Source: Anthoceros angustus
Taxonomy: Eukaryota > Plantae > Anthocerotophyta
NCBI GenBank assembly: GCA_010909165.1
Contig: VJWM01000044.1
Coordinates: 1,736,001-1,800,000 of the forward strand
Direction of reading: 5' to 3'
DNA: 64,000 bases
This document shows, in pieces, positions 1 to 64,000 of this stretch. How positions within the stretch are numbered: position 1 is the stretch's first letter; each line of letters starts with the position of its first letter. The position numbers and the translations under genes were made by a program. The notes beneath the pieces are model-generated. The model worked only from the letters and a program-made list of their open reading frames with translations, was not told the DNA's origin and ran no database searches.

Positions 1-2460
1 GTCCTGTCTTGTCCTCCTCGGTGACATCTCTCGATGACGGATAATGGAGCTCGTAATCACCTCACACAAGCACCAGAAATGTTCTCTCACTCATCATCAA
101 AGAAGCACCGGGTCAACAATGCAATCAACGGTGGCGAATGCCTGGAATTAAGAAGTGTACTCACATTCTCAGCTCAACGCTGCTCGAAAAGTGCTGGACA
201 ACTCCTTTGGCTCACATTTCTTCCTGTGCAAACATGCCACTTTCAACAGATACAGTGTAATCATCATCGACGATGCGGCAATGCGTCCACTTCATAAGGC
301 CTTGAAGTGCAAAGAATCCAGCCTGGGTCTCGCCGCCCTCTTCCTCCTCACCATAGTCGAGGGCGCGGCATGCCCCTCTTCCTCCTCACCATAGTCGAGG
401 GCGCCGGCATGCCGGCGCCCCCTCCCCTCTTCCATGTAGCACAGGGACTCCTCCCATGGTGCTTGGATGGCGACGACCTTGGAAGGAATCCGTAGCCGCT
501 GCAGCAAACCTCCCTCCATCACCCTCAGCCTCCCCATCATCCTCTTCAAATGCCTCCGCATCTGAATGACCCAGCAACTCTGGAATAGGCCCATCCTCCT
601 CATCAGAAGGTCCGAACTCTGCCTCATTGTCTTCTACTTCCAGTGCGAAGTTTGGAAGTCCCTGTCTTGTCCTCCTCAGTGACATCTCTCGGCGATGACG
701 GATAATGGAGCTCGTAATCACCTCACACAAGCACCTGTAAAATGTTCTCTCACTCATCTCCACACCGTTATTCAATGCAATCAACGCTGGTGGCGAATGC
801 TCTGGAATTAAGAAGTGTACTCACATTCTCAGCTCAACGCTGCTCGAAAAGTGCTGGACAACTCCTTTGGCTCACATTTCTTCCTGTGCAAACATGCCAC
901 TTTCAACAGATACACAGTGTAATCATCTGACGATGCCGGCAATGCGTCCACTTCATAAGGCCTTGAAGTGCACAGAATCCGCAGTTCTGGGTCTCGCTGC
1001 CCTCCATCCAAAGTTGCCCAGGACCCATCCCGCCTTGCTCTCTGGTTTGCGGTGCACCGTTGAACCCAAAACCCAAAGCTTGATCGGGCGTCCATAGCAG
1101 TTTCTTCATCCGGCTCCTCCGTTTATGTCAACAACCATTCCTGCTGCAGAAGCATAGTGTCCTCAAGCTGGTTCATGTGCCTCCGCAGCATGCCTCCTCA
1201 TACGAGTATGGGAGGGAATTGATCTGGATTTCCCACCCTCAATCCTTTGGACAAGCTGGACTTCTCTCCACCACCAACTGTCTTTGTGGTGCTTGCCTTG
1301 AATTGAGTGACCGGACTTTGTCCGCCTCTTCCTGCTCCACCTCCACCTTGCTCAATTGGTTGGAAAGCATGTCCAGCCCCGAGGCGTAGATCGATCCGCG
1401 GAGGATCCGTGGTTCTCGATTTCGCCTCCTTCTTGCTTTTAGATTTCTTCGCCTCCGCGGCTTCTCAACAAGTCTCCGTGGTTAGGCCTCGCATCGGGAG
1501 GTCCTTCATCACGGCCCGCCATCATCCGTAGCCGCAGCAAACCTCCCTCCATCACCCTCGCCTCCCCATCATCCTCTTCAAATGCCTCCGATCCGAATGA
1601 CCCAGAACTCGGAATAGGCCCATCCTCCTCATCAAGGTCCGAACTCGCCTCATTGTCTTCTACTTCCGGTCGAAGTTTGAAGTCCTGTCTTGTCCTCCTC
1701 GGTGACATCTCTCGATGACGGATAATGGAGCTCGTAATCACCTCACACAAGCACCAGAAATGTTCTCTCACTGTCCATCACAGCAGCATAAGCATCAATG
1801 CAATCAACGGTGGCGAATGCCTGGAATTAAGAAGTGTACTCACATTCTCAGCTCAACGCTGCTCGAAAAGTGCTGGACAACTCCTTTGGCTCACATTTCT
1901 TCTGTGCAAACATGCCACTTTCAACAGATACAGTGTAATCATCCGACGATGCGCAATGCGTCCACTTCATAAGGCCTTGAAGTGCAAAGAATCCAGCCTG
2001 GGTCTCGCTGCCTCCATCCAAAGTTGCCCAGGACCCATCCCGCCTTGCTCTCGGTTTGCGGCACCGTTGAACCCAAAACCCAAAGCTTGATCGGGCGTCC
2101 ATAGCATGCTTTCATCCGGCTCCTGCTTTGTGTCAACAACCATTCTGCAAGCATAGTGTCCTCAAGCTGGTTCATGTGCCTCCGCAGCATGCCTCCTCAT
2201 ACGAGTATGGGGAGGGAATTGGATCTGGATTTCCCACCCTCAATCCTTTGGACAAGCCAGACTTCTCTCCACCGCCAACCGCTATCTTTGTGGTGCTTGC
2301 CTTCGCAGAATTGAGTGACCAGACTTTGTCTGCCCCCTTCCCGTTCCCCCTCCACCTTGCTCAATTGGTTGGAAAGCATGTCCAGCCCCCGAGGCAGAGA
2401 TCGGTATCTGGCGTGGAGGATCTGTGGTTCTCGATTTCGCCTCCTTCTTGCTTTTAGATT
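1..2460. repeat. Imperfect tandem duplications (units restart near 1, ~660, ~1682)
   Basis: ctgtcttgtcctcctc..tgacatctctc...ggagctcgtaatcacctcacacaagcacc occurs three times; copies differ by small indels. Confidence 0.9.
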
Positions 2461-2548
2461 TCTTCTGCCTCCGCGGCTTCTCCAACAAGTCTCCAGGGTT
2501 AGGCCCTGCATCGGGGAGGTCCTTCTTACTGCGGCGTCCGCTCGCCAT
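1..2548 (-). pseudogene. N-terminal part of the element A accessory ORF (homolog of the element B ParB-MTase ORF N-terminus), frameshifted and locally triplicated
   Basis: ATG at 2548 gives MASGRRSKK. Motifs PIPSPYSYEE and ILCTSRPYEVD match element B PIPTPFNYED and ILCTTKPLVFD. Followed by an acidic tract (EDNEAEFGPSDEEDGPIPE). Confidence 0.6.
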
Positions 2549-4789
2549 CGTCTGTAGCACCCAGCATAGGCATCAAACACGCTCAATCCGGATTAGGCAA
2601 GCACCAATTCTATTTCGAACAAGGAATTTCTCACCTGTGCGTCCTCTGGAAAGGATGGAGAGCTGGCTGGCGAGGGTCTCTGACGGCAAATTGTTGGGAA
2701 AACCACGCGGCCTCGCTTGAATCGCAGACGCCCGCGTTGGAAGAGCTCGTACGCCTACCGGCTTCGGACTGTAGAAGAAGGACTTCAATTCTGGTTCGGG
2801 TTTCTAAGGAGCTGGCAGCAAACCCTAATTTCGCGCCAGTCCGTAACAAACGCGCTGTAACGAGGTCCGAGTTATTGTCCTTATCAGCTATGTATGGAGG
2901 AACAAGGACTAGAATATGTGGTCTGTGTGTGTCGATGTTCTTTTAACCCATACCCAACATACAATTCCACACACCCGCGCGTTCGCGATGTCCTTCGCAC
3001 TATCGATTGCACATCAGTTTGCAAGGTAGTGTGACTCAACTACGTGTTTGTTTATGTACGCTGCATGCGGGCAAGCCCAATATGCAATTGGGTAAATAAG
3101 AAAGCGTTTTTCATAACGTTCCAGATACCCTTTTTTTCCAGCCGCCGCTATTGATGGCTACCGGCCGTTCATTTTAACTCTATGGTAGCTTGCATATGCG
3201 GCTGGCAGCATAGTAGCATAATAGCACCGGGCCCCCCTCCATTACTTCGAAATCTATTTAGGATTTGGCAATCAAGTGATTTGTCTCTCCACGGCTTCCC
3301 GCCTCCTCTGCGGTCAAGTCATGTACCACACACCACCACCTTTTATCACACTTGTCGCGTAGCCGCGTAACCTTGAGCTACGAGTCCAACACAATGCTCC
3401 AGTTCACACACTCCGAAGACGCGGGCGATGTGGGTTTCCGTGTTATGTGCCCTTTCATTCCTTGACCGATACCAACGATTGCTATGTCATTGACAAAATG
3501 TAGATGTGCAGGGTCAAGAAGCGGACGAAGATTTCGGGCAAAATCAAGATGTTTCACAGTTCCAAAGAGTACCTGATCCCCGTAAACAGAGTGAAAGGCA
3601 AGCGCGGCTGGCCCCTCCGTCTCGCCAGGCAAATGCAAAGTCCTTGCCACTCCCTGCCACAAAGTATGTATTCTTTGGCCGATAGCTGAGTCGTCGCCTC
3701 GTCATACTCATTGGCATAGGTTTGTGTTAGTGGCTCGATCCCGTGATGCGTGTTGCAGGTCCAGGGTGGAGAAGAACTCACTCACAGTCTCGTATGCCCA
3801 GCTATGTTCCCCCGACTTCCAGGAACCTGAACCTCTACTCTGCCATAAATAGAAGCCCATCTGGAAGGAGGAAAGTTGGTGTCGGTGCGGGTGGAGCAGA
3901 AGTGCGCGCCGCGAGGGGATTGTTCACTACTATTTCCAGCACTGAAGATGCGGGGACGCCCAATGCAGATGAGGACAATGTCTTTCAGACACCCCCACCG
4001 ATTGAGAAGTTTGGACCGGGCTGATTTGCCGTCACTTTCCATCCGAAGCCTTTGGCCAATACCTTTCATTTAGCGATGTGGGCTGCAGTGGCGAGCTGGT
4101 GTCTTTGAGGAAAAGTGAAGGCGATTCCGTGGGAGAGGATTTCAAAGCCTTGTTGCAACAAATTGTGCATCCGCAAGTTCACAAAGAAGCTTTTCATGAG
4201 CAGTGCAGTTTCGAGAATGGGCGAGCAAGAGACATTGCATCACAGCGGCCCGACGGTGCCACAACAAGGGACAGGGTTTTCACTCACCTCATGGGTCAGA
4301 TTCCTATGCAATGTTGTTTGAAAGCCTTCCGACGTGTATACTGCATAGGGTCCGCAAGGTACGAGGAGTTGAAGCGGAGGGTTATTCTGAATGCACCATG
4401 GGACGCTAATAAGGCCAGCCCTCGTGTACAATCCTCCCATGCTTTGGCTGCAATTGCCTGGATGGATGCGACTTTCCTTCACTTGGCCGAGCGACTGCCG
4501 AATGTGGAGGTATACAATCTACCAGACACTTTCACGAAGCATGAGGTTTGGATACAATACAGGAGTGGAATGGAGTCAAAAGGTGAACGCTTTGTGTCGT
4601 ATGCATATTTCTTGCTGGTCAATTTCAAGCGGGTGAAGATACCCAAGTCAAACAGATTCTCGACTTGTTCCATATGCGCTGGCTGAAGTTCAACATACGG
4701 AGCACCGGAGTTGACCAAGGTAGGCCTCCTCCCGCCTATTGTGTCATGCATGCATGGCATAAAAGCATGTGGAGTAATGGAGGAGTTAG

Positions 4790-5850
4790 CGGCGGATGTC
4801 TCGAGTCGCCGTGCGGCGCCATGGCGGCGCCATGGCGGCGCCATGGCGGCGCCCCAAGGCCCTAAAGCGCGGTGATGTCTCGAGTCGCCGTGCGGCGCCC
4901 GACACGTTGCTTTATGCGGTGATGTCTCGAGTCGAGCCCTCCACCGCGAAAAAGGAGCCGCATGGCGGCACCATATTGTCTGTGGTGAAGGGTACTGCAT
5001 GGCGGCGCCCCAAGTGACAAAGGGATGTCGCCGTGCCTGGCGCCATTTTTGTGCCGTGGAGGGCTCTGGGATGGCCTTGCACTCGAATGGCGACGCCCAA
5101 GGCCCTAAAGCGCGGTGAACTACGGTGCTTTGTGTCGGAGAGGCGGCCATGGCGGCGCCATGCACTCCACATCGAGGGCGCGCATGCCGGCGCCCTCGTG
5201 TCGGAGAGGCGCCATGGCGGCGCCATGCACTCCACCTGAGGCGCGCATGCCGCGCCCCAAATGGAGTGCACGATAGATGGCGACGCCCAAGGCCCTAAAG
5301 CGCGGTGAACTACGGTGCTTTGTTGTGTATGAGATGAGGAAGCTTGCGCCTCTTTGCACTTCAGCTGCATGCCCGCCCTCCAACCTACTTATAAGGTTCA
5401 CTCCAGTGATGGAGGGGCATGTTGGCCCGCCGTGGTCCGGAATGCACGGGTTGGGTTCTTGCCGTAACATTAACTTCGCAGGAGCTGTCGATTGTATGCA
5501 AAATGTCACTATGCATTTGGACCGTGGAATAATAGGCAGCAGATGCGTATGTCCTAGTTTCGATCTCGTTTCAATGCACGACACTCGATCTTCCCAAATA
5601 GCTCTGTATGCAAAGTTATTGAATTTCGGTGCCCACAAGTGACAAAGGGATGTCGCTGCGTGCGCCGTTTTGTGCCGTGGAGGGCTCGGGATGGCCTTGC
5701 ACTGAATGGCGACGAGGCCGGCAGCGCCTCTTTGTCGAGAGGGCCATGGCGGCGCCATGCACTCCACTCGAGGGCGCATGCCGCGCCCCAAATGTGGAGT
5801 GCACGATAGGGCATGGCGACGCCCAAGGCCCTAAAGCGCGGTGAACTACG
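4790..5850. repeat. GC-rich degenerate repeat cluster: 11-bp gcggcgccatg tandem units plus 4x cccaaggccctaaagcgcggtga
   Basis: Motif visible near 4853, 5096, 5286 and 5822; 4812-4852 is about (gcggcgccatg)x3.5. Confidence 0.8.
5340..5640 (-). CDS. Putative small antisense ORF/exon nested in the element A transposase insert (second noisy copy ~5890-6140)
   Basis: CIQST...LEGG aligns without gaps over 43 aa to the equivalent antisense frame in element B. Confidence 0.45.
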
Positions 5851-8800
5851 GGTGCTTTGTTGCAGATGAAGCCCGCACTTCACAGGCTCGCATGCCGCGC
5901 CTCCAACCTACTTATAAGGTTCACTCCATGGAGGGGCATGTTGCGGTCCGGGAAATGCATGGGTTGGGTTCTTGCCGTAACATTAACTTCTGCAGAGTCG
6001 ATTGTATGCAAACCGCTACTATGCATTTGGACTGTGGAATAATAGGCAGTGCGTATGTCCTAGTTTCTCGATCTCGTTTCAATGCACGACACTCGCCTTC
6101 CCAAATAGCTCTGCAAAGTTATTGAATTTCGGTGCCCACAAGTCGACAATGGTGTTCCATGACATACACTATGTATCAAGAGGCACTCAACAAGCATCGG
6201 ATACGATTGATGGAGGAACGGAAGAAGTTGACGAAGCATCGGTCGGTCCAAGGAGCCGCAGAATATATGTTGTTATCTATCGTGGCATGGACCAAAAACT
6301 TCCGCCGCATTTTGCGGTGGCCAAAGGACTTGAAGGAGGATAGTCGGATCACGGTGCATGTTGTTGGATGCATGATACATAATTACACGTTCGAGGCGGG
6401 CGTATCGCATTATGCCAATCTCGTGAATGATGCAAATTTAACAATAACTATTATCCGTGACGTTATACACACGTATGAAGGATACTTCCCAAAGTCTTAT
6501 ACTGCTGGACAATACATGCCGAGAGAACAAGAACCAGCTTCTATTTGCGATTTGAACATGCTCGTTGAACTCGGACGCTCGAGAAGGTGAAGGTTGGATT
6601 CCTCCTCGTGGGGCAGCACGCACGACCAAGTGGATCAAATGTTTTCATGTTTTCTAAGCATTTAAAACATAAGGAGGCCGTGACATTGCCAACTATGGAG
6701 GACATATTGAAGTCCTCGTTCACGCCGAATCCAGAGGTGAAAGTGTTGATGAGGTACTTCCGGACATACGTATGGCCATTAGTTAGTGAACGGCGGAAGT
6801 ATACGCTGTTCGAAGTTGAACAACCTTTCATTTCAGCACCAGTTCAAAATCACCCGCGAGGACAAAGTTGGGCGGGAAAGGTTACCGTTATTCGCAGAAG
6901 CAATACTCCACTTCCCCTTGTGGGAATCAAGATGGGCTCAATTCTTGACTTTTGTTCCGATCCGTCATCGGGCCCGCTCCTTTGATGGCTTGGGCGAAGG
7001 ACAAGAAAGCTAGTGATGGTGGTTTGACCGCACGCGTGAAGGCGTGATCACTTGAAAAAGGATCGTGAAGCGCCAACATATTTGACTGTGGAGGAAGAAT
7101 GGTGGATGGATTGGAATGATCAACACGAAATCGCAAATATTGTGGATCATAACATTGGGCTTGTTCGCAAAACCCCGGAGATGGTACGATAGGGCTCAAG
7201 CCCGGTCCCCTTTGCACATACCTAAGAAGTCAGATCGACGAGGCTCTTTGCGTGACATACCACACAGGGACATGTATCTAGGGGCCTACCAAACTATTGA
7301 ACGCCAAGAAGAGGTGGCAAGAAGGATGGATGGCGATATTATGGAGATACAGAAAGGAATGTTTATTGTGACACCGTGCGAGGGTGACACACACAATAGG
7401 GCGTTCTGGGTAGCGAAGGTTGTAAGTGTGCACCTTGGGGCCAGAATCAGACTGCTTGTGCAGTGGCGAACCCACGGAGATGGTACGATAGGGCTGCCCG
7501 AGTCCCCCACATCTGGGAAGAAATTTGTCTTGGGCGAGGCTCTTTGCGTGACATACCACAGGACATGTATCTAGGGGCCTACCAAACTATTGAACGCCAA
7601 GAAGAGGTGGCAAGAAGGATGGATGGCGATATTATGGAGATCTGAAAGGAATGTTTATTGTGACACCGTGCGAGGTGACACAATAGGCGTTTTAGCGAAG
7701 GTTGTAAGTGTGCACCTTGGGGCCAACCTTGTGTGCTTGTGGCCCAGCACCACGGATGCTTATGAGGGCAAGTATGTTGGAGAATTTTTCAAAGGACGAA
7801 TTGGGACCATCAAAACAAAGTCAAAAAGGTCGGAAAGGGAAAGGGCCCCAACATCCAAAAGGTTTTGTCGAAAAACCATTATTATATACTACGGGTTTGA
7901 CTCACTTCAGAAACATCATGCGGATAAGAAAGCTATAAAGGAAAAGTTGAGTGCGCTCGTCCTCACATTCAACCAAACACTTCGGATGAGGCAATGGAGA
8001 GTGATGAAGATGGAGATGAGGCCTGTGGACGGGACGAGGGTCTCGATTCGCGAAGAGTAATGACATGTGCTAAGCAACGAAATAACAAGGGAACCTTATG
8101 TTTATCCCTAATTTCTCTTCATGGCATAGGGTTTGAAAGTCGGACACGAGGTGTCGGGCATAAGTTTCATGTTCTTGTCATACATTGTTTTAAGACATGC
8201 AGACCACCATGCCGTGATGAGTACATCTTAAATGTCACCTTGTAGCGTCTACCATGTTTTGGCATGCTGCAATACACTGGCGCAATACATTTCTTGATTA
8301 CACAATTGCACTAGTCATAAACATTTGCCGTTATAGACAGTAACCGGTGACGGCGGACATGGACTGCTTGTGCTCCACTTTCCACCCTCTAGACGCCATA
8401 TGCTCCCATACTGTGTTCGTTTCCGCCATCGTATAACACAGACACATCCGCGCGTTTCATGCGCTGCCGTCGTAGAGCCCTGGCAAAAGACGCCGGCATG
8501 CCGGCGCCCATGCCACACCCAACAATCGCCGCATACATTTTCGGCTGATATGACAACCTCTACAAAACCCATACCATAGTTGTCTCCATGTGTCTCCATG
8601 TGATTTTAAATGCAGTGATTTGCTGTTCTTGGCCACAATGATTGCAACACAAGCCACCGGAAACTCGAACGACTACCTTTTTCCCTGCAATGAGGGGGAG
8701 AGAACATGGGTACTTTTCTCGGCGATACGCATGATAAGCCAGGGAGAGCACCGTTTTTCCAGAACTGTAGTTGGCACAACTGTGTCTGACGGTGATGTTC

Positions 8801-9260
8801 ACCCTTATTTTCCGCCGTCACTTAATCCCAAACATGCCGCTTTGATAACCATCTTAAACCCGGATCCACGATATAGACCCTGCACCGCCCATGTATATTC
8901 ACCGCTTCAAATATTACGTTTCGTCCCTCCCAAATTACATCTTCTTCCTAGCTTGTGGGGCAAGTACCATGTTGCCCCTTCCTTCTACTCCGCGGGGCGG
9001 GGCCCTGATTCCTCTTGTCATGCAGGCAATCGCGCCCCTTCCGCGTGCTCAAGCGTCCCATTTTCCAACCTCCGCCGCCCGGCCGCGCTCCTTCTATAAG
9101 CATCCTACCGCGGTAGTCTGGCAGACTACCGGGGTAGGCTGACTACCTACCATGGTAGTCTAGTCCCCATCTCTCTTCCTTCCTTCCTCCTCATCGGTGA
9201 TGTCTCCTGGGGTTGAGATCCTCTTTGCTCCTTCCCTGCTGTTTGGTTTGTCCATACCTA

Positions 9261-10879
9261 TCATGGAGCATTTTCTTCAAAGGACCTTCCCCCCATTTGC
9301 CGACCGATGTTGCCACTAACTCCTTCGAGCCTTCTTCGAGTTGGCCCGGGCTCTTCCCTTATTCGTGGGGTGAGGGAACTTCTCACCCCTCCCCCCTCCT
9401 CGGCGGGTCGGACCCCGCCCTCGATCTCTTCCACCGGTGGGGCTGCTTCTCCCACCGCCTCGCCTCCTTCTCCAGGGGGTATGCCACCGGACCCCCCGGC
9501 TCCTTCATCCGCAGCCGTGCCGTTAGGACCCGACTCCCCATCAGGCCCCTCGCTGCGGTACTGCCCTACCCGGTGATGCAGCGGACTACGTGGGAAATGT
9601 AGCCTACCACGGACGTCTGGTGGTCACCTACCGTGGTAGGGTGACCCCCTATGAGGGCGGGCTGTCCCTCCTCCTTGCTTTCCGTGCCATCTTCCTTCTT
9701 GGGCGCCGTTTCTCCTCCGTCCTCCGACTCTCCAGACTCCTCGGAGTCCATGTCACTTGTGGCCTCATCAAAGTTTGAGGCCTCCGGTTGCACCTGCTGC
9801 AACTCCTTCCTATCATCATCATGAGGACCTATTGTCCTCCTCTTGGCCAAACGCAACACTTCGTTGTTGGCCTTCAATATCCTGTTGTGAAGATGGGCGC
9901 CCAGACTATGATATTGCATTTGGAGATCATCCAACTCCGTGGGCCACTCTCCATCTTCACACCTACTCTTGTAGGCATCCCTTGAGGTGGTCAATTCTCC
10001 CGCCTTCACATGGAGGGTCACATTCTCCTCCCGTGCTTCCCTCAGCTGGTTGGCCAACTTCGCTTGAAGGGCATAATCCGCCCAAAACCTTCGTTTCCTC
10101 AACACCAGCATTCTATGCACCACCTTCTTGTGATGCTCTTCTTCCTAGGACCTCCTCCTCTCCAAGTCCCCTAGTTGCTGAGCAAGCCCTTCCCTCTCCG
10201 CTTGCCAAGCACTCTTCTCGAGCTCCAACTCCTGCAGTTGCTGGTCTTGAGCTTCGAGCTCCGCGCGCTTCTCCTCCAAATTATACCGGGTTCTTCGCAA
10301 TTCTTCTTCCATGTCCCGGATCTTGATGGCTTGAGTAGCCATAACTTGTTCTTGCGCATCCACTTGCTGGACCGCCCGCTTTTCTCGTCCTAGAGCCTCA
10401 ACCTCGCTCTTCCTCTCCTGCTCTAGGTGGGCAAAGTGCTCCTCCGCCTTTTGCCTCCATGAGTCCCTTTGGGTGGTGGCTCGAATAGCCCTCTCCTCCG
10501 TTTGGGACAGTTTTCCCTCCAGGACCTTCTCCGCCCGCCGTTGATCCACAAGGTCGCGCTGGAGTTTCCCCACAGCCTTTTCCAACTTGGCTGCCTTCTC
10601 ATCAGACTCCATGGCCTCCAATTGCCATTTGGTCCCTGCTCTTCTCTCAGTCATCTCTTGGGCCTTGTTCGCCCGGACTTCCTCTTGACAGGCCCATAAG
10701 GAGGCTGCTAGGTCTCTAGCGCCCTTCGAATCCACACGGCTGAGTGCCTCATAAGCACTCATCAAATCTCCTAGGGGCCCAAATTCTGCCCCCGCCGGCC
10801 TCCTGTTGGAAATTTCCATCCTTCCCACACTCCTTGGGCCATCTCGCGGCGTGAGGCCCTCGTGACCGCCGCCTCCCAC
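9261..10879 (-). pseudogene. Coiled-coil accessory ORF of an LTR-retrotransposon-like remnant
   Basis: Consecutive same-strand E/K/R/Q-rich heptad ORFs (10145-10879, 9566-10123). No RT or integrase is seen, so the retro assignment is inference. Confidence 0.45.
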
Positions 10880-11047
10880 CGCCTCCTACCGCTGGTGATG
10901 GTGGTCCTGGCACCGCCCGCCTCGTACGCCCTTCCTTCCTCTTCCCCTACCCCAGGGGCAGCTTATTCGGCGTGGGGTGCTTGCTCACGTAGGTCAACTT
11001 GTCACAGTAGCCCCTATCACGTAGGTGTTGTGCTACCGATAACATGA

Positions 11048-11069
11048 TAATCTTGGAAGGGGTTAATAT
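11048..11069. repeat. Left terminal inverted repeat of element B (duplicated at 12319-12339)
   Basis: taatcttggaaggggttaatat is the reverse complement of 29146-29166 apart from one homopolymer base. Confidence 0.7.
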
Positions 11070-11281
11070 ACAAACCCCTTCCGCTGAAACCCCTTCATAA
11101 AAAGACTCGTTGGAAATGCAAAATACGCCGAATCCTCCGTCAACAGGTACATGCTAAATACGAAGGGAAAAAACATTGATATTTCACAATTCATAAAACA
11201 AGAGGGCTTCTTGGCGGCTGGCGGCCGCCAATATCCTTGCCCACTATGCTTTGACACAAGTAATGAAAGAAAATCCTAATA

Positions 11282-11960
11282 TCACGTTTCAAAACCCCTT
11301 CCGTCCCTCGAATATAGTCTTTCCTCTACAAAGATCCTCAGTGACGATCGAGACTCACGGCGCTTGGGTGGCTTCAATCTAAAACAAGCTGCCAGTTGCG
11401 CATGCTCCAATTCTACGCCGGTTGCCACCGCCAGTGGCCTTCGCTTCATCATCTTCTGCGTTGTCGCCTCCCCTTGTCGCCACCACTCCCATCGCACATG
11501 ATCCGTGGTTTGTTGTCCTTCCTCTAGCAAGTCCCTGCTTTGCGTTTTCATCCTCCTTGCACTAAGTGGAACCACCGAGCTTCGAACAATTTTTTCGCTA
11601 ATACAAACTTCTTTAGCCTGACCAGGCCGCCTCCGGTGGGCCTCGAATGTGAGCTCCTCTTTCCACTGCAAAACCTCGAAACCATGTATGCGTTGTGGGA
11701 TATAACCAGACAATGAGGTCACCTCTATTGCAATAGAATTGCGCCCGAAGCAATCTGCTGTTGTTGTCCCACTTCGCGCAACCATCCGTAATCCAATCTC
11801 CTTCTTCGAGAATGTTTTGATGAATTTCATCATCAACCCGAGAGGTCTTTGGTAGGCACACCACCATTTTGTCTTGAGACATGTACACCGCTTCTTCACC
11901 ATATCATGTGCAATCACGGATCGTCCATTGTTAAAAGTCCTCGTAATATTGGGCGTCATA
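11282..11960 (-). pseudogene. Duplicated C-terminal half of the amino-DNA methyltransferase
   Basis: YQRPLGLMMKFIKTFSKK / GDWITDGCA / SGTTTADCFGRNSIAIE; part of the ~10663-11960 / ~11960-13220 tandem duplication. Confidence 0.75.
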
Positions 11961-12556
11961 GCCTTGTTCGCCGGACTTCCTCGACAGCCCATAAGGAGGC
12001 TGCTAGGTCTCTAGCGCCTTCGAATCCACACGGCCGAGTGCCTCATAGCACTCATCAAATCTCCTAGGGGCCCACACCGCCTCCTCCTGGAAATTTCCAT
12101 CCTTCCCACACTCCTTGGGCCATCTCGCGGCCGCCGGCCGCCTTCCTTCCTCTCCGCCTGGGCCAGATGGTGGTCTGGCACCGCCTGCTGCCCTCAGCCC
12201 TTCTTCCTTCCTCTTCCTACCGGGGCAGCTTGCTCACCTGGGTGGGGTGCTCACCACGTGGTGAACTCGTCAGTGGTAGCTGCCACTCTACGTAGGTGTT
12301 GTGCCACTGATAACATGATAATCTTGGAAGGGGTTAATACAAACCCCTTCCGCACACAAATCAAACCCCTTCATAAAAAGACTGCTCGAAATGCAAAATA
12401 CGTCGAATCCTCCGTCAACAAAGACCATGCTAAATACGAAGGGAAAAAACATTGATATTTCACAATTCATAAAACAAAGAGGGCTTTCTGGCCGGGCGGC
12501 CCAGAGTATCCTTGCCTACGCTATGCTTTGACAAGTAATGAAAGAAAATCCTGATA

Positions 12557-13560
12557 TCACGTTTCAAAACCCCTCTTCCGTCCCTCGAATATAGTCTTTC
12601 CTCTACAAAGATCCTCAAAGTGACGATCCGAGACTCATCTTGGGTGGCTTCAATCTAAAACAATCGCTGTGTTGCATGTTCCCAATTCCCATCGCCGGCT
12701 ACTGGCCTTCGCTTCATCATCTTCTGTCGCCTGCCCTTGTCGCCACCACTCCTGCATCGCACATGATCCGTGGTTTGTTGTCCTTCCTCTAGCAAGTCCC
12801 TGCTTATGCTTTCATCCTTCTTGCACTAAGTGGAACCACGAGCCAACAATTTTTTCGCTAATACAAACTTCTTTAGCCAATCAGGCCGCTCCTCTCGTGG
12901 GCCTCGAATGTGAGCTCCTCTTTCCAGCAAAACCTCGAAACCATGTATGCGTTGTAGGGATATAACCAGACAATGGAGGTCGCCTCTATTGCAATAGAAT
13001 TGCGTAAAGCCGTTGTTGTCCCACTTCGCAACCATCCGTAATCCAATCTCCTTCTTCGAGAATGTTTTGATGAATTTCATCATCAACCCGAGAGGTCTTT
13101 GGTAGGGGCACACCACCATTTTGTCTTGAGACATGTACACCTGCTTCTTCACCACAGTATCATGTGCAATCACGGATCGTCCATTGTTAAAAGTCCCCTG
13201 CGTAATATTGGGCGTCATAGCCGCCCTTGCCTTCGAGCTGCCTTCCTTCACACACCAAGCAACTGTTATGTACTCCACTGTCTCAAATCCACCCCTGTCA
13301 TTACTCATGTTTGTTTTGTCCCAAACGAAGGACACCATTCCACCCTTGCCACATAATCCACGCATGCACTCTCTCACAAGGTGAGCTTCTTCCACTCCGT
13401 GCATGACAATGAGCCTGAATTCTTCCGCCGCCTTCTCTCGGAAGCTTTGGAAAATCGTGTTCATCATGCCCGCATCCAACCGACTATCCATAGGACCAAT
13501 GTCAAAGCCTCTTGGGACATCCATAACCGAAGGGTATAAGCCAATCAAGGAATCCGCATC
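12557..13560 (-). CDS. Beta-class amino-DNA methyltransferase domain (N6_N4_Mtase-like)
   Basis: Motif IV-like MDVPRG, then FVWDKTN, VEYITVAW, CPYQRPLGLMMKFIKTFS (cf. HPTQKP..L...I...S), GDWITDGCA(G)SGTT (SAM-binding motif I) and GRNSIAIE. Order IV...I defines the beta class. Confidence 0.8.
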
Positions 13561-14659
13561 TCCATAATGTTTCTTTTTCCACTTGATAGTAACACTCTTT
13601 CTCGCACTCGAACAGGAACAAGGTCAAATCTTGTCAACATTGCACGCTGCTCATCCTCAAGACTCTTCCGGTTGTTAATCTCAAATATGAAGTTCTTGAA
13701 ATCCTCCAGCTTTTGCAAATTCTCCACATCCTTTATTTCTGAACGCCGTGAAAGAAAAACGTTAGGCGAGGACACCACATTCCTATTGTATTCAAACAAG
13801 CGGATGATGACGAAGGAGGGTGTGAAAGACGCCGACGCCCTTCACACCTCCATCGACAAATTTGGTTGCTGTGCCAGGGGCGCCGGCCGGCGCCGGCGCC
13901 GCCGGCCGGCGCCGCCGGCCGGCGCCGCCGGTAGGTAGAGCAGGCGCGGGCGCCGCCCGCATATGTGCGGATAAGATGGGAGGGCGCCGGCCGCCTCCCC
14001 ACTATCGTGCCATTCTCTCGAGAGCGTGGCGGCGCCGCCACCGGCGCCAATGCAAAACGAAAAACCAAAGCGACTCATTGTCAGTGGTGACGGATCTCAC
14101 CTTCCCAGCAAAAGCCGTTTGAAATCGAGCAATCATGTCGTCCGTTGAGTGTAGAGGATATTCCTTCCTCACTTCCTCGAAAGATGAGCACTCCAGATGT
14201 TTAGCCATGGCCACTTGAATAACATGCAGTTTCTTTCTTGAAGTAATTTCGTCCTCCATTCCTTTGAGATCGAGGATGCTCGCCTTCCCCTTGCCGTGAC
14301 AAGAATCTGCTGCCCACATTCACCCACTGGTATACCCTGGAATGATTTCCAGGGTTTCGCGAGCATGTCTTTCGGCTTGAAATACATTGTTTCCACGTGT
14401 TTGGGATCATCTGTGACTTTCCTTTTTCCCTTCCCTTTCTTGCTGGTGCCAGCAGGTATGTGCTTCTTCTGCTCTGGTAACTCGCCTGCTTCCCACTTTG
14501 AAAAGATCTTATCAATATTATCCCATACCTTGCCTCCCCGCCGCGATGCAAGATGTGTGTCCTGTTGTCCACTTTGTTCCTTGTACACGTCATCTTCGCG
14601 CCTTCATCATCTTCAATTAATCCAAGAACCTTATAAAGATTGAACTTCCATGACATGGT

Positions 14660-15060
14660 CATCGCACTCCATCCCGACGCGCAATAAGAAGCTCATCTCG
14701 TAAATATCTTACATTCAATAAAAGACATTTTCTTCCGCTTGTCGGACATTGTGTTATGGTCGGTTGCAAGAACTCTCATCTCGTGCACCGTAAGCCCAGT
14801 ATACATGCGCTTCAACATATTGAAAACGGACTTCCCGAGCAATATCCGCCAAGTGCTTCATAGCGATATGTGTGGTTCCCCAAGTACACCCATAATATAT
14901 TTCTTGGCCCGACCGCCACCAACTTGCTAATATCGTTGCACTCCCGGGTCAATCATGCATGAATGGCGAACCCTTCTTCAATCCTTCCTTGAATAACTCG
15001 GCTAGGTAGTTTGACCATGCCTCGTCCACCCTCGATTTGGGCATCCGGTGTAATAAAAGA
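14660..15060 (-). CDS. ParB/Sulfiredoxin-like domain upstream of the MTase in the same ORF (frameshifted)
   Basis: Reconstructed RVDEAWSNYL..F..G...PF.CMIDP...LWVYLGNHT..AMKHL...YTGLTVHEMRVLATDHNTMS...MSFIEC; GNH...HN signature. Confidence 0.6.
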
Positions 15061-18000
15061 TCTTCAAATTCTCAAGCTTTACCAAGATCGCCTCGAACAA
15101 CTTTCTTGCATAGGCGAGTCCCCGATTATTGTCAATGGGTCCGATTCCGGATAGCATCTTCAAGTCTTTCCTCATCATCCGCACATGACCATATGTTATC
15201 TGGTGGGCTTCACTCACGCTTTCCTTCTGGATTTCTTCTTTCTCTTCCCCTGTGGAGCCTCGCTATGTGAGCGACTGGTATGCCCTGCGGCGTGCCCACC
15301 ATGCCTTGCTCTCCCACTCGAGTCCCTGTCTCCATACTCTCGGATCGGCGGACACGAGGTGCCTCAATAGAACCGACTGCCCGCCCACCGCCACCGTCTC
15401 TTCCGCAACAATTGTGCAGTCCAATCGGGGCCGCCCCAACCCTTCGGTGCCTTGGGAACCCGAAACCGCTTGGGGTCCGTGTAACGGTCTCAAGACTCGG
15501 AGGCGCCGGCCGCCTCACCCTCCTCCTCGCAGATACCGACTGGGTACCTCCATGGAGGAGCCGGAAAAGGAATGTCCGAACGGAGCATCCTTCCATCCTC
15601 GCCTCCGAAAGTCGTCATCGTCGGAGTGGCCAAGGACGTCGGGTATACACCCATCCTCCTCATCGATGGGCCGAGCTCACTAGCGCACTCGCTCGTGAGC
15701 CCATCATGCACATTCGTCGGCCGGGCTCGACTGCGTTGTGACATTTCCTCCTATCTTTGGATGACGGATTCGGTAATCTTCCGCATATGGTCGTAATTAG
15801 TGCTCTAGCTTCGAGCATCCCGCAAAACAAAAAAGGATTGAGGAAAGGCAAGATAGACAAGTCATGGAAACCAACATCACGATTTGCATCGCTTGAAAAC
15901 CTTATTCCAAAGTTTTACTTACAGCTATCGACGATAGCATTTCAATCCTCCACTGTTTGAAGGATCGCACTTCTTGCTTTGGAAGCCATGTAGGTGACCT
16001 CATAAGCCTTGTACATGGTTTCATCTTCGCTTATCCGATCAAATACCAAAGGCTTTGTTGTGCACAAGATCTCAAACATGTGCTCGTCCATCCATATCCA
16101 TCGCCCATAGAACCCACCACCCTTGCTCCGGTTTGGCAAGGCCCCTTGAACCCTACGACCCACGGTTTCAATAGAGGAGTCCAAAATTGTTCTCCTCCAA
16201 GGCTCCTCATCCCGTGTCAACATCCTCCTTCTCGAGCGTAACAGTGGCCTCCACCTTGCTCCCCAACCGAGATGGCAACAATATCCTCATAGTTAAATGG
16301 CGTTGGAATAGGCGCTGCACCGATTGCTGGGGGTCTCTTCCTCGGTCTCCTCCTCCTCAGCCTTCTCCTTCGCTAGCCGGCCTTATGTTAGGCTGCCCGA
16401 TTTCCCATGCCCAATTGACAAATTACCTGTGGGGTGCTTGATGGCTGGTTGTATCTGCGCCTCCACCGGAGGTAGGCGGCCTTCTCCGACATCCACACCA
16501 AATTCCGCCGCATCCTTCTTCCCGGCCGGGATTTCTTGGTTTTGGGCATCGGGTCGATGGCGCCTCGTTCTCCACGTTCCTTCCTACTTCGCCTTCCGCT
16601 TGCCATCCTCAAGAGATTAGATACAATCGCCATAGGAAGCCAAAAAGAATTCAGCGCCCCAACCCTTCGCATGTGCCTTGGGAACCCGAAACCGCGTGTA
16701 ACCAGTCTCAAGACTTATCGAGGAGGGGCGCCGGCCGCGCCTCACCCTCCTCTCGCAGATACAACATGGGTACCTCCATGGAGGGAAAAGGAATGTCCAA
16801 CGGAGCATCCTTCCATCCTCTCGCCTCCGAAAGTCGCCATCGTCGAGTGGCCAGGGACGTATACACCCATCCTCCTCATCGATGGGCCGAGCTCACTAGC
16901 CGCATCGGCGGCCGTGAGCCCATCATGCACATTCGTCTGGGCTCGACTGCCGTGACATTTCCTCCCGCCGGATGACGGATTCGGTAATCTTCCCGCATAT
17001 GGTCGTAATTAGTGCTCTAGCTTGCGAGCATCCCGCAAATGTAAAAGGATTGAGGAAAGGCAAGATAGAAGGCACAAGTCATGGAAACCAACATACGATT
17101 TGCATCATCGCTTGAAAACCTTATTCCAAAGTTTTACTTACAGCTATCGACGATAGCATTTCAATCCTCCACCAGTTTGAAGGATCGCACTTCTTGCTTT
17201 GGAAGCCATGTAGGTGACCTCATAAGCCTTGTACATGGTTTCATCTTCGCTTATCCGATCAAATACCAAAGGCTTTGTTGTGCACGATCAAACACATGTG
17301 CTCGCCCATCCATATCCACGCCGCCATAGAACCCACTTGCTCGGTTTGGCAAGGCCCCTTGAACCCTACGACCACGGTTTCAATAGAGGAGTCCAAAATT
17401 GTTCTCCTCAAGGCTCCTCATCCTGTGTCAACATCCTTCCTTCTCGAGCGTAATGGCCTCCACCTTGCTCCCCAACCGACGATGGCAACAATATCCTCAT
17501 AGTTAAATGGCGTTGGAATAGGCGCTGCAGATTGCCTGTGGGGTCTCTTCCTCGGTCTCCTCCCAGCCTTCTCCTTCGCTAGCCGGCCTTCCCGGATGTT
17601 AGGCTGCCCGATTTCCCATGCCCAATTGACAAATTACCTGTGGTGCTTGATGGCTGGTTGTATCTCGCCCTCCACCGGAGGTAGGCCGCGGCCTTCTCCG
17701 ACATCCACACCAAATTCCCGCCGCATCCTTCTTCCGCTGGCCGGGATTTCTTGGTTTTGGGCATCGGGTCGGGATGTTGCCTCGGTTCTCCACGTTCCTT
17801 CCTACTTCGCCTTCCGCTTGCCATCCTCAAGAGATTAGATACCGCCATAGGAAGCGCAATTCAAAGAAGGAATCCCGCACAACTTGAAGGAAATTTGCGA
17901 GCAGGAAGGGGAGGGCCATACCAAGACTATGTGAATCGCGCGAAGAGGAAATGGCGGAGGATCGCAGCGTGGAGAAGTCGCCGGGAGAGCCAAAAGTCCT

Positions 18001-18659
18001 TCACCGAGTTGGGCCGAGAGGCGCCGCCACCGCTCCGTCTGGGAAGAACTTGCTCGTCTCTCGGTTACTCTCCACTGAATCGAAGTATGACGCCTGCTCG
18101 GTCACGCCATACACATGTCTGGCAACCCTAACCATAAATGTCAATTAAGGTAATGCTTACATGGAAAACCATTTATAGGACCCTAAGTCAAAAGCCGTAC
18201 ATGTGAACCCCAATGCAGAAAACAATGAAGAGGCGGTGTGCACCGCCAAGTTCTACCGGTGAAGATCTTTCGGTTTATTTGCTCATAATGGCATTTCCAC
18301 CTTACCTTGATCGGTCGCCTATGTCATGGCATACCACGCCTGTGAAGAGTGAGGACCATATTTCGAGGTTAGAGGTGCGGAGTCCTCGTGCGGCGACAAT
18401 GTTGCGCCACACACACATCGCTTGTCGAAGAGGTCGAGTTTTTCGTCCACAAGTTCATTACTTCGCTTTGTGCGATCAAGGGGAACATGTACTTGAGAAC
18501 AAGTGTTGGGTTTGCATCTCTCCTCCTGCTCACCATGTAATGACGACATTGATGTTGTCGCAGCAGAATGGTGAGGAAGAGGGTCTTTTGATTTCGGATG
18601 GTAGGTGACTCTCTTGTGAGGAGCCAAGGATGGTCAGATTGAATGGGGCCCCGCGCCCT

Positions 18660-21600
18660 TCCGATCATGAGCAACGAAAACGAGTCCGAACTCCGAAGGT
18701 TAGTTTGCCTTCAACAAGAAACTTTTTGTGAAGACAATGTTGTGGCCGAATAGTCCACCCCATCCGTGGCGGATTCCATCTCATGCACACCGCACGTGGT
18801 ATTGCGGTAATGCTCGCCATCGACAAGCGCCCTCTCCGGCATTCCGCGTGGGGTGCCCATGACCCCGTGAACTTGAACTTATATCGCCATTGATGGGAAT
18901 CCGCATCCAGCGAAGACACGGAAGGAAGGGAGATGGGGTGCGAATCCCGTCGTGGTTTGTTCCGCCAAGGAGCGATGTGCGAGGATGACCGCAGGATCGA
19001 GTTCTTCCACAAGCAAATGATCCGTGGATCGAGGATGGGGATGATGACTTTGTTCACCCTCCGCTGGTGCATCCGGAACATTCCATCCCAAGCCTTTAAG
19101 TGAGACATTGATGACAACAAAGCTTTCGGACAAGCGTGACGGCAGCGGGTGTCTTTGCAAAAATGTGAATGGAGAAGGTGACGGCAGACTTTCTTAAACC
19201 GTGTTGCAACCAAATGTGCATGCAGAGGTTGACCAAGCAAGGCCTTGAGCAACGATATAGGTTCCTCACAATGTGCAAGAGCAAGAGACATTTCTTCAAA
19301 GCCTCGTACATCGGGACCCGAGTCAAACTAACAAAGAAAGAGTTTTACGCATGTTATGGGATCGGTTCCTACTGCGTGAAGGCCTTGAAGAGTATATTGT
19401 ATGGGGCAGACACGAGGAATCGAAAGGGAGGGTCATGAGGAATGCCCGTGGGATAGTGTTCGAACCAACCCAATTCATAAGTCCCGTCATGCACTTGGTG
19501 CTCTAGCGTGGATGGATAATGCTTTTCGCTTCATGGTGAAAGACTTCAACGTGTGTATAACCCGCCGACACCTATACAAAGCTGGAGATATGGTCATTGT
19601 ACAAACGGCGGTCAAAAGCTCGTCTGCGCAGACGACGTGGTTTTGAAGTTATGGAAATCTAACTTCAGAGTGAAGATTCCCAAATCCAACAGTTCTCGAC
19701 CGCTCAATATGTGAGGTTAAAGACCACCATTCGAATACAACTCGGAAGGTTGATCAAGGTAGATATCACTCTACCACTAGTACAACCCATCTGCCGGTGG
19801 GAGGAGTTTTTCGTGTTCATCCCATAGTTCGCCGAATGAGCACCGGATGGTCTTGAATGGGGCCCCGCCTTCCGATCATGAGCAACGAAAACGAGTCCGA
19901 ACTCCGGAAGGTTAGTTTGCCTTCAACAAGAAAGCGACTTGTTTGCGGTGAAGACAATGTTGTGGCGAATAGTCCACCCCATCCGTGGATTCCATCTCAT
20001 GCACACCGCAGTGGTATTGCGGTAATGCTCGCCATCGACAAGCGCCCTCTCCGGCATTCCGCGTGGGGTGCCCATGAACTTGAACTTATATCGCCATTGA
20101 TGGGAATCCGCATCCAGCGAAGACACCGGGAAGGAAGGGAGATGGGGTGCGAATCCCGTCGTGGTTTGTTCCGCCAAGGAGCGATGTGCGAGGATGACCG
20201 CAGGGGTGAGTTCTTCCACAAGCAAATGATCCGTGGATCGAGGATGGGGATGATGACTTTGTTCACCCTCCTCCTGGTGCATCGGAACATTCCATCCCAA
20301 GCCTTTAAGTGAGACATTGATGACAACAAAGCTTTCGGACAAGCGCAGCGGCGGCGGGGGGTGTCTTTGCAAAAATGAAGGAGAAGGTGACGGCAGACTT
20401 TCTTAAACCGTGTTGCAACCAAATGTGCATGCAGAGGTTGACCAAGCAAGGCCTTGAGCAACGATATAGGTTCCTCACAATGTGCAAGAGCAAGAGACAT
20501 TTCTTCAAAGCCTCGTACATCGGGACCCGAGTCAAACTAACAAAGAAAGAGTTTTTACGCATGTTATGGGATCGGTTCCTCTGCTACTGCGTGAAGGCCT
20601 TGAGAGTATATTGTATGGGGCACAACGATACGAGGCGAAAGGGAGGGTCATGAGGAATGCCCGTGGATAGTGTTCGAACCAACCCAATTCATAAGTCCCG
20701 TCATGCACTTGGTGCTCTAGCGTGGATGGATAATGCTTTTCGCTCATGGTGAAAGACTTCAACGTGCGGTGTATAACCCGACACCTATACAAATGGAGAT
20801 ATGGTCATTGTACAAACGGCGTGTCAAAAGCTCGTCTGCGTTTGGACGCGTGGTTTTGAAGTTATGGAAATCTAACTTCAGTGAAGATTCCCAAATCCAA
20901 CAGTTCTCGACCGCTCAATATGTGCGAGGTTAAAGACCACCATTCGAATACAACTCGGAAGGTTGATCAAGGTAGATATCACTCTACCACTAGTACAACC
21001 TGCTGGTGGGAGGAGTTTTTTCATCCCATAGTTCGCGAATGAGCGGTGGTATGCGGATGGTTCAAAAACTGAGTGAGTGGCGTGGCCGGCGCCCACCCCT
21101 GGATGACCGAATCAAGTTGCTCGAGTACCATGTTTGAAACTCGCAGTCCTTGTTCATGGATGGCCCCAGGTTGTAGGTTTGATTGGTCGAGTAGGGGGGC
21201 GCCGCGCCGGCGCCGGCCCCATCCACCTTCAAACTCGCCAACCATAATATATGACCTAGAAGGTGGACGTTTTGTAGATTTTAGATTGGGGAAGATGGTA
21301 AATGTATGTGTGAAGAGGTGATAGTCCACGACATCGGTTTGTTGTATGCAATGGGTTTCATGGATTCCGCCTTCGCTTGTGGTGTGGAAGAAGCGTGTTT
21401 GTATGTGTGAAATTGGGGAACGTGAAAACTTGGAAGGATGTGAACTTGAACTTATATGCCATTGATGGGAATCCGCATCCAGCGAAGACACCGGAAGGAA
21501 GGGAGATGGGGTGCGAATCCCCGTGGTTTGTTCCGCCAAGGAGCGATGAGGATGACCGCAGGATCGAGTTCTTCCACAAGCAAATGATCCGTGGATCGAG

Positions 21601-24600
21601 GATGGGGATGATGACTTTGTTCACCCTCCTTTGGTGCATCTGGAACATTCCATCCCAAGCCTTTAAGTGAGACATTGATGACAACAAAGCTCGGGACAAG
21701 CGCAGGCGACGGCGGGGTGTCTTTGCAAAAATGTGAATGGAGAAGGTGACGACTTTCTTAAACCGTGTTGCAACCAAATGTGCATGCAGAGGTTGACCAA
21801 GCAAGGCCTTGAGCAACGATATAGGTTCCTCACAATGTGCAAGAGCAAGAGACATTTCTTCAAAGCCTCGTACATCGGGACCCGAGTCAAACTAACAAAG
21901 AAAGAGTTTTTACGCATGTTATGGGATCGGTTCCTACTGTGAAGGCCTTGAAGAGTATATTGTATGGGGCACATACGAGGAATCGAAAGGGAGGGTCATG
22001 AGGAATGCCCGTGTGTGTTCGAACCAACCCAATTCATAAGTCCCGTCATGCACTTGGTGCTCTAGCGTGGATGGATAATGCTTTTCGCTTCATGGTGAAA
22101 AGACTTCAACGGCGTGTATAACACCGACACCTATACAAAGCGGAGATATGGTCATTGTACAAACGGCGTGTCAAAGCTCGTCCGCAGACGTGACGCGTGG
22201 TTTTGAAGTTATGGAAATCTAACTTCAGAGTGAAGATTCCCAAATCCAACAGTTCTCGACCGCTCAATATGTGCGGTTAAAGACCACCATTCGAATACAA
22301 CTCGGAAGGTTGATCAAGGTAGATATCACTCTACCACTAGTACAACCCATCTGCGGTGGGAGGAGTTTTCGTTCATCCCATAGTTCGCCGAATGAGCATG
22401 GCGATGGTTCGAAAACTGAGTGACGGGTGGGCGCCGGCCGGCGCCCACCCTCGGACCGACTGCTTGATCAAGTTGCGAGTACCATGTTGAAACTCAGTGT
22501 CCTTGTTCATGGATGGCCCCTGGTTGTAGGTTTGATTGGTCGAGGTTAGTGGGCGCCGCTGCCGGCCCCGGCCCCATCCACCTTCAAACTCGCCAACCAT
22601 AATATATGACCTAGAAGGTGGACGTTTTGTAGATTTTAGATTGGGGAAGATGGTAAATGTATGTGTGAAGAGGTGATAGTCCACGACATTTGTTGTATGC
22701 AATGGGTTTCATGGATTCTGTCTTCGCTTGTGGTGGAAGAAGCGTGTTTGTATGTGTGAAATTGGGGAACGTGAAAACTTGGAAGGATGTGAAACTTGGA
22801 ACGTGTTTGTGGCGGAAAAATATCGCCAGGAGGCACACCGCTGCAGGAGGAGCGGGAAAAATGGCAAAACACCGTGAAAAGAGTTACAGGAACCGGATAA
22901 GTACATGCTCCTCGCTATAGACGGAATGGACCAAGAAGACCGAGATTCCACACTTTCTGCGTTGGCCAAAGAATCTTGATGAGGACCGTGTATCTGCACG
23001 TAGTGGTTGCATGATCCACAATTATACAAAGCGGAGATATGGTCATTGTACAAGCGGCGTGTCAAAGCTCGTCTGCGGTTTGTGACGTCTGTGGTTTTGA
23101 AGTTATGGAAATCTAACTTCAGAGTGAAGATTCCCAAATCCAACAGTTCTCGACGCTCAATATGTCAGGTTAAAGACCACCATTCGAATACAACTCGGAA
23201 GGTTGATCAAGGTAGATATCACTCTACCACTAGTACAACCCATCTGCTGGGGAGGAGTTTTTGAGTTCATCCCATAGTTCGCGAATGAGCGGTGGTATGC
23301 GGATGGTTCGAAAACTGAGTGTCGGAGGGTGGCCGCCCCCGCCAGATCAGACACCGTTTAAGTTGCTCGAGTACCATGTTTGAAACTCGCAGTCCTTGTT
23401 CATGGATGGCCCACAGGTTGTAGGTTTGATTGGTCGAGTTTGTGCCGGCGCCGGCCGCGCCCCATCCACCTTCAAACTCGCCAACCATAATATATGACCT
23501 AGAAGGTGGACGTTTTGTAGATTTTAGATTGGGGAAGATGGTAAATGTATGTGTGAAGAGGTGATAGTCCACGACATCGGTTTGTTGTATGCAATGGGTT
23601 TCATGGATTACATCTTCGCTTGTGGTGTGGAAGAAGCGTGTTTGTATGTGTGAAATTGGGAGCGTGAAAACTTGGAAGGATGTGACACTTGGAGCGTGTT
23701 TGGTGTGGCGGAAAAATATCGGCCGCGTTAGAGGCACACCGTCGGAGGAGGCGGGAAAAATGGCAAAACACCGTGAAAAGAGTTCTGAGGGCGGATAAGT
23801 ACATGCTCCTCGCTATAGGCGGAATGGACGAAGCGAGATTCCACACTTTGCGTTGGCCAAAGAATCTTGATGAGGACCGTGTATCGTGCACGTAGTGGGT
23901 TGCATGATCCACAATTATACAAAGCGGAGATATGGTCATTGTACAAACGGGTGTCAAAGCTCGTCTGCGACGTGGTTTTTGAAGTTATGGAAATCTAACT
24001 TCAGAGTGAAGATTCCCAAATCCAACAGTTCTCGACCGCTCAATATGTCTGGTTAAAGACCACCATTCGAATACAACTCGGAAGGTTGATCAAGGTAGAT
24101 ATCACTCTACCACTAGTACAACCCATCCGCCGGAGGAGTTTTCGTGTTCATCCCATAGTTCGCCGAATGAGCATGGTATGCGGATGGTTCGAAAACTGAG
24201 TGTCGAGGGTGGCGCCCGCCGCGCCCACCCTCGATGATGACTGCTTGCTGGAGTACCATGTTTGAAACTCGCAGTCCTTGTTCATGGATGGCCCCTGGTT
24301 GTAGGTTTGATTGGTCGAGTTTAGGGCCGGGGCGCCGCCGGCCGGCCCCATCCACCTTCAAACTCGCCAACCATAATATATGACCTAGAAGGTGGACGTT
24401 TTGTAGATTTTAGATTGGGGAAGATGGTAAATGTATGTGAAGAGGTGATAGTCCACGACATCGGTTTGTTGTATGCAATGGGTTTCATGGATTACATCTT
24501 CGCTTGTGGTGTGGAAGAAGCGTGTTTGTATGTGTGAAATTGGGAACGTGAAAACTTGGAAGGATGTGACACTTGGAACGTGTTTGTGGAGAAAATATCA

Positions 24601-27600
24601 GCGTTAGAGGCACACCGCTGCAGGAGGAGCGGGGAAAAATGGCAAAACACCGTGAAAAGAGTTACAGGGAACCGGATAAGTACATGCTCCTCGCTATAGA
24701 CGGAATGGACCAGAAGAAGACTGAGATTCCACACTTTCTGCGTTGGCCAAAGAATCTTGATGAGGACTGCCGTGTATCTGTGCACGTAGTGGGTTGCATG
24801 ATCCACAATTATACGTACGCAGCAAGAGTGTTTTTGCACTATGCCAATTTGAGGAACGATGCGAATCTGACAATCAGGATTATTCAAGATGTTATTCTTA
24901 ATTATAAAGGAGTGCTACCCAAAGTGCTCTATTTGCAGCTTGACAACACTTGCCGGGAAAACAAGAACCAGCTGTTGTTTGCGTATTTGAACATGCTAGT
25001 TGATATGGGAACTTTTCAGAAGGTGAAGGTTGGGTTCCTCCTTGTTGGGCACACTCACGACCAAATCGACCAAATGTTCTCTTGCTTTTCCAAAAGCTTG
25101 AAGCACAAGGAGGCACACACTCTTCCGCGTTGGCCGACATCTTGGTTCATGCATACACGCCTACACCGGAGATCAAAGTTTTGCAGGAGGTCCGGACTTC
25201 ATATGTATGGCCGATTAGACAAGGCGATGGTCGGCATATTCATCGGCGGTGAGAAAATTGAACAACTTATCTTTCCAGCACGTTTAAAATCACCAGAGAA
25301 GACAAACCGCGTAATGGGATGAATTAGGAGCAAGCAATATTCGACATCGATGTATTGGGAAACCGAAGCCGGGTTGGAGTTTTGAAATTTGTCCCTCCAA
25401 CGATATAATACACGGCCCTCCGGCTCGAGACAAGAAAGGGACGTCGGCGGGGTTATCTCCGACAAGGAGTGGCACATTTGAGAGCGGTCTGCCGAGCGCG
25501 CCATATGTGACGGGAGAATATGGATGGTGGGAAGCATTCAGGTGGACCAAGAAGAAATCGCAATAATCGTGGAGAACAACATTGGGCTCGCACTAGAAGT
25601 GCCGTGGAAATGGTTCTCTCGGGCGAATCGGAAGAAACAGACAACCACTCCAAGTTCCCATGAAGCTATCCTAGAGGAGGCGTTGCTAAGAGAACTCCCC
25701 AACGGATATGTACTTGGGGCCTTACCAAGGCAGCAGCAGAAATGGCACGCTTGCATGGAGATGTAAAAGACATAAAGGAAGGATGTTCATCGATTCTTGT
25801 ACCGATACGCATAATCGGCCTTTCCGGATTGGGAAAGTTAATCGTGAGGTTGGATGTGGAAGAGCCTCATTTCTGGTTCATCGTACAGATCGAGCACAGA
25901 TGCATATGAAGGCGTATACGTGGAAGAATATGTGATTCCGCACCCATCCACCGAGATTGGGATTGGAAGGAAAAAGGGTGGGAAGGCAAATTTCAAGAAT
26001 GTTCAAGAAGTCTTCATCAATAAAACGTCATCTTGTATTATGGGTTCGGTTTGAATTCCGTAAACATCTCTATTCCATTGACAAAAAGCGATCGAGGATA
26101 AGTTGAATGAATTGCGGGGCTTCATCGAGCCACCAAAGTGCACCGAAGATAGTGACGAAGACGGTGAGGACATCGGGCCCTTGGACATGGAAGGTGTCAA
26201 TTCGGGAGATGAGTGAAAAGATGTATGAAGTGGAGGCAAAACATCGGTGGACATCGGTGAGACAAGAGGGTTTACTCATCCGCGTGTGTGACCGCCAAGT
26301 GTTAGGCTCAAAGTGGGAGCTCGCGTTAGTGATAGGGAATCACCTGTTGGTGCTATCATTCGGTGTTGGAAGTTGAAGAAGTTGGAGTCACTTCCGGCCG
26401 TAGGTTGCGGCGACATGGACAAATGGCGGTGGCCGTGGCGCCCGCCATTTTTCACCATCCTCTAGTAGCATGGAAACCGTTTTCCGCACCAGTCCTGCGT
26501 ATTGTACATTTTGTTCGTCAGACTGTATATAACCCATCCGTACGCATGCCTAAATCCTACATCGTGGAAACCCGATAGTTGAAGGCGCCGGCCCACCGGC
26601 GCCCTGAGCGGCCCCTTCTTGCCAAAAACAACAGACTATGGGTTCTGGACGGACGGTTCGGAAAGAAGCACCATTCTTTACCAATGATGACTGTGAAGAT
26701 TGCCTGCAATGTCTTCAAAAGACCTTGTTTATTTAGACTATGCCTCATCAACCCGTTCCCTTTTAGTCCTTCCGGTACTTATGGTAAGCAAGCATGGGTC
26801 GTATTATGCCAAATTCGATGGCGAACTCGCTAACCCTTTGTGTGATGGAACCGGATAAGTACATGCTCCTCGCTATAGACGGAATGGACCAAGAAGACCG
26901 AGATTCCACACTTTTGGCCAAAGAATCTTGATGAGGACCGTGTATCCGCACGTAGTGGGTTGCATGATCCACAATTATACGACGCAGAAGAGTGTTTTGC
27001 ACTATGCCAATTTGAGGAACGATGCGAATCGACAATCGGATTATTCAAGATGTTATTCTTAATTATAAAGGAGTGCTACCCAAAGTGCTCTATTTGCAGC
27101 TTGACAACACTTGGGAAAACAAGAACCAGCTGTTGTTTGCGATTTGAACATGCTAGTTGATATGGGAACTTTTCAAGGTGAAGGTTGGGTTCCTCCTTGT
27201 TGGGCACACTCACGACCAAATCGACCAAATGTTCTCTTGCTTTTCCAAAAGCTTGAAGCACAAGGAGGCACACACTCTTCCGCTTGGCGACATCTTGGTT
27301 CATGCATACACGCCTACACCGGAGATCAAAGTTTTGGGAGGTCCGGACTTCATATGTATGGTTAGACAAGGCGATGGTCGCCAGCATATTCATCGGCGGT
27401 GAGAAAATTGAACAACTTATCTTTCCAGCACCAGTTTAAAATCACCAGAGAAGACAAACCAGACGGTGAGTAATTAGGAGCAAGCAATATTCGACATCGA
27501 TGTATTGGGAAACCGAAGCCGGGTTGGAGTTTTTGAAATTTGTCCCCTCCAACGACATAACAGCTGCACGGCTGTCGGCCCTCCGGGCTCGAGACAAGAA

Positions 27601-28400
27601 AGGGACGTCGGCAGGGTTATCTCCGACGGAAGGAGTGGCACATTTGAGAGCGGTCTGCGAGCCATATGTGACCGGGAGAATATGGATGGTGGGAAGCATT
27701 CAGGTGGACCAAGAAGAAATCGCAATAATCGTGGAGAACAATATTGGGCTCGCACTAGAAGAGCCGTGGAAATGGTTCTCTCGGGCAGAATCGGAAGAAA
27801 CAGCACAACCACTCCAAGTTCCCGATGAAGCTATCCTAGAGGAGGCGCTAAGAGAACTCCCCAACGGATATGTACTTGGGGCCTTACCGGCTTGGGAAGG
27901 CGCAGCAGGAAATGGCACGTTTGCATGGAGATGTAAAAGACATAAAGGAAGGGATGTTCATCGCAGTACCTTGTACCAGCGATACGCATAATCGGCCTTT
28001 CTGGATTGGGAAAGTTAATCAGGTGAGGTTGGATGTGGAAGAGCCTCATTTCCTGGTTCACTGGTACAGGACTGAGCACACAGATGCATATGAAGGCATA
28101 TACGTGGAAGAATATGTGATTCCAGACCCATCCACTGAGACAGATGGGATTGGAAGGAAAAAGGGTGGGAAGGCAAATTTCCCGAAGAATGTTCAAGAAG
28201 TCTTCATCAATAAAACCGTCATCTTGTATTATGGGTTCAGTTTGAATTCCCGTAAACATCTCTATTCCATTGACAAAAAGCGATCGTGATAAGTTGAATG
28301 AATTGCGGGGCTTCATCGAGCCACCAAAGTGCACCGTAAGATAGTGACGGTGAGGACATCGGGCCCTTGGACATGGAAGGTGTCAATTCGGGAGATGAGT
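18660..28400 (+). pseudogene. Sola2-like / DUF7869-type transposase of element B, in 5-6 overlapping partial tandem copies; best intact segment 24573-25322
   Basis: KPCCNQMC; EFYACYGIG; KIPKSN; LLAIDGMDQ; PKVLYLQLDNTCRENKNQ; KVGFLLVGHTHDQIDQMFS; C-terminal RPFWIGKV...LVHWY. Confidence 0.8.
21190..21450 (-). CDS. Putative antisense ORF nested in the element B transposase insert (copies ~22560-22800, ~23450-23690, ~24340-24570)
   Basis: THCIQQTDVVDYHLFTHTFTIFPNLKSTKRPPSRSYIMVGEFEGGWG is open in several copies and homologous to element A 5340-5640. Confidence 0.45.
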
Positions 28401-29145
28401 GAAAAGATGTATGAAGTGGAGGCAAACAGCGGTGGACATCGGTAGACAAGAGGGTTTACTCTCTGACTGTCGAAGTGTGCTGACCGCCAAGTGTTAGGGT
28501 CAAAGTGGGGAGCTCGCGTTAGTGATAGGGAATGACCTGTTGGTGCTATCATTCGGTGACTGGAAGTTGAAGAAGTAGGAGTCACTTCCCCTGGCCGTAG
28601 GTTGCAGTGTCGGCGACATGGACAAATGGCGGGGTGGGCGGCGCCCGCCATTTTTCACCATCCTTAGTAGCATGGAAACCGCTTTTCCGCACTTATTGTA
28701 CATTTTGTTCGCACAGATATAACCCATCCGACGCATGCCTAAATCCTACATCGTGGAAACCCGATAGTTGCCCACCGGCGCCTGGCCCTTCTTGCCAAAA
28801 ACAAAAGACTATGGGTTCGACGGTTCGGAAAGAAGCACCATTCTTTACCAATGATGACTGTGAAGATTGCCCGCAATGTCTTCAAAAGACCTTGTTTATT
28901 TAGGCGGCCTCATCAACCCGTTCCTTTTAGTCCTTCCGGTACTTATGGTAAGCAAGCATGGGTCGATTATGCCAAATTCGATGGCGAACCACGCCTAACC
29001 CTTTGTGTGATGGAGACACCGCTCGGACGTCAATTTCATCCCTTATCGACCCTTATTTTCAGGCCTTTTTGGGCGATGTTGCCCAAAGCGAATGCGACCC
29101 ATCCCAAACCCCCTTCCGACGATATTTGGATGAAAACCCCATCAG

Positions 29146-29166
29146 ATATTAACCCTTCCAAGATTA
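29146..29166. repeat. Right terminal inverted repeat of element B
   Basis: atattaacccttccaagatta, inverse of 11048-11069. Confidence 0.7.
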
Positions 29167-29219
29167 CAGTAGCAGTAGTGGTAGCCTACCACGTGATTCT
29201 ATACTAGTAGGGCGCCTCC

Positions 29220-30930
29220 CTATCGGGGTGGTGCCTCTTTCATAGGCACCCACGAAATGGTGGGGACTCCTCCCACCCTTGGGATCGTCACCCCTACTGT
29301 GGTAGTCCCCTCATAGACTACCACTTGGCCCTCTATGGCCGGATCTTGCTCTTCTTGTGGGGGAAAGGCCTCCCACTCCGGCAACCTTGTTGCCTCCGCC
29401 ACCTCCGCTCTCGGTCCTGGGGTCCTTGTGGAGGTTTGTCCTCCCATGGTCTTCCTCAGCGCAAAGGGTAGAGGCCTCTCTAAGCTTGGCTGGAGGTGGA
29501 TGATCTCAAAAGGATGCCAAGCATCCTCAAGCTCTTTGCTAGTCAAGAGCTCCTCCGTTTCCCACAAGTGCACCAAATAGGTGCTGAGGTAACATGGCCT
29601 TGGCCAAATAGGTGCTAAGGAGCTTCTCCCTGTGATGGATGTAGGCCTCATACATGACAGTGCCCCAATCCGGCTTGGCTCCTCGCGAGATCTTCCACAA
29701 AAACTGGAGGAAGTTGGTGCTGAAATAAGAGGTCCGTTGGTAATTCACCAATCCCAACACAATTTTGGCAAAGAGCCGCCACTTCAGCTCCTTGATGCTG
29801 TCTGTCTTCCAGCCATTCTTGGCGTGGGCCTTCACTCCTCCGTCCATCATATCGAGGACCTCCTGCGGAAATCCTCTTCCCTCCATTTGTCCTCTCGAGG
29901 AGAGCAATTCCTGAGCTCTCCTCCTCCGGTCTACCATACACTTGGCGAATGCTCCGGACTGTCCAGCAGCACGGATCCGTCCGAGCATTCCTCTCCGGCA
30001 ACGCGGCAAGGGCTGCTTCCGATTGATGGAGGTTGATGTAACACTCCTCAATCAACTCCAAATTGGTGTAGGCCCATTGGCGGCCATACACCCATCCCAA
30101 TTGGATGTTCTCCTCTTCCGCCCATTGCCTGAAATCTACCAAATCGCGGGGGTTGAGCTGCCCGCAAAACAGGTGAACTGGGGCATTTCAAAATCCTCTC
30201 CTCCTGGCGGCGCAGCCTCCGCTGCCGCCTTCTTTCCCCTTCCTCCTCGTGAGGAGGAACCCTTGGCAGGCGGTTCCTTCCCCTTGCCCTTCCCTGCTTG
30301 AGGCATGGCGGCGTCTTTCTTCCCAAGTGCTTCTAGGGGAGTGAATTACTTCCCAAGTGATGTCAGAGGAGGAAGCTACTTCCCAATTGGCAACCTCAAG
30401 CTTCGTTCCCAAGTGCTTCTCCTCCTCACGACTGGCAGCAAAACCTCTCCTGAGACACAATTCCAACGTTAGGCTTGGTGATGCTTCCCAGTTGTCGCCA
30501 ATTTTCCTCAGGAGCTCTCCTTCCAGGGCAAGGCGCCGCCGGTGAGGTGGTCGCGGCGTTCTTCTTCGCGAAATCCCTTCCACAATTACGAGGTTATAGG
30601 TGTTCCAACCTAGCGCCTCCGACGTGGCGCCCGCCCAAGACTCAGTTCGCCTCCCTCCACTCAACGCGTGAGCTCAGAAGGTTCCTTCACGTCGCGTGGC
30701 TCCTGGCGGCTTCTTCTCTTCTCCTTCCTTCGCCTCGCGCTCTTCATTCGTGGTTTCCCTTCCTCCTCGTGAGGAGGAAGCTACTTCCCAATTGGATGTT
30801 CTCCTCTTGTGCTCAGTCTTGTTCGTGGTGGTGGTGGCGAGGACGATGGCGGTTTCTCCTTCTCCTCTTGCGCTTACGCTCCAGCTCCAGTCTCAGCTCT
30901 TCGCGAAGTGAGGACGCCACAATTCGGAGA
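29220..30930 (-). pseudogene. Accessory ORF of an LTR-retrotransposon-like remnant
   Basis: Frameshifted chain VDFRQWAEEE...KNGWKT...KIVLGLVNYQRTSYF...PDWG...STYLVHLW, resembling extra ORFs of plant Ty3/gypsy elements; same strand and composition as 9261-10879. Confidence 0.45.
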
Positions 30931-30964
30931 GAGAGTTGGTGTTGCCCAAACTGCTATACTCTTG

Positions 30965-31346
30965 GTGAAAGTTTAACAATGATAACCGATATTCAACAGT
31001 GACTATAGTGACAAACATTGGAGAGCAATCTTTTGTCACACAGTTGATGAGTTGGAAAGTTTAAGACACAAAGTTTGGAACAAAAGTGTTCGATTCAATG
31101 GCAGTGATAGGGGTGGATTAGGCTCAATTTTTGGTAGATACATAAGAGTTTTATGAAAAGAAGACCAATCTAGGGAGAAAAATTGTGGTCTCTGGTTTGG
31201 ATGGTGATTGCTTAGCCCAGCCATTCCAACCATTACTTAGGATTATACCACTAGCCCACATCGTACTCAAATTAACAATTTCTAACCTATGTAAAAACTC
31301 TTATAATGGGTTTTGGCGTTGGCTTTCTATGACTAATTCTTTATAA
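30965..31346 (+). pseudogene. Thymidine kinase (TK1/type II) pseudogene, 5'-truncated and intronless
   Basis: Frame from 30969: KFNNDNRYS...IVTNIG...VIGVD*AQFLVD...GRKIVVSGLDGDCLAQPFQPLLRIIPLAHIVLKLT, matching the TK consensus K...D.RY / VIGIDEAQF / V.VAGLDGD...PF...IPLA..V.KL. Confidence 0.8.
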
Positions 31347-31737
31347 TAATTAACATAAAATTTATGTACTTCCTAAGTTCCCAAATTTCCTACCATGGAA
31401 AGTTCATAACTAGGACTTATGAAACCATCTGGACCTCCACATTCTTGCATTTTTAGTATATGTAACATACACATCAGATGTTTAACTGATACACTCGATT
31501 TAGGGTGTCTAAATTAACATTAATGTTGAGTAAATTATATTTCTCCTACATTTGTAATTTTCTCACTCTTGTCATAGTCTTCATTTTGTTTAGATACAAA
31601 ACGTGTCACGCTTCTCCTTTTTAGTAATGAATTCCTCATATTGAATTATTTGATCTGGGTGATTATCAAGATAGTTCTTAAATCAACAGCAACCTCTATG
31701 CTTCTCTAGTACAACTTATAAAATTTCTAATAATCAA

Positions 31738-32250
31738 TTATAATGATTTATAATTGAACCAATATGGAAACAAGGTTGAAGTTATATGTTCTTTTAGAAT
31801 TCAAATTAATTTGGTTTCGTATTTACTACCTCTTAGATCTTCAATCATTTGATTACAGTTAGGGAAACATTCTCCCAACTTCGTAGGGCTATAAACCAAA
31901 TCTTCTAACCCTTTCCAATTTTCACCTATTCCTCGAAATAATTCTAGTAAGATGAATATCCTTACATTTTTCTCTACTTAATAAAGGATAGGTGCTCCAT
32001 GTGAATGTCAAAATCGTACTTTGTGGGAGGATATACAATACGGACGACAGAATGTTGATCCTCTATTGCTCCAATACTCCTTGGGAATATAAATTTTATT
32101 CAGGTGTTCATAAGAACCCAATCTGACATAAATGTATACTTTGCTCCAATCTTCAGGGCATAAATTGCCTTGCTTATTCCAGAATTTGGTAAATTCTTCG
32201 TCCTCAAGTTCTCATTGAATACGTGCTTCCTCTACACCAACTCATACAAT
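31738..32250 (-). pseudogene. Decayed ~170-codon ORF of unknown function in the AT-rich island
   Basis: One frame (ELEDEEFTKFWNKQGNLCPEDWSKVYIY...LLELFRGIGENWKGLEDLVY...) with about 5 stops, all TGA/TAA. Confidence 0.4.
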
Positions 32251-35200
32251 TTTATTACTAAAGTAAAAATGAAATTTAATCATCTGATTAATTATTATAT
32301 TGAATTTTGTTGCTGAAATCATGAATCAATACAACTTGTCTACTGTCGTAAATCATTTCATAACAGCCTCATGATTGGAAAAATATAAAAGTTTGTATTA
32401 AAATTAAATTTCAACTTAACACATTTGCTCGGAGTGAAATCATCATTCCATGACAAATTGATCACTCTAAGAAATTACTGTCTCAAAAAATTAGGTGTAC
32501 TTGAGGTATTTCTCTACAATAAAGGTGTTCCTACTAGATTTCCTCACCGGCACTTTCTTACGTTTTTTTTAAATTTGATGATGAATCTCCAGCACTCACT
32601 ACCTTGTCCCCAAAAACCGTCATTCACTTGCAACAGCTGGAAATTCTGTAGCCTCTAATGGCACTGATACTTCACGGTGTTCAACCACATGAACATTTGT
32701 ATCTTTGCGTGCGTTTTCACTGGCCGTATGAACATCTGTGTGTGAATCACCATCAACAGCCTGAATGCCAGATTCATAAGCACCTTTGCTAGTAGTTTTA
32801 CTAGCAACTTGAACATCCACATCGCTAACCACTTGAGTGTTGTTGAAGGCGTTCTCACTGGTCTTTTGAGCGCCTACGTAGCCAAGTCACTTGAGCGTCG
32901 CTGCAGATGTTGTCTCCTGTTGCTGAACTGTTTGTAATCTTGTCAACCTCCTGTATGGTTCCGTGGGCACAAGATGAACCCTCTGACCCACAGATGCCTG
33001 GACATTGGCCTATCTGAAGCCGAGCAGGACCTGGGGACCAAAGTTGAGCTGCTCATGATCAGAAAGACGCCTTCTGTGCAAATGTATCGGAAGATGCCAC
33101 GACGCGGGCGAGGGTAGTGTGACTAACCACGAACTGTAGAGGACCTCCAGTATGACTCCCGGGAGAATCATCGAAAAGCCAGGCCAAGCCACCTCGGCAG
33201 ATCTGCAATCTGCAGGGGCTGCAACCTTGGCACTACCGTCAACAGCAGCAGCAGAAGGTGGGGCAGCCCCAACACCGTTAATGCGAGCCAGCAAGAGGTC
33301 CCTCATTCTGCAGCTTGAGCTACGAGCCTCCACCGCAAACTTGAGCATACTTGCACCAAAACCTTGTGCAGTGTTTGGTTTTGTTCTTACCTTGCAATTT
33401 CCACCAACTTTTACTGCCTCTTCTTGCTATCGTGAATCGTGGCTCCTTCCCCAAATGTGCGTGCTGTCCAAAACCCTCGACTCCCAATCCCTCTGTGGTT
33501 GTAAGGTGTGCAAACAGGTCTTTTCCGTGTCCTCAGAGGCACCCTTTCAGCAAAGTATTCAAGCCAGGCCTTCTCATGGACTGAGGGATAATTGCATGAC
33601 GCTTCGCTCCAGGTTCTCTCTTGAGGCCATGAGAATGCCTCGTTTGACCTACTATCCTCAGCTGGCTTGCTGTACGGAGATCCTGGCCGAGCCCTTGGAG
33701 TTGCCACGGGGAACTATGAGGAGCAAGGCAAGTTTTGTAAGAGCTTGACCCTCTCCATCCCGTGTATGCACCGATTGTTCAGGCATCTTGCACAACCTTT
33801 TTGACATTGCGGTAGCATTCCCCGAATTTTTCTCTCCACGTGTAGGGTAGCAAGAAGTCAAGGATTCGGCAGTCCTGGGACCCGATGTTTGTGTATGAGC
33901 AGGGAGAGCCCAGTAGATGTGTCCACTGTAGAGCGATGTACTTGTTCTGCTTGTTCAGCTTGTTCAGAAACAATGTCGTCCCTGCGTGTATGGTTCGTTA
34001 TGTGTGTTGTTGTGTGTGGTGTGTGGGTTGTGGTGTTTTACTAGAGCACGTACATGCATATGTAACGTCAAGGCAAATGCTTGACTGTGTGCAGCTCTTA
34101 CATGGAAGTGTGCCACCTGCATGCAAATGCGCCACCTACATGCAAAATGCAAATGTACCATTTAGGGGAACAAGAGTGCAACGTTGTCACATCAAATGTC
34201 ATGACAGTAGACAGTCAACACAATGAGAGCGAAAGGGTCTCAATGATACAGTAGGGGGTGCAGGCTGCTGCTTTCCTCTCCATTCCTGTCGCAATCAGTC
34301 ATGCAGGATTGGTGGATGAGAGCCAACAGGCTGTCACGCTGATGATGGACGACTACGTGATCAGTCAGGCCCGAGGCCATTTGCAATAATCCCTTGGTTC
34401 ATTCCTTCAGGCGAGCAGGCAGCCTTGATTCGTAGACCAAGTGCTGTGATCCATGACGTCTCAGATGCCGTGGCAGGCTCCTGTGAATGCCACAAGGGCT
34501 ATGGTGGCACACAACGTGCAAAGGTCATGGTGTAAGGAAATTACCAGTTGGAACCTGAAAGCACTGCTGATACGCGCCTCCATCGTGAAGCTAAGCACAA
34601 ACTAATACAGAGGGCGCTGGCGACAGCGACCTTGAGAAACTCAGGGACTGGATCGTGGAGCATTCATGGGGGTGAGCACCACGGTCCGGGCATCTCTAGT
34701 TTGTGAACGAAGGGATGAAATTCCCTCTACGATCAGGAGTGGGAACCTTAGGTTACTTGCCCACCACGGACCTTTCGCCGTCTGATGGAGATAGAATTTG
34801 TTGCGGAAATGCTGAGTAGCTCCCTTTGCCACATGGGCTCCGATAGCACACCTTTGTAAGTAACCACGGATCTCGTACGTGCCATCACCTAGAGGCAGGA
34901 GGTCATGGTCAGAGATGCACACTGGTCCACCCATTTTGTAGATGGGGTCAGTGAGCTGCATCAACATCGACAGCGCCTCGGTACATCTGTTACGTCCTTG
35001 GGCGTACAAAGCTGTGGACTGGTTTTCCTTGTGGGTGGTAGCTCCTTTTCTGTATTAAAACCACACAATTTTGTGGGGCCAGCAACGAAGCATGTGAGCC
35101 ATGCGCTTGGTGTGCGTTGATGTCCTCTTGCTACTCCCGAAGCAATGCCTTTCTAACTCCTACCTGCACAGTTACACTGCACCTTGATATTCGGAGCCAA

Positions 35201-35361
35201 ATTCCGCATCAATTATGCAGTGAGTTCGCGAGCAGCACCGTGGGCGTTCCGCTACGGCATGGATGTATCCAGCTGCAGCTTGAGATGTGAGGGGCATTGC
35301 CAGGCCCTGTCAGCTGACACTCCTGACTTGTTGCAATGAGGGATTCTTGGGGTACTTCTCT

Positions 35362-37396
35362 TCTGCCTTCAGCTGAATGAGGATTTAGGTTTTGCGGGGG
35401 TGGGTGATGAATAGCATTATGTCGGCACCGGCCTGCACAATGGCTCCCAGTATTCGCTCAGGTCTGCGCCCCAGTTCCTTCCCGACAGCCTCTCTCGGGA
35501 GCTTGTCTCGAGAATGGACAGGGTTTTGTGCTTCCAAAGACAAGGTGATGACGAGGACATGGTCGATGAGCGCATGCTGTTCCTCAACAGGGTGGTGGAA
35601 ATTGCCCGAGTATCAGAGCCTGTGGAGCAGGCAGAAAGTGGTTGTGGATGCTTTTGGGAGGCCGCGGGCTTCTGCTTCCTCATCTGCACTGGACGTTGAT
35701 CAAGGGGCGAATGGTGCACGTTTTGGGGTTGAAGATGTTCGAAAATCTGCCTACAGATGGACAGACTCCAAGAGACCTCGAATCTGCATTCTCGGTGGGG
35801 GTTTTGGAGGCCTGTACACGGCATTGCAATTGGAGTCTCTGGTTTGGCCTGCAAACAAGCGGCCGCAGGTGCTGCTTGTTGACCAGTCGGACAGATTTGT
35901 TTTCAAGCCCTTGCTGTACGAGCTTTTGTCGAAGGAAGTGGATCAGTGGGAGATTGCTCCAAGGTTCTCGGAGCTGCTGGCTGGCACCAGCATCCAATTT
36001 GTGCAGGATAAGGTGAAGAATGTGACACCCTGTGATGCAGCAACGGGTCAGCGTGCACTAAGAGATATCGGAGGTACTGTGGTCCTGGAGAGTGGAACAC
36101 AGATTGAGTATGACTGGTTGCTGCTTGCACTGGGGCTGAGACGAGGATGAGCTTTTGTCCCGGGAGCCAGGAGCTTGCAGTGCCATTTTCCACTCTGGAG
36201 GACGCTCTCAAGGTGGATGAACGGCTCCTGGTACTTGAAGAGAGATTTGGAGCTGGAAAGTTGCCGATAAGTGTCGTGGTTGTGGGGTCGGGTTACTCGG
36301 GAGTTGAGCTAGCAGCTACTGTGGCCCAGCGTCTGGGAGGTCGAGGGGTTCAGGTGGTGGACAATGGCCTGACTGTCTGCCTTCAGCTGAATGAGGATTT
36401 AGGTTTTGCGGGGTGGGTGATGAATAGCATTATGTCGGCACCGGCCTGCACAATGGCTCCCAGTATTCGCTCAGGTCTGCGCCCCAGTTCCTTCCGACAG
36501 CCTCTCTCGGAGCTTGTCTCGAGAATGGACAGGGTTTTGTGCTTCCAAAGACAAGGTGATGACGAGGACATGGTCGATGAGCGCATGCTGTTCCTCAACA
36601 GGGTGGTGGAAATTGCCCGAGTATCAGAGCCTGTGGAGCAGGCAGAAAGTGGTTGTGGATGCTTTTGGAGGCCGCGGGCTTCTGCTTCCTCATCTGCACT
36701 GGACGTTGATCAAGGGGCGAATGGTGCACGTTTTGGGGTTGAAGATGTTCGAAAATCTGCCTACAGATGGACAGACTCCAAGAGACCTCGAATCTGCATT
36801 CTCGGTGGAGGCCTGTACACGGCATTGCAATTGGAGTCTCTGGTTTGGCCTGCAAACAAGCGGCCGCAGGTGCTGCTTGTTGACCAGTCGGACAGATTTG
36901 TTTTCAAGCCCTTGCTGTACGAGCTTTTGTCGAAGGAAGTGGATCAGTGGGAGATTGCTCCAAGGTTCTCGGAGCTGCTGGCTGGCACCAGCATCCAATT
37001 TGTGCAGGATAAGGTGAAGAATGTGACACCCTGTGATGCAGCAACGGGTCAGCGTGCACTAAGAGATATCGGAGGTACTGTGGTCCTGGAGAGTGGAACA
37101 CAGATTGAGTATGACTGGTTGCTGCTTGCACTGGGGGCTGAGACGAGGATGAGCTTTGTCCCGGGAGCCCGGGAGCTTGCAGTGCCATTTTCCACTCTGG
37201 AGGACGCTCTCAAGGTGGATGAACGGCTCCTGGTACTTGAAAGAGAGAGATTTGGAGCTGGAAAGTTGCCGATAAGTGTCGTGGTTGTGGGGTCGGGTTA
37301 CTCGGGAGTTGAGCTAGCAGCTACTGTGGCCCAGCGTCTGGGAGGTCGAGGGGGGGTTCAGGTGGTGGACAATGGCCTGACTGTCTGCCCTTCAGC
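35362..37396. repeat. ~1.0-kb tandem duplication of the NDC1 5' half
   Basis: Junction microhomology tctgcc(c)ttcagc at ~35362, ~36376 and ~37384; copies differ by short indels mostly at homopolymers. Confidence 0.9.
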
Positions 37397-38111
37397 ACCT
37401 GCCGGAAATCGAGAAGCAGCATTGAGGATTCTGTCTTCGAGGAATGTGGAGCTCGTTCTCGGCTACTCTGTGACCAGTATCAGCAACAGTGCAGCACACA
37501 ACGGTGTAAAATCCAGTCCCGGATCTGTTGTGCTTAACCTGAAAGGAACAAAGGAGAAGGGCGAGGAGCGGAAGCTACATGCTGATCTGGTGCTCTGGAC
37601 GGTGGGCACCAAGGCACTTGTTCCACCCGGAGACGTAGAAACCCAGCCTTCTTTTCCTCTGAATGGGCGAGGCCAAGCGGACACGGACAGCACTCTGAGG
37701 GTGAAGGGTCATCCTCGTGTTTTTGCCATCGGAGACTCAGCTGGTGCCAAGGACAGTTCTGGAAACCTGCTCCCAACAACCGCTCAGGTGGCTTTCCAAC
37801 AAGCTGAATACGCAGGCTGGAATCTGTGGGCTGCAATCAACGACAGACCACTTCGTGCGTTCAAATACACACATCTAGGAGAGATGATGACCCTCGGGAA
37901 GTACGATGGAGCAGTGACACCAAGCTTTCCAGATGGTCTGACGCTTGATGGTGTGGTCGGCCATTCAGCCAGGAAACTTGCTTACTTGTATCGGCTTCCG
38001 ACCAATGAGCACAAGTTGAAAGTCGGACTTAGCTGGTTCGCCAAGACGGCCATAGACTCCATCTCTTTTGCCCAAGACACCCTTGCCAACATCCTAGCCC
38101 CACCACGATAG
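35407..38111 (+). CDS. NDC1: Type II NAD(P)H dehydrogenase C1 (plastid/mitochondrial); 5' half duplicated in this assembly
   Basis: WTDSKRPRICILGGGFGGLYTAL.LESLVWP, LVDQSDRFVFKPLLYELLS, VVGSGYSGVELAAT, FAIGDS, TAQVAFQQA, RKLAYLYRLPT; N-terminal transit-like peptide. Confidence 0.92.
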
Positions 38112-40754
38112 TCTGGCGCTATGAGTCTTTTCCCGCCAGCTGTGGTGCCTAGTGTGGAAGGCTATTTTTCCTGTATGCATGTGCCTGAAAACCAAACATG
38201 CGCAGTTTGAGTTCCGTCTGGTCCTGGCGTGTGAGGGAGGCTAAAACTGGGAGGATGAACTAGTGATGAGAAGCTAACTAGCGGTGGAACTCCTGGCCTC
38301 ACCCCTTAACATGGTGCATGTATGGCAATTATGGTCAAGGACATGGTAAGGATATCCCAACTTCTGCGGACGAGAATGATTCGTGCCCCATGTAGAGAGG
38401 TTTCCAAGGCTTTCAAAACGGGCAGGCACGGCTGGTGTGTGCAATCGTGTTGTGGCTACAGTCCTTTGTCAAAATACTTTTTTGCCCCGTTGTTGCATGC
38501 TCGACCAGGCACACCAGCTATAAGGTTGGTCTTTGGGTATCCAAAAGAGGCAGTTATACAAAGGTGGAAGAAGCACACGGGTACGTACGTACATACATAC
38601 GCACGCTTATCCTCAAACCGCCATAGCCACACCCTTGACATTTTTTGAGAAAGCTTGTTGCAGCCAGTGACATCTCACTGACTCCGGATGTGTAACAGGC
38701 ACTCCGAAGCATACAAAAATACGCTGTATGAGGACTCTTGTCTCCTTCGTTGAGATACCAAGAAGAATAGAATCCAGTTGTGTACTGTTGGCAGGTCGCT
38801 TCTGGTGGCCCGGCTGTGCACAGCTGGCACGCAAGCAGCTACTTCCTGTGGACCAGTCGCTAACAGCCGTGTCGTGGGTGCATGGTCCGGGTCCTGGGTG
38901 CTGTGGGGACCCTTCAAGCTTGCCGCCTTCAATGCTTCAATGCCGCTGCTGTAAAATTGTGCTAGACTACAACGTGAGTGCCAGGAGCATCCCACGCATT
39001 CGCTGTGGGACCATACATGGCGACCACACATCCCCAAAGCCCATCATCTTCCGGTGCCCCATTGCTATGCGGCATCGCGACGGCGAGCAGAAATTCACGT
39101 GGGCGACCCGCCAGCTGCTCCCTGTGTACGTCCATACATGCATTGCCGATACATAGGCACACACATATGTACATTGCACTCCATTCTCTCCCGTCAAGCA
39201 AGGCGCGTCGCTGGCACCGCAGGCCGTGGCTACAGTGAAAACCTAAAAAAAATAATGGCAATCCTTGCGCCCGGGGCTCGTGCCCCGAGAAATCGTGCTC
39301 ACCAGACGTCAGCGTGCCTGCCTGCGCGTGACTTGCTGTTTTTTTTCCAACCCTAGGCAGACTAGGTGCAAACCTAGCGGAGGAGTCGGGAGTCGGACTC
39401 GTGCAAGCCCCCGTTCCGCCGCCGCCTGAGCAACCATGGCGCCTGCAAGTTGTACAATTTCAATCCCCGCCAGTCCAGTGATTCGCTGTCGCACAGAACA
39501 ACAATCGGTCGGTGGCCAGGATTCTCGAGCCGTGACTTGGCCACCCGATTCGAAATTCTGGAATCGCCGTGGTCGATCGGTGTTGAGAGCGAGCCCGGAA
39601 CTTGTGGTCGGTTGATGGTTGCTTGCGCCGGGGGTCGGCAGCAACGCACTGTCCCGAGCATCGCAACTGTGCAAGTAAGACACGACACGGGACTGTGCGC
39701 ACTCCCCGCAGCAGTCTATTCTGCGCTACTGCGCCGAGGCCCCCACTTCCCAAGAGACAAATTCTGTAGGGCTGGGCATCCGATATTCCCAGTTTTTTAT
39801 TCCGCACCCGCCACGGCCGCCCTGCCACGTGGCGCGATGCCCCCGCCAGAGCGCCTCCGGGAGGCCCGGGGACGTTTGTTTAGGCGGACGGTCGGTGGCG
39901 GGGCCCAGTGGGGCCCTGGACGCTGCTGCAGCGCACTGTGCGATTCAGCCTCCGCCCGCTCCCGGGCCTCCGCTCACAGCAGGAGGAGAAGGGATGCTCG
40001 GCCGCTCTGGCGGACGCGCCGCATCTCCTCTGTCGCCGTGCGATCTGCTGCTCCGGCGCCTTTCCCTAAAACGCACAAGATTCGAGTACCTGCCTCCAAT
40101 CCACACAGGGTGCGCTCCCTCCCGCCTGTGCTCTTCTCCTGTGCTCTTCTCCTGTTCCTTCTCTGCATCTCTGTGCTTCCACGGACTGGTAAAGAGTGCT
40201 TGCTAGATATGTATGTAGATTATTAAATTGCTGCTGGAGATGCTGATGGAGTTAATGCCTTTACGTTGTCTTCTCTCCTGTGAGTTCACGCTGAGTCCTG
40301 GGGTCCTGGAGTCCTGCTACTGCTGCCCTGGCTTGGAAGTGACGCAGTAAAAGCGTGCTGGGATGTGTCCGGGCGCGGGACTTGGTTGTCAGTGGGGGGT
40401 CGTCGTGGGTGGGCTCCTTTTTGCGTAGTCAGTGGAAGAAGCGTTTACCTCATCCCTCGTCAGGGCCCATGTCTCGAGGGCTTCATCACAGCTCTATCGC
40501 AGCAGCTTCTTGCTCTCTGCCCTGACGGCTGCCTGCTGGCTGTTGTCGGCCCCCATCGAGGCCAGGAATTCGGTGGCACGGACAGGCACCGAATCCCTGG
40601 CCTCGGTTGTTGCACGGTAACGTCTCCCCCGGTGCCAGCTGGGCGGGGATCGGATTTGTGTTTTGTGTTTTGTATGTGGTGAGGCTGGGAGAGAGTATAA
40701 GGGGGGAGCCTGCCCGCCCCCCGGATGTTGTAAGGCGGGACACGGGCGGGGAGA

Positions 40755-43445
40755 GGGGTAAGGGGAGGGATCTGCTGGCTCTCCCCGCTCTCTTGTTTGC
40801 TTTCCTCCCTCAGCTGCTGGCTGGTGGCGTGCTTGCTGCTGTCCGAGGATATGCATGGCGCTGGGGAGCTTCACGTGGAAGAGGATCAAGCTTAAGTCCA
40901 TCTCCACGTTCGTCATCAAAGCGATCGTGAATGCAGCGTGTGATGCCAGCCGGCAGCTATCTGATGAGGATTCCTTGTTTGAAATCAGGCGAGCGATTGC
41001 TGGTCTGAAGGAGTACCGAAGCAACGGGGAGCAGTCGGACGCGGACAGCTCTGACGACGAGGATTTCATGGCGCCCAGGTGTCGGAAGCATCCGGAGGCG
41101 GGGTGCTGGTGGGGTGTGTCCGTTGTGCTTGACGGTGTGTTTGACGAGGCTTGCGGCCGCGGAGCAGGCCAGCTCGCGGGAGGAAGAGCTCGGAGGCTGC
41201 CAGCCCGGTTGCTGGGGACAGTAAGGCTGGGGAGGAGCAAGAATGCGCCGGGGCAGGCGGCCTCGGCAGGGCCTGTGAAGGCAGGGTGGACGGCTAAGCA
41301 GCAGAAGGCGTCCGCGCCTCTTGCGGCATTGAAGGATGGGCTTCCGAGGGCGGGTTCCAGGAAAGGGGACGGGAGCGGGGCCGGCTCCGAGGTCGGCACC
41401 ACTAGCGCCCGCAATTCCTTCTCGGACAAGGGGAGTGCGAGTGGGGAAGGCAGCCGGAGGTTCTCGAGAGTGGAGGTTGTGCACCAGTACTGTGCGCGGT
41501 CTGATTTCAAGAGTTCCTTGAGTGGGCATTTCAGCAAGTCCAAATCGGGGAGGTCTGGAGGCGTGAACAGCGGTGCTGTGGAGGGTGGAGCTTCCGAAAG
41601 CGGAGGGGTCCGTGGAGTGAAGAGGTCGAATTCCAGTGGGAGTGCTTCCTTGATGGCAGGCACGGTGTGGGAGAGGAGGAGGAGCTCAACGGACTCGCCA
41701 TTGAGGGGGTCTGGCCGGAAATCGACGTCCGGGGAGGAAATTTCAAGCAGGAGTGTGAGCGGGGCAGCAGCGGGAGGACTGCTGCTGTTCCTGCTTCCAG
41801 TGCCGCGTATCGGCAATCCGGGGAACTTGTCTTGGGTGTCCAGGTGGAAGTTCCGGAAGCCTGCGGACGCTCCGTCTGTCACCAAGAAATTGTCCATTTC
41901 CGCTCTAGTGCACCCGGACGGCGTCACGGTGTAGCAGGAGGAGCACGGATGATGGTTATTTGGTTCTTGGACATGCCCTAAGCAGGGCTGTTGCTCGTAC
42001 CGCAACCTCACCTTCTGCTCTCCGGTCATGGAAGCTAGTGCAATCGGCTGGGTTGCAGCTTGCCGTTGGTTGTAACGGTAACGGTGGAAGGGGGTAAGGG
42101 AGGGATCTGCTGGCTCTCCCGCTCTCTTGTTTGCTTTCCTCCCTCAGCTGCTGGCTGGTGGCGTGCTTGCTGCTGTCCGAGGATATGCATGGCGCTGGGG
42201 AGCTTCACGTGGAAGAGGATCAAGCTTAAGTCCATCTCCACGTTCGTCATCAAAGCGATCGTGAATGCAGCGTGTGATGCCAGCCGGCAGCTATCTGATG
42301 AGGATTCCTTGTTTGAAATCAGGCGAGCGATTGCTGGTCTGAAGGAGTACCGAAGCAACGGGGAGCAGTCGGACGCGGACAGCTCTGACGACGAGGATTT
42401 CATGGCGCCCAGGTGTCGGAAGCATCCGGAGGCGGGGGTGCTGGTGGGGGTGTGTCCGTTGTGCTTGACGGTGTGTTTGACGAGGCTTGCGGCCGCGGAG
42501 CAGGCCAGCTCGCGGGGAGGGAAGAGCTCGGAGGCTGCCAGCCCGGTTGCTGGGGACAGTAAGGCTGGGAGGAGCAAGAATGCGCCGGGGCAGGCGGCCT
42601 CGGCAGGGCCTGTGAAGGCAGGGTGGACGGCTAAGCAGCAGAAGGCGTCCGCGCCTCTTGCGGCATTGAAGGATGGGCTTCCGAGGGCGGGTTCCAGGAA
42701 AGGGGACGGGAGCGGGGCCGGCTCCGAGGTCGGCACCACTAGCGCCCGCAATTCCTTCTCGGACAAGGGGAGTGCGAGTGGGAAGGCAGCCGGAGGTTCT
42801 CGAGAGTGGAGGTTGTGCACCAGTACTGTGCGCGGTCTGATTTCAAGAGTTCCTTGAGTGGGCATTTCAGCAAGTCCAAATCGGGGAGGTCTGGAGGCGT
42901 GAACAGCGGTGCTGTGGAGGGTGGAGCTTCCGAAAGCGGAGGGGTCCGTGGAGTGAAGAGGTCGAATTCCAGTGGGAGTGCTTCCTTGATGGCAGGCACG
43001 GTGTGGGAGAGGAGGAGGAGCTCAACGGACTCGCCATTGAGGGGGTCTGGCCGGAAATCGACGTCCGGGGAGGAAATTTCAAGCAGGAGTGTGAGCGGGG
43101 GCAGCAGCGGGAGGACTGCTGCTGTTCCTGCTTCCAGTGCCGCGTATCGGCAATCCGGGGGGAACTTGTCTTGGGTGTCCAGGTGGAAGTTCCGGAAGCC
43201 TGCGGACGCTCCGTCTGTCACCAAGAAATTGTCCATTTCCGCTCTAGTGCACCCGGACGGCGTCACGGTGTAGCAGGGGAGGAGCACGGATGATGGTTAT
43301 TTGGTTCTTGGACATGCCCTAAGCAGGGCTGTTGCTCGTACCGCAACCTCACCTTCTGCTCTCCGGTCATGGAAGCTAGTGCAATCGGCTGGGTTGCAGC
43401 TTGCCGTTGGTTGTAACGGTAACGGTGGAAGGGGGGGTAAGGGGG
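40755..43445. repeat. ~1.34-kb tandem duplication
   Basis: Junction microhomology ggggtaaggg at ~40755, ~42091 and ~43434. Confidence 0.9.
40855..43273 (+). CDS. DUF740/OCTOPUS-like protein in two tandem copies (40855-41934; 42189-43273)
   Basis: RCRKHPEAGVLVGVCPLCL...RL (Cx2HP...GVCx2CL motif) followed by an S/G/R-rich region; each copy has different frameshifts. Confidence 0.7.
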
Positions 43446-43789
43446 CTATTACAAAGTTTTGGGATAAACCATGATAGGCAAGGGAAACAACCTGTTTGTG
43501 TGGGCAAGCTTCCACCTGCAAATGTCTGCAGTGCGATGGTGGGTGATTTGTTTCATTCTGGCTGAGAGTGCTCAGCTGGAATTGCCTTGTCCTTAAGCCT
43601 TCGCTGAATGGCCGGAGCTGCAATGATCTTTGAAATATCTACCTCCAAGCAATATTTTATGCCACTCCTGTGTTACGGCTGATTGTAGTTATGATGTAGT
43701 AGGAAATCGTTCTTGCGTTGCCAACACTGTTGGTTCGCTTGTTTATATGTGTGTGTAGTGGATTGCCTGCAAGAAAGAGGTGGTTCGGG

Positions 43790-44045
43790 CTGTTCAAAAG
43801 CTTCTAGGAAATGGCAATATGTTTTGGGCTTTTCAAAAGCGTCTTCGACATGGCCGTGTGTTTTGGACTGCTCAGAAGCTTCGTCGACATGGCTGTGTGT
43901 TTTGGACTGATCAAAAGCGTCTTCAACATGGCCGGATGTTTTGGACTGCTCAGAAGCTTCGTCGACATGGCTGTGTGTTTTGAACCGTTCATAAGAGTCA
44001 TTCTTATTTTTTAATGGACTTGTTCAGAAGCTTCTTCGAGATAGC
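43790..44045. repeat. 39-bp minisatellite with alternating A/B units
   Basis: ttttggactgctcagaagcttcgtcgacatggctgtgtg alternates with ttttgg...tcaaaagcgtcttc.acatggcc...tg. Confidence 0.85.
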
Positions 44046-44415
44046 TAATGTGCAGAAAGTGTTCTAACGCTTTATCCCTGTTCCATGTCACGACGGTCTT
44101 AACGCAACTAGTGCTTCGTCAACTTCTGTACTTTAAATTTTCTACCGTGGCGGTCTTTGTGGATTGCAACAGACTTTCCAATTTAATGATACAATAATTG
44201 ATAAGTGTGTTGCGTACATATAAGCAGGACCAACGACAATTTCCGCTGAAAAGCTACTTCACTTGAAAGCTACGTCGTCAGGTCATTATTACGGTATGTA
44301 ATATGCTCACCAATTATGATACAAGTCCAATACGAATACACCTGCTTAACAATCCTTGCCTCACGCCTCACTGGGCATGAATGGTGGCAGGTGAAAATGA
44401 AAACGGAAAAAAAAT

Positions 44416-47400
44416 TTAAGCGGACTCCGGTAGCATAGGGGAAGATCGTAGAAGGCGTTCCACCTCATCACTTACTTCAGCTTGCAATTTCCATTCCTGT
44501 TCGACCACGACAAGATATTAGCTTTCCCCCTTACGACTGCATTTTCATTGATAAAAAAGACGCTCATAGATGAATACCGCTTGAAGAGACTCGACCTCCA
44601 TCAGGCGTTCGATCTGTTCTGCAATGCTTGCCTGGGTGACAGTCGTATTGAAGGGCTTTAGAAAGAACCACAAGCAGAACAAATCGAAGGATAGCGACAA
44701 ATGTTTGCAGGTGAGACATTTCGCGATCAGCAATCTCACCGCAGCACCAGCGTCCTCTGCAGCTAGAACATCCACATCCATCTCTACTTCAATCTCAATC
44801 ATGGAAGCAACCTGCATGCAACACACACGCACGCTCTCTCTCTGAGTGAGGTGGAAGCAAGGCAAGTTGGACCAGCAACTGGCAGGGGATCATTGCTGTA
44901 AGCAAAACGAGGCAGGGGGGTCGGACATCCACCTTGGCATAGTTGTCCATTAGTTCAAGTCGAGCCGTCAGTCGTTCATCCAGACCCTCTCTGGCCTTCT
45001 TCACTCGTGCAATCCTGGCACTACACTACCGAAGTAATAAGATTATCAGTGGATATTCCAGGCAAACGAGTTGGCCTCTCACTGTTCGATGGTTCACTTG
45101 AAAAGCATTTTCACCTGTAGGTGTCTATCCCCACAGCTTCCATTTTGTTCTGAAGTTGGCACATCCGAGCCAACATTCGCACCTGTATGACCAAACCAGG
45201 TATGAGACCATTCACACATCTCGCGCATGGACCGCAAGAATAATGATGGAAGTAGTAATACCTCTTCAGCTGCGGCACGCGAGAGCTCTTCAAGCCGTTC
45301 CTGCAATTTCTGATGTTGAGAAAGCAACTGTTGCCTGAGAGCTGTGGCGTCCACTGCTTTTTGTGGGAGCTACCGACAGATAGGGCTGATTTAGTTCCAC
45401 ATGACATTCGGCAGGATGGGGAAGAACCCAAACTCCAGACGAAAGTCAGTTCTCCAACAATTGTTTAGGTGAGCATACCTGATTCAATTTGGGCAGGACA
45501 AATGCATTTGCAGCTCCACCAAGGGCCACAGCAGCAGCCGCCCCGACGGCGATCACTTGAGGAAGAGTTGGGTCGATCAAAGCCGTTGCAGCATCACTGC
45601 TAGCAAGCAACACTGCAGCAGGAACGAGGACAGATGTGTCGAATGACGCTCCACTCCCAGACTTTGGAGGGGCGCGTGTTAAGTCTGACACACGCCCAGT
45701 TACATGATTTGTGATTGCCATAGGTTCAGCTGGCCGCCACCCTGGGGCTCTGGTGCTGGATTTCAAGGGGCCTATGCCACGTCCTGCCGAGGCTGGAGCT
45801 GCCAAAGCTACTGTGACCCTCTCTCCCTCTTGTGCAGGAAGATCTGCTGTTGCTGTTGCAAATCTGTGTGTTCGAGCTAGACCACCTGGAGTTCTTACCT
45901 TCAGGAAACATGTAAAATGGTTAGAGACCTTCAAAGCTCAGATGGACAGGAAACGCTGGCGTACAGTTCGATAGACTGCAAGCTCACCACAACTGCATGC
46001 ACAGCTGCTGCAGGAGCCCGGCTCCCAAACTGCAACACCCGCACACCTCTTTGGAACATAGAGATCTCTCCGCTGCAAGTCCTTACTTTGTGAGCGGGCA
46101 AAATTTCATTACCCAGCCTGTCTCGGAAGCAAATGTCTCGAATAACATCGAGCTTACCTTAGAGATTCACTTTCACAGCTAACCACATCCCCAGACATGA
46201 GTTCGTACTGATATCGACATTTTGCACAGGGCACCAGCTGCAGCAATTTAAACATAGTCAGAGCTCCATTCCCACCTGTTATTGATAATGAGACAGCATT
46301 CACCACACTGACTCACCTGAATACCATGCTGCGGCTGGACAACTGCAAGAGGTGTTTTACAAGTTGGGCACATCACAACTTTTCCAAAAGGAACCTGCAT
46401 ACAGAATCTAAACCATCCCTTGTGAGAACTGCAGTTACTTCAGGCAACCAGTTTTTGGTTATCACACAAAGTGCTGTCCTTGACCCAACAGGATGAACAC
46501 CAAGCATTCCTGAGTCCATGCTCCAGCTGCATTGCGTTAGGGTATTTCTAGTTCATTCAACAAGTTTGATTCAATTAGACGAGAGGTCAAAGCGGCATTC
46601 CCTACACACAAGGAGGATACCGTGACCTAGTTCAGGCTGCTATAAAACACTTTCAGTAGCTTCACCAAACAAAATTCGACACACCTCATCACCAGAAGGA
46701 ACACCACGACGCCGTATATCAGCCACTTTCTCGAGCGCATCTGATACTCGCAGAGATGCAGCCAGACCTCGAACCAAAGCAGAATAGGTGGTTACGTCGG
46801 CCTGTGGCCATCTCCAGCAGCCGTCTTTCTCACCACCAAGACTAACTGCACAAAACATAGCCCGTGGAATGAAACATGATAGAGAAAACCCGCAACCTTC
46901 AACCGAAACAGCCCCAAACAGCTAACAAGGATTCACCTTCATCAGTGTCAAGCCTTCGTATCAAAAGGCTGGAGCGCATGGCATCAAGTATTGAATAAGC
47001 TAACTCTACGTTGTTCTCTGCGAGTGCAGCTACTATCAGATCCGAACACTCCGTATTGCTCAAGACACGGCCCTCCCCTCCAGCTACTTCAGAGATCAGT
47101 GACAACACGGCATCTGCATTTGGTGCTGTTGCCAGCTTTCGCAACAGCCTGTCAGCTTGTGCCACCACATCTGATAGGTCCTCTGTCTCTGCATTAGCAG
47201 AGACTGCTGGGTAGCTATCAGGCTTCAACGTGCGCGAGAACCTAGCTGCTTCAGTAGCTTCGACAGGTTCATTGGCCCTTATATCAGGAGAAATGGTGGC
47301 TCTCATTGCAGCCGTAGCTATGTCTCTGAAATTGCCATCCGCCAAAGATGACACATTATCCATGACTCCACCCGCCAGCTTCCGTTGCGAATCTTCCCCA

Positions 47401-48371
47401 GGCACACCTTGAAGCCCAAGATTGAAGAGTTCCGCTCCGGCATCCACCGTATTTTTAGCCGCTGTTCCATCCCTGCCATCGGAACTGACATTGTACTGCC
47501 CATTTTCAGCAGCATGGAGAACAAATGCAATGGACCTCGTTCTTGACACACATGAATACTGTCTGCTTGGATGATCAATCCCCAGGGAGGAGTCTCCGGT
47601 AGCCAGGCACAGTCTTTTGGAACAACAGCACGCCTTCAGGCTTTGGTCAACCCCACTTCTCGACTGCTGAAAGCTGATGACCCTGCGACCTGAAGATGGC
47701 AGGCCACTAGCTTTAGCACGAGGAGCCAATGTTACTAAACACCGGGCATTTTTGGGCCTGGGATATTTCCAGCTTCCACACAATGTCGCTGGACAACGCC
47801 TTAGATGTCTTGTGGTCCGATAATCCAAGGAATTACATGCTACCAGAGCTCCAACCTCGAGATCTGTTCCAAGCGGGTATGTTGGTACACCAAATTTTCT
47901 TGGAGAGTAACCTAAGCATCTACAATCAAGAACAGGGCCTGAGATATGTACAAAACCTAATCTCCGCAATGCAGTCCTGGCAAGGCATGGGCAGAGCTGG
48001 CTCCTAATCCTGCCTGTTGAATCTGCGCCACGCCTGCAAGCATACCTTGGATTTCCTCTACCAGGTCCACTGTATGCACTACTGCAGGAAGGGGCTGGAC
48101 ACCGAAGTCTCTCCACTTGTGCAGATCGGCCCAGCCTTGCATCGGGACCCGATACTGGCGCCACACTGTATGCAACAGCAATCCCTGTTGAAATTCTGCT
48201 CTCGGAACCTCCACATTGATTCGTTTGGAGAACAGAACCCTGCCATGGAATTGGTCCTGACAGACAGTGCGAGACCGATGTCATCGGCGACCGCAAGCCG
48301 CCGACGCGTGTGCTACTGGCTAGGCACATACAGGGGCCTCCTGCTGCTATGTTGGCCATCACATGACACAC
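44416..48371 (-). CDS. At1g64430-like chloroplast protein (PPR-like repeat, CxxC zinc ribbon, TM segments, coiled coil), 12 exons
   Basis: GT-AG exons approx. 48371-46937, 46845-46685, 46394-46317, 46238-46158, 46072-45988, 45898-45479, 45369-45262, 45183-45115, 45020-44933, 44811-44740, 44631-44578, 44496-44416. Motifs GLAASLRVSDAL, VPFGKVVMCPTC, CAKCRYQYEL, ARTHRFAT...DLPAQEGERVT. Confidence 0.85.
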
Positions 48372-49239
48372 GCCCCCACAATCTTAACGGTTCAGACCTG
48401 GATTCAAGCTGACCATGTTCCACAGCTAGCTCAGACAATGAGCAAGGCGGCAATTGCTGCGGCCGCCCTCTAAGCCAGTGCAACCATCCACAGGACCTGC
48501 TGGAGCAGCACCATTTGCCTCAAATGCGAACGCTTCTGGCTACCCATCACACGCCGTGATCCATCTGGAGCCCCACATGCCTTCCGCATTCTACCGTGAA
48601 GCCGTCGTCATTCGGTAGGTTCAACCGTATCTCACGCAGGCATTGCTCACCTTGGCTGCTACGATCCCTTTGATTCGGGGTGCAGTCTACCATGGGCACT
48701 GTCTTCCGACTGACGTGGCAAGCAACCCTTGGTGGAGAGTCTTTGGAGGATAGAGGTCGTGACATGATCTTTGGAGATTTACCAGCAATATATAATAGAC
48801 GTGCTTGCCAAATGCTCCAATGGCCGCGGCACAGGAACAACTGGAACATTTCTCGGGTGGTTATCCACAGCAGTTTACAAATAGTTATCCACCCAGATAA
48901 ATTGCGGAAAGTCGGATCAAACCAGTTCTCTTGAGAGCCACTTTTCGCACGGACACAAATCAAACGCCGTAGGGACGCATAGAAAAGCACCACACATGCG
49001 ACGTATGGGTCCCTGGCCAACCATCGAACACCTGTCTGTCAAATCCTGTACTTACACTTGCCATGAAGTACCAACATCTTGGGTTCAACTGCTGGGCCCC
49101 CCTCGCAACTCTGTTTACCTCTGTAACCAAGCGGAGAGACCATCTCCCTTGCAACCAATCGGAGAGACCATTCCTTACGTCCTCCTGTCTTGCTCTTCTC
49201 GCATGCCACTAGGACACGACCTTTCTGCCCCACGCCCTG

Positions 49240-49600
49240 CTAGGAATATCCAGCTAACATAGCATTCCATGTCCCACATCTTTTTGCGACGTCCGTCAAA
49301 CAGTGTCTGAGCACCTTGTTAGCTGCGACGCTTTCGATACATGTCATGAAGCAGATGGTACAAATGAACAGATGAGGCTCAACACCACAAGCCAGCACAT
49401 CGGCATGTATGTTCCGCCCAGTTTTCCAGTCTGAACCCCTTGCACAGGCCTGAGGGCTGCGACGTGCAAAAACACATGGCCATCTGCACATCCGATGGTA
49501 AAGTTGTATCGCCTGTGTCTTGTCCGTGTTTGACATGCACAAAGAAACTGGCAGACCATGTGATGGGATCAGGTGTGGCAACTGTAGCATTATGTTTGCT
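49240..49600 (-). pseudogene. Decayed PLS-PPR fragment paralogous to the neighbouring PPR genes
   Basis: VATPDPITWSA..VHVKHGQD / QAIQLYHRM / QACARGSDWKTGRNIHADVLACGVEPHLF / TWNAMLAGYS, with frameshifts. Confidence 0.8.
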
Positions 49601-49946
49601 TGCGAGCCAAAAACTCCCGGCCAAGCCCCTGCTGAGTGTATCCTTAAAGACCTCGCGCACGAATTTGGTAGTGGCTTGCGAGGCTGATGCTGGGCAAGAA
49701 ACACCCGGAGCGCTCAACGCACTCGCCAAATGCATGTCCTGCGAACTTGAGAATCGGGTTCGCTGCTGATCCTGTGACGCTCTGCTGATTCTACGAGATA
49801 GAATCCCGACCCCGCTTGCAGCATCCATCCACGCCAGCTCATAGACTTGCACAAACCGATCAGACTCCTACCCTGCAACCGGTCGAATATCACAAAGTGG
49901 AGGCATTGCCACCAAGCACCTGCCCTACTCCTGGTTTCGTCCCCCG

Positions 49947-51104
49947 TCACCTGGCTGAGTCGTCAAGCTCTGGGAGAGACTCCCAGAGCTTGAGAGATCT
50001 CTTCTTCAGTTGCTGGCACTCAGAAGGGTGCACACACGTACCCATCGCATCCAGCAGTTGAATGTACTTGAGGCCCCCATCCCGGGGCACCCGGAACACG
50101 AGATCCTGCACGCCAGACGGCAGCACGGAGGAGGGCAGCTGGGAGCGCAGAGTGAGGAGACTCTTTCCCAGAGCGGCATCCTCCTTGCTACGAAGCAAGC
50201 TCTCTCGAACCCGCTTCTCCGTCACGTCGTGGCAGCGGTCCAGGAGGGATTCCAGAGAGCCGTGCTCCCGGATGAGTTTCACCGCCGTCTTCTCCCCGAT
50301 CCCAGGCACGCCAGGAATGTTATCCACAGCATCCCCCACCAGAGCCCGCACATCCACATACTGCGACGGCTCCAAGTCGACATACATCTCCTTGAACTCC
50401 TCCATTCCGAAGGACACCAGCCCGGAGCCCCTGGGGAGCGGCCGCAGCAGGCGCAGCGACGGGGAGAGGAGCTGGAAGAAATCCTTGTCCACGGACGCAA
50501 CCCTGACCTTCATCCCGGCCCCCACGGCCTGCACGGCCAGGGCGGCGATGACGTCGTCCGCCTCCACCCCGGGGACCTCCAGCGCGCACACCTCCATGGC
50601 CAGCAGCGCGGACTTGGCGTAGCCCGCCACCTCGTACAGGGCGTCGGGGATCGGCGGGCGGCCCGCCTTGTAGGTCGGCAGCAGCAGGTGCCTGAAGGTG
50701 GCGCCCTTGAAGTCGAAGACAACGGCGACGCAGGTGGGAAGCAGCTCCAGCAGCCTGAGCAGGCTGGCCAGGGCCGTGAAGACGGTGAGCACCGAGTCCC
50801 CGTTGCCATCCGACTTGTGCTCTCGCATCTTACCGTGGTGGATTCTGGCCATGAGCTTGTAGTAGGCTCTGTCCAGCAGGTTGTTGCCATCCACCAGCAC
50901 CAGCCTGCCCTGCTGCTGCGGCCCTGCTGCTTCAGAGGCAGCACGAACCAGGAAGCTTCGCTGGCGGCGGCATGACACCGGGCTGGCAGCAGCACCAGCA
51001 GCCTTCTTCACCGCCACCATTCCTCTGCTGCCATGCCGATGATGCTGCAGCAGTAGCGGCCGGAAAGATGCGTGGGAGACAGAGAGCTGTTGCCAAAACC
51101 GCAT
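49947..51104 (-). CDS. OEX1: Organellar 5'-3' exonuclease / flap endonuclease (Pol I N-terminal type), intronless
   Basis: LVDG..RAYYKL.ARIHHG, VAVVFD, TFRH...YKAGR, GVEADD, SVDKDF, GDAVDNIPGVPGIGEKTA; acidic catalytic residues present. Confidence 0.85.
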   Translation of the reverse strand: MRFWQQLSVSHASFRPLLLQHHRHGSRGMVAVKKAAGAAASPVSCRRQRSFLVRAASEAAGPQQQGRLVLVDGNNLLDRAYYKLMARIHHGKMREHKSDGNGDSVLTVFTALASLLRLLELLPTCVAVVFDFKGATFRHLLLPTYKAGRPPIPDALYEVAGYAKSALLAMEVCALEVPGVEADDVIAALAVQAVGAGMKVRVASVDKDFFQLLSPSLRLLRPLPRGSGLVSFGMEEFKEMYVDLEPSQYVDVRALVGDAVDNIPGVPGIGEKTAVKLIREHGSLESLLDRCHDVTEKRVRESLLRSKEDAALGKSLLTLRSQLPSSVLPSGVQDLVFRVPRDGGLKYIQLLDAMGTCVHPSECQQLKKRSLKLWESLPELDDSAR

Positions 51105-51222
51105 GCTCCGTCTTCTGGCTGGCAACAGCTGCTCCTGCCCGAAATGTTGAATGTAGAGACCCCCGATGAGCTCCAAGAATGTCGGAAGAGAAATCTAGTG
51201 GCCTCAACTTCAATCCAGCGGA

Positions 51223-53523
51223 TCACAAGCGAGGCTGCTGCAGAGGACATGAGTTTGGTCTTGAATGGCTTGAACAAATTGCAATAACGGAAGGCAGCCT
51301 CATCACACTATTCAATGAGGTTTTCAAAGTCTGTAAGCATACAATCTGTCCTCCTACAAGTGGTAGGCAGCGAGCTTCCCTAATTCGCTTCGCTACTCTC
51401 GATATGTAGGCTGTGGCAGTACAAGAATTCCCGCAGACCCGCAAAAATTTCTCACTGTGGATATGGCGGGCACTCTCGGCTGCGTTGTTCAGGCCATGTG
51501 CAATAGCCAGCTCCCCGCGCTCACTACACGAATGAGCTTCCTCTCCAACATCAGAGGCCGCGTTCAGATGTGGCACACATCCTTCTTTCCAGAAGGATTT
51601 GGTAACAGCCTGTTCCAGCCTTCCTTGGCTCCCAGGACGATTCCTATGCCCGACGAGAAAACGATGCACGAGCCCGTCCTTGTCTGTCCACCAACTCTGG
51701 CCCGGCTCCTTCCATGCCCTAATTCTTTTTCTCCTGGCCTGCATCTCCCGTGCCTGCTCCCACATGCGGGCACCGGTGTATATGTTCAACATCAACACAT
51801 AAGCTGCAGCGTCTTTCTCATCTAGCTTCACTGCTTCATCGAAAGCATGGCGTCCGATCTCCACATTGCTCCACTTTCGACAAGCCGCTAATAGAGTGTG
51901 CCAAACTGAAGCATTAGGTGGCACAGACATAGCCCTTGCTACAGCTAGCGCCTCGTCCAATTGTCCTGCACGACCCAGGAGATCCACTATGCATGCGTAG
52001 TGGTCAGCCGTGGGCTCGATGCCATGGTGTTTTCTCATGACCTCAAAGTACTCTCGCCCCCTGTTCACTAGGCCTGTATGACTACATACTGTTAGGGCAC
52101 TTAGGAATGTGATGCCATCTGGTTTTACGCCCTCCGCGCTCATCCTGAGAACCAGGTCGAAGACCGCTTCACTGTCTCCTTGACGGGTGTAGCCCGCAAT
52201 AAGTGCATTCCAGGCTGCACCATCTCTTTCAGGCAATCCCTCAAACACCTGCAGTGCATCAATCATGCTACCGCACTTAGCGTACATGTTTATCAAGCTA
52301 CCAGCTATGAGCAAATTAGCTTGAAGACCCTGTTCTTTAATCTGTGTATGGAGCTCCCTCCCTAGATGCAAAGCTCCCACACAAGCACATGCCTGCAGGA
52401 GGCACACGAATGTCACGGAATTGGGTGCAACCACGCCCTCTTCTTGCATGGCCCTATAAAGACGAAGGGCCTCCTGTCCCATGCCCTGTTGAGAATATCC
52501 CGCGATCATGGCATTCCAAGCCACCAAGTATTTTTGACCAAGTCCGTCAAACACACCCTGGGCATCCTCTAGGCTGCCGCACTTTGCATACATGTTGAGC
52601 AAACTGCTGGCGATAAACACATCATCTTGAAATCCTTGTGTGGCGATCTGTGCATGAAGCTGCTTCCCCTTCTCTAAACCTGGGGCTCCCAGACTTGCAC
52701 ATGCCTGCAGGAGGGACACGAACGTCACAGAATCCGGTGCAGTCATGCCTTCCGCCTGCATAGCCATATAAAGACCGAGGGCTTCCTGACCCATCCCCTG
52801 CTGGGAATATCCCGATATCATTGCATTCCAAGTCACTACATCTTTCTCAGGAAGCTCGTCAAACACTCTATGAGCGTCTTCCAAACTGCCACACTTTGCA
52901 TACATGCCCACCAAGGAACTACGCACAAACAAATCAGGCTCCACGCAACTAGCCAACAAGTCAGCATGCACCTGCTGCCCAGATTTCAGGACTGCAGCCC
53001 TCGCACAAGCCTGAAGGGCTGCTACAAACACATAGCAGTTCGGCTTCACACTGGAGCTGCGCATCCTATGATACAGATGTATGGCCTGCTTATCTTGTCC
53101 CTGTTTAACATGCGCAGAAATAATGGCAGCCCACGTAAAGGCATCTGGTTTGGCAACCATAGTGAACACATCCACAGCTTCTTGCAACCTGGCATGGGAA
53201 GAATACATTCGCAGAATGTGGTTGCACAGGAACGTATCCGACACATACCCCTTCTTCACGGCGAGAGCATGAACACGACGGCCCAGAAGCAGATCTTTCT
53301 TAGCCACACATTCTTTTACGAGCATATAAAAGAGAGATTTGGAAGCATGACAGTCTGTTTGCACCAGGAGTCCCAGAGCATAAACTGCCTCCGAGAGCTG
53401 GCCCCGCTGACATAGAGTAGCCACAATTTCACCCGTTATACCTCTTCCATATCCTCCAGCTCTGCGAGGGTAACGACCATCCAGCACGTAATTGGAGGCA
53501 TTAGCACGACAACCCATCGGCAT
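51223..53523 (-). CDS. PLS-class PPR protein (~5 triplets) with E domains and a degenerate WW-type DYW tail
   Basis: VVTWNAMI / SVTFVSLLQAC / SLLNMYAKCG repeats; KEPGQSWW; CSERGELAIAHGL; KFLRVCGNSC. Confidence 0.92.
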   Translation of the reverse strand: MPMGCRANASNYVLDGRYPRRAGGYGRGITGEIVATLCQRGQLSEAVYALGLLVQTDCHASKSLFYMLVKECVAKKDLLLGRRVHALAVKKGYVSDTFLCNHILRMYSSHARLQEAVDVFTMVAKPDAFTWAAIISAHVKQGQDKQAIHLYHRMRSSSVKPNCYVFVAALQACARAAVLKSGQQVHADLLASCVEPDLFVRSSLVGMYAKCGSLEDAHRVFDELPEKDVVTWNAMISGYSQQGMGQEALGLYMAMQAEGMTAPDSVTFVSLLQACASLGAPGLEKGKQLHAQIATQGFQDDVFIASSLLNMYAKCGSLEDAQGVFDGLGQKYLVAWNAMIAGYSQQGMGQEALRLYRAMQEEGVVAPNSVTFVCLLQACACVGALHLGRELHTQIKEQGLQANLLIAGSLINMYAKCGSMIDALQVFEGLPERDGAAWNALIAGYTRQGDSEAVFDLVLRMSAEGVKPDGITFLSALTVCSHTGLVNRGREYFEVMRKHHGIEPTADHYACIVDLLGRAGQLDEALAVARAMSVPPNASVWHTLLAACRKWSNVEIGRHAFDEAVKLDEKDAAAYVLMLNIYTGARMWEQAREMQARRKRIRAWKEPGQSWWTDKDGLVHRFLVGHRNRPGSQGRLEQAVTKSFWKEGCVPHLNAASDVGEEAHSCSERGELAIAHGLNNAAESARHIHSEKFLRVCGNSCTATAYISRVAKRIREARCLPLVGGQIVCLQTLKTSLNSVMRLPSVIAICSSHSRPNSCPLQQPRL

Positions 53524-54336
53524 ATCCAGATCACCCCATTCGCATGAGCAAGCTTGTACAAGTTGCTCAGCTAGCGGACCTCCTTGGACTCCTCATGCCC
53601 GCAAGTCAGGCTAATTGGAAGCCCAGACTCCGCGCTCACTGCCGGTTCAATTCGAGGATCTGCAGACGCACAGTATGCAAATCACCTTTGAAACAAAGAG
53701 GCACACCGGGCTTACAACAAAGAGTATGCGTCTCTACAGTGACCCAATCTAGGGACTCTTACCTACGGAGTTCATTAGGGGACCTGGTACTTCCAATTGA
53801 ATGTATATCTGTTAGCCTCAGAATAGGACAGCCATGGCTACCGGAAGATCGCCCCGCAACCATGGATGCAACAAGCACCAACCCGTCGCTGGGCAGTGCC
53901 TGGAATCCCTTGCATTCACATGTCTCACAAGTACACGAGCCCGACATTTGCCACACCTAAAAACACAGGAACATGGCAAGAGCCGGCTCGCATTCTATGG
54001 ACTCCGTCGCCTGCCCGACTCCGCTCCAGACCTGGCTGACCCAGCTGCGCCTCCCAATCCTTCGATGGCTGGCATGGCCGCATTGCTGCACAGCTGGTTG
54101 GGCATCAATAACATGAGCGTCTTCCCATGTGCGTACGAATGGCTCCACTGTCAGCTGACACCAAAATGTTTCCATCATCCCTCAAATGAATGAGTAGATG
54201 ACGCTCCGTTCATGGACTGAGCAGGCCTAAGTACTTGAAGCTTTCCAACTCGCTAGGCAGTCTGACTTGAGTCTGTCCTGCTTGTCCAGGTGAATGATTC
54301 TCTCATGGTTGTGACTTCTATTCCAATGTCTACAGG

Positions 54337-57300
54337 GTGGCATGCGCTCTTGGCATGTCAATTAAGTGTCCTGCTCCTGGTGCTAGCCTCTTACATCCAG
54401 AGGTTCGGGGTGTGCTCATGCGAGCCATGGCTGTGTGGAGGTTAACAGGTATTTTAGCACGAGCAAGGAACCAACCGTTGACCAACAATGAAGCCACAAG
54501 ATGCAGCACTTTGGCAGGCAGGCCAGCCCGTCCAACAGGATGCTATGACTCCTCCAGGGAGCAGGAGCTCTTGTGGCGAGCATTTTTTCTGGACCCAGCA
54601 CTTTGGTGGGATATCAGGCAACATAAGAAGAGCTCCCATTCGCCTGACTTCCGGCAACGGGAGTCCCAGGATGTCCTCTGGCTAAACGATGTCCACAAGC
54701 CAGCTTGGGTGGATTCGCAGCTGGCTGTTCTGGATGTTCAGATGGGTCGTCCTGCCGCTACAAGTAGCTGGAGGGTGCCAAATGATGCTGACTCTAGCAG
54801 GCCTGCAGGATACGAAAGAGGTGTAACGGCTGAAACAGTAAGGAAACTATGCAATCAGGGGCAGCTCGCCGAGGCCGTCGAGGTTCTGGGAGTTCTGGTG
54901 CACACGGATTGTGATACTTACAAGACTGTATTTCATATGGTCCTAAAAGAATGTGTGGCTAAAAAGGATCTGCCTCTTGGTCGCCGTGTTCATGCTCTAA
55001 TGGTGAAGAAAGGCTTTGAGTCGGACACGTTCTTGTGCAATTACATCCTGCGGATGTATGCTTCTAACGCCAGGTTGCAAGAAGCAATGGACGTTTTCAC
55101 CATGGTTGCGCAACCAGATGTCTTCACTTGGTCTGCCATAATTTCTGCGCATGTCAAACATGGTCAAGATAAGCAAGCCGTACAACTCTATCATCAAATG
55201 CGCAGGTCAGGTGTGAAGCCAACTGGGCATGTGTTTGTAGCAGCCCTTCAGGCTTGTGCTAGGGGAGCAGACTTGAAGTCTGGGCTACAGGTGCATGCTG
55301 AGGTGTTGGCTAGTGGCTTTCAGACTGATTTGTTTGTATCTAGTTGCTTGGTGGACATGTATGCAAAATGTGGCAGCCTGGAAGATGCTCAAAGAGTGTT
55401 TGATGGGCTTCTTGAAAAGGATGTTGTAACATGGAATGCCATGATAGCAGGATATTCCCAGCAGCGCAAAGGTCAGGAAGCCTTTCGTCTCTATAGTGCT
55501 ATGCAAGAAGAAGGCATGGTGGCCCCCAATTCGGTGACGTTCTTGTGCCTCCTGCAGGCATGTACAAGTGTGGGAACCTCAGCTTTAAGGATGGGGAGGC
55601 AGCTTCATGAACAGATGAGAGAACGGGGAGTTCAAGCTGATGTGTTTATAGCCAGCAGCTTGGTAAACATGTATGCAAAGTGTGGCAGCCTAGAGGAAGC
55701 TCGGAGCATGTTTGATGGATTAGTTGAAAAGAATGTGGTTACATGGAATGCAATGATAGTAGGGTATGCTCAGCAGGGCATGGGGCAGGAAGCACTTGCT
55801 CTTTACAGGTCTATGCAAGATGACATGGCTGTACCTGATTCTGTGACATTTGTTGCCCTTCTGCAGGCATGTGCTAGTGTTGGCCCCTCTGCTTTGGAGA
55901 AAGGGAAAGAGCTTCATGCGCAAATTAGTGAGCGAGGACTTCAAGTCAATGTGTTTGCGGCCAACAGTTTGGTAAACATGTATGCAAAGTGTGGCGACCT
56001 AGAGGCTGCGCAGGGCGTGTTTGAAGGACTGGCTCAGAAAGATGTGGTGACGTGGAATGCCATGATTGCAGGATACTTCCAGCAGAGCATGGGCCAAGAA
56101 GCCCTCGATCTTTACAGGGCCATGCAAGAAGATGGAATGGCTGCACCTGACTGTGTCACATTTGTGTCCGTATTGCAGGCATGTGCAGTTCTGGGCACCC
56201 CGGCTTTGGAGAGGGGGAAGCAGCTTCATGCACAAATTAGAGAACACGGGCTACAAGAGGATGTGTTCGTAGCTAACAGCTTGGTGAACATGTATGCAAA
56301 GTGCGGCAGTTTAGAAGATGCTCAAGCAGTGTTTGACGGACTAGGTAAAAGAACTGTGGTGACTTGGAGTGCACTGATAGCGGGATATTGCCAGCAGGGG
56401 ATGGGGAAGGAAGCTCTCCATCTCTACAGCTGTATGCAACAAGAAGGGTTTGTTGCACCCGATGCTGTGACATTTGTGTGCCTTCTGCAGGCATGTGCAA
56501 CGTTGGGCGCCCGTGCTTTGGAGAAGGGAAAGCAGCTTCATACACATGTTAGAGGAGAAGGACTGCAGGCAAACTTGTCTGTCGCCAACAGCTTGGTAAA
56601 CATGTATGCGAAGTGCGGCAGCCTAGAGGATGCACAAGCTGTATTTGAGGGACTTTCTCAGAAGGATGTGGTGACGTGGAATGCAATGATTGCAGGATAT
56701 TCCCATAATGGCATGGTGCAGGAAGCCCTTGGTCTTTACAAAGCTATGCAAGACAAAGGCCTGGCTTCTCCCGATTCTGTGACATTTGTGTGCCTCCTGC
56801 AGGCATGTGCAAGTGCAGGCACCCGGGGTTTGGAGACTGGGAAGCAGCTACATGCACAGATAAGGACACAAGGGGTTCAGGCTGAGGTAGTTGTGGGTGG
56901 GAGCCTAGTGAACATGTATGCAAAGTGTGGTGTCCTGAAGGATGCTCGGAATGTGTTTGACGGACTTGATCAAAAAGATGTTGTAACGTGGAATGCCATG
57001 ATAGCAGCATATTCACAGCAGGGCATGGGGCATGAAGCCCTTTGTCTTTACAGATGCATGCAAGAAGAAGGTATGGATGCACCAGATTCTGTGACATTTG
57101 TCTCCCTTTTGCAGGCATGTGCAAGTCTGGGCACCACAGCCTTGGAGAAAGGAAAGCAGCTCCATGCACAAGTTGGAGAACGAAATCTTCAGGCTGATGT
57201 ATTTGTTGCCAACAGCTTGGTGAACATGTATGCAAAGTGCGGCAGCCTAGTCGATGCTCAGGGCGTCTTTGATCAGCTTACCCAGAAAGATGTGGTGACA

Positions 57301-58770
57301 TGGAATGCCATGATATCAGGATATTCCCAGGAGGGCATGGTATCAGAAGCCCTTCTTCTTCTCAGTGCGATGCAAGAAGATGGCATGGCAACACCCGACT
57401 CAGTGACATTTGTGTCCCTTCTGCAAGCATGTGCTACAGTGGGCAACCCGGCTTTGGAGAAGGGGAGGCAGATTCATGCGCAGATCAAAGAACGAGGTCT
57501 TCAGGATGATGTATTTGTGACCAGCAGTCTAGTCAACATGTACGCAAAGTCTGGCAGCTTAGAGGATGCTCGAGATGTTTTTGACGGACTCGGTAAGAAA
57601 GATGTGGTGGCGTTGAATGCCATGATAGCGGGCTATGCCCATCAGGGCATGGGGGAGGAAGCGCTTCATGTCTACAGGGCTATGCAGGAAGCAGGCAGTG
57701 TTGCACCCAATTCTGTAACATATGTGTGTCTCCTGCAGGCATGTGCAAGTTCCGCAGCTTTGCATCTGGGAAGAGACCTGCATGCACAGATCAAAGGACA
57801 AGGTCTTGAAGCTGATGCGCTTCTAGCCGGCAGTTTGATAAACATGTACGCAAAATGCGGTAGCATGGTGGATGCACGGCAGGTGTTTGAGGCATTGCCC
57901 AAAAGAGACATTGTCGCCTGGAGTGCACTGATTGCAGGATACAGCCGTCAAGGAGACAACGAAGAGCTCTTTAACTTGGTTGTTGGAATGAAAGAGGATG
58001 GTACACAGCTGGATGGCATCACATTCCTTAGTCTACTAACAGTGTGCAGTCACACTGGTCTCGTGAAAAAGGGCCAAGAGTTGTTCGAGGATATGAGAAA
58101 ACACTACGGCATCACTCCCACAGTAGACCACTACACCTGCATGGTGGATCTCCTGGGTCGTGCAGGGCAAGTGGACGAGGCACTAGCTTTAGTAAGGACA
58201 ATGCCTGTCCTGCCTGACGCTGCAGTCTGGCACACTCTACTGGCTGCTTGTCAGAAGTGGGGAAACGTACCGGTGGGCCGGTATGCTTATGATGAGGCAG
58301 TGAAGCTGGACAAGAAAGATTCCGCCGCGTATGTGATGATGTCCAACATATATACCGGTGCCCAGATGTGGGAGCAGGCACATGAGATGCAGCTGAGGAG
58401 AAAGAAAATCAGAGCATGGAAGAAGCCAGGCCAGAGTTGGTGGACAGACATGGACGGACTGGTCCATAGCTTTCTGGTTGGGGCGGAGCAGAATCCCCGG
58501 AGTGGAGCAAGGCTGCAGCAGCTTCTTTCCGGGGAAGAGGGAAATGGGCCACAGGACTCAACCCCTGCAGTCAGTTTTGATGATCCCATGGCAGGCCGTC
58601 TGTGGCCGCACGACGAGAAGCCGGTTATCGGGGAGACCCACCTCGATAAAGGGGAGGGAACATTCTGGTCCGTGAAAGATGTGCCGGTTTCTGTTGATTG
58701 TCACACTGCCGCGGCCTGCATATTGCACAAGCATGTGACGACTGCTTCAAATCTTCAGACTCGCACGTAA
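54337..58770 (+). CDS. PLS-class PPR protein (~11 triplets) with an N-terminal OSB-type PDF motif and a degenerate WW-type tail (true start uncertain)
   Basis: 312-nt triplet periodicity; LWRAFF.DP..WWD.R..K....PDFR......LWL....PAWV..QL; KKPGQSWW; HDEK...VSVDCH. Confidence 0.95.
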   Translation: MACALGMSIKCPAPGASLLHPEVRGVLMRAMAVWRLTGILARARNQPLTNNEATRCSTLAGRPARPTGCYDSSREQELLWRAFFLDPALWWDIRQHKKSSHSPDFRQRESQDVLWLNDVHKPAWVDSQLAVLDVQMGRPAATSSWRVPNDADSSRPAGYERGVTAETVRKLCNQGQLAEAVEVLGVLVHTDCDTYKTVFHMVLKECVAKKDLPLGRRVHALMVKKGFESDTFLCNYILRMYASNARLQEAMDVFTMVAQPDVFTWSAIISAHVKHGQDKQAVQLYHQMRRSGVKPTGHVFVAALQACARGADLKSGLQVHAEVLASGFQTDLFVSSCLVDMYAKCGSLEDAQRVFDGLLEKDVVTWNAMIAGYSQQRKGQEAFRLYSAMQEEGMVAPNSVTFLCLLQACTSVGTSALRMGRQLHEQMRERGVQADVFIASSLVNMYAKCGSLEEARSMFDGLVEKNVVTWNAMIVGYAQQGMGQEALALYRSMQDDMAVPDSVTFVALLQACASVGPSALEKGKELHAQISERGLQVNVFAANSLVNMYAKCGDLEAAQGVFEGLAQKDVVTWNAMIAGYFQQSMGQEALDLYRAMQEDGMAAPDCVTFVSVLQACAVLGTPALERGKQLHAQIREHGLQEDVFVANSLVNMYAKCGSLEDAQAVFDGLGKRTVVTWSALIAGYCQQGMGKEALHLYSCMQQEGFVAPDAVTFVCLLQACATLGARALEKGKQLHTHVRGEGLQANLSVANSLVNMYAKCGSLEDAQAVFEGLSQKDVVTWNAMIAGYSHNGMVQEALGLYKAMQDKGLASPDSVTFVCLLQACASAGTRGLETGKQLHAQIRTQGVQAEVVVGGSLVNMYAKCGVLKDARNVFDGLDQKDVVTWNAMIAAYSQQGMGHEALCLYRCMQEEGMDAPDSVTFVSLLQACASLGTTALEKGKQLHAQVGERNLQADVFVANSLVNMYAKCGSLVDAQGVFDQLTQKDVVTWNAMISGYSQEGMVSEALLLLSAMQEDGMATPDSVTFVSLLQACATVGNPALEKGRQIHAQIKERGLQDDVFVTSSLVNMYAKSGSLEDARDVFDGLGKKDVVALNAMIAGYAHQGMGEEALHVYRAMQEAGSVAPNSVTYVCLLQACASSAALHLGRDLHAQIKGQGLEADALLAGSLINMYAKCGSMVDARQVFEALPKRDIVAWSALIAGYSRQGDNEELFNLVVGMKEDGTQLDGITFLSLLTVCSHTGLVKKGQELFEDMRKHYGITPTVDHYTCMVDLLGRAGQVDEALALVRTMPVLPDAAVWHTLLAACQKWGNVPVGRYAYDEAVKLDKKDSAAYVMMSNIYTGAQMWEQAHEMQLRRKKIRAWKKPGQSWWTDMDGLVHSFLVGAEQNPRSGARLQQLLSGEEGNGPQDSTPAVSFDDPMAGRLWPHDEKPVIGETHLDKGEGTFWSVKDVPVSVDCHTAAACILHKHVTTASNLQTRT

Positions 58771-58826
58771 TTTTGTCAATCAGTTCACCCAGGATCAACA
58801 TTCAACGAAGCCGCGAGAGACAGAGG

Positions 58827-61415
58827 ATGTGTTGCGGGAGATGGGTGGTCCAGCGACCAGGTCGAAGATTTTTTTCTGGTCTCGAACTTCGTAGGGATAG
58901 CCGGCAACATCAGATAGGTTCCCGATCGCTGGCCGACCGGCTTAGCAATCTCATTGGTCGTGGTGTTCACTCATTCAACTGGAGAGGGCCGAATGCCGAA
59001 ACCGTGAGGAAACTGTGTCAGCAGGGGCAGCTCACTGAAACGGTAGAGGCTCTGGGAGTTCTTGCGCAAACAGACTGCCAGATTTCAACTGCTCTTATTT
59101 GTCTGGTCCTGAAGGAATGCGTAGCCAAGCGGGATCTGTCTTTGGGTCGCCGTGTTCATGCTCTCACCGTGAAGAAGGGATACGAGTCGAATACGTTTTT
59201 GTGCAACCACATCTTGCGAATGTATGCTCATAATGCCAGGCTGCAAGAAGCTATGGATGCATTCGATATGGTTTTCAAACCAGATACGTTTACGTGGGCT
59301 GCCATAATTTCTGCACATGTTAGACACGGACAAGATAGGCAGGCCATACAGCTTTATCACAGAATGCGCAGGACAAGCCTGAAGCCAAATGGCCATGTGT
59401 TTGTAGCTGCACTTCAGGCTTGTGTGAGGGGAGGAGACTTGGAATGTGGACAGCAGGTGCACGCTGATGTGTTGACCAGTGGCGTTGAGCCTGACTTGTT
59501 TGTCTGTAGTAGCTTGGTGGACATGTATTCAAAGTGTGGCAGCTTGGAAGATGCTCAAAGCGTGTTTGACGGGCTTGCTCAAAAAGATGTGGTGACTTGG
59601 AATGTGATGATAGCAGCATATGCCCAGCAGGGCAGGGGTCAGGAAGCCCTTCGTCTGTATAGTGCCATGCAAGAGGAGGGCGTGGTTGCACCCGATGCTG
59701 TGTCATTTGTTTCCCTCCTGCAGGCCTGTGCAAGTCTAGGCAGCAGGGCTTTGGAGAAAGGGACTCAGCTTCATGCACAAATCAAAGAACGAGGACTTCA
59801 CGTTGATGTGCGTGTAGCCAACAGCTTAGTGAACATGTATGCAAAGTGTGGCACCCTCAAGGATGCTCGGGGCTTGTTTGACGGGCTTCGTCAGAAAGAT
59901 GTGGTGACATGGAATGCCATGATGGCGGGATATTCCCAGGAGGGTATGGTGCAGGACGCCCTTGCTCTTTACAGGGCTATGCAAGCAGAAGGTGTTGTGA
60001 GACCCAATTCTGTAACTTTTGTGTGCCTCTTGCAAGCATGTGCAATTGTGGGCATCCCAGCTTTGGGGAAGGGAAAGCAGCTTCATGCACAAATTAGAGA
60101 GCAAGGACTTGAAGCAAATGCGGTGATAGCCAACAGTCTGGTGAACATGTACGCAAAGTGCGGTTCCCTAGAGGATGCTCAGGGCATGTTTGACAGACTT
60201 CCACAGAAAGATGTTGTCACGTGGAATGCCATGATAGCTGGATATGCACAGAAGGGCATGGGACTGGAAGCCCTTTCTCTTCTCAGTGCAATGCAACAAG
60301 AAGGCCTGGCTGCACCCAATTCTGTGACATTTGCTTCCCTTCTGCAGGCTTGTGCAAGTTTGGGCACCCCGGCTTTGGGGAAAGGGAGGCAGCTTCATGC
60401 ACAGATTCGAGAGCTAGGACTTCAGGCTGATGTGTTTGTAGCCAGCAGTTTGGTAAGCATGTACGCAAAGTGTGGGAGTCTAAGGGATGCCCGGGTGGTG
60501 TTTGACAGACTTGGTCATAAAGATGTGGTGACGTGGAATGCCATGATAGCAGGATATTCCCAGGAGGGCATGGGGCAGGACGCCCTTGGTCTTTACAGGG
60601 CTATGCAAGAAGAAGGCTTGGTTCCACCGAATTCCTTGACATTTGTGTCCCTCCTTCAGGCATGTGCGAATTTGGCAGCTTTGCACCTGGGAAGGGACCT
60701 TCATGCACAAATTAAAGATCAAGGGCTTGAAGGCCATGGGCTTGTACCTGGCAGTTTGATAACCATGTATGGGAAGTGCGGTAGCATGGTTGATGCACAG
60801 CAGGTATTCCAGGCATTGGCCAAACGAGACGTTTCTGTCTGGAATGCACTAATTGCAGGATACACTCGCCAAGGAGACACTAAAGAGGTTTTTGGGTTGA
60901 TTCTCCGAATGATAGAGGATGGCATACAGCCAGACGGCATCACCTTCCTTAGTGTACTGACAGTGTGCAGTCATATGGGTCTAGTGGACAAGGGTCGAGA
61001 GCAATTTGAGTCCATGGGCAGCCATTACAGCATCACCCGCACGGCGGACCACTACACATGCATGGTGGATCTCCTGGGTCGTGCAGGAGAACTGGACGAA
61101 GCACTAGATGTAGTGAGAACAATGCCTGTACTGCCCAATGCTGCAGTTTGGCACACTCTCTTGGGTGCTTGTCAAAAGTGGAATAATGTGGAAGTGGGAC
61201 GCCATGCCTTTGATGAAGCAGTGAAGCTTGACAAGAAAGATGCTGCAGCCTATGTGCTCATGTCAAACATATACACCGGTGCCCAGATGTGGGAGCAGGC
61301 ACAGGAGATGCAAGCGAGGAGAACGAGCATCAAGGCATGGAAGCAGCCGGGCCAGAGCTGGTGGACAGACATGGATGGACTGGTGCATGGTTTTCTGGTT
61401 GGGGCTAAAGTCTGA
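58827..61415 (+). CDS. PLS-class PPR protein (~7 triplets), E+-like, truncated after the WW-type PG box
   Basis: First ATG at 58827 with an R-rich presequence-like start; ends KQPGQSWWTDMDGLVHGFLVGAKV*. Confidence 0.92.
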   Translation: MCCGRWVVQRPGRRFFSGLELRRDSRQHQIGSRSLADRLSNLIGRGVHSFNWRGPNAETVRKLCQQGQLTETVEALGVLAQTDCQISTALICLVLKECVAKRDLSLGRRVHALTVKKGYESNTFLCNHILRMYAHNARLQEAMDAFDMVFKPDTFTWAAIISAHVRHGQDRQAIQLYHRMRRTSLKPNGHVFVAALQACVRGGDLECGQQVHADVLTSGVEPDLFVCSSLVDMYSKCGSLEDAQSVFDGLAQKDVVTWNVMIAAYAQQGRGQEALRLYSAMQEEGVVAPDAVSFVSLLQACASLGSRALEKGTQLHAQIKERGLHVDVRVANSLVNMYAKCGTLKDARGLFDGLRQKDVVTWNAMMAGYSQEGMVQDALALYRAMQAEGVVRPNSVTFVCLLQACAIVGIPALGKGKQLHAQIREQGLEANAVIANSLVNMYAKCGSLEDAQGMFDRLPQKDVVTWNAMIAGYAQKGMGLEALSLLSAMQQEGLAAPNSVTFASLLQACASLGTPALGKGRQLHAQIRELGLQADVFVASSLVSMYAKCGSLRDARVVFDRLGHKDVVTWNAMIAGYSQEGMGQDALGLYRAMQEEGLVPPNSLTFVSLLQACANLAALHLGRDLHAQIKDQGLEGHGLVPGSLITMYGKCGSMVDAQQVFQALAKRDVSVWNALIAGYTRQGDTKEVFGLILRMIEDGIQPDGITFLSVLTVCSHMGLVDKGREQFESMGSHYSITRTADHYTCMVDLLGRAGELDEALDVVRTMPVLPNAAVWHTLLGACQKWNNVEVGRHAFDEAVKLDKKDAAAYVLMSNIYTGAQMWEQAQEMQARRTSIKAWKQPGQSWWTDMDGLVHGFLVGAKV

Positions 61416-61662
61416 AACATCGATTTGTGCTGGACTTTTCATTGGGTTTTCTGCTGGAACATCCTGGAGGAAGATTTCCAGGAGCAAGCGGCTCTGGCTA
61501 TGCGGCGGGCCTGGATGGTCTCGGCTGCAAAGGCAGACTAGTTCTCGACTGAGATGAAGGTTCTAGAGGCAGTCAGGACCTTTCTCCTCTTGCCCAAGTG
61601 GCGGAGTGGAGACTATGTGGGAGATACAGCTACCGGGATTTCTGAAATGCGGAGTGGCAGAC

Positions 61663-61720
61663 TATGTGGGAGGTACTATGTGGGAGGTACCATGTGGGAG
61701 GTACCATGTGGGAGGTACAC
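61663..61720. repeat. 14-bp tandem repeat (atgtgggaggtacY x4) within longer degenerate direct repeats 61600-61760
   Basis: Directly visible in the sequence. Confidence 0.85.
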
Positions 61721-62179
61721 CTTCCGGGATTTCTTGAATGTGGAGTGGCAGACTATGTGGAACGTATCAACATGGTCCTGTCACACACGTAGCTGGAGAC
61801 ACCGGTGCACCTGTGAACTATATTTGATGCGTCCAGCAGGAGCGATTGCAAGAAGCCTTAAGTCTCAGACATTGAGGTCTGAACAAGTATGTATGGACTA
61901 CATGGATGATGGTTTAAGCGAATTAGATGTCGTCTGAGGATGGTCAACCTTTGCCCAGAATGTCCGTTGGGTACTATCACAAATGGTAGTTAAGGTACTT
62001 GCTTGCCATATGCTGAGCTCAAGATGGCTTGATGGACACCAAGCTTCCAAGTCCGGAAATGCGGTCCTTAAGATTATTTCTTCTTCCCCAAAAACATCTT
62101 GCTATTTGAAAATAGAAGGATCCCAACCTGTACTCAGCCCGGTCCATGTTAGAACCTTCCCAAGCTCAGAAAGGTAGAT

Positions 62180-62770
62180 GTCATTCTAGGAGTTTTGGAA
62201 GCTAGCAGGAAGACATGCTACATATCTTGTGAAGCTAACAAGCTCCTAGGACTGGAAAATATCCTTTGGGATTGAGGTCTGGACGACATCATCGGAGCTT
62301 GGAAAGCGAGCAGGTGTGGAGGACATCCTTGCAGCTTGGAAAGCGAGCAGGTGTGGAGAACATCCTTGCAGCTTGGAAAGCGAGCAGGTGTGGAGAACAT
62401 CCTCGCAGCTTGGAAAGCTAACAGGCTAACAAGCTTCGATGACATCCTAGGAGCTTGGGGAGCTGATAGGCCTCGATTACATCCTAGGAGCTTGGGGAGT
62501 TGATAGGCCTCGATGACATCCTAAGAGCTTGGGGAGCTGGCAAGTCTCCATGACATTCTAGGAGCTTCGGGAGCTGGCAGGCCCCGATGACATTCTAGGA
62601 GCTTGGTTGGCCTGCCCTTGTAGGAGCTTGGGGAGCTGGCAGGCCTCAATGATATCCTAAGAGCTTGGGAAGCTAACACCTAGGGTCCGGGAAGCTAACA
62701 GGCCTCCTGACATCGTAGGAGCTGGGAAGATAACAGGCTTCTATGACATCCTAGGAGCTTGGGAAGTTAC
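62180..62770. repeat. 37-bp minisatellite with two variant blocks
   Basis: ttggaaagcgagcaggtgtggagRacatccttgcagc x3, then gacatcctaggagcttggggagctgataggcctcgat-like units. Confidence 0.88.
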
Positions 62771-62775
62771 CAAAG

Positions 62776-64000
62776 ATGATACGGCCCACGCGTTATTGTT
62801 TCTCGAAGTATAGAGTGACGCTCACAATCCACAGATTGGAGGGCTTAGTTCTTTCCGGACTGCATAATCCCCAAGTATTGGTTGATGTGAAGTGGGAAGG
62901 GCCTAAGGGGGCACTTGGATCCCGCTTCCGAAGCATCAAAAGTGCCACAGGTGTTGGCGCTATGAATCACTCTGGTGGGACAATAGTATGGGAGCATGAA
63001 TTTGAGCATGTCTGTGTGTTTCGCTTTGACAAGACCGGGGGCTCCTTCCTGCCTTGGAATGTTTTCTTCATTATCCACCAGGTCTGTGCATGGTTTCTTC
63101 ACATGAACAGTGATTGAGGAGAGTTTGTCAGCTTGTCCATGACCGTGCCTAATATCGGCTGCTCATGCAAGGTTTCAGGGCTTGGGATGCAAAGCAAAGC
63201 AGTCACGTTTGGGCAGAGTTATTGTCAACTTGGCCGCCTTCGCTTCAACAACTGTCAACACCTGTCAGATTCACAAACTGCCACTCCTCTGCACTTTTAA
63301 GGAGTCTGAATCCCAAGCTTGTCTTGTTGTAAGCTTTCCTGCCATTTTCCGTTTCTTTGTAGTTGTTGGTTTTTGGCCCGTTTTCTCATTATATGATCTT
63401 TCCCATGTCAGGTGAGTTTCAGGTTGGAGGAATTGGATCTCGATGACATGCCATCCTTCTCGTCATGCCTGGGATGGCCTCTAGCCTGGAGAGAAAAAGG
63501 TGAGGATAGCACTGGAAGGAGGAGACTACTGCCGGATGGTGAGAAGAGTGTTGTGCTGGATGCCCTCAGTGAGAAGGGGAGGTTATCACCTTGTAGTGGA
63601 GGTAGTTCCCATGACTCTGACCCCTACAATCCAGACACGCTGGAAGATTTGGAGAATGAGGAGCATGAACAGCCAGACGACGCGCACGCCAAGTCCTTCA
63701 GTTATAAAACACTAACAGGTGCTAATCTTGTAGTTGAAGGAGTGCTTTCTTTTCGTAGGGAAGATAAAGGGGTGGGCGAAGCTGGGACTGTGATCTCAAT
63801 CCACAGCAGGGCAGCCTCTGCAGGTTTCTCGAAAGCCTATGAGGGGTTTTTCCATACAGATTCAGAGCAAGCTATGTCCCAGATTTCCATGTCCAGTCTT
63901 TTGTCTTGGTGCAACAGAAATATATGTTTTCACATCTTGCAACAAAAACTGAGCTTAAGGTCACCGCGTCCAAGAGGGGAGCCCCTGTTGAAAAAAGCAT
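62776..64000 (+). CDS. NT-C2 (EEIG1/EHBP1 N-terminal C2) domain protein, At3g11760-like; incomplete at window end
   Basis: VDVKWEGPK...WEHEFEHVC...FLPWNV; later exons LGRVIVNLAAFA, KSFSYKTL.GAN, KLSLRSPRPRGEPLLKKA; introns ~63082-63177 and ~63328-63411. Confidence 0.85.

Follow-up and report, generated by a model that had tools for sequence, protein, structure and literature searches.

A Sola1-type transposon of Anthoceros angustus carries an amino-methyltransferase accessory gene divergent from its transposase

Why would a plant DNA transposon carry, beside its own transposase, a methyltransferase gene of prokaryotic type? The locus that raises this question lies in a stretch of 64,000 nucleotides from Anthoceros angustus (contig VJWM01000044.1, positions 1,736,001 to 1,800,000), referred to here as the window. 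The unit is a Sola1-type transposon bounded by terminal inverted repeats (TIRs), in which the transposase is transcribed divergently from an accessory gene containing an amino-methyltransferase (MTase) domain. The explanation that we consider probable as a whole is a transposon of about 9 kb whose accessory gene, with ParB-like, helical and amino-MTase parts, has a role in self-recognition. The features to which the text refers are as follows.

10662–13222: left flank, TIR and 3' half of the MTase, duplicated head-to-tail (10662–11963 and 11961–13222, 84% identity)
11048–11069, plus strand: left TIR, first assembled copy (14 nt exact; 21/22 nt matching 29146–29166 in inverted orientation)
11669–11883, minus strand: duplicate copy of the C-terminal half of the MTase, with the PYQRP region and motif I (frameshift-aware alignment to P0115)
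12319–12339, plus strand: left TIR, second assembled copy (end-pair search)
12928–13527, minus strand: beta-class amino-MTase domain (family HMM, E 5e-17; frameshift-aware alignment)
Near 13040–13010, minus strand: motif I (frameshift-aware alignment)
13521–13510, minus strand: motif IV, DVPR (frameshift-aware alignment)
13870–14045, no strand: GC-rich palindrome array with core GGCGCCGGCCG, probably intronic (GC hexamer count; alignment)
14032–14804, minus strand: middle helical region of the accessory protein (aligns to a Chara homologue)
14805–15250, minus strand: probable ParB/sulfiredoxin-like N-terminal domain (frameshifted pieces; LG(G)NH-type motif near 14860–14890)
15250–17860, minus strand: N-terminal part of the accessory gene, of low complexity and with a duplication inside (15432–16640 and 16655–17855)
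18620–24570, plus strand: transposase N-terminal exons with Cys-rich PCCNQMC and CxxC-type motifs (translations; motif likeness)
24573–25322, plus strand: Sola1-type DDD transposase core, DUF7869 (PF25273, E 5.4e-43; open over 249 codons)
26847–27460, plus strand: duplicate of the transposase core at 24573–25322
27470–28289, also 25400–26080, plus strand: transposase C-terminal region, including a small beta-rich domain
29146–29166, minus strand: right TIR (end-pair search)

The initial annotation placed a TIR-bounded unit between 11048 and 29166, and these ends stand. The TIRs match exactly over 14 nt, and the match extends to 21/22 nt when one indel is allowed, with both 11048 and 12319 pairing with 29166, and they form the highest-scoring pair of ends in an end-pair search of the window. 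The motif does not occur again anywhere in the 64 kb. The termini start with TAATC or ATC; no 4-bp target-site duplication (TSD) flanks them at any nearby offset in this noisy assembly, TA alone being a possible fit. The size of the unit had to be revised: the assembled span of 18.1 kb is inflated by seven duplications and collapses to approximately 9.1 kb once one copy of each duplicated block is removed, near the 8.5-kb size of relatives in the liverwort Riccia sorocarpa. Short-read coverage is almost nil in the flank. The flanks contain minus-strand ORFs with no Pfam match, possibly one interrupted retroelement ORF. The window as a whole comes from the nuclear genome of a plant and carries intact, long ORFs for PLS-type PPR proteins at 51–61 kb.

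The seven duplications are arranged head-to-tail between 10.6 and 29 kb, each 0.9–2.2 kb long and 84–94% identical. Their copies differ chiefly by 1–2-nt indels (3–6 events per 100 nt), which exceed the substitutions; for the block at 10662–13222 the counts are 77 indel events and 44 substitutions. CWG adjoins 42% of the copy-to-copy differences but 4% of the windows in which the copies agree, and among the substitutions CCG/CTG and CAG/CGG swaps are the most frequent. Comparable duplications are also present elsewhere in the 64 kb. Because the differences are dominated by indels and clustered at CWG, and because the duplications extend to other parts of the window, we infer that the assembly was made from noisy long reads and that methylated repeats escaped polishing; the duplications, including that at 10662–13222, are probably artefacts of this assembly.

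Short reads bear on the frame breaks. Contigs of run X1, which may be the source sample, match the element at 95–100%, although they may derive from other copies of the element family. They cover the MTase gene with 296 pieces, 121 of them at 99% identity or more, and the family is therefore multi-copy in the X1 sample. At several frame breaks, including 11804 and 14865, the contigs add or drop single letters. The break at 11804 is common to both duplicate copies, and the contigs insert a letter at 11775 and at 11804. Thus, at least some of the frameshifts are assembly errors. In run X2, presumably RNA, the accessory gene is uncovered.

The same data speak to whether the window copy is a dead fossil, with true mutations as the source of its frameshifts and tandem duplications and with both genes beyond expression. 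We regard this as quite possible, though not the favoured outcome. Many frameshifts, the lack of a detected TSD and the heavy CHG methylation that we suppose are what such a fossil would have; yet the duplicate blocks differ mainly by small indels at CWG and by CWG-type swaps, duplications recur outside the element, the short-read contigs restore the frame at both 11804 and 14865, and the catalytic core of the transposase is open for 249 codons. The CWG-centred error signature suggests that the element itself is CHG-methylated by the host, which leaves without support the earlier proposal that it antagonizes host 5mC silencing. An escape from 5mC, considered because of the high CpG and low CWG content, was rejected on account of the CTG/CCG and CAG/CGG swaps between copies and of the lack of this skew in the Riccia and Chara copies.

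The transposase was correctly recognized by its motifs IDGMDQ, QLDN and GHTHDQID, all present in the plus-strand ORF at 24573–25322, which matches DUF7869 with an E value of 5.4e-43. The first Asp of IDGMDQ is encoded at 24699, the Asp of QLDN at 24942, and GHTHDQID spans 25047–25070. The core has 111 homologues, including proteins of Riccia, Heterosigma and Branchiostoma. Its assignment to Sola2 was not sustained. The three acidic motifs and the Cys motifs agree with those of the Ectocarpus Sola1-1 transposase in a comparison of motifs rather than a Repbase alignment, and on this motif set we classify the sequence as Sola1-type, not Sola2. In the part of the Sola2 description available to us, the diagnostic features include G-rich termini (GGCGG/GRG); the window termini are not of this kind, and the motifs fit Sola1. 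The Cys motifs also resemble those of a second element in the window, element 2. Upstream of the core, the region at 18620–24570 contains a probable intron with palindromes and several artefact duplications. The C-terminal region has no named family in Pfam, with DUF1918 at an E value of only 0.025.

On the opposite strand, the initial annotation had described one large divergent ORF ending in MTase motifs. The orientation and the MTase are confirmed, whereas the gene consists of frameshifted pieces with probable introns, not a single large ORF, and its motif IV is not canonical. The window ORF at 12826–13548 retrieves by phmmer the relatives P0113–P0115, which come from run SRR33208241, and P0117 of Chara braunii, with E values of 2e-7 to 9e-4. 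All full-domain relatives found in this way exceed the PF01555 threshold. The window pieces themselves have no PF01555 match in a direct Pfam scan, because the frameshift splits off motif I, so the expected profile hit is obtained for the relatives and not for the window. A frameshift-aware alignment reads motif IV (DVPRG), WxKxN, PYQRP and motif I (DGCA-GSGTT) with no stop codon. Motif I, the SAM-binding motif, spans a frame break that is partly filled by the X1 contigs; it reads DGCSGSG or DMCSGSG in the relatives, and it is retained in the window despite the DVPR motif IV. The family HMM also matches the window weakly at three upstream pieces, up to 14806.

The wider comparison identifies the enzyme class. 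The family profile aligns end to end with M1.HpyAVI, M.BceJIV and CcrM, and the models of P0117 and P0114 superimpose on CcrM and M.BceJIV with Z scores of 19.6–20.9. The motif order IV-TRD-I is found in both the window and the profile, and the class-beta fold in the models of the relatives. That the transposon carries a prokaryote-type beta-class amino-MTase gene is thus borne out by the PF01555 matches of its relatives and by the profile matches to CcrM-type enzymes. A scan of viral contigs with the family alignment gave no match, and a metagenome scan returned only generic prokaryotic DPPY/DPPF enzymes. By tblastn, phage sequences are 24–29% identical to the MTase domain alone.

N-terminal to the MTase domain, the middle helical region aligns to the Chara homologue with scores of 91 and 69.5, compared with shuffled maxima of 55.5 and 39, and is found by tblastn with the N-terminal part from locus L002 (E 4e-12). 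The direct alignment of window to Chara begins at 14804, short of the ParB-like region. In the window, translations allow the LG(G)NH-type ParB motif to be read across a frameshift near 14870. For the Chara homologue, the modelled N-terminal domain resembles PadC (Z 8.5), Srx (Z 7.8) and KorB (Z 7.3), scores that are middling for a ParB/sulfiredoxin fold, and it has a ParB_N match of 0.93 in Atlas. Searches of PDB sequences and Pfam with the ParB region gave no match. The window accessory gene therefore probably encodes a ParB-like N-terminal domain, whose fold is modelled for the Chara homologue only.

If the two genes form one unit, they should be found together elsewhere, and in Riccia they are. 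Both R. sorocarpa loci that were picked by the DUF7869 protein alone (L010 and L011) carry the ParB-MTase gene 3–5 kb upstream of the transposase on the opposite strand, and both genes lie within AACAG..CTGTT termini flanked by 4-bp TSDs: TGAG for the element at 5856–14378 of L010, and TTGT for L011. This is the linkage within common termini that the initial annotation had left to be established. In a third Riccia locus (L018), picked by the MTase, the 5' region of a transposase lies upstream in divergent orientation. The Riccia and Chara sequences are homologous to the window element in transposase, middle region and MTase, and the Riccia elements also share its divergent layout and size (~8.5 kb). 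A 40-nt TIR of GAGG type at L010 was rejected as a Sola end: it is part of a MULE-like MITE that surrounds the Sola element. Besides P0117, C. braunii has at least 12 further copies of the ParB-MTase gene (together P0117–P0129). A DUF7869 piece lies 7–10 kb downstream of it in two of six Chara loci (one match is weak), on the same strand rather than divergent as in the window, and no transposase was seen near the gene at the other four; the divergent layout is therefore not universal. TIR searches at the Chara loci were obscured by N-gaps and satellites. The contigs of the three DLPR proteins either have too little length or show no transposase.

The active site of the window protein departs from that of known enzymes. 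The consensus of motif IV in amino-MTases is (D/N/S)-P-P-(Y/F/W), and the aromatic side chain at its fourth position ordinarily stacks against the target base (PMC7544214). This consensus is met neither by DVPR in the window nor by DLPR in P0113–P0115, while other transposon relatives have DVPY (Riccia) or DFPY/DLPY (Chara), and DLPY also occurs in some phage enzymes. The four DxPR proteins, although only 25–50% identical, form one clade (support 90/94, and 86 with the motif masked), and in the tree the transposon-type proteins stand apart from the six prokaryotic sequences sampled. Because DxPR is confined to one clade of divergent proteins, it is not a lesion of the window copy. DPPR is the motif IV of the TrmA/RlmD m5U RNA enzymes, which require a cysteine in motif VI. 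Such an identity for the DxPR proteins was rejected because they have His at the position aligned to that cysteine.

With the base-stacking aromatic residue missing, catalysis by the Arg-type lineage is doubtful, and the altered motif may make the window version non-catalytic. We lean towards a weak or non-catalytic protein that would bind DNA and SAM and serve in binding or as a scaffold; retained activity through a changed pocket ranks below this, as a lesser but real prospect. That the DVPR protein writes 6mA (or 4mC) on the palindromes or TIRs of the element, with Arg in place of the aromatic stack, seems to us unlikely. The mark would then keep the element transcribed or time transposition after replication. 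Such activity would account for the conservation of motif I, WxKxN and PYQ(K/R)P across DxPR proteins that have diverged to 25–50% identity, for the intact fold in the model of a relative (Z 20.9 to M.BceJIV) and for an MTase domain that has no in-frame stops and whose frame breaks are mended by short-read contigs. It conflicts with the consensus, which needs Y, F or W to stack the base, and with the precedent of subunits like METTL14 and MTA9, where eroded motifs go with inactivity; moreover, the branch leading to the window sequence is long (1.3–1.4 changes per column), partly owing to sequencing error. As to which base an active member might modify, the Asp-first motif IV and the best matches, which are to adenine enzymes, make 6mA more likely than 4mC. 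An Asp-first motif is no guarantee of adenine specificity, as M.BamHI illustrates.

Candidate targets are provided by the element itself. GC hexamers number 37 where 6.6 are expected, and besides the array at 13870–14045 there are palindrome sites near 15500, 21085, 21205, 26437/28640 and 28775. The repeated palindrome differs from family to family, and its copies cluster within the accessory gene and close to the termini of the element: the type is CCATGA-N3-TCATGG in Riccia, TATAGGCCTATA in Chara and GGCGCCGGCCG in the window, where CWG miscalls may distort the letters. The Riccia copies have their arrays at the place equivalent to 13870–14045. Riccia and Chara thus share with the window the possession of element-specific palindromes but differ from it in the sequences of these and of the termini.

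These features suggest how the element might work. The DDD transposase would excise and insert the element through its TIRs. The accessory protein, we speculate, might bind the palindromes of its own element in a parS-like role and so act as a self-recognition or chromatin factor. In the Tyr-type members of Chara and Riccia, it would, somewhat more probably than not, write 6mA on or near the palindromes. The full version of this idea is that streptophyte Sola1 elements encode a self-sufficient parS/ParB-like marking system, whose protein loads on the palindromes of its element and puts an amino-methyl mark on plant nuclear DNA, and that DxPR members do so through an undescribed Arg active site or act as readers. 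It is offered only tentatively, and taken as a whole we hold it to be improbable.

The gene set had been thought to be without a described counterpart. The same genes in the same orientation have, however, been published for the Ectocarpus element Sola1-1_Ec32, in which the opposite-strand gene encodes a protein of 1104 residues with a ParB-like domain and an N4C/N6A methyltransferase, the best Repbase match of the transposase is Sola1-1_PPa, and a role in self-methylation (self-marking) was already proposed (PMC12477816, Genome Biol 2025). The two elements share the Sola1 transposase motif set and the opposite-strand MTase gene. Sola1-1_Ec32 comes from a brown alga, is 21.5 kb long and has a 282-bp TIR, AACCG termini and a 4-bp TSD, whereas the window element comes from a land plant, is ~9 kb long and has a TIR of ~21 nt and the motif IV DVPR. 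What is new is therefore the land-plant host and the altered motif IV, the gene set being known. A literature search that reached only a minority of subscription papers turned up nothing on members from land plants or Chara, nor on DxPR.

MTase domains also travel on other transposons. In Plavaka (EnSpm) elements of Bostrychia, the accessory genes PAG2 and PAG3 encode a PF01555 methylase and ParB-like domains (bioRxiv 10.1101/2025.02.11.637652), although their transposase is of another superfamily and the domains occur in separate genes, as methylase-SET and ParB-2OG oxygenase fusions. The presence of a related domain on PAG2 would fit a passive captured cargo (Pack-type) or a product that acts on RNA or another substrate, as would the repeated move of beta-class folds to RNA in eukaryotes (PMC4738411). 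We consider this improbable. The same divergent two-gene layout is found in the brown alga, the liverwort and the window plant, with transposases about 50% identical, and both genes must therefore have been retained together for long; in addition, no parental host gene of this type turned up, and the ParB-like fusion points to DNA.

Phage ParB-MTase loci have been discussed as sources of eukaryotic MTases (PMC4738411). CcrM, M.BceJIV, M1.HpyAVI and the phage DLPY enzymes share with the window the fold, the motif order IV-TRD-I and 16–29% identity, but the ParB part has no phage match and the fourth residue of motif IV is Arg in the window. Bdelloid N4CMT and Marchantia DN4MT1 are likewise eukaryotic beta-class amino-MTases of prokaryotic origin; in contrast to the window gene, they are host genes with shown 4mC activity, a motif IV of SPPY, no ParB domain and a weaker sequence match. 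The initial annotation had suggested that the element was the vehicle from which these host enzymes were domesticated. N4CMT and DN4MT1 belong to the same structural class, N4CMT structures are among the matches, and liverworts carry the element. We nevertheless judge a donor role extremely improbable and the suggestion unsupported: both enzymes have (T)SPPY, unlike the window MTase and its family, in which motif IV is D-[VLF]-P-[YR], and the match of N4CMT to the family profile covers only the C-terminal ~55 positions (E 2e-6), compared with full-length matches at 1e-12 for bacterial adenine enzymes.

The design of the element is thus already known, and the function of its members is predicted from their genes. 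An observation that occupied one paragraph for Ectocarpus is extended to streptophytes, with the addition of family-specific palindromes and a conserved DxPR motif. Both the presence of 6mA and 4mC in land-plant DNA and the identity of their writers are contested, the Marchantia sperm enzyme being the one clear case. A multi-copy transposon with an amino-MTase gene in Chara, Riccia and the genome of A. angustus is a concrete and testable candidate source of amino-methylation, and the family offers defined loci, candidate target palindromes and Tyr- and Arg-type proteins for comparison. If the proposed marking is true, it would be the first shown transposon-autonomous writer of 6mA or 4mC in land plants.

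Window 1-9000 contains another, diverged member of the family to which the main Sola1-type transposon (11048-29166) belongs. The divergent gene of this second element, on the left side, runs past the window edge and weakly matches the main element's N-terminal part. The second element also carries:

~4000-8050, +: DUF7869 transposase, core ~69% nucleotide identity to that of the main element
4800-5850: its own palindrome array, of CATGGCGGCGCCATG type

The main element's transposase ends in a beta-rich domain (27870-28289) with the pattern FWIGKV..VHWY, which is also kept in the second element. A search for a named family for this domain found none; judged by eye, it resembles BAH/Tudor-type barrels. 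Two ORFs flank the main element, neither with a Pfam match; they may represent a single retroelement accessory ORF that the insertion broke in two:

9566-10879, -: left ORF, coiled-coil part
29220-30142, -: right ORF, globular part

At the Riccia sorocarpa locus L010, the Sola copy (5856-14378) sits inside a short MULE-like MITE (parts at 5816-5855 and 14379-14646) with 40-nt TIRs (GAGG..CCTC) and a 9-10-bp TSD. The 1825-aa model of the Chara braunii homologue P0117 (L001 10001-39538) spans two distinct ParB-MTase copies bridged over 21 kb of gaps, and is probably an annotation fusion. Upstream of the DLPR methyltransferase P0114 lies a duplicated ORF (L003 3361-5091), for which no family match, and no transposase within 6.5 kb, was found.

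The right half of the window contains:

35392-38111: gene for a pyridine nucleotide-disulphide oxidoreductase (Pyr_redox_2, E 1.6e-38)
49947-61415: gene for a 5'-3' exonuclease (E 1.6e-36) and three adjoining long PLS-PPR ORFs, arranged inverted and in tandem

The oxidoreductase gene is associated with a 1 kb tandem duplication (35362-37396, 98% identical), and a further 1.3-kb duplication is present at 40750-43435.

Across 10662-29014, differences between the duplicated blocks concentrate at CWG, as CTG/CCG and CAG/CGG swaps. Repeats are poor in CWG (observed/expected 0.36-0.73), whereas genes are not (1.4-1.8). The clustered differences are likely base-calling errors at methylated CHG. If so, motif, CpG and 'dead copy' calls would be distorted in repeats genome-wide.
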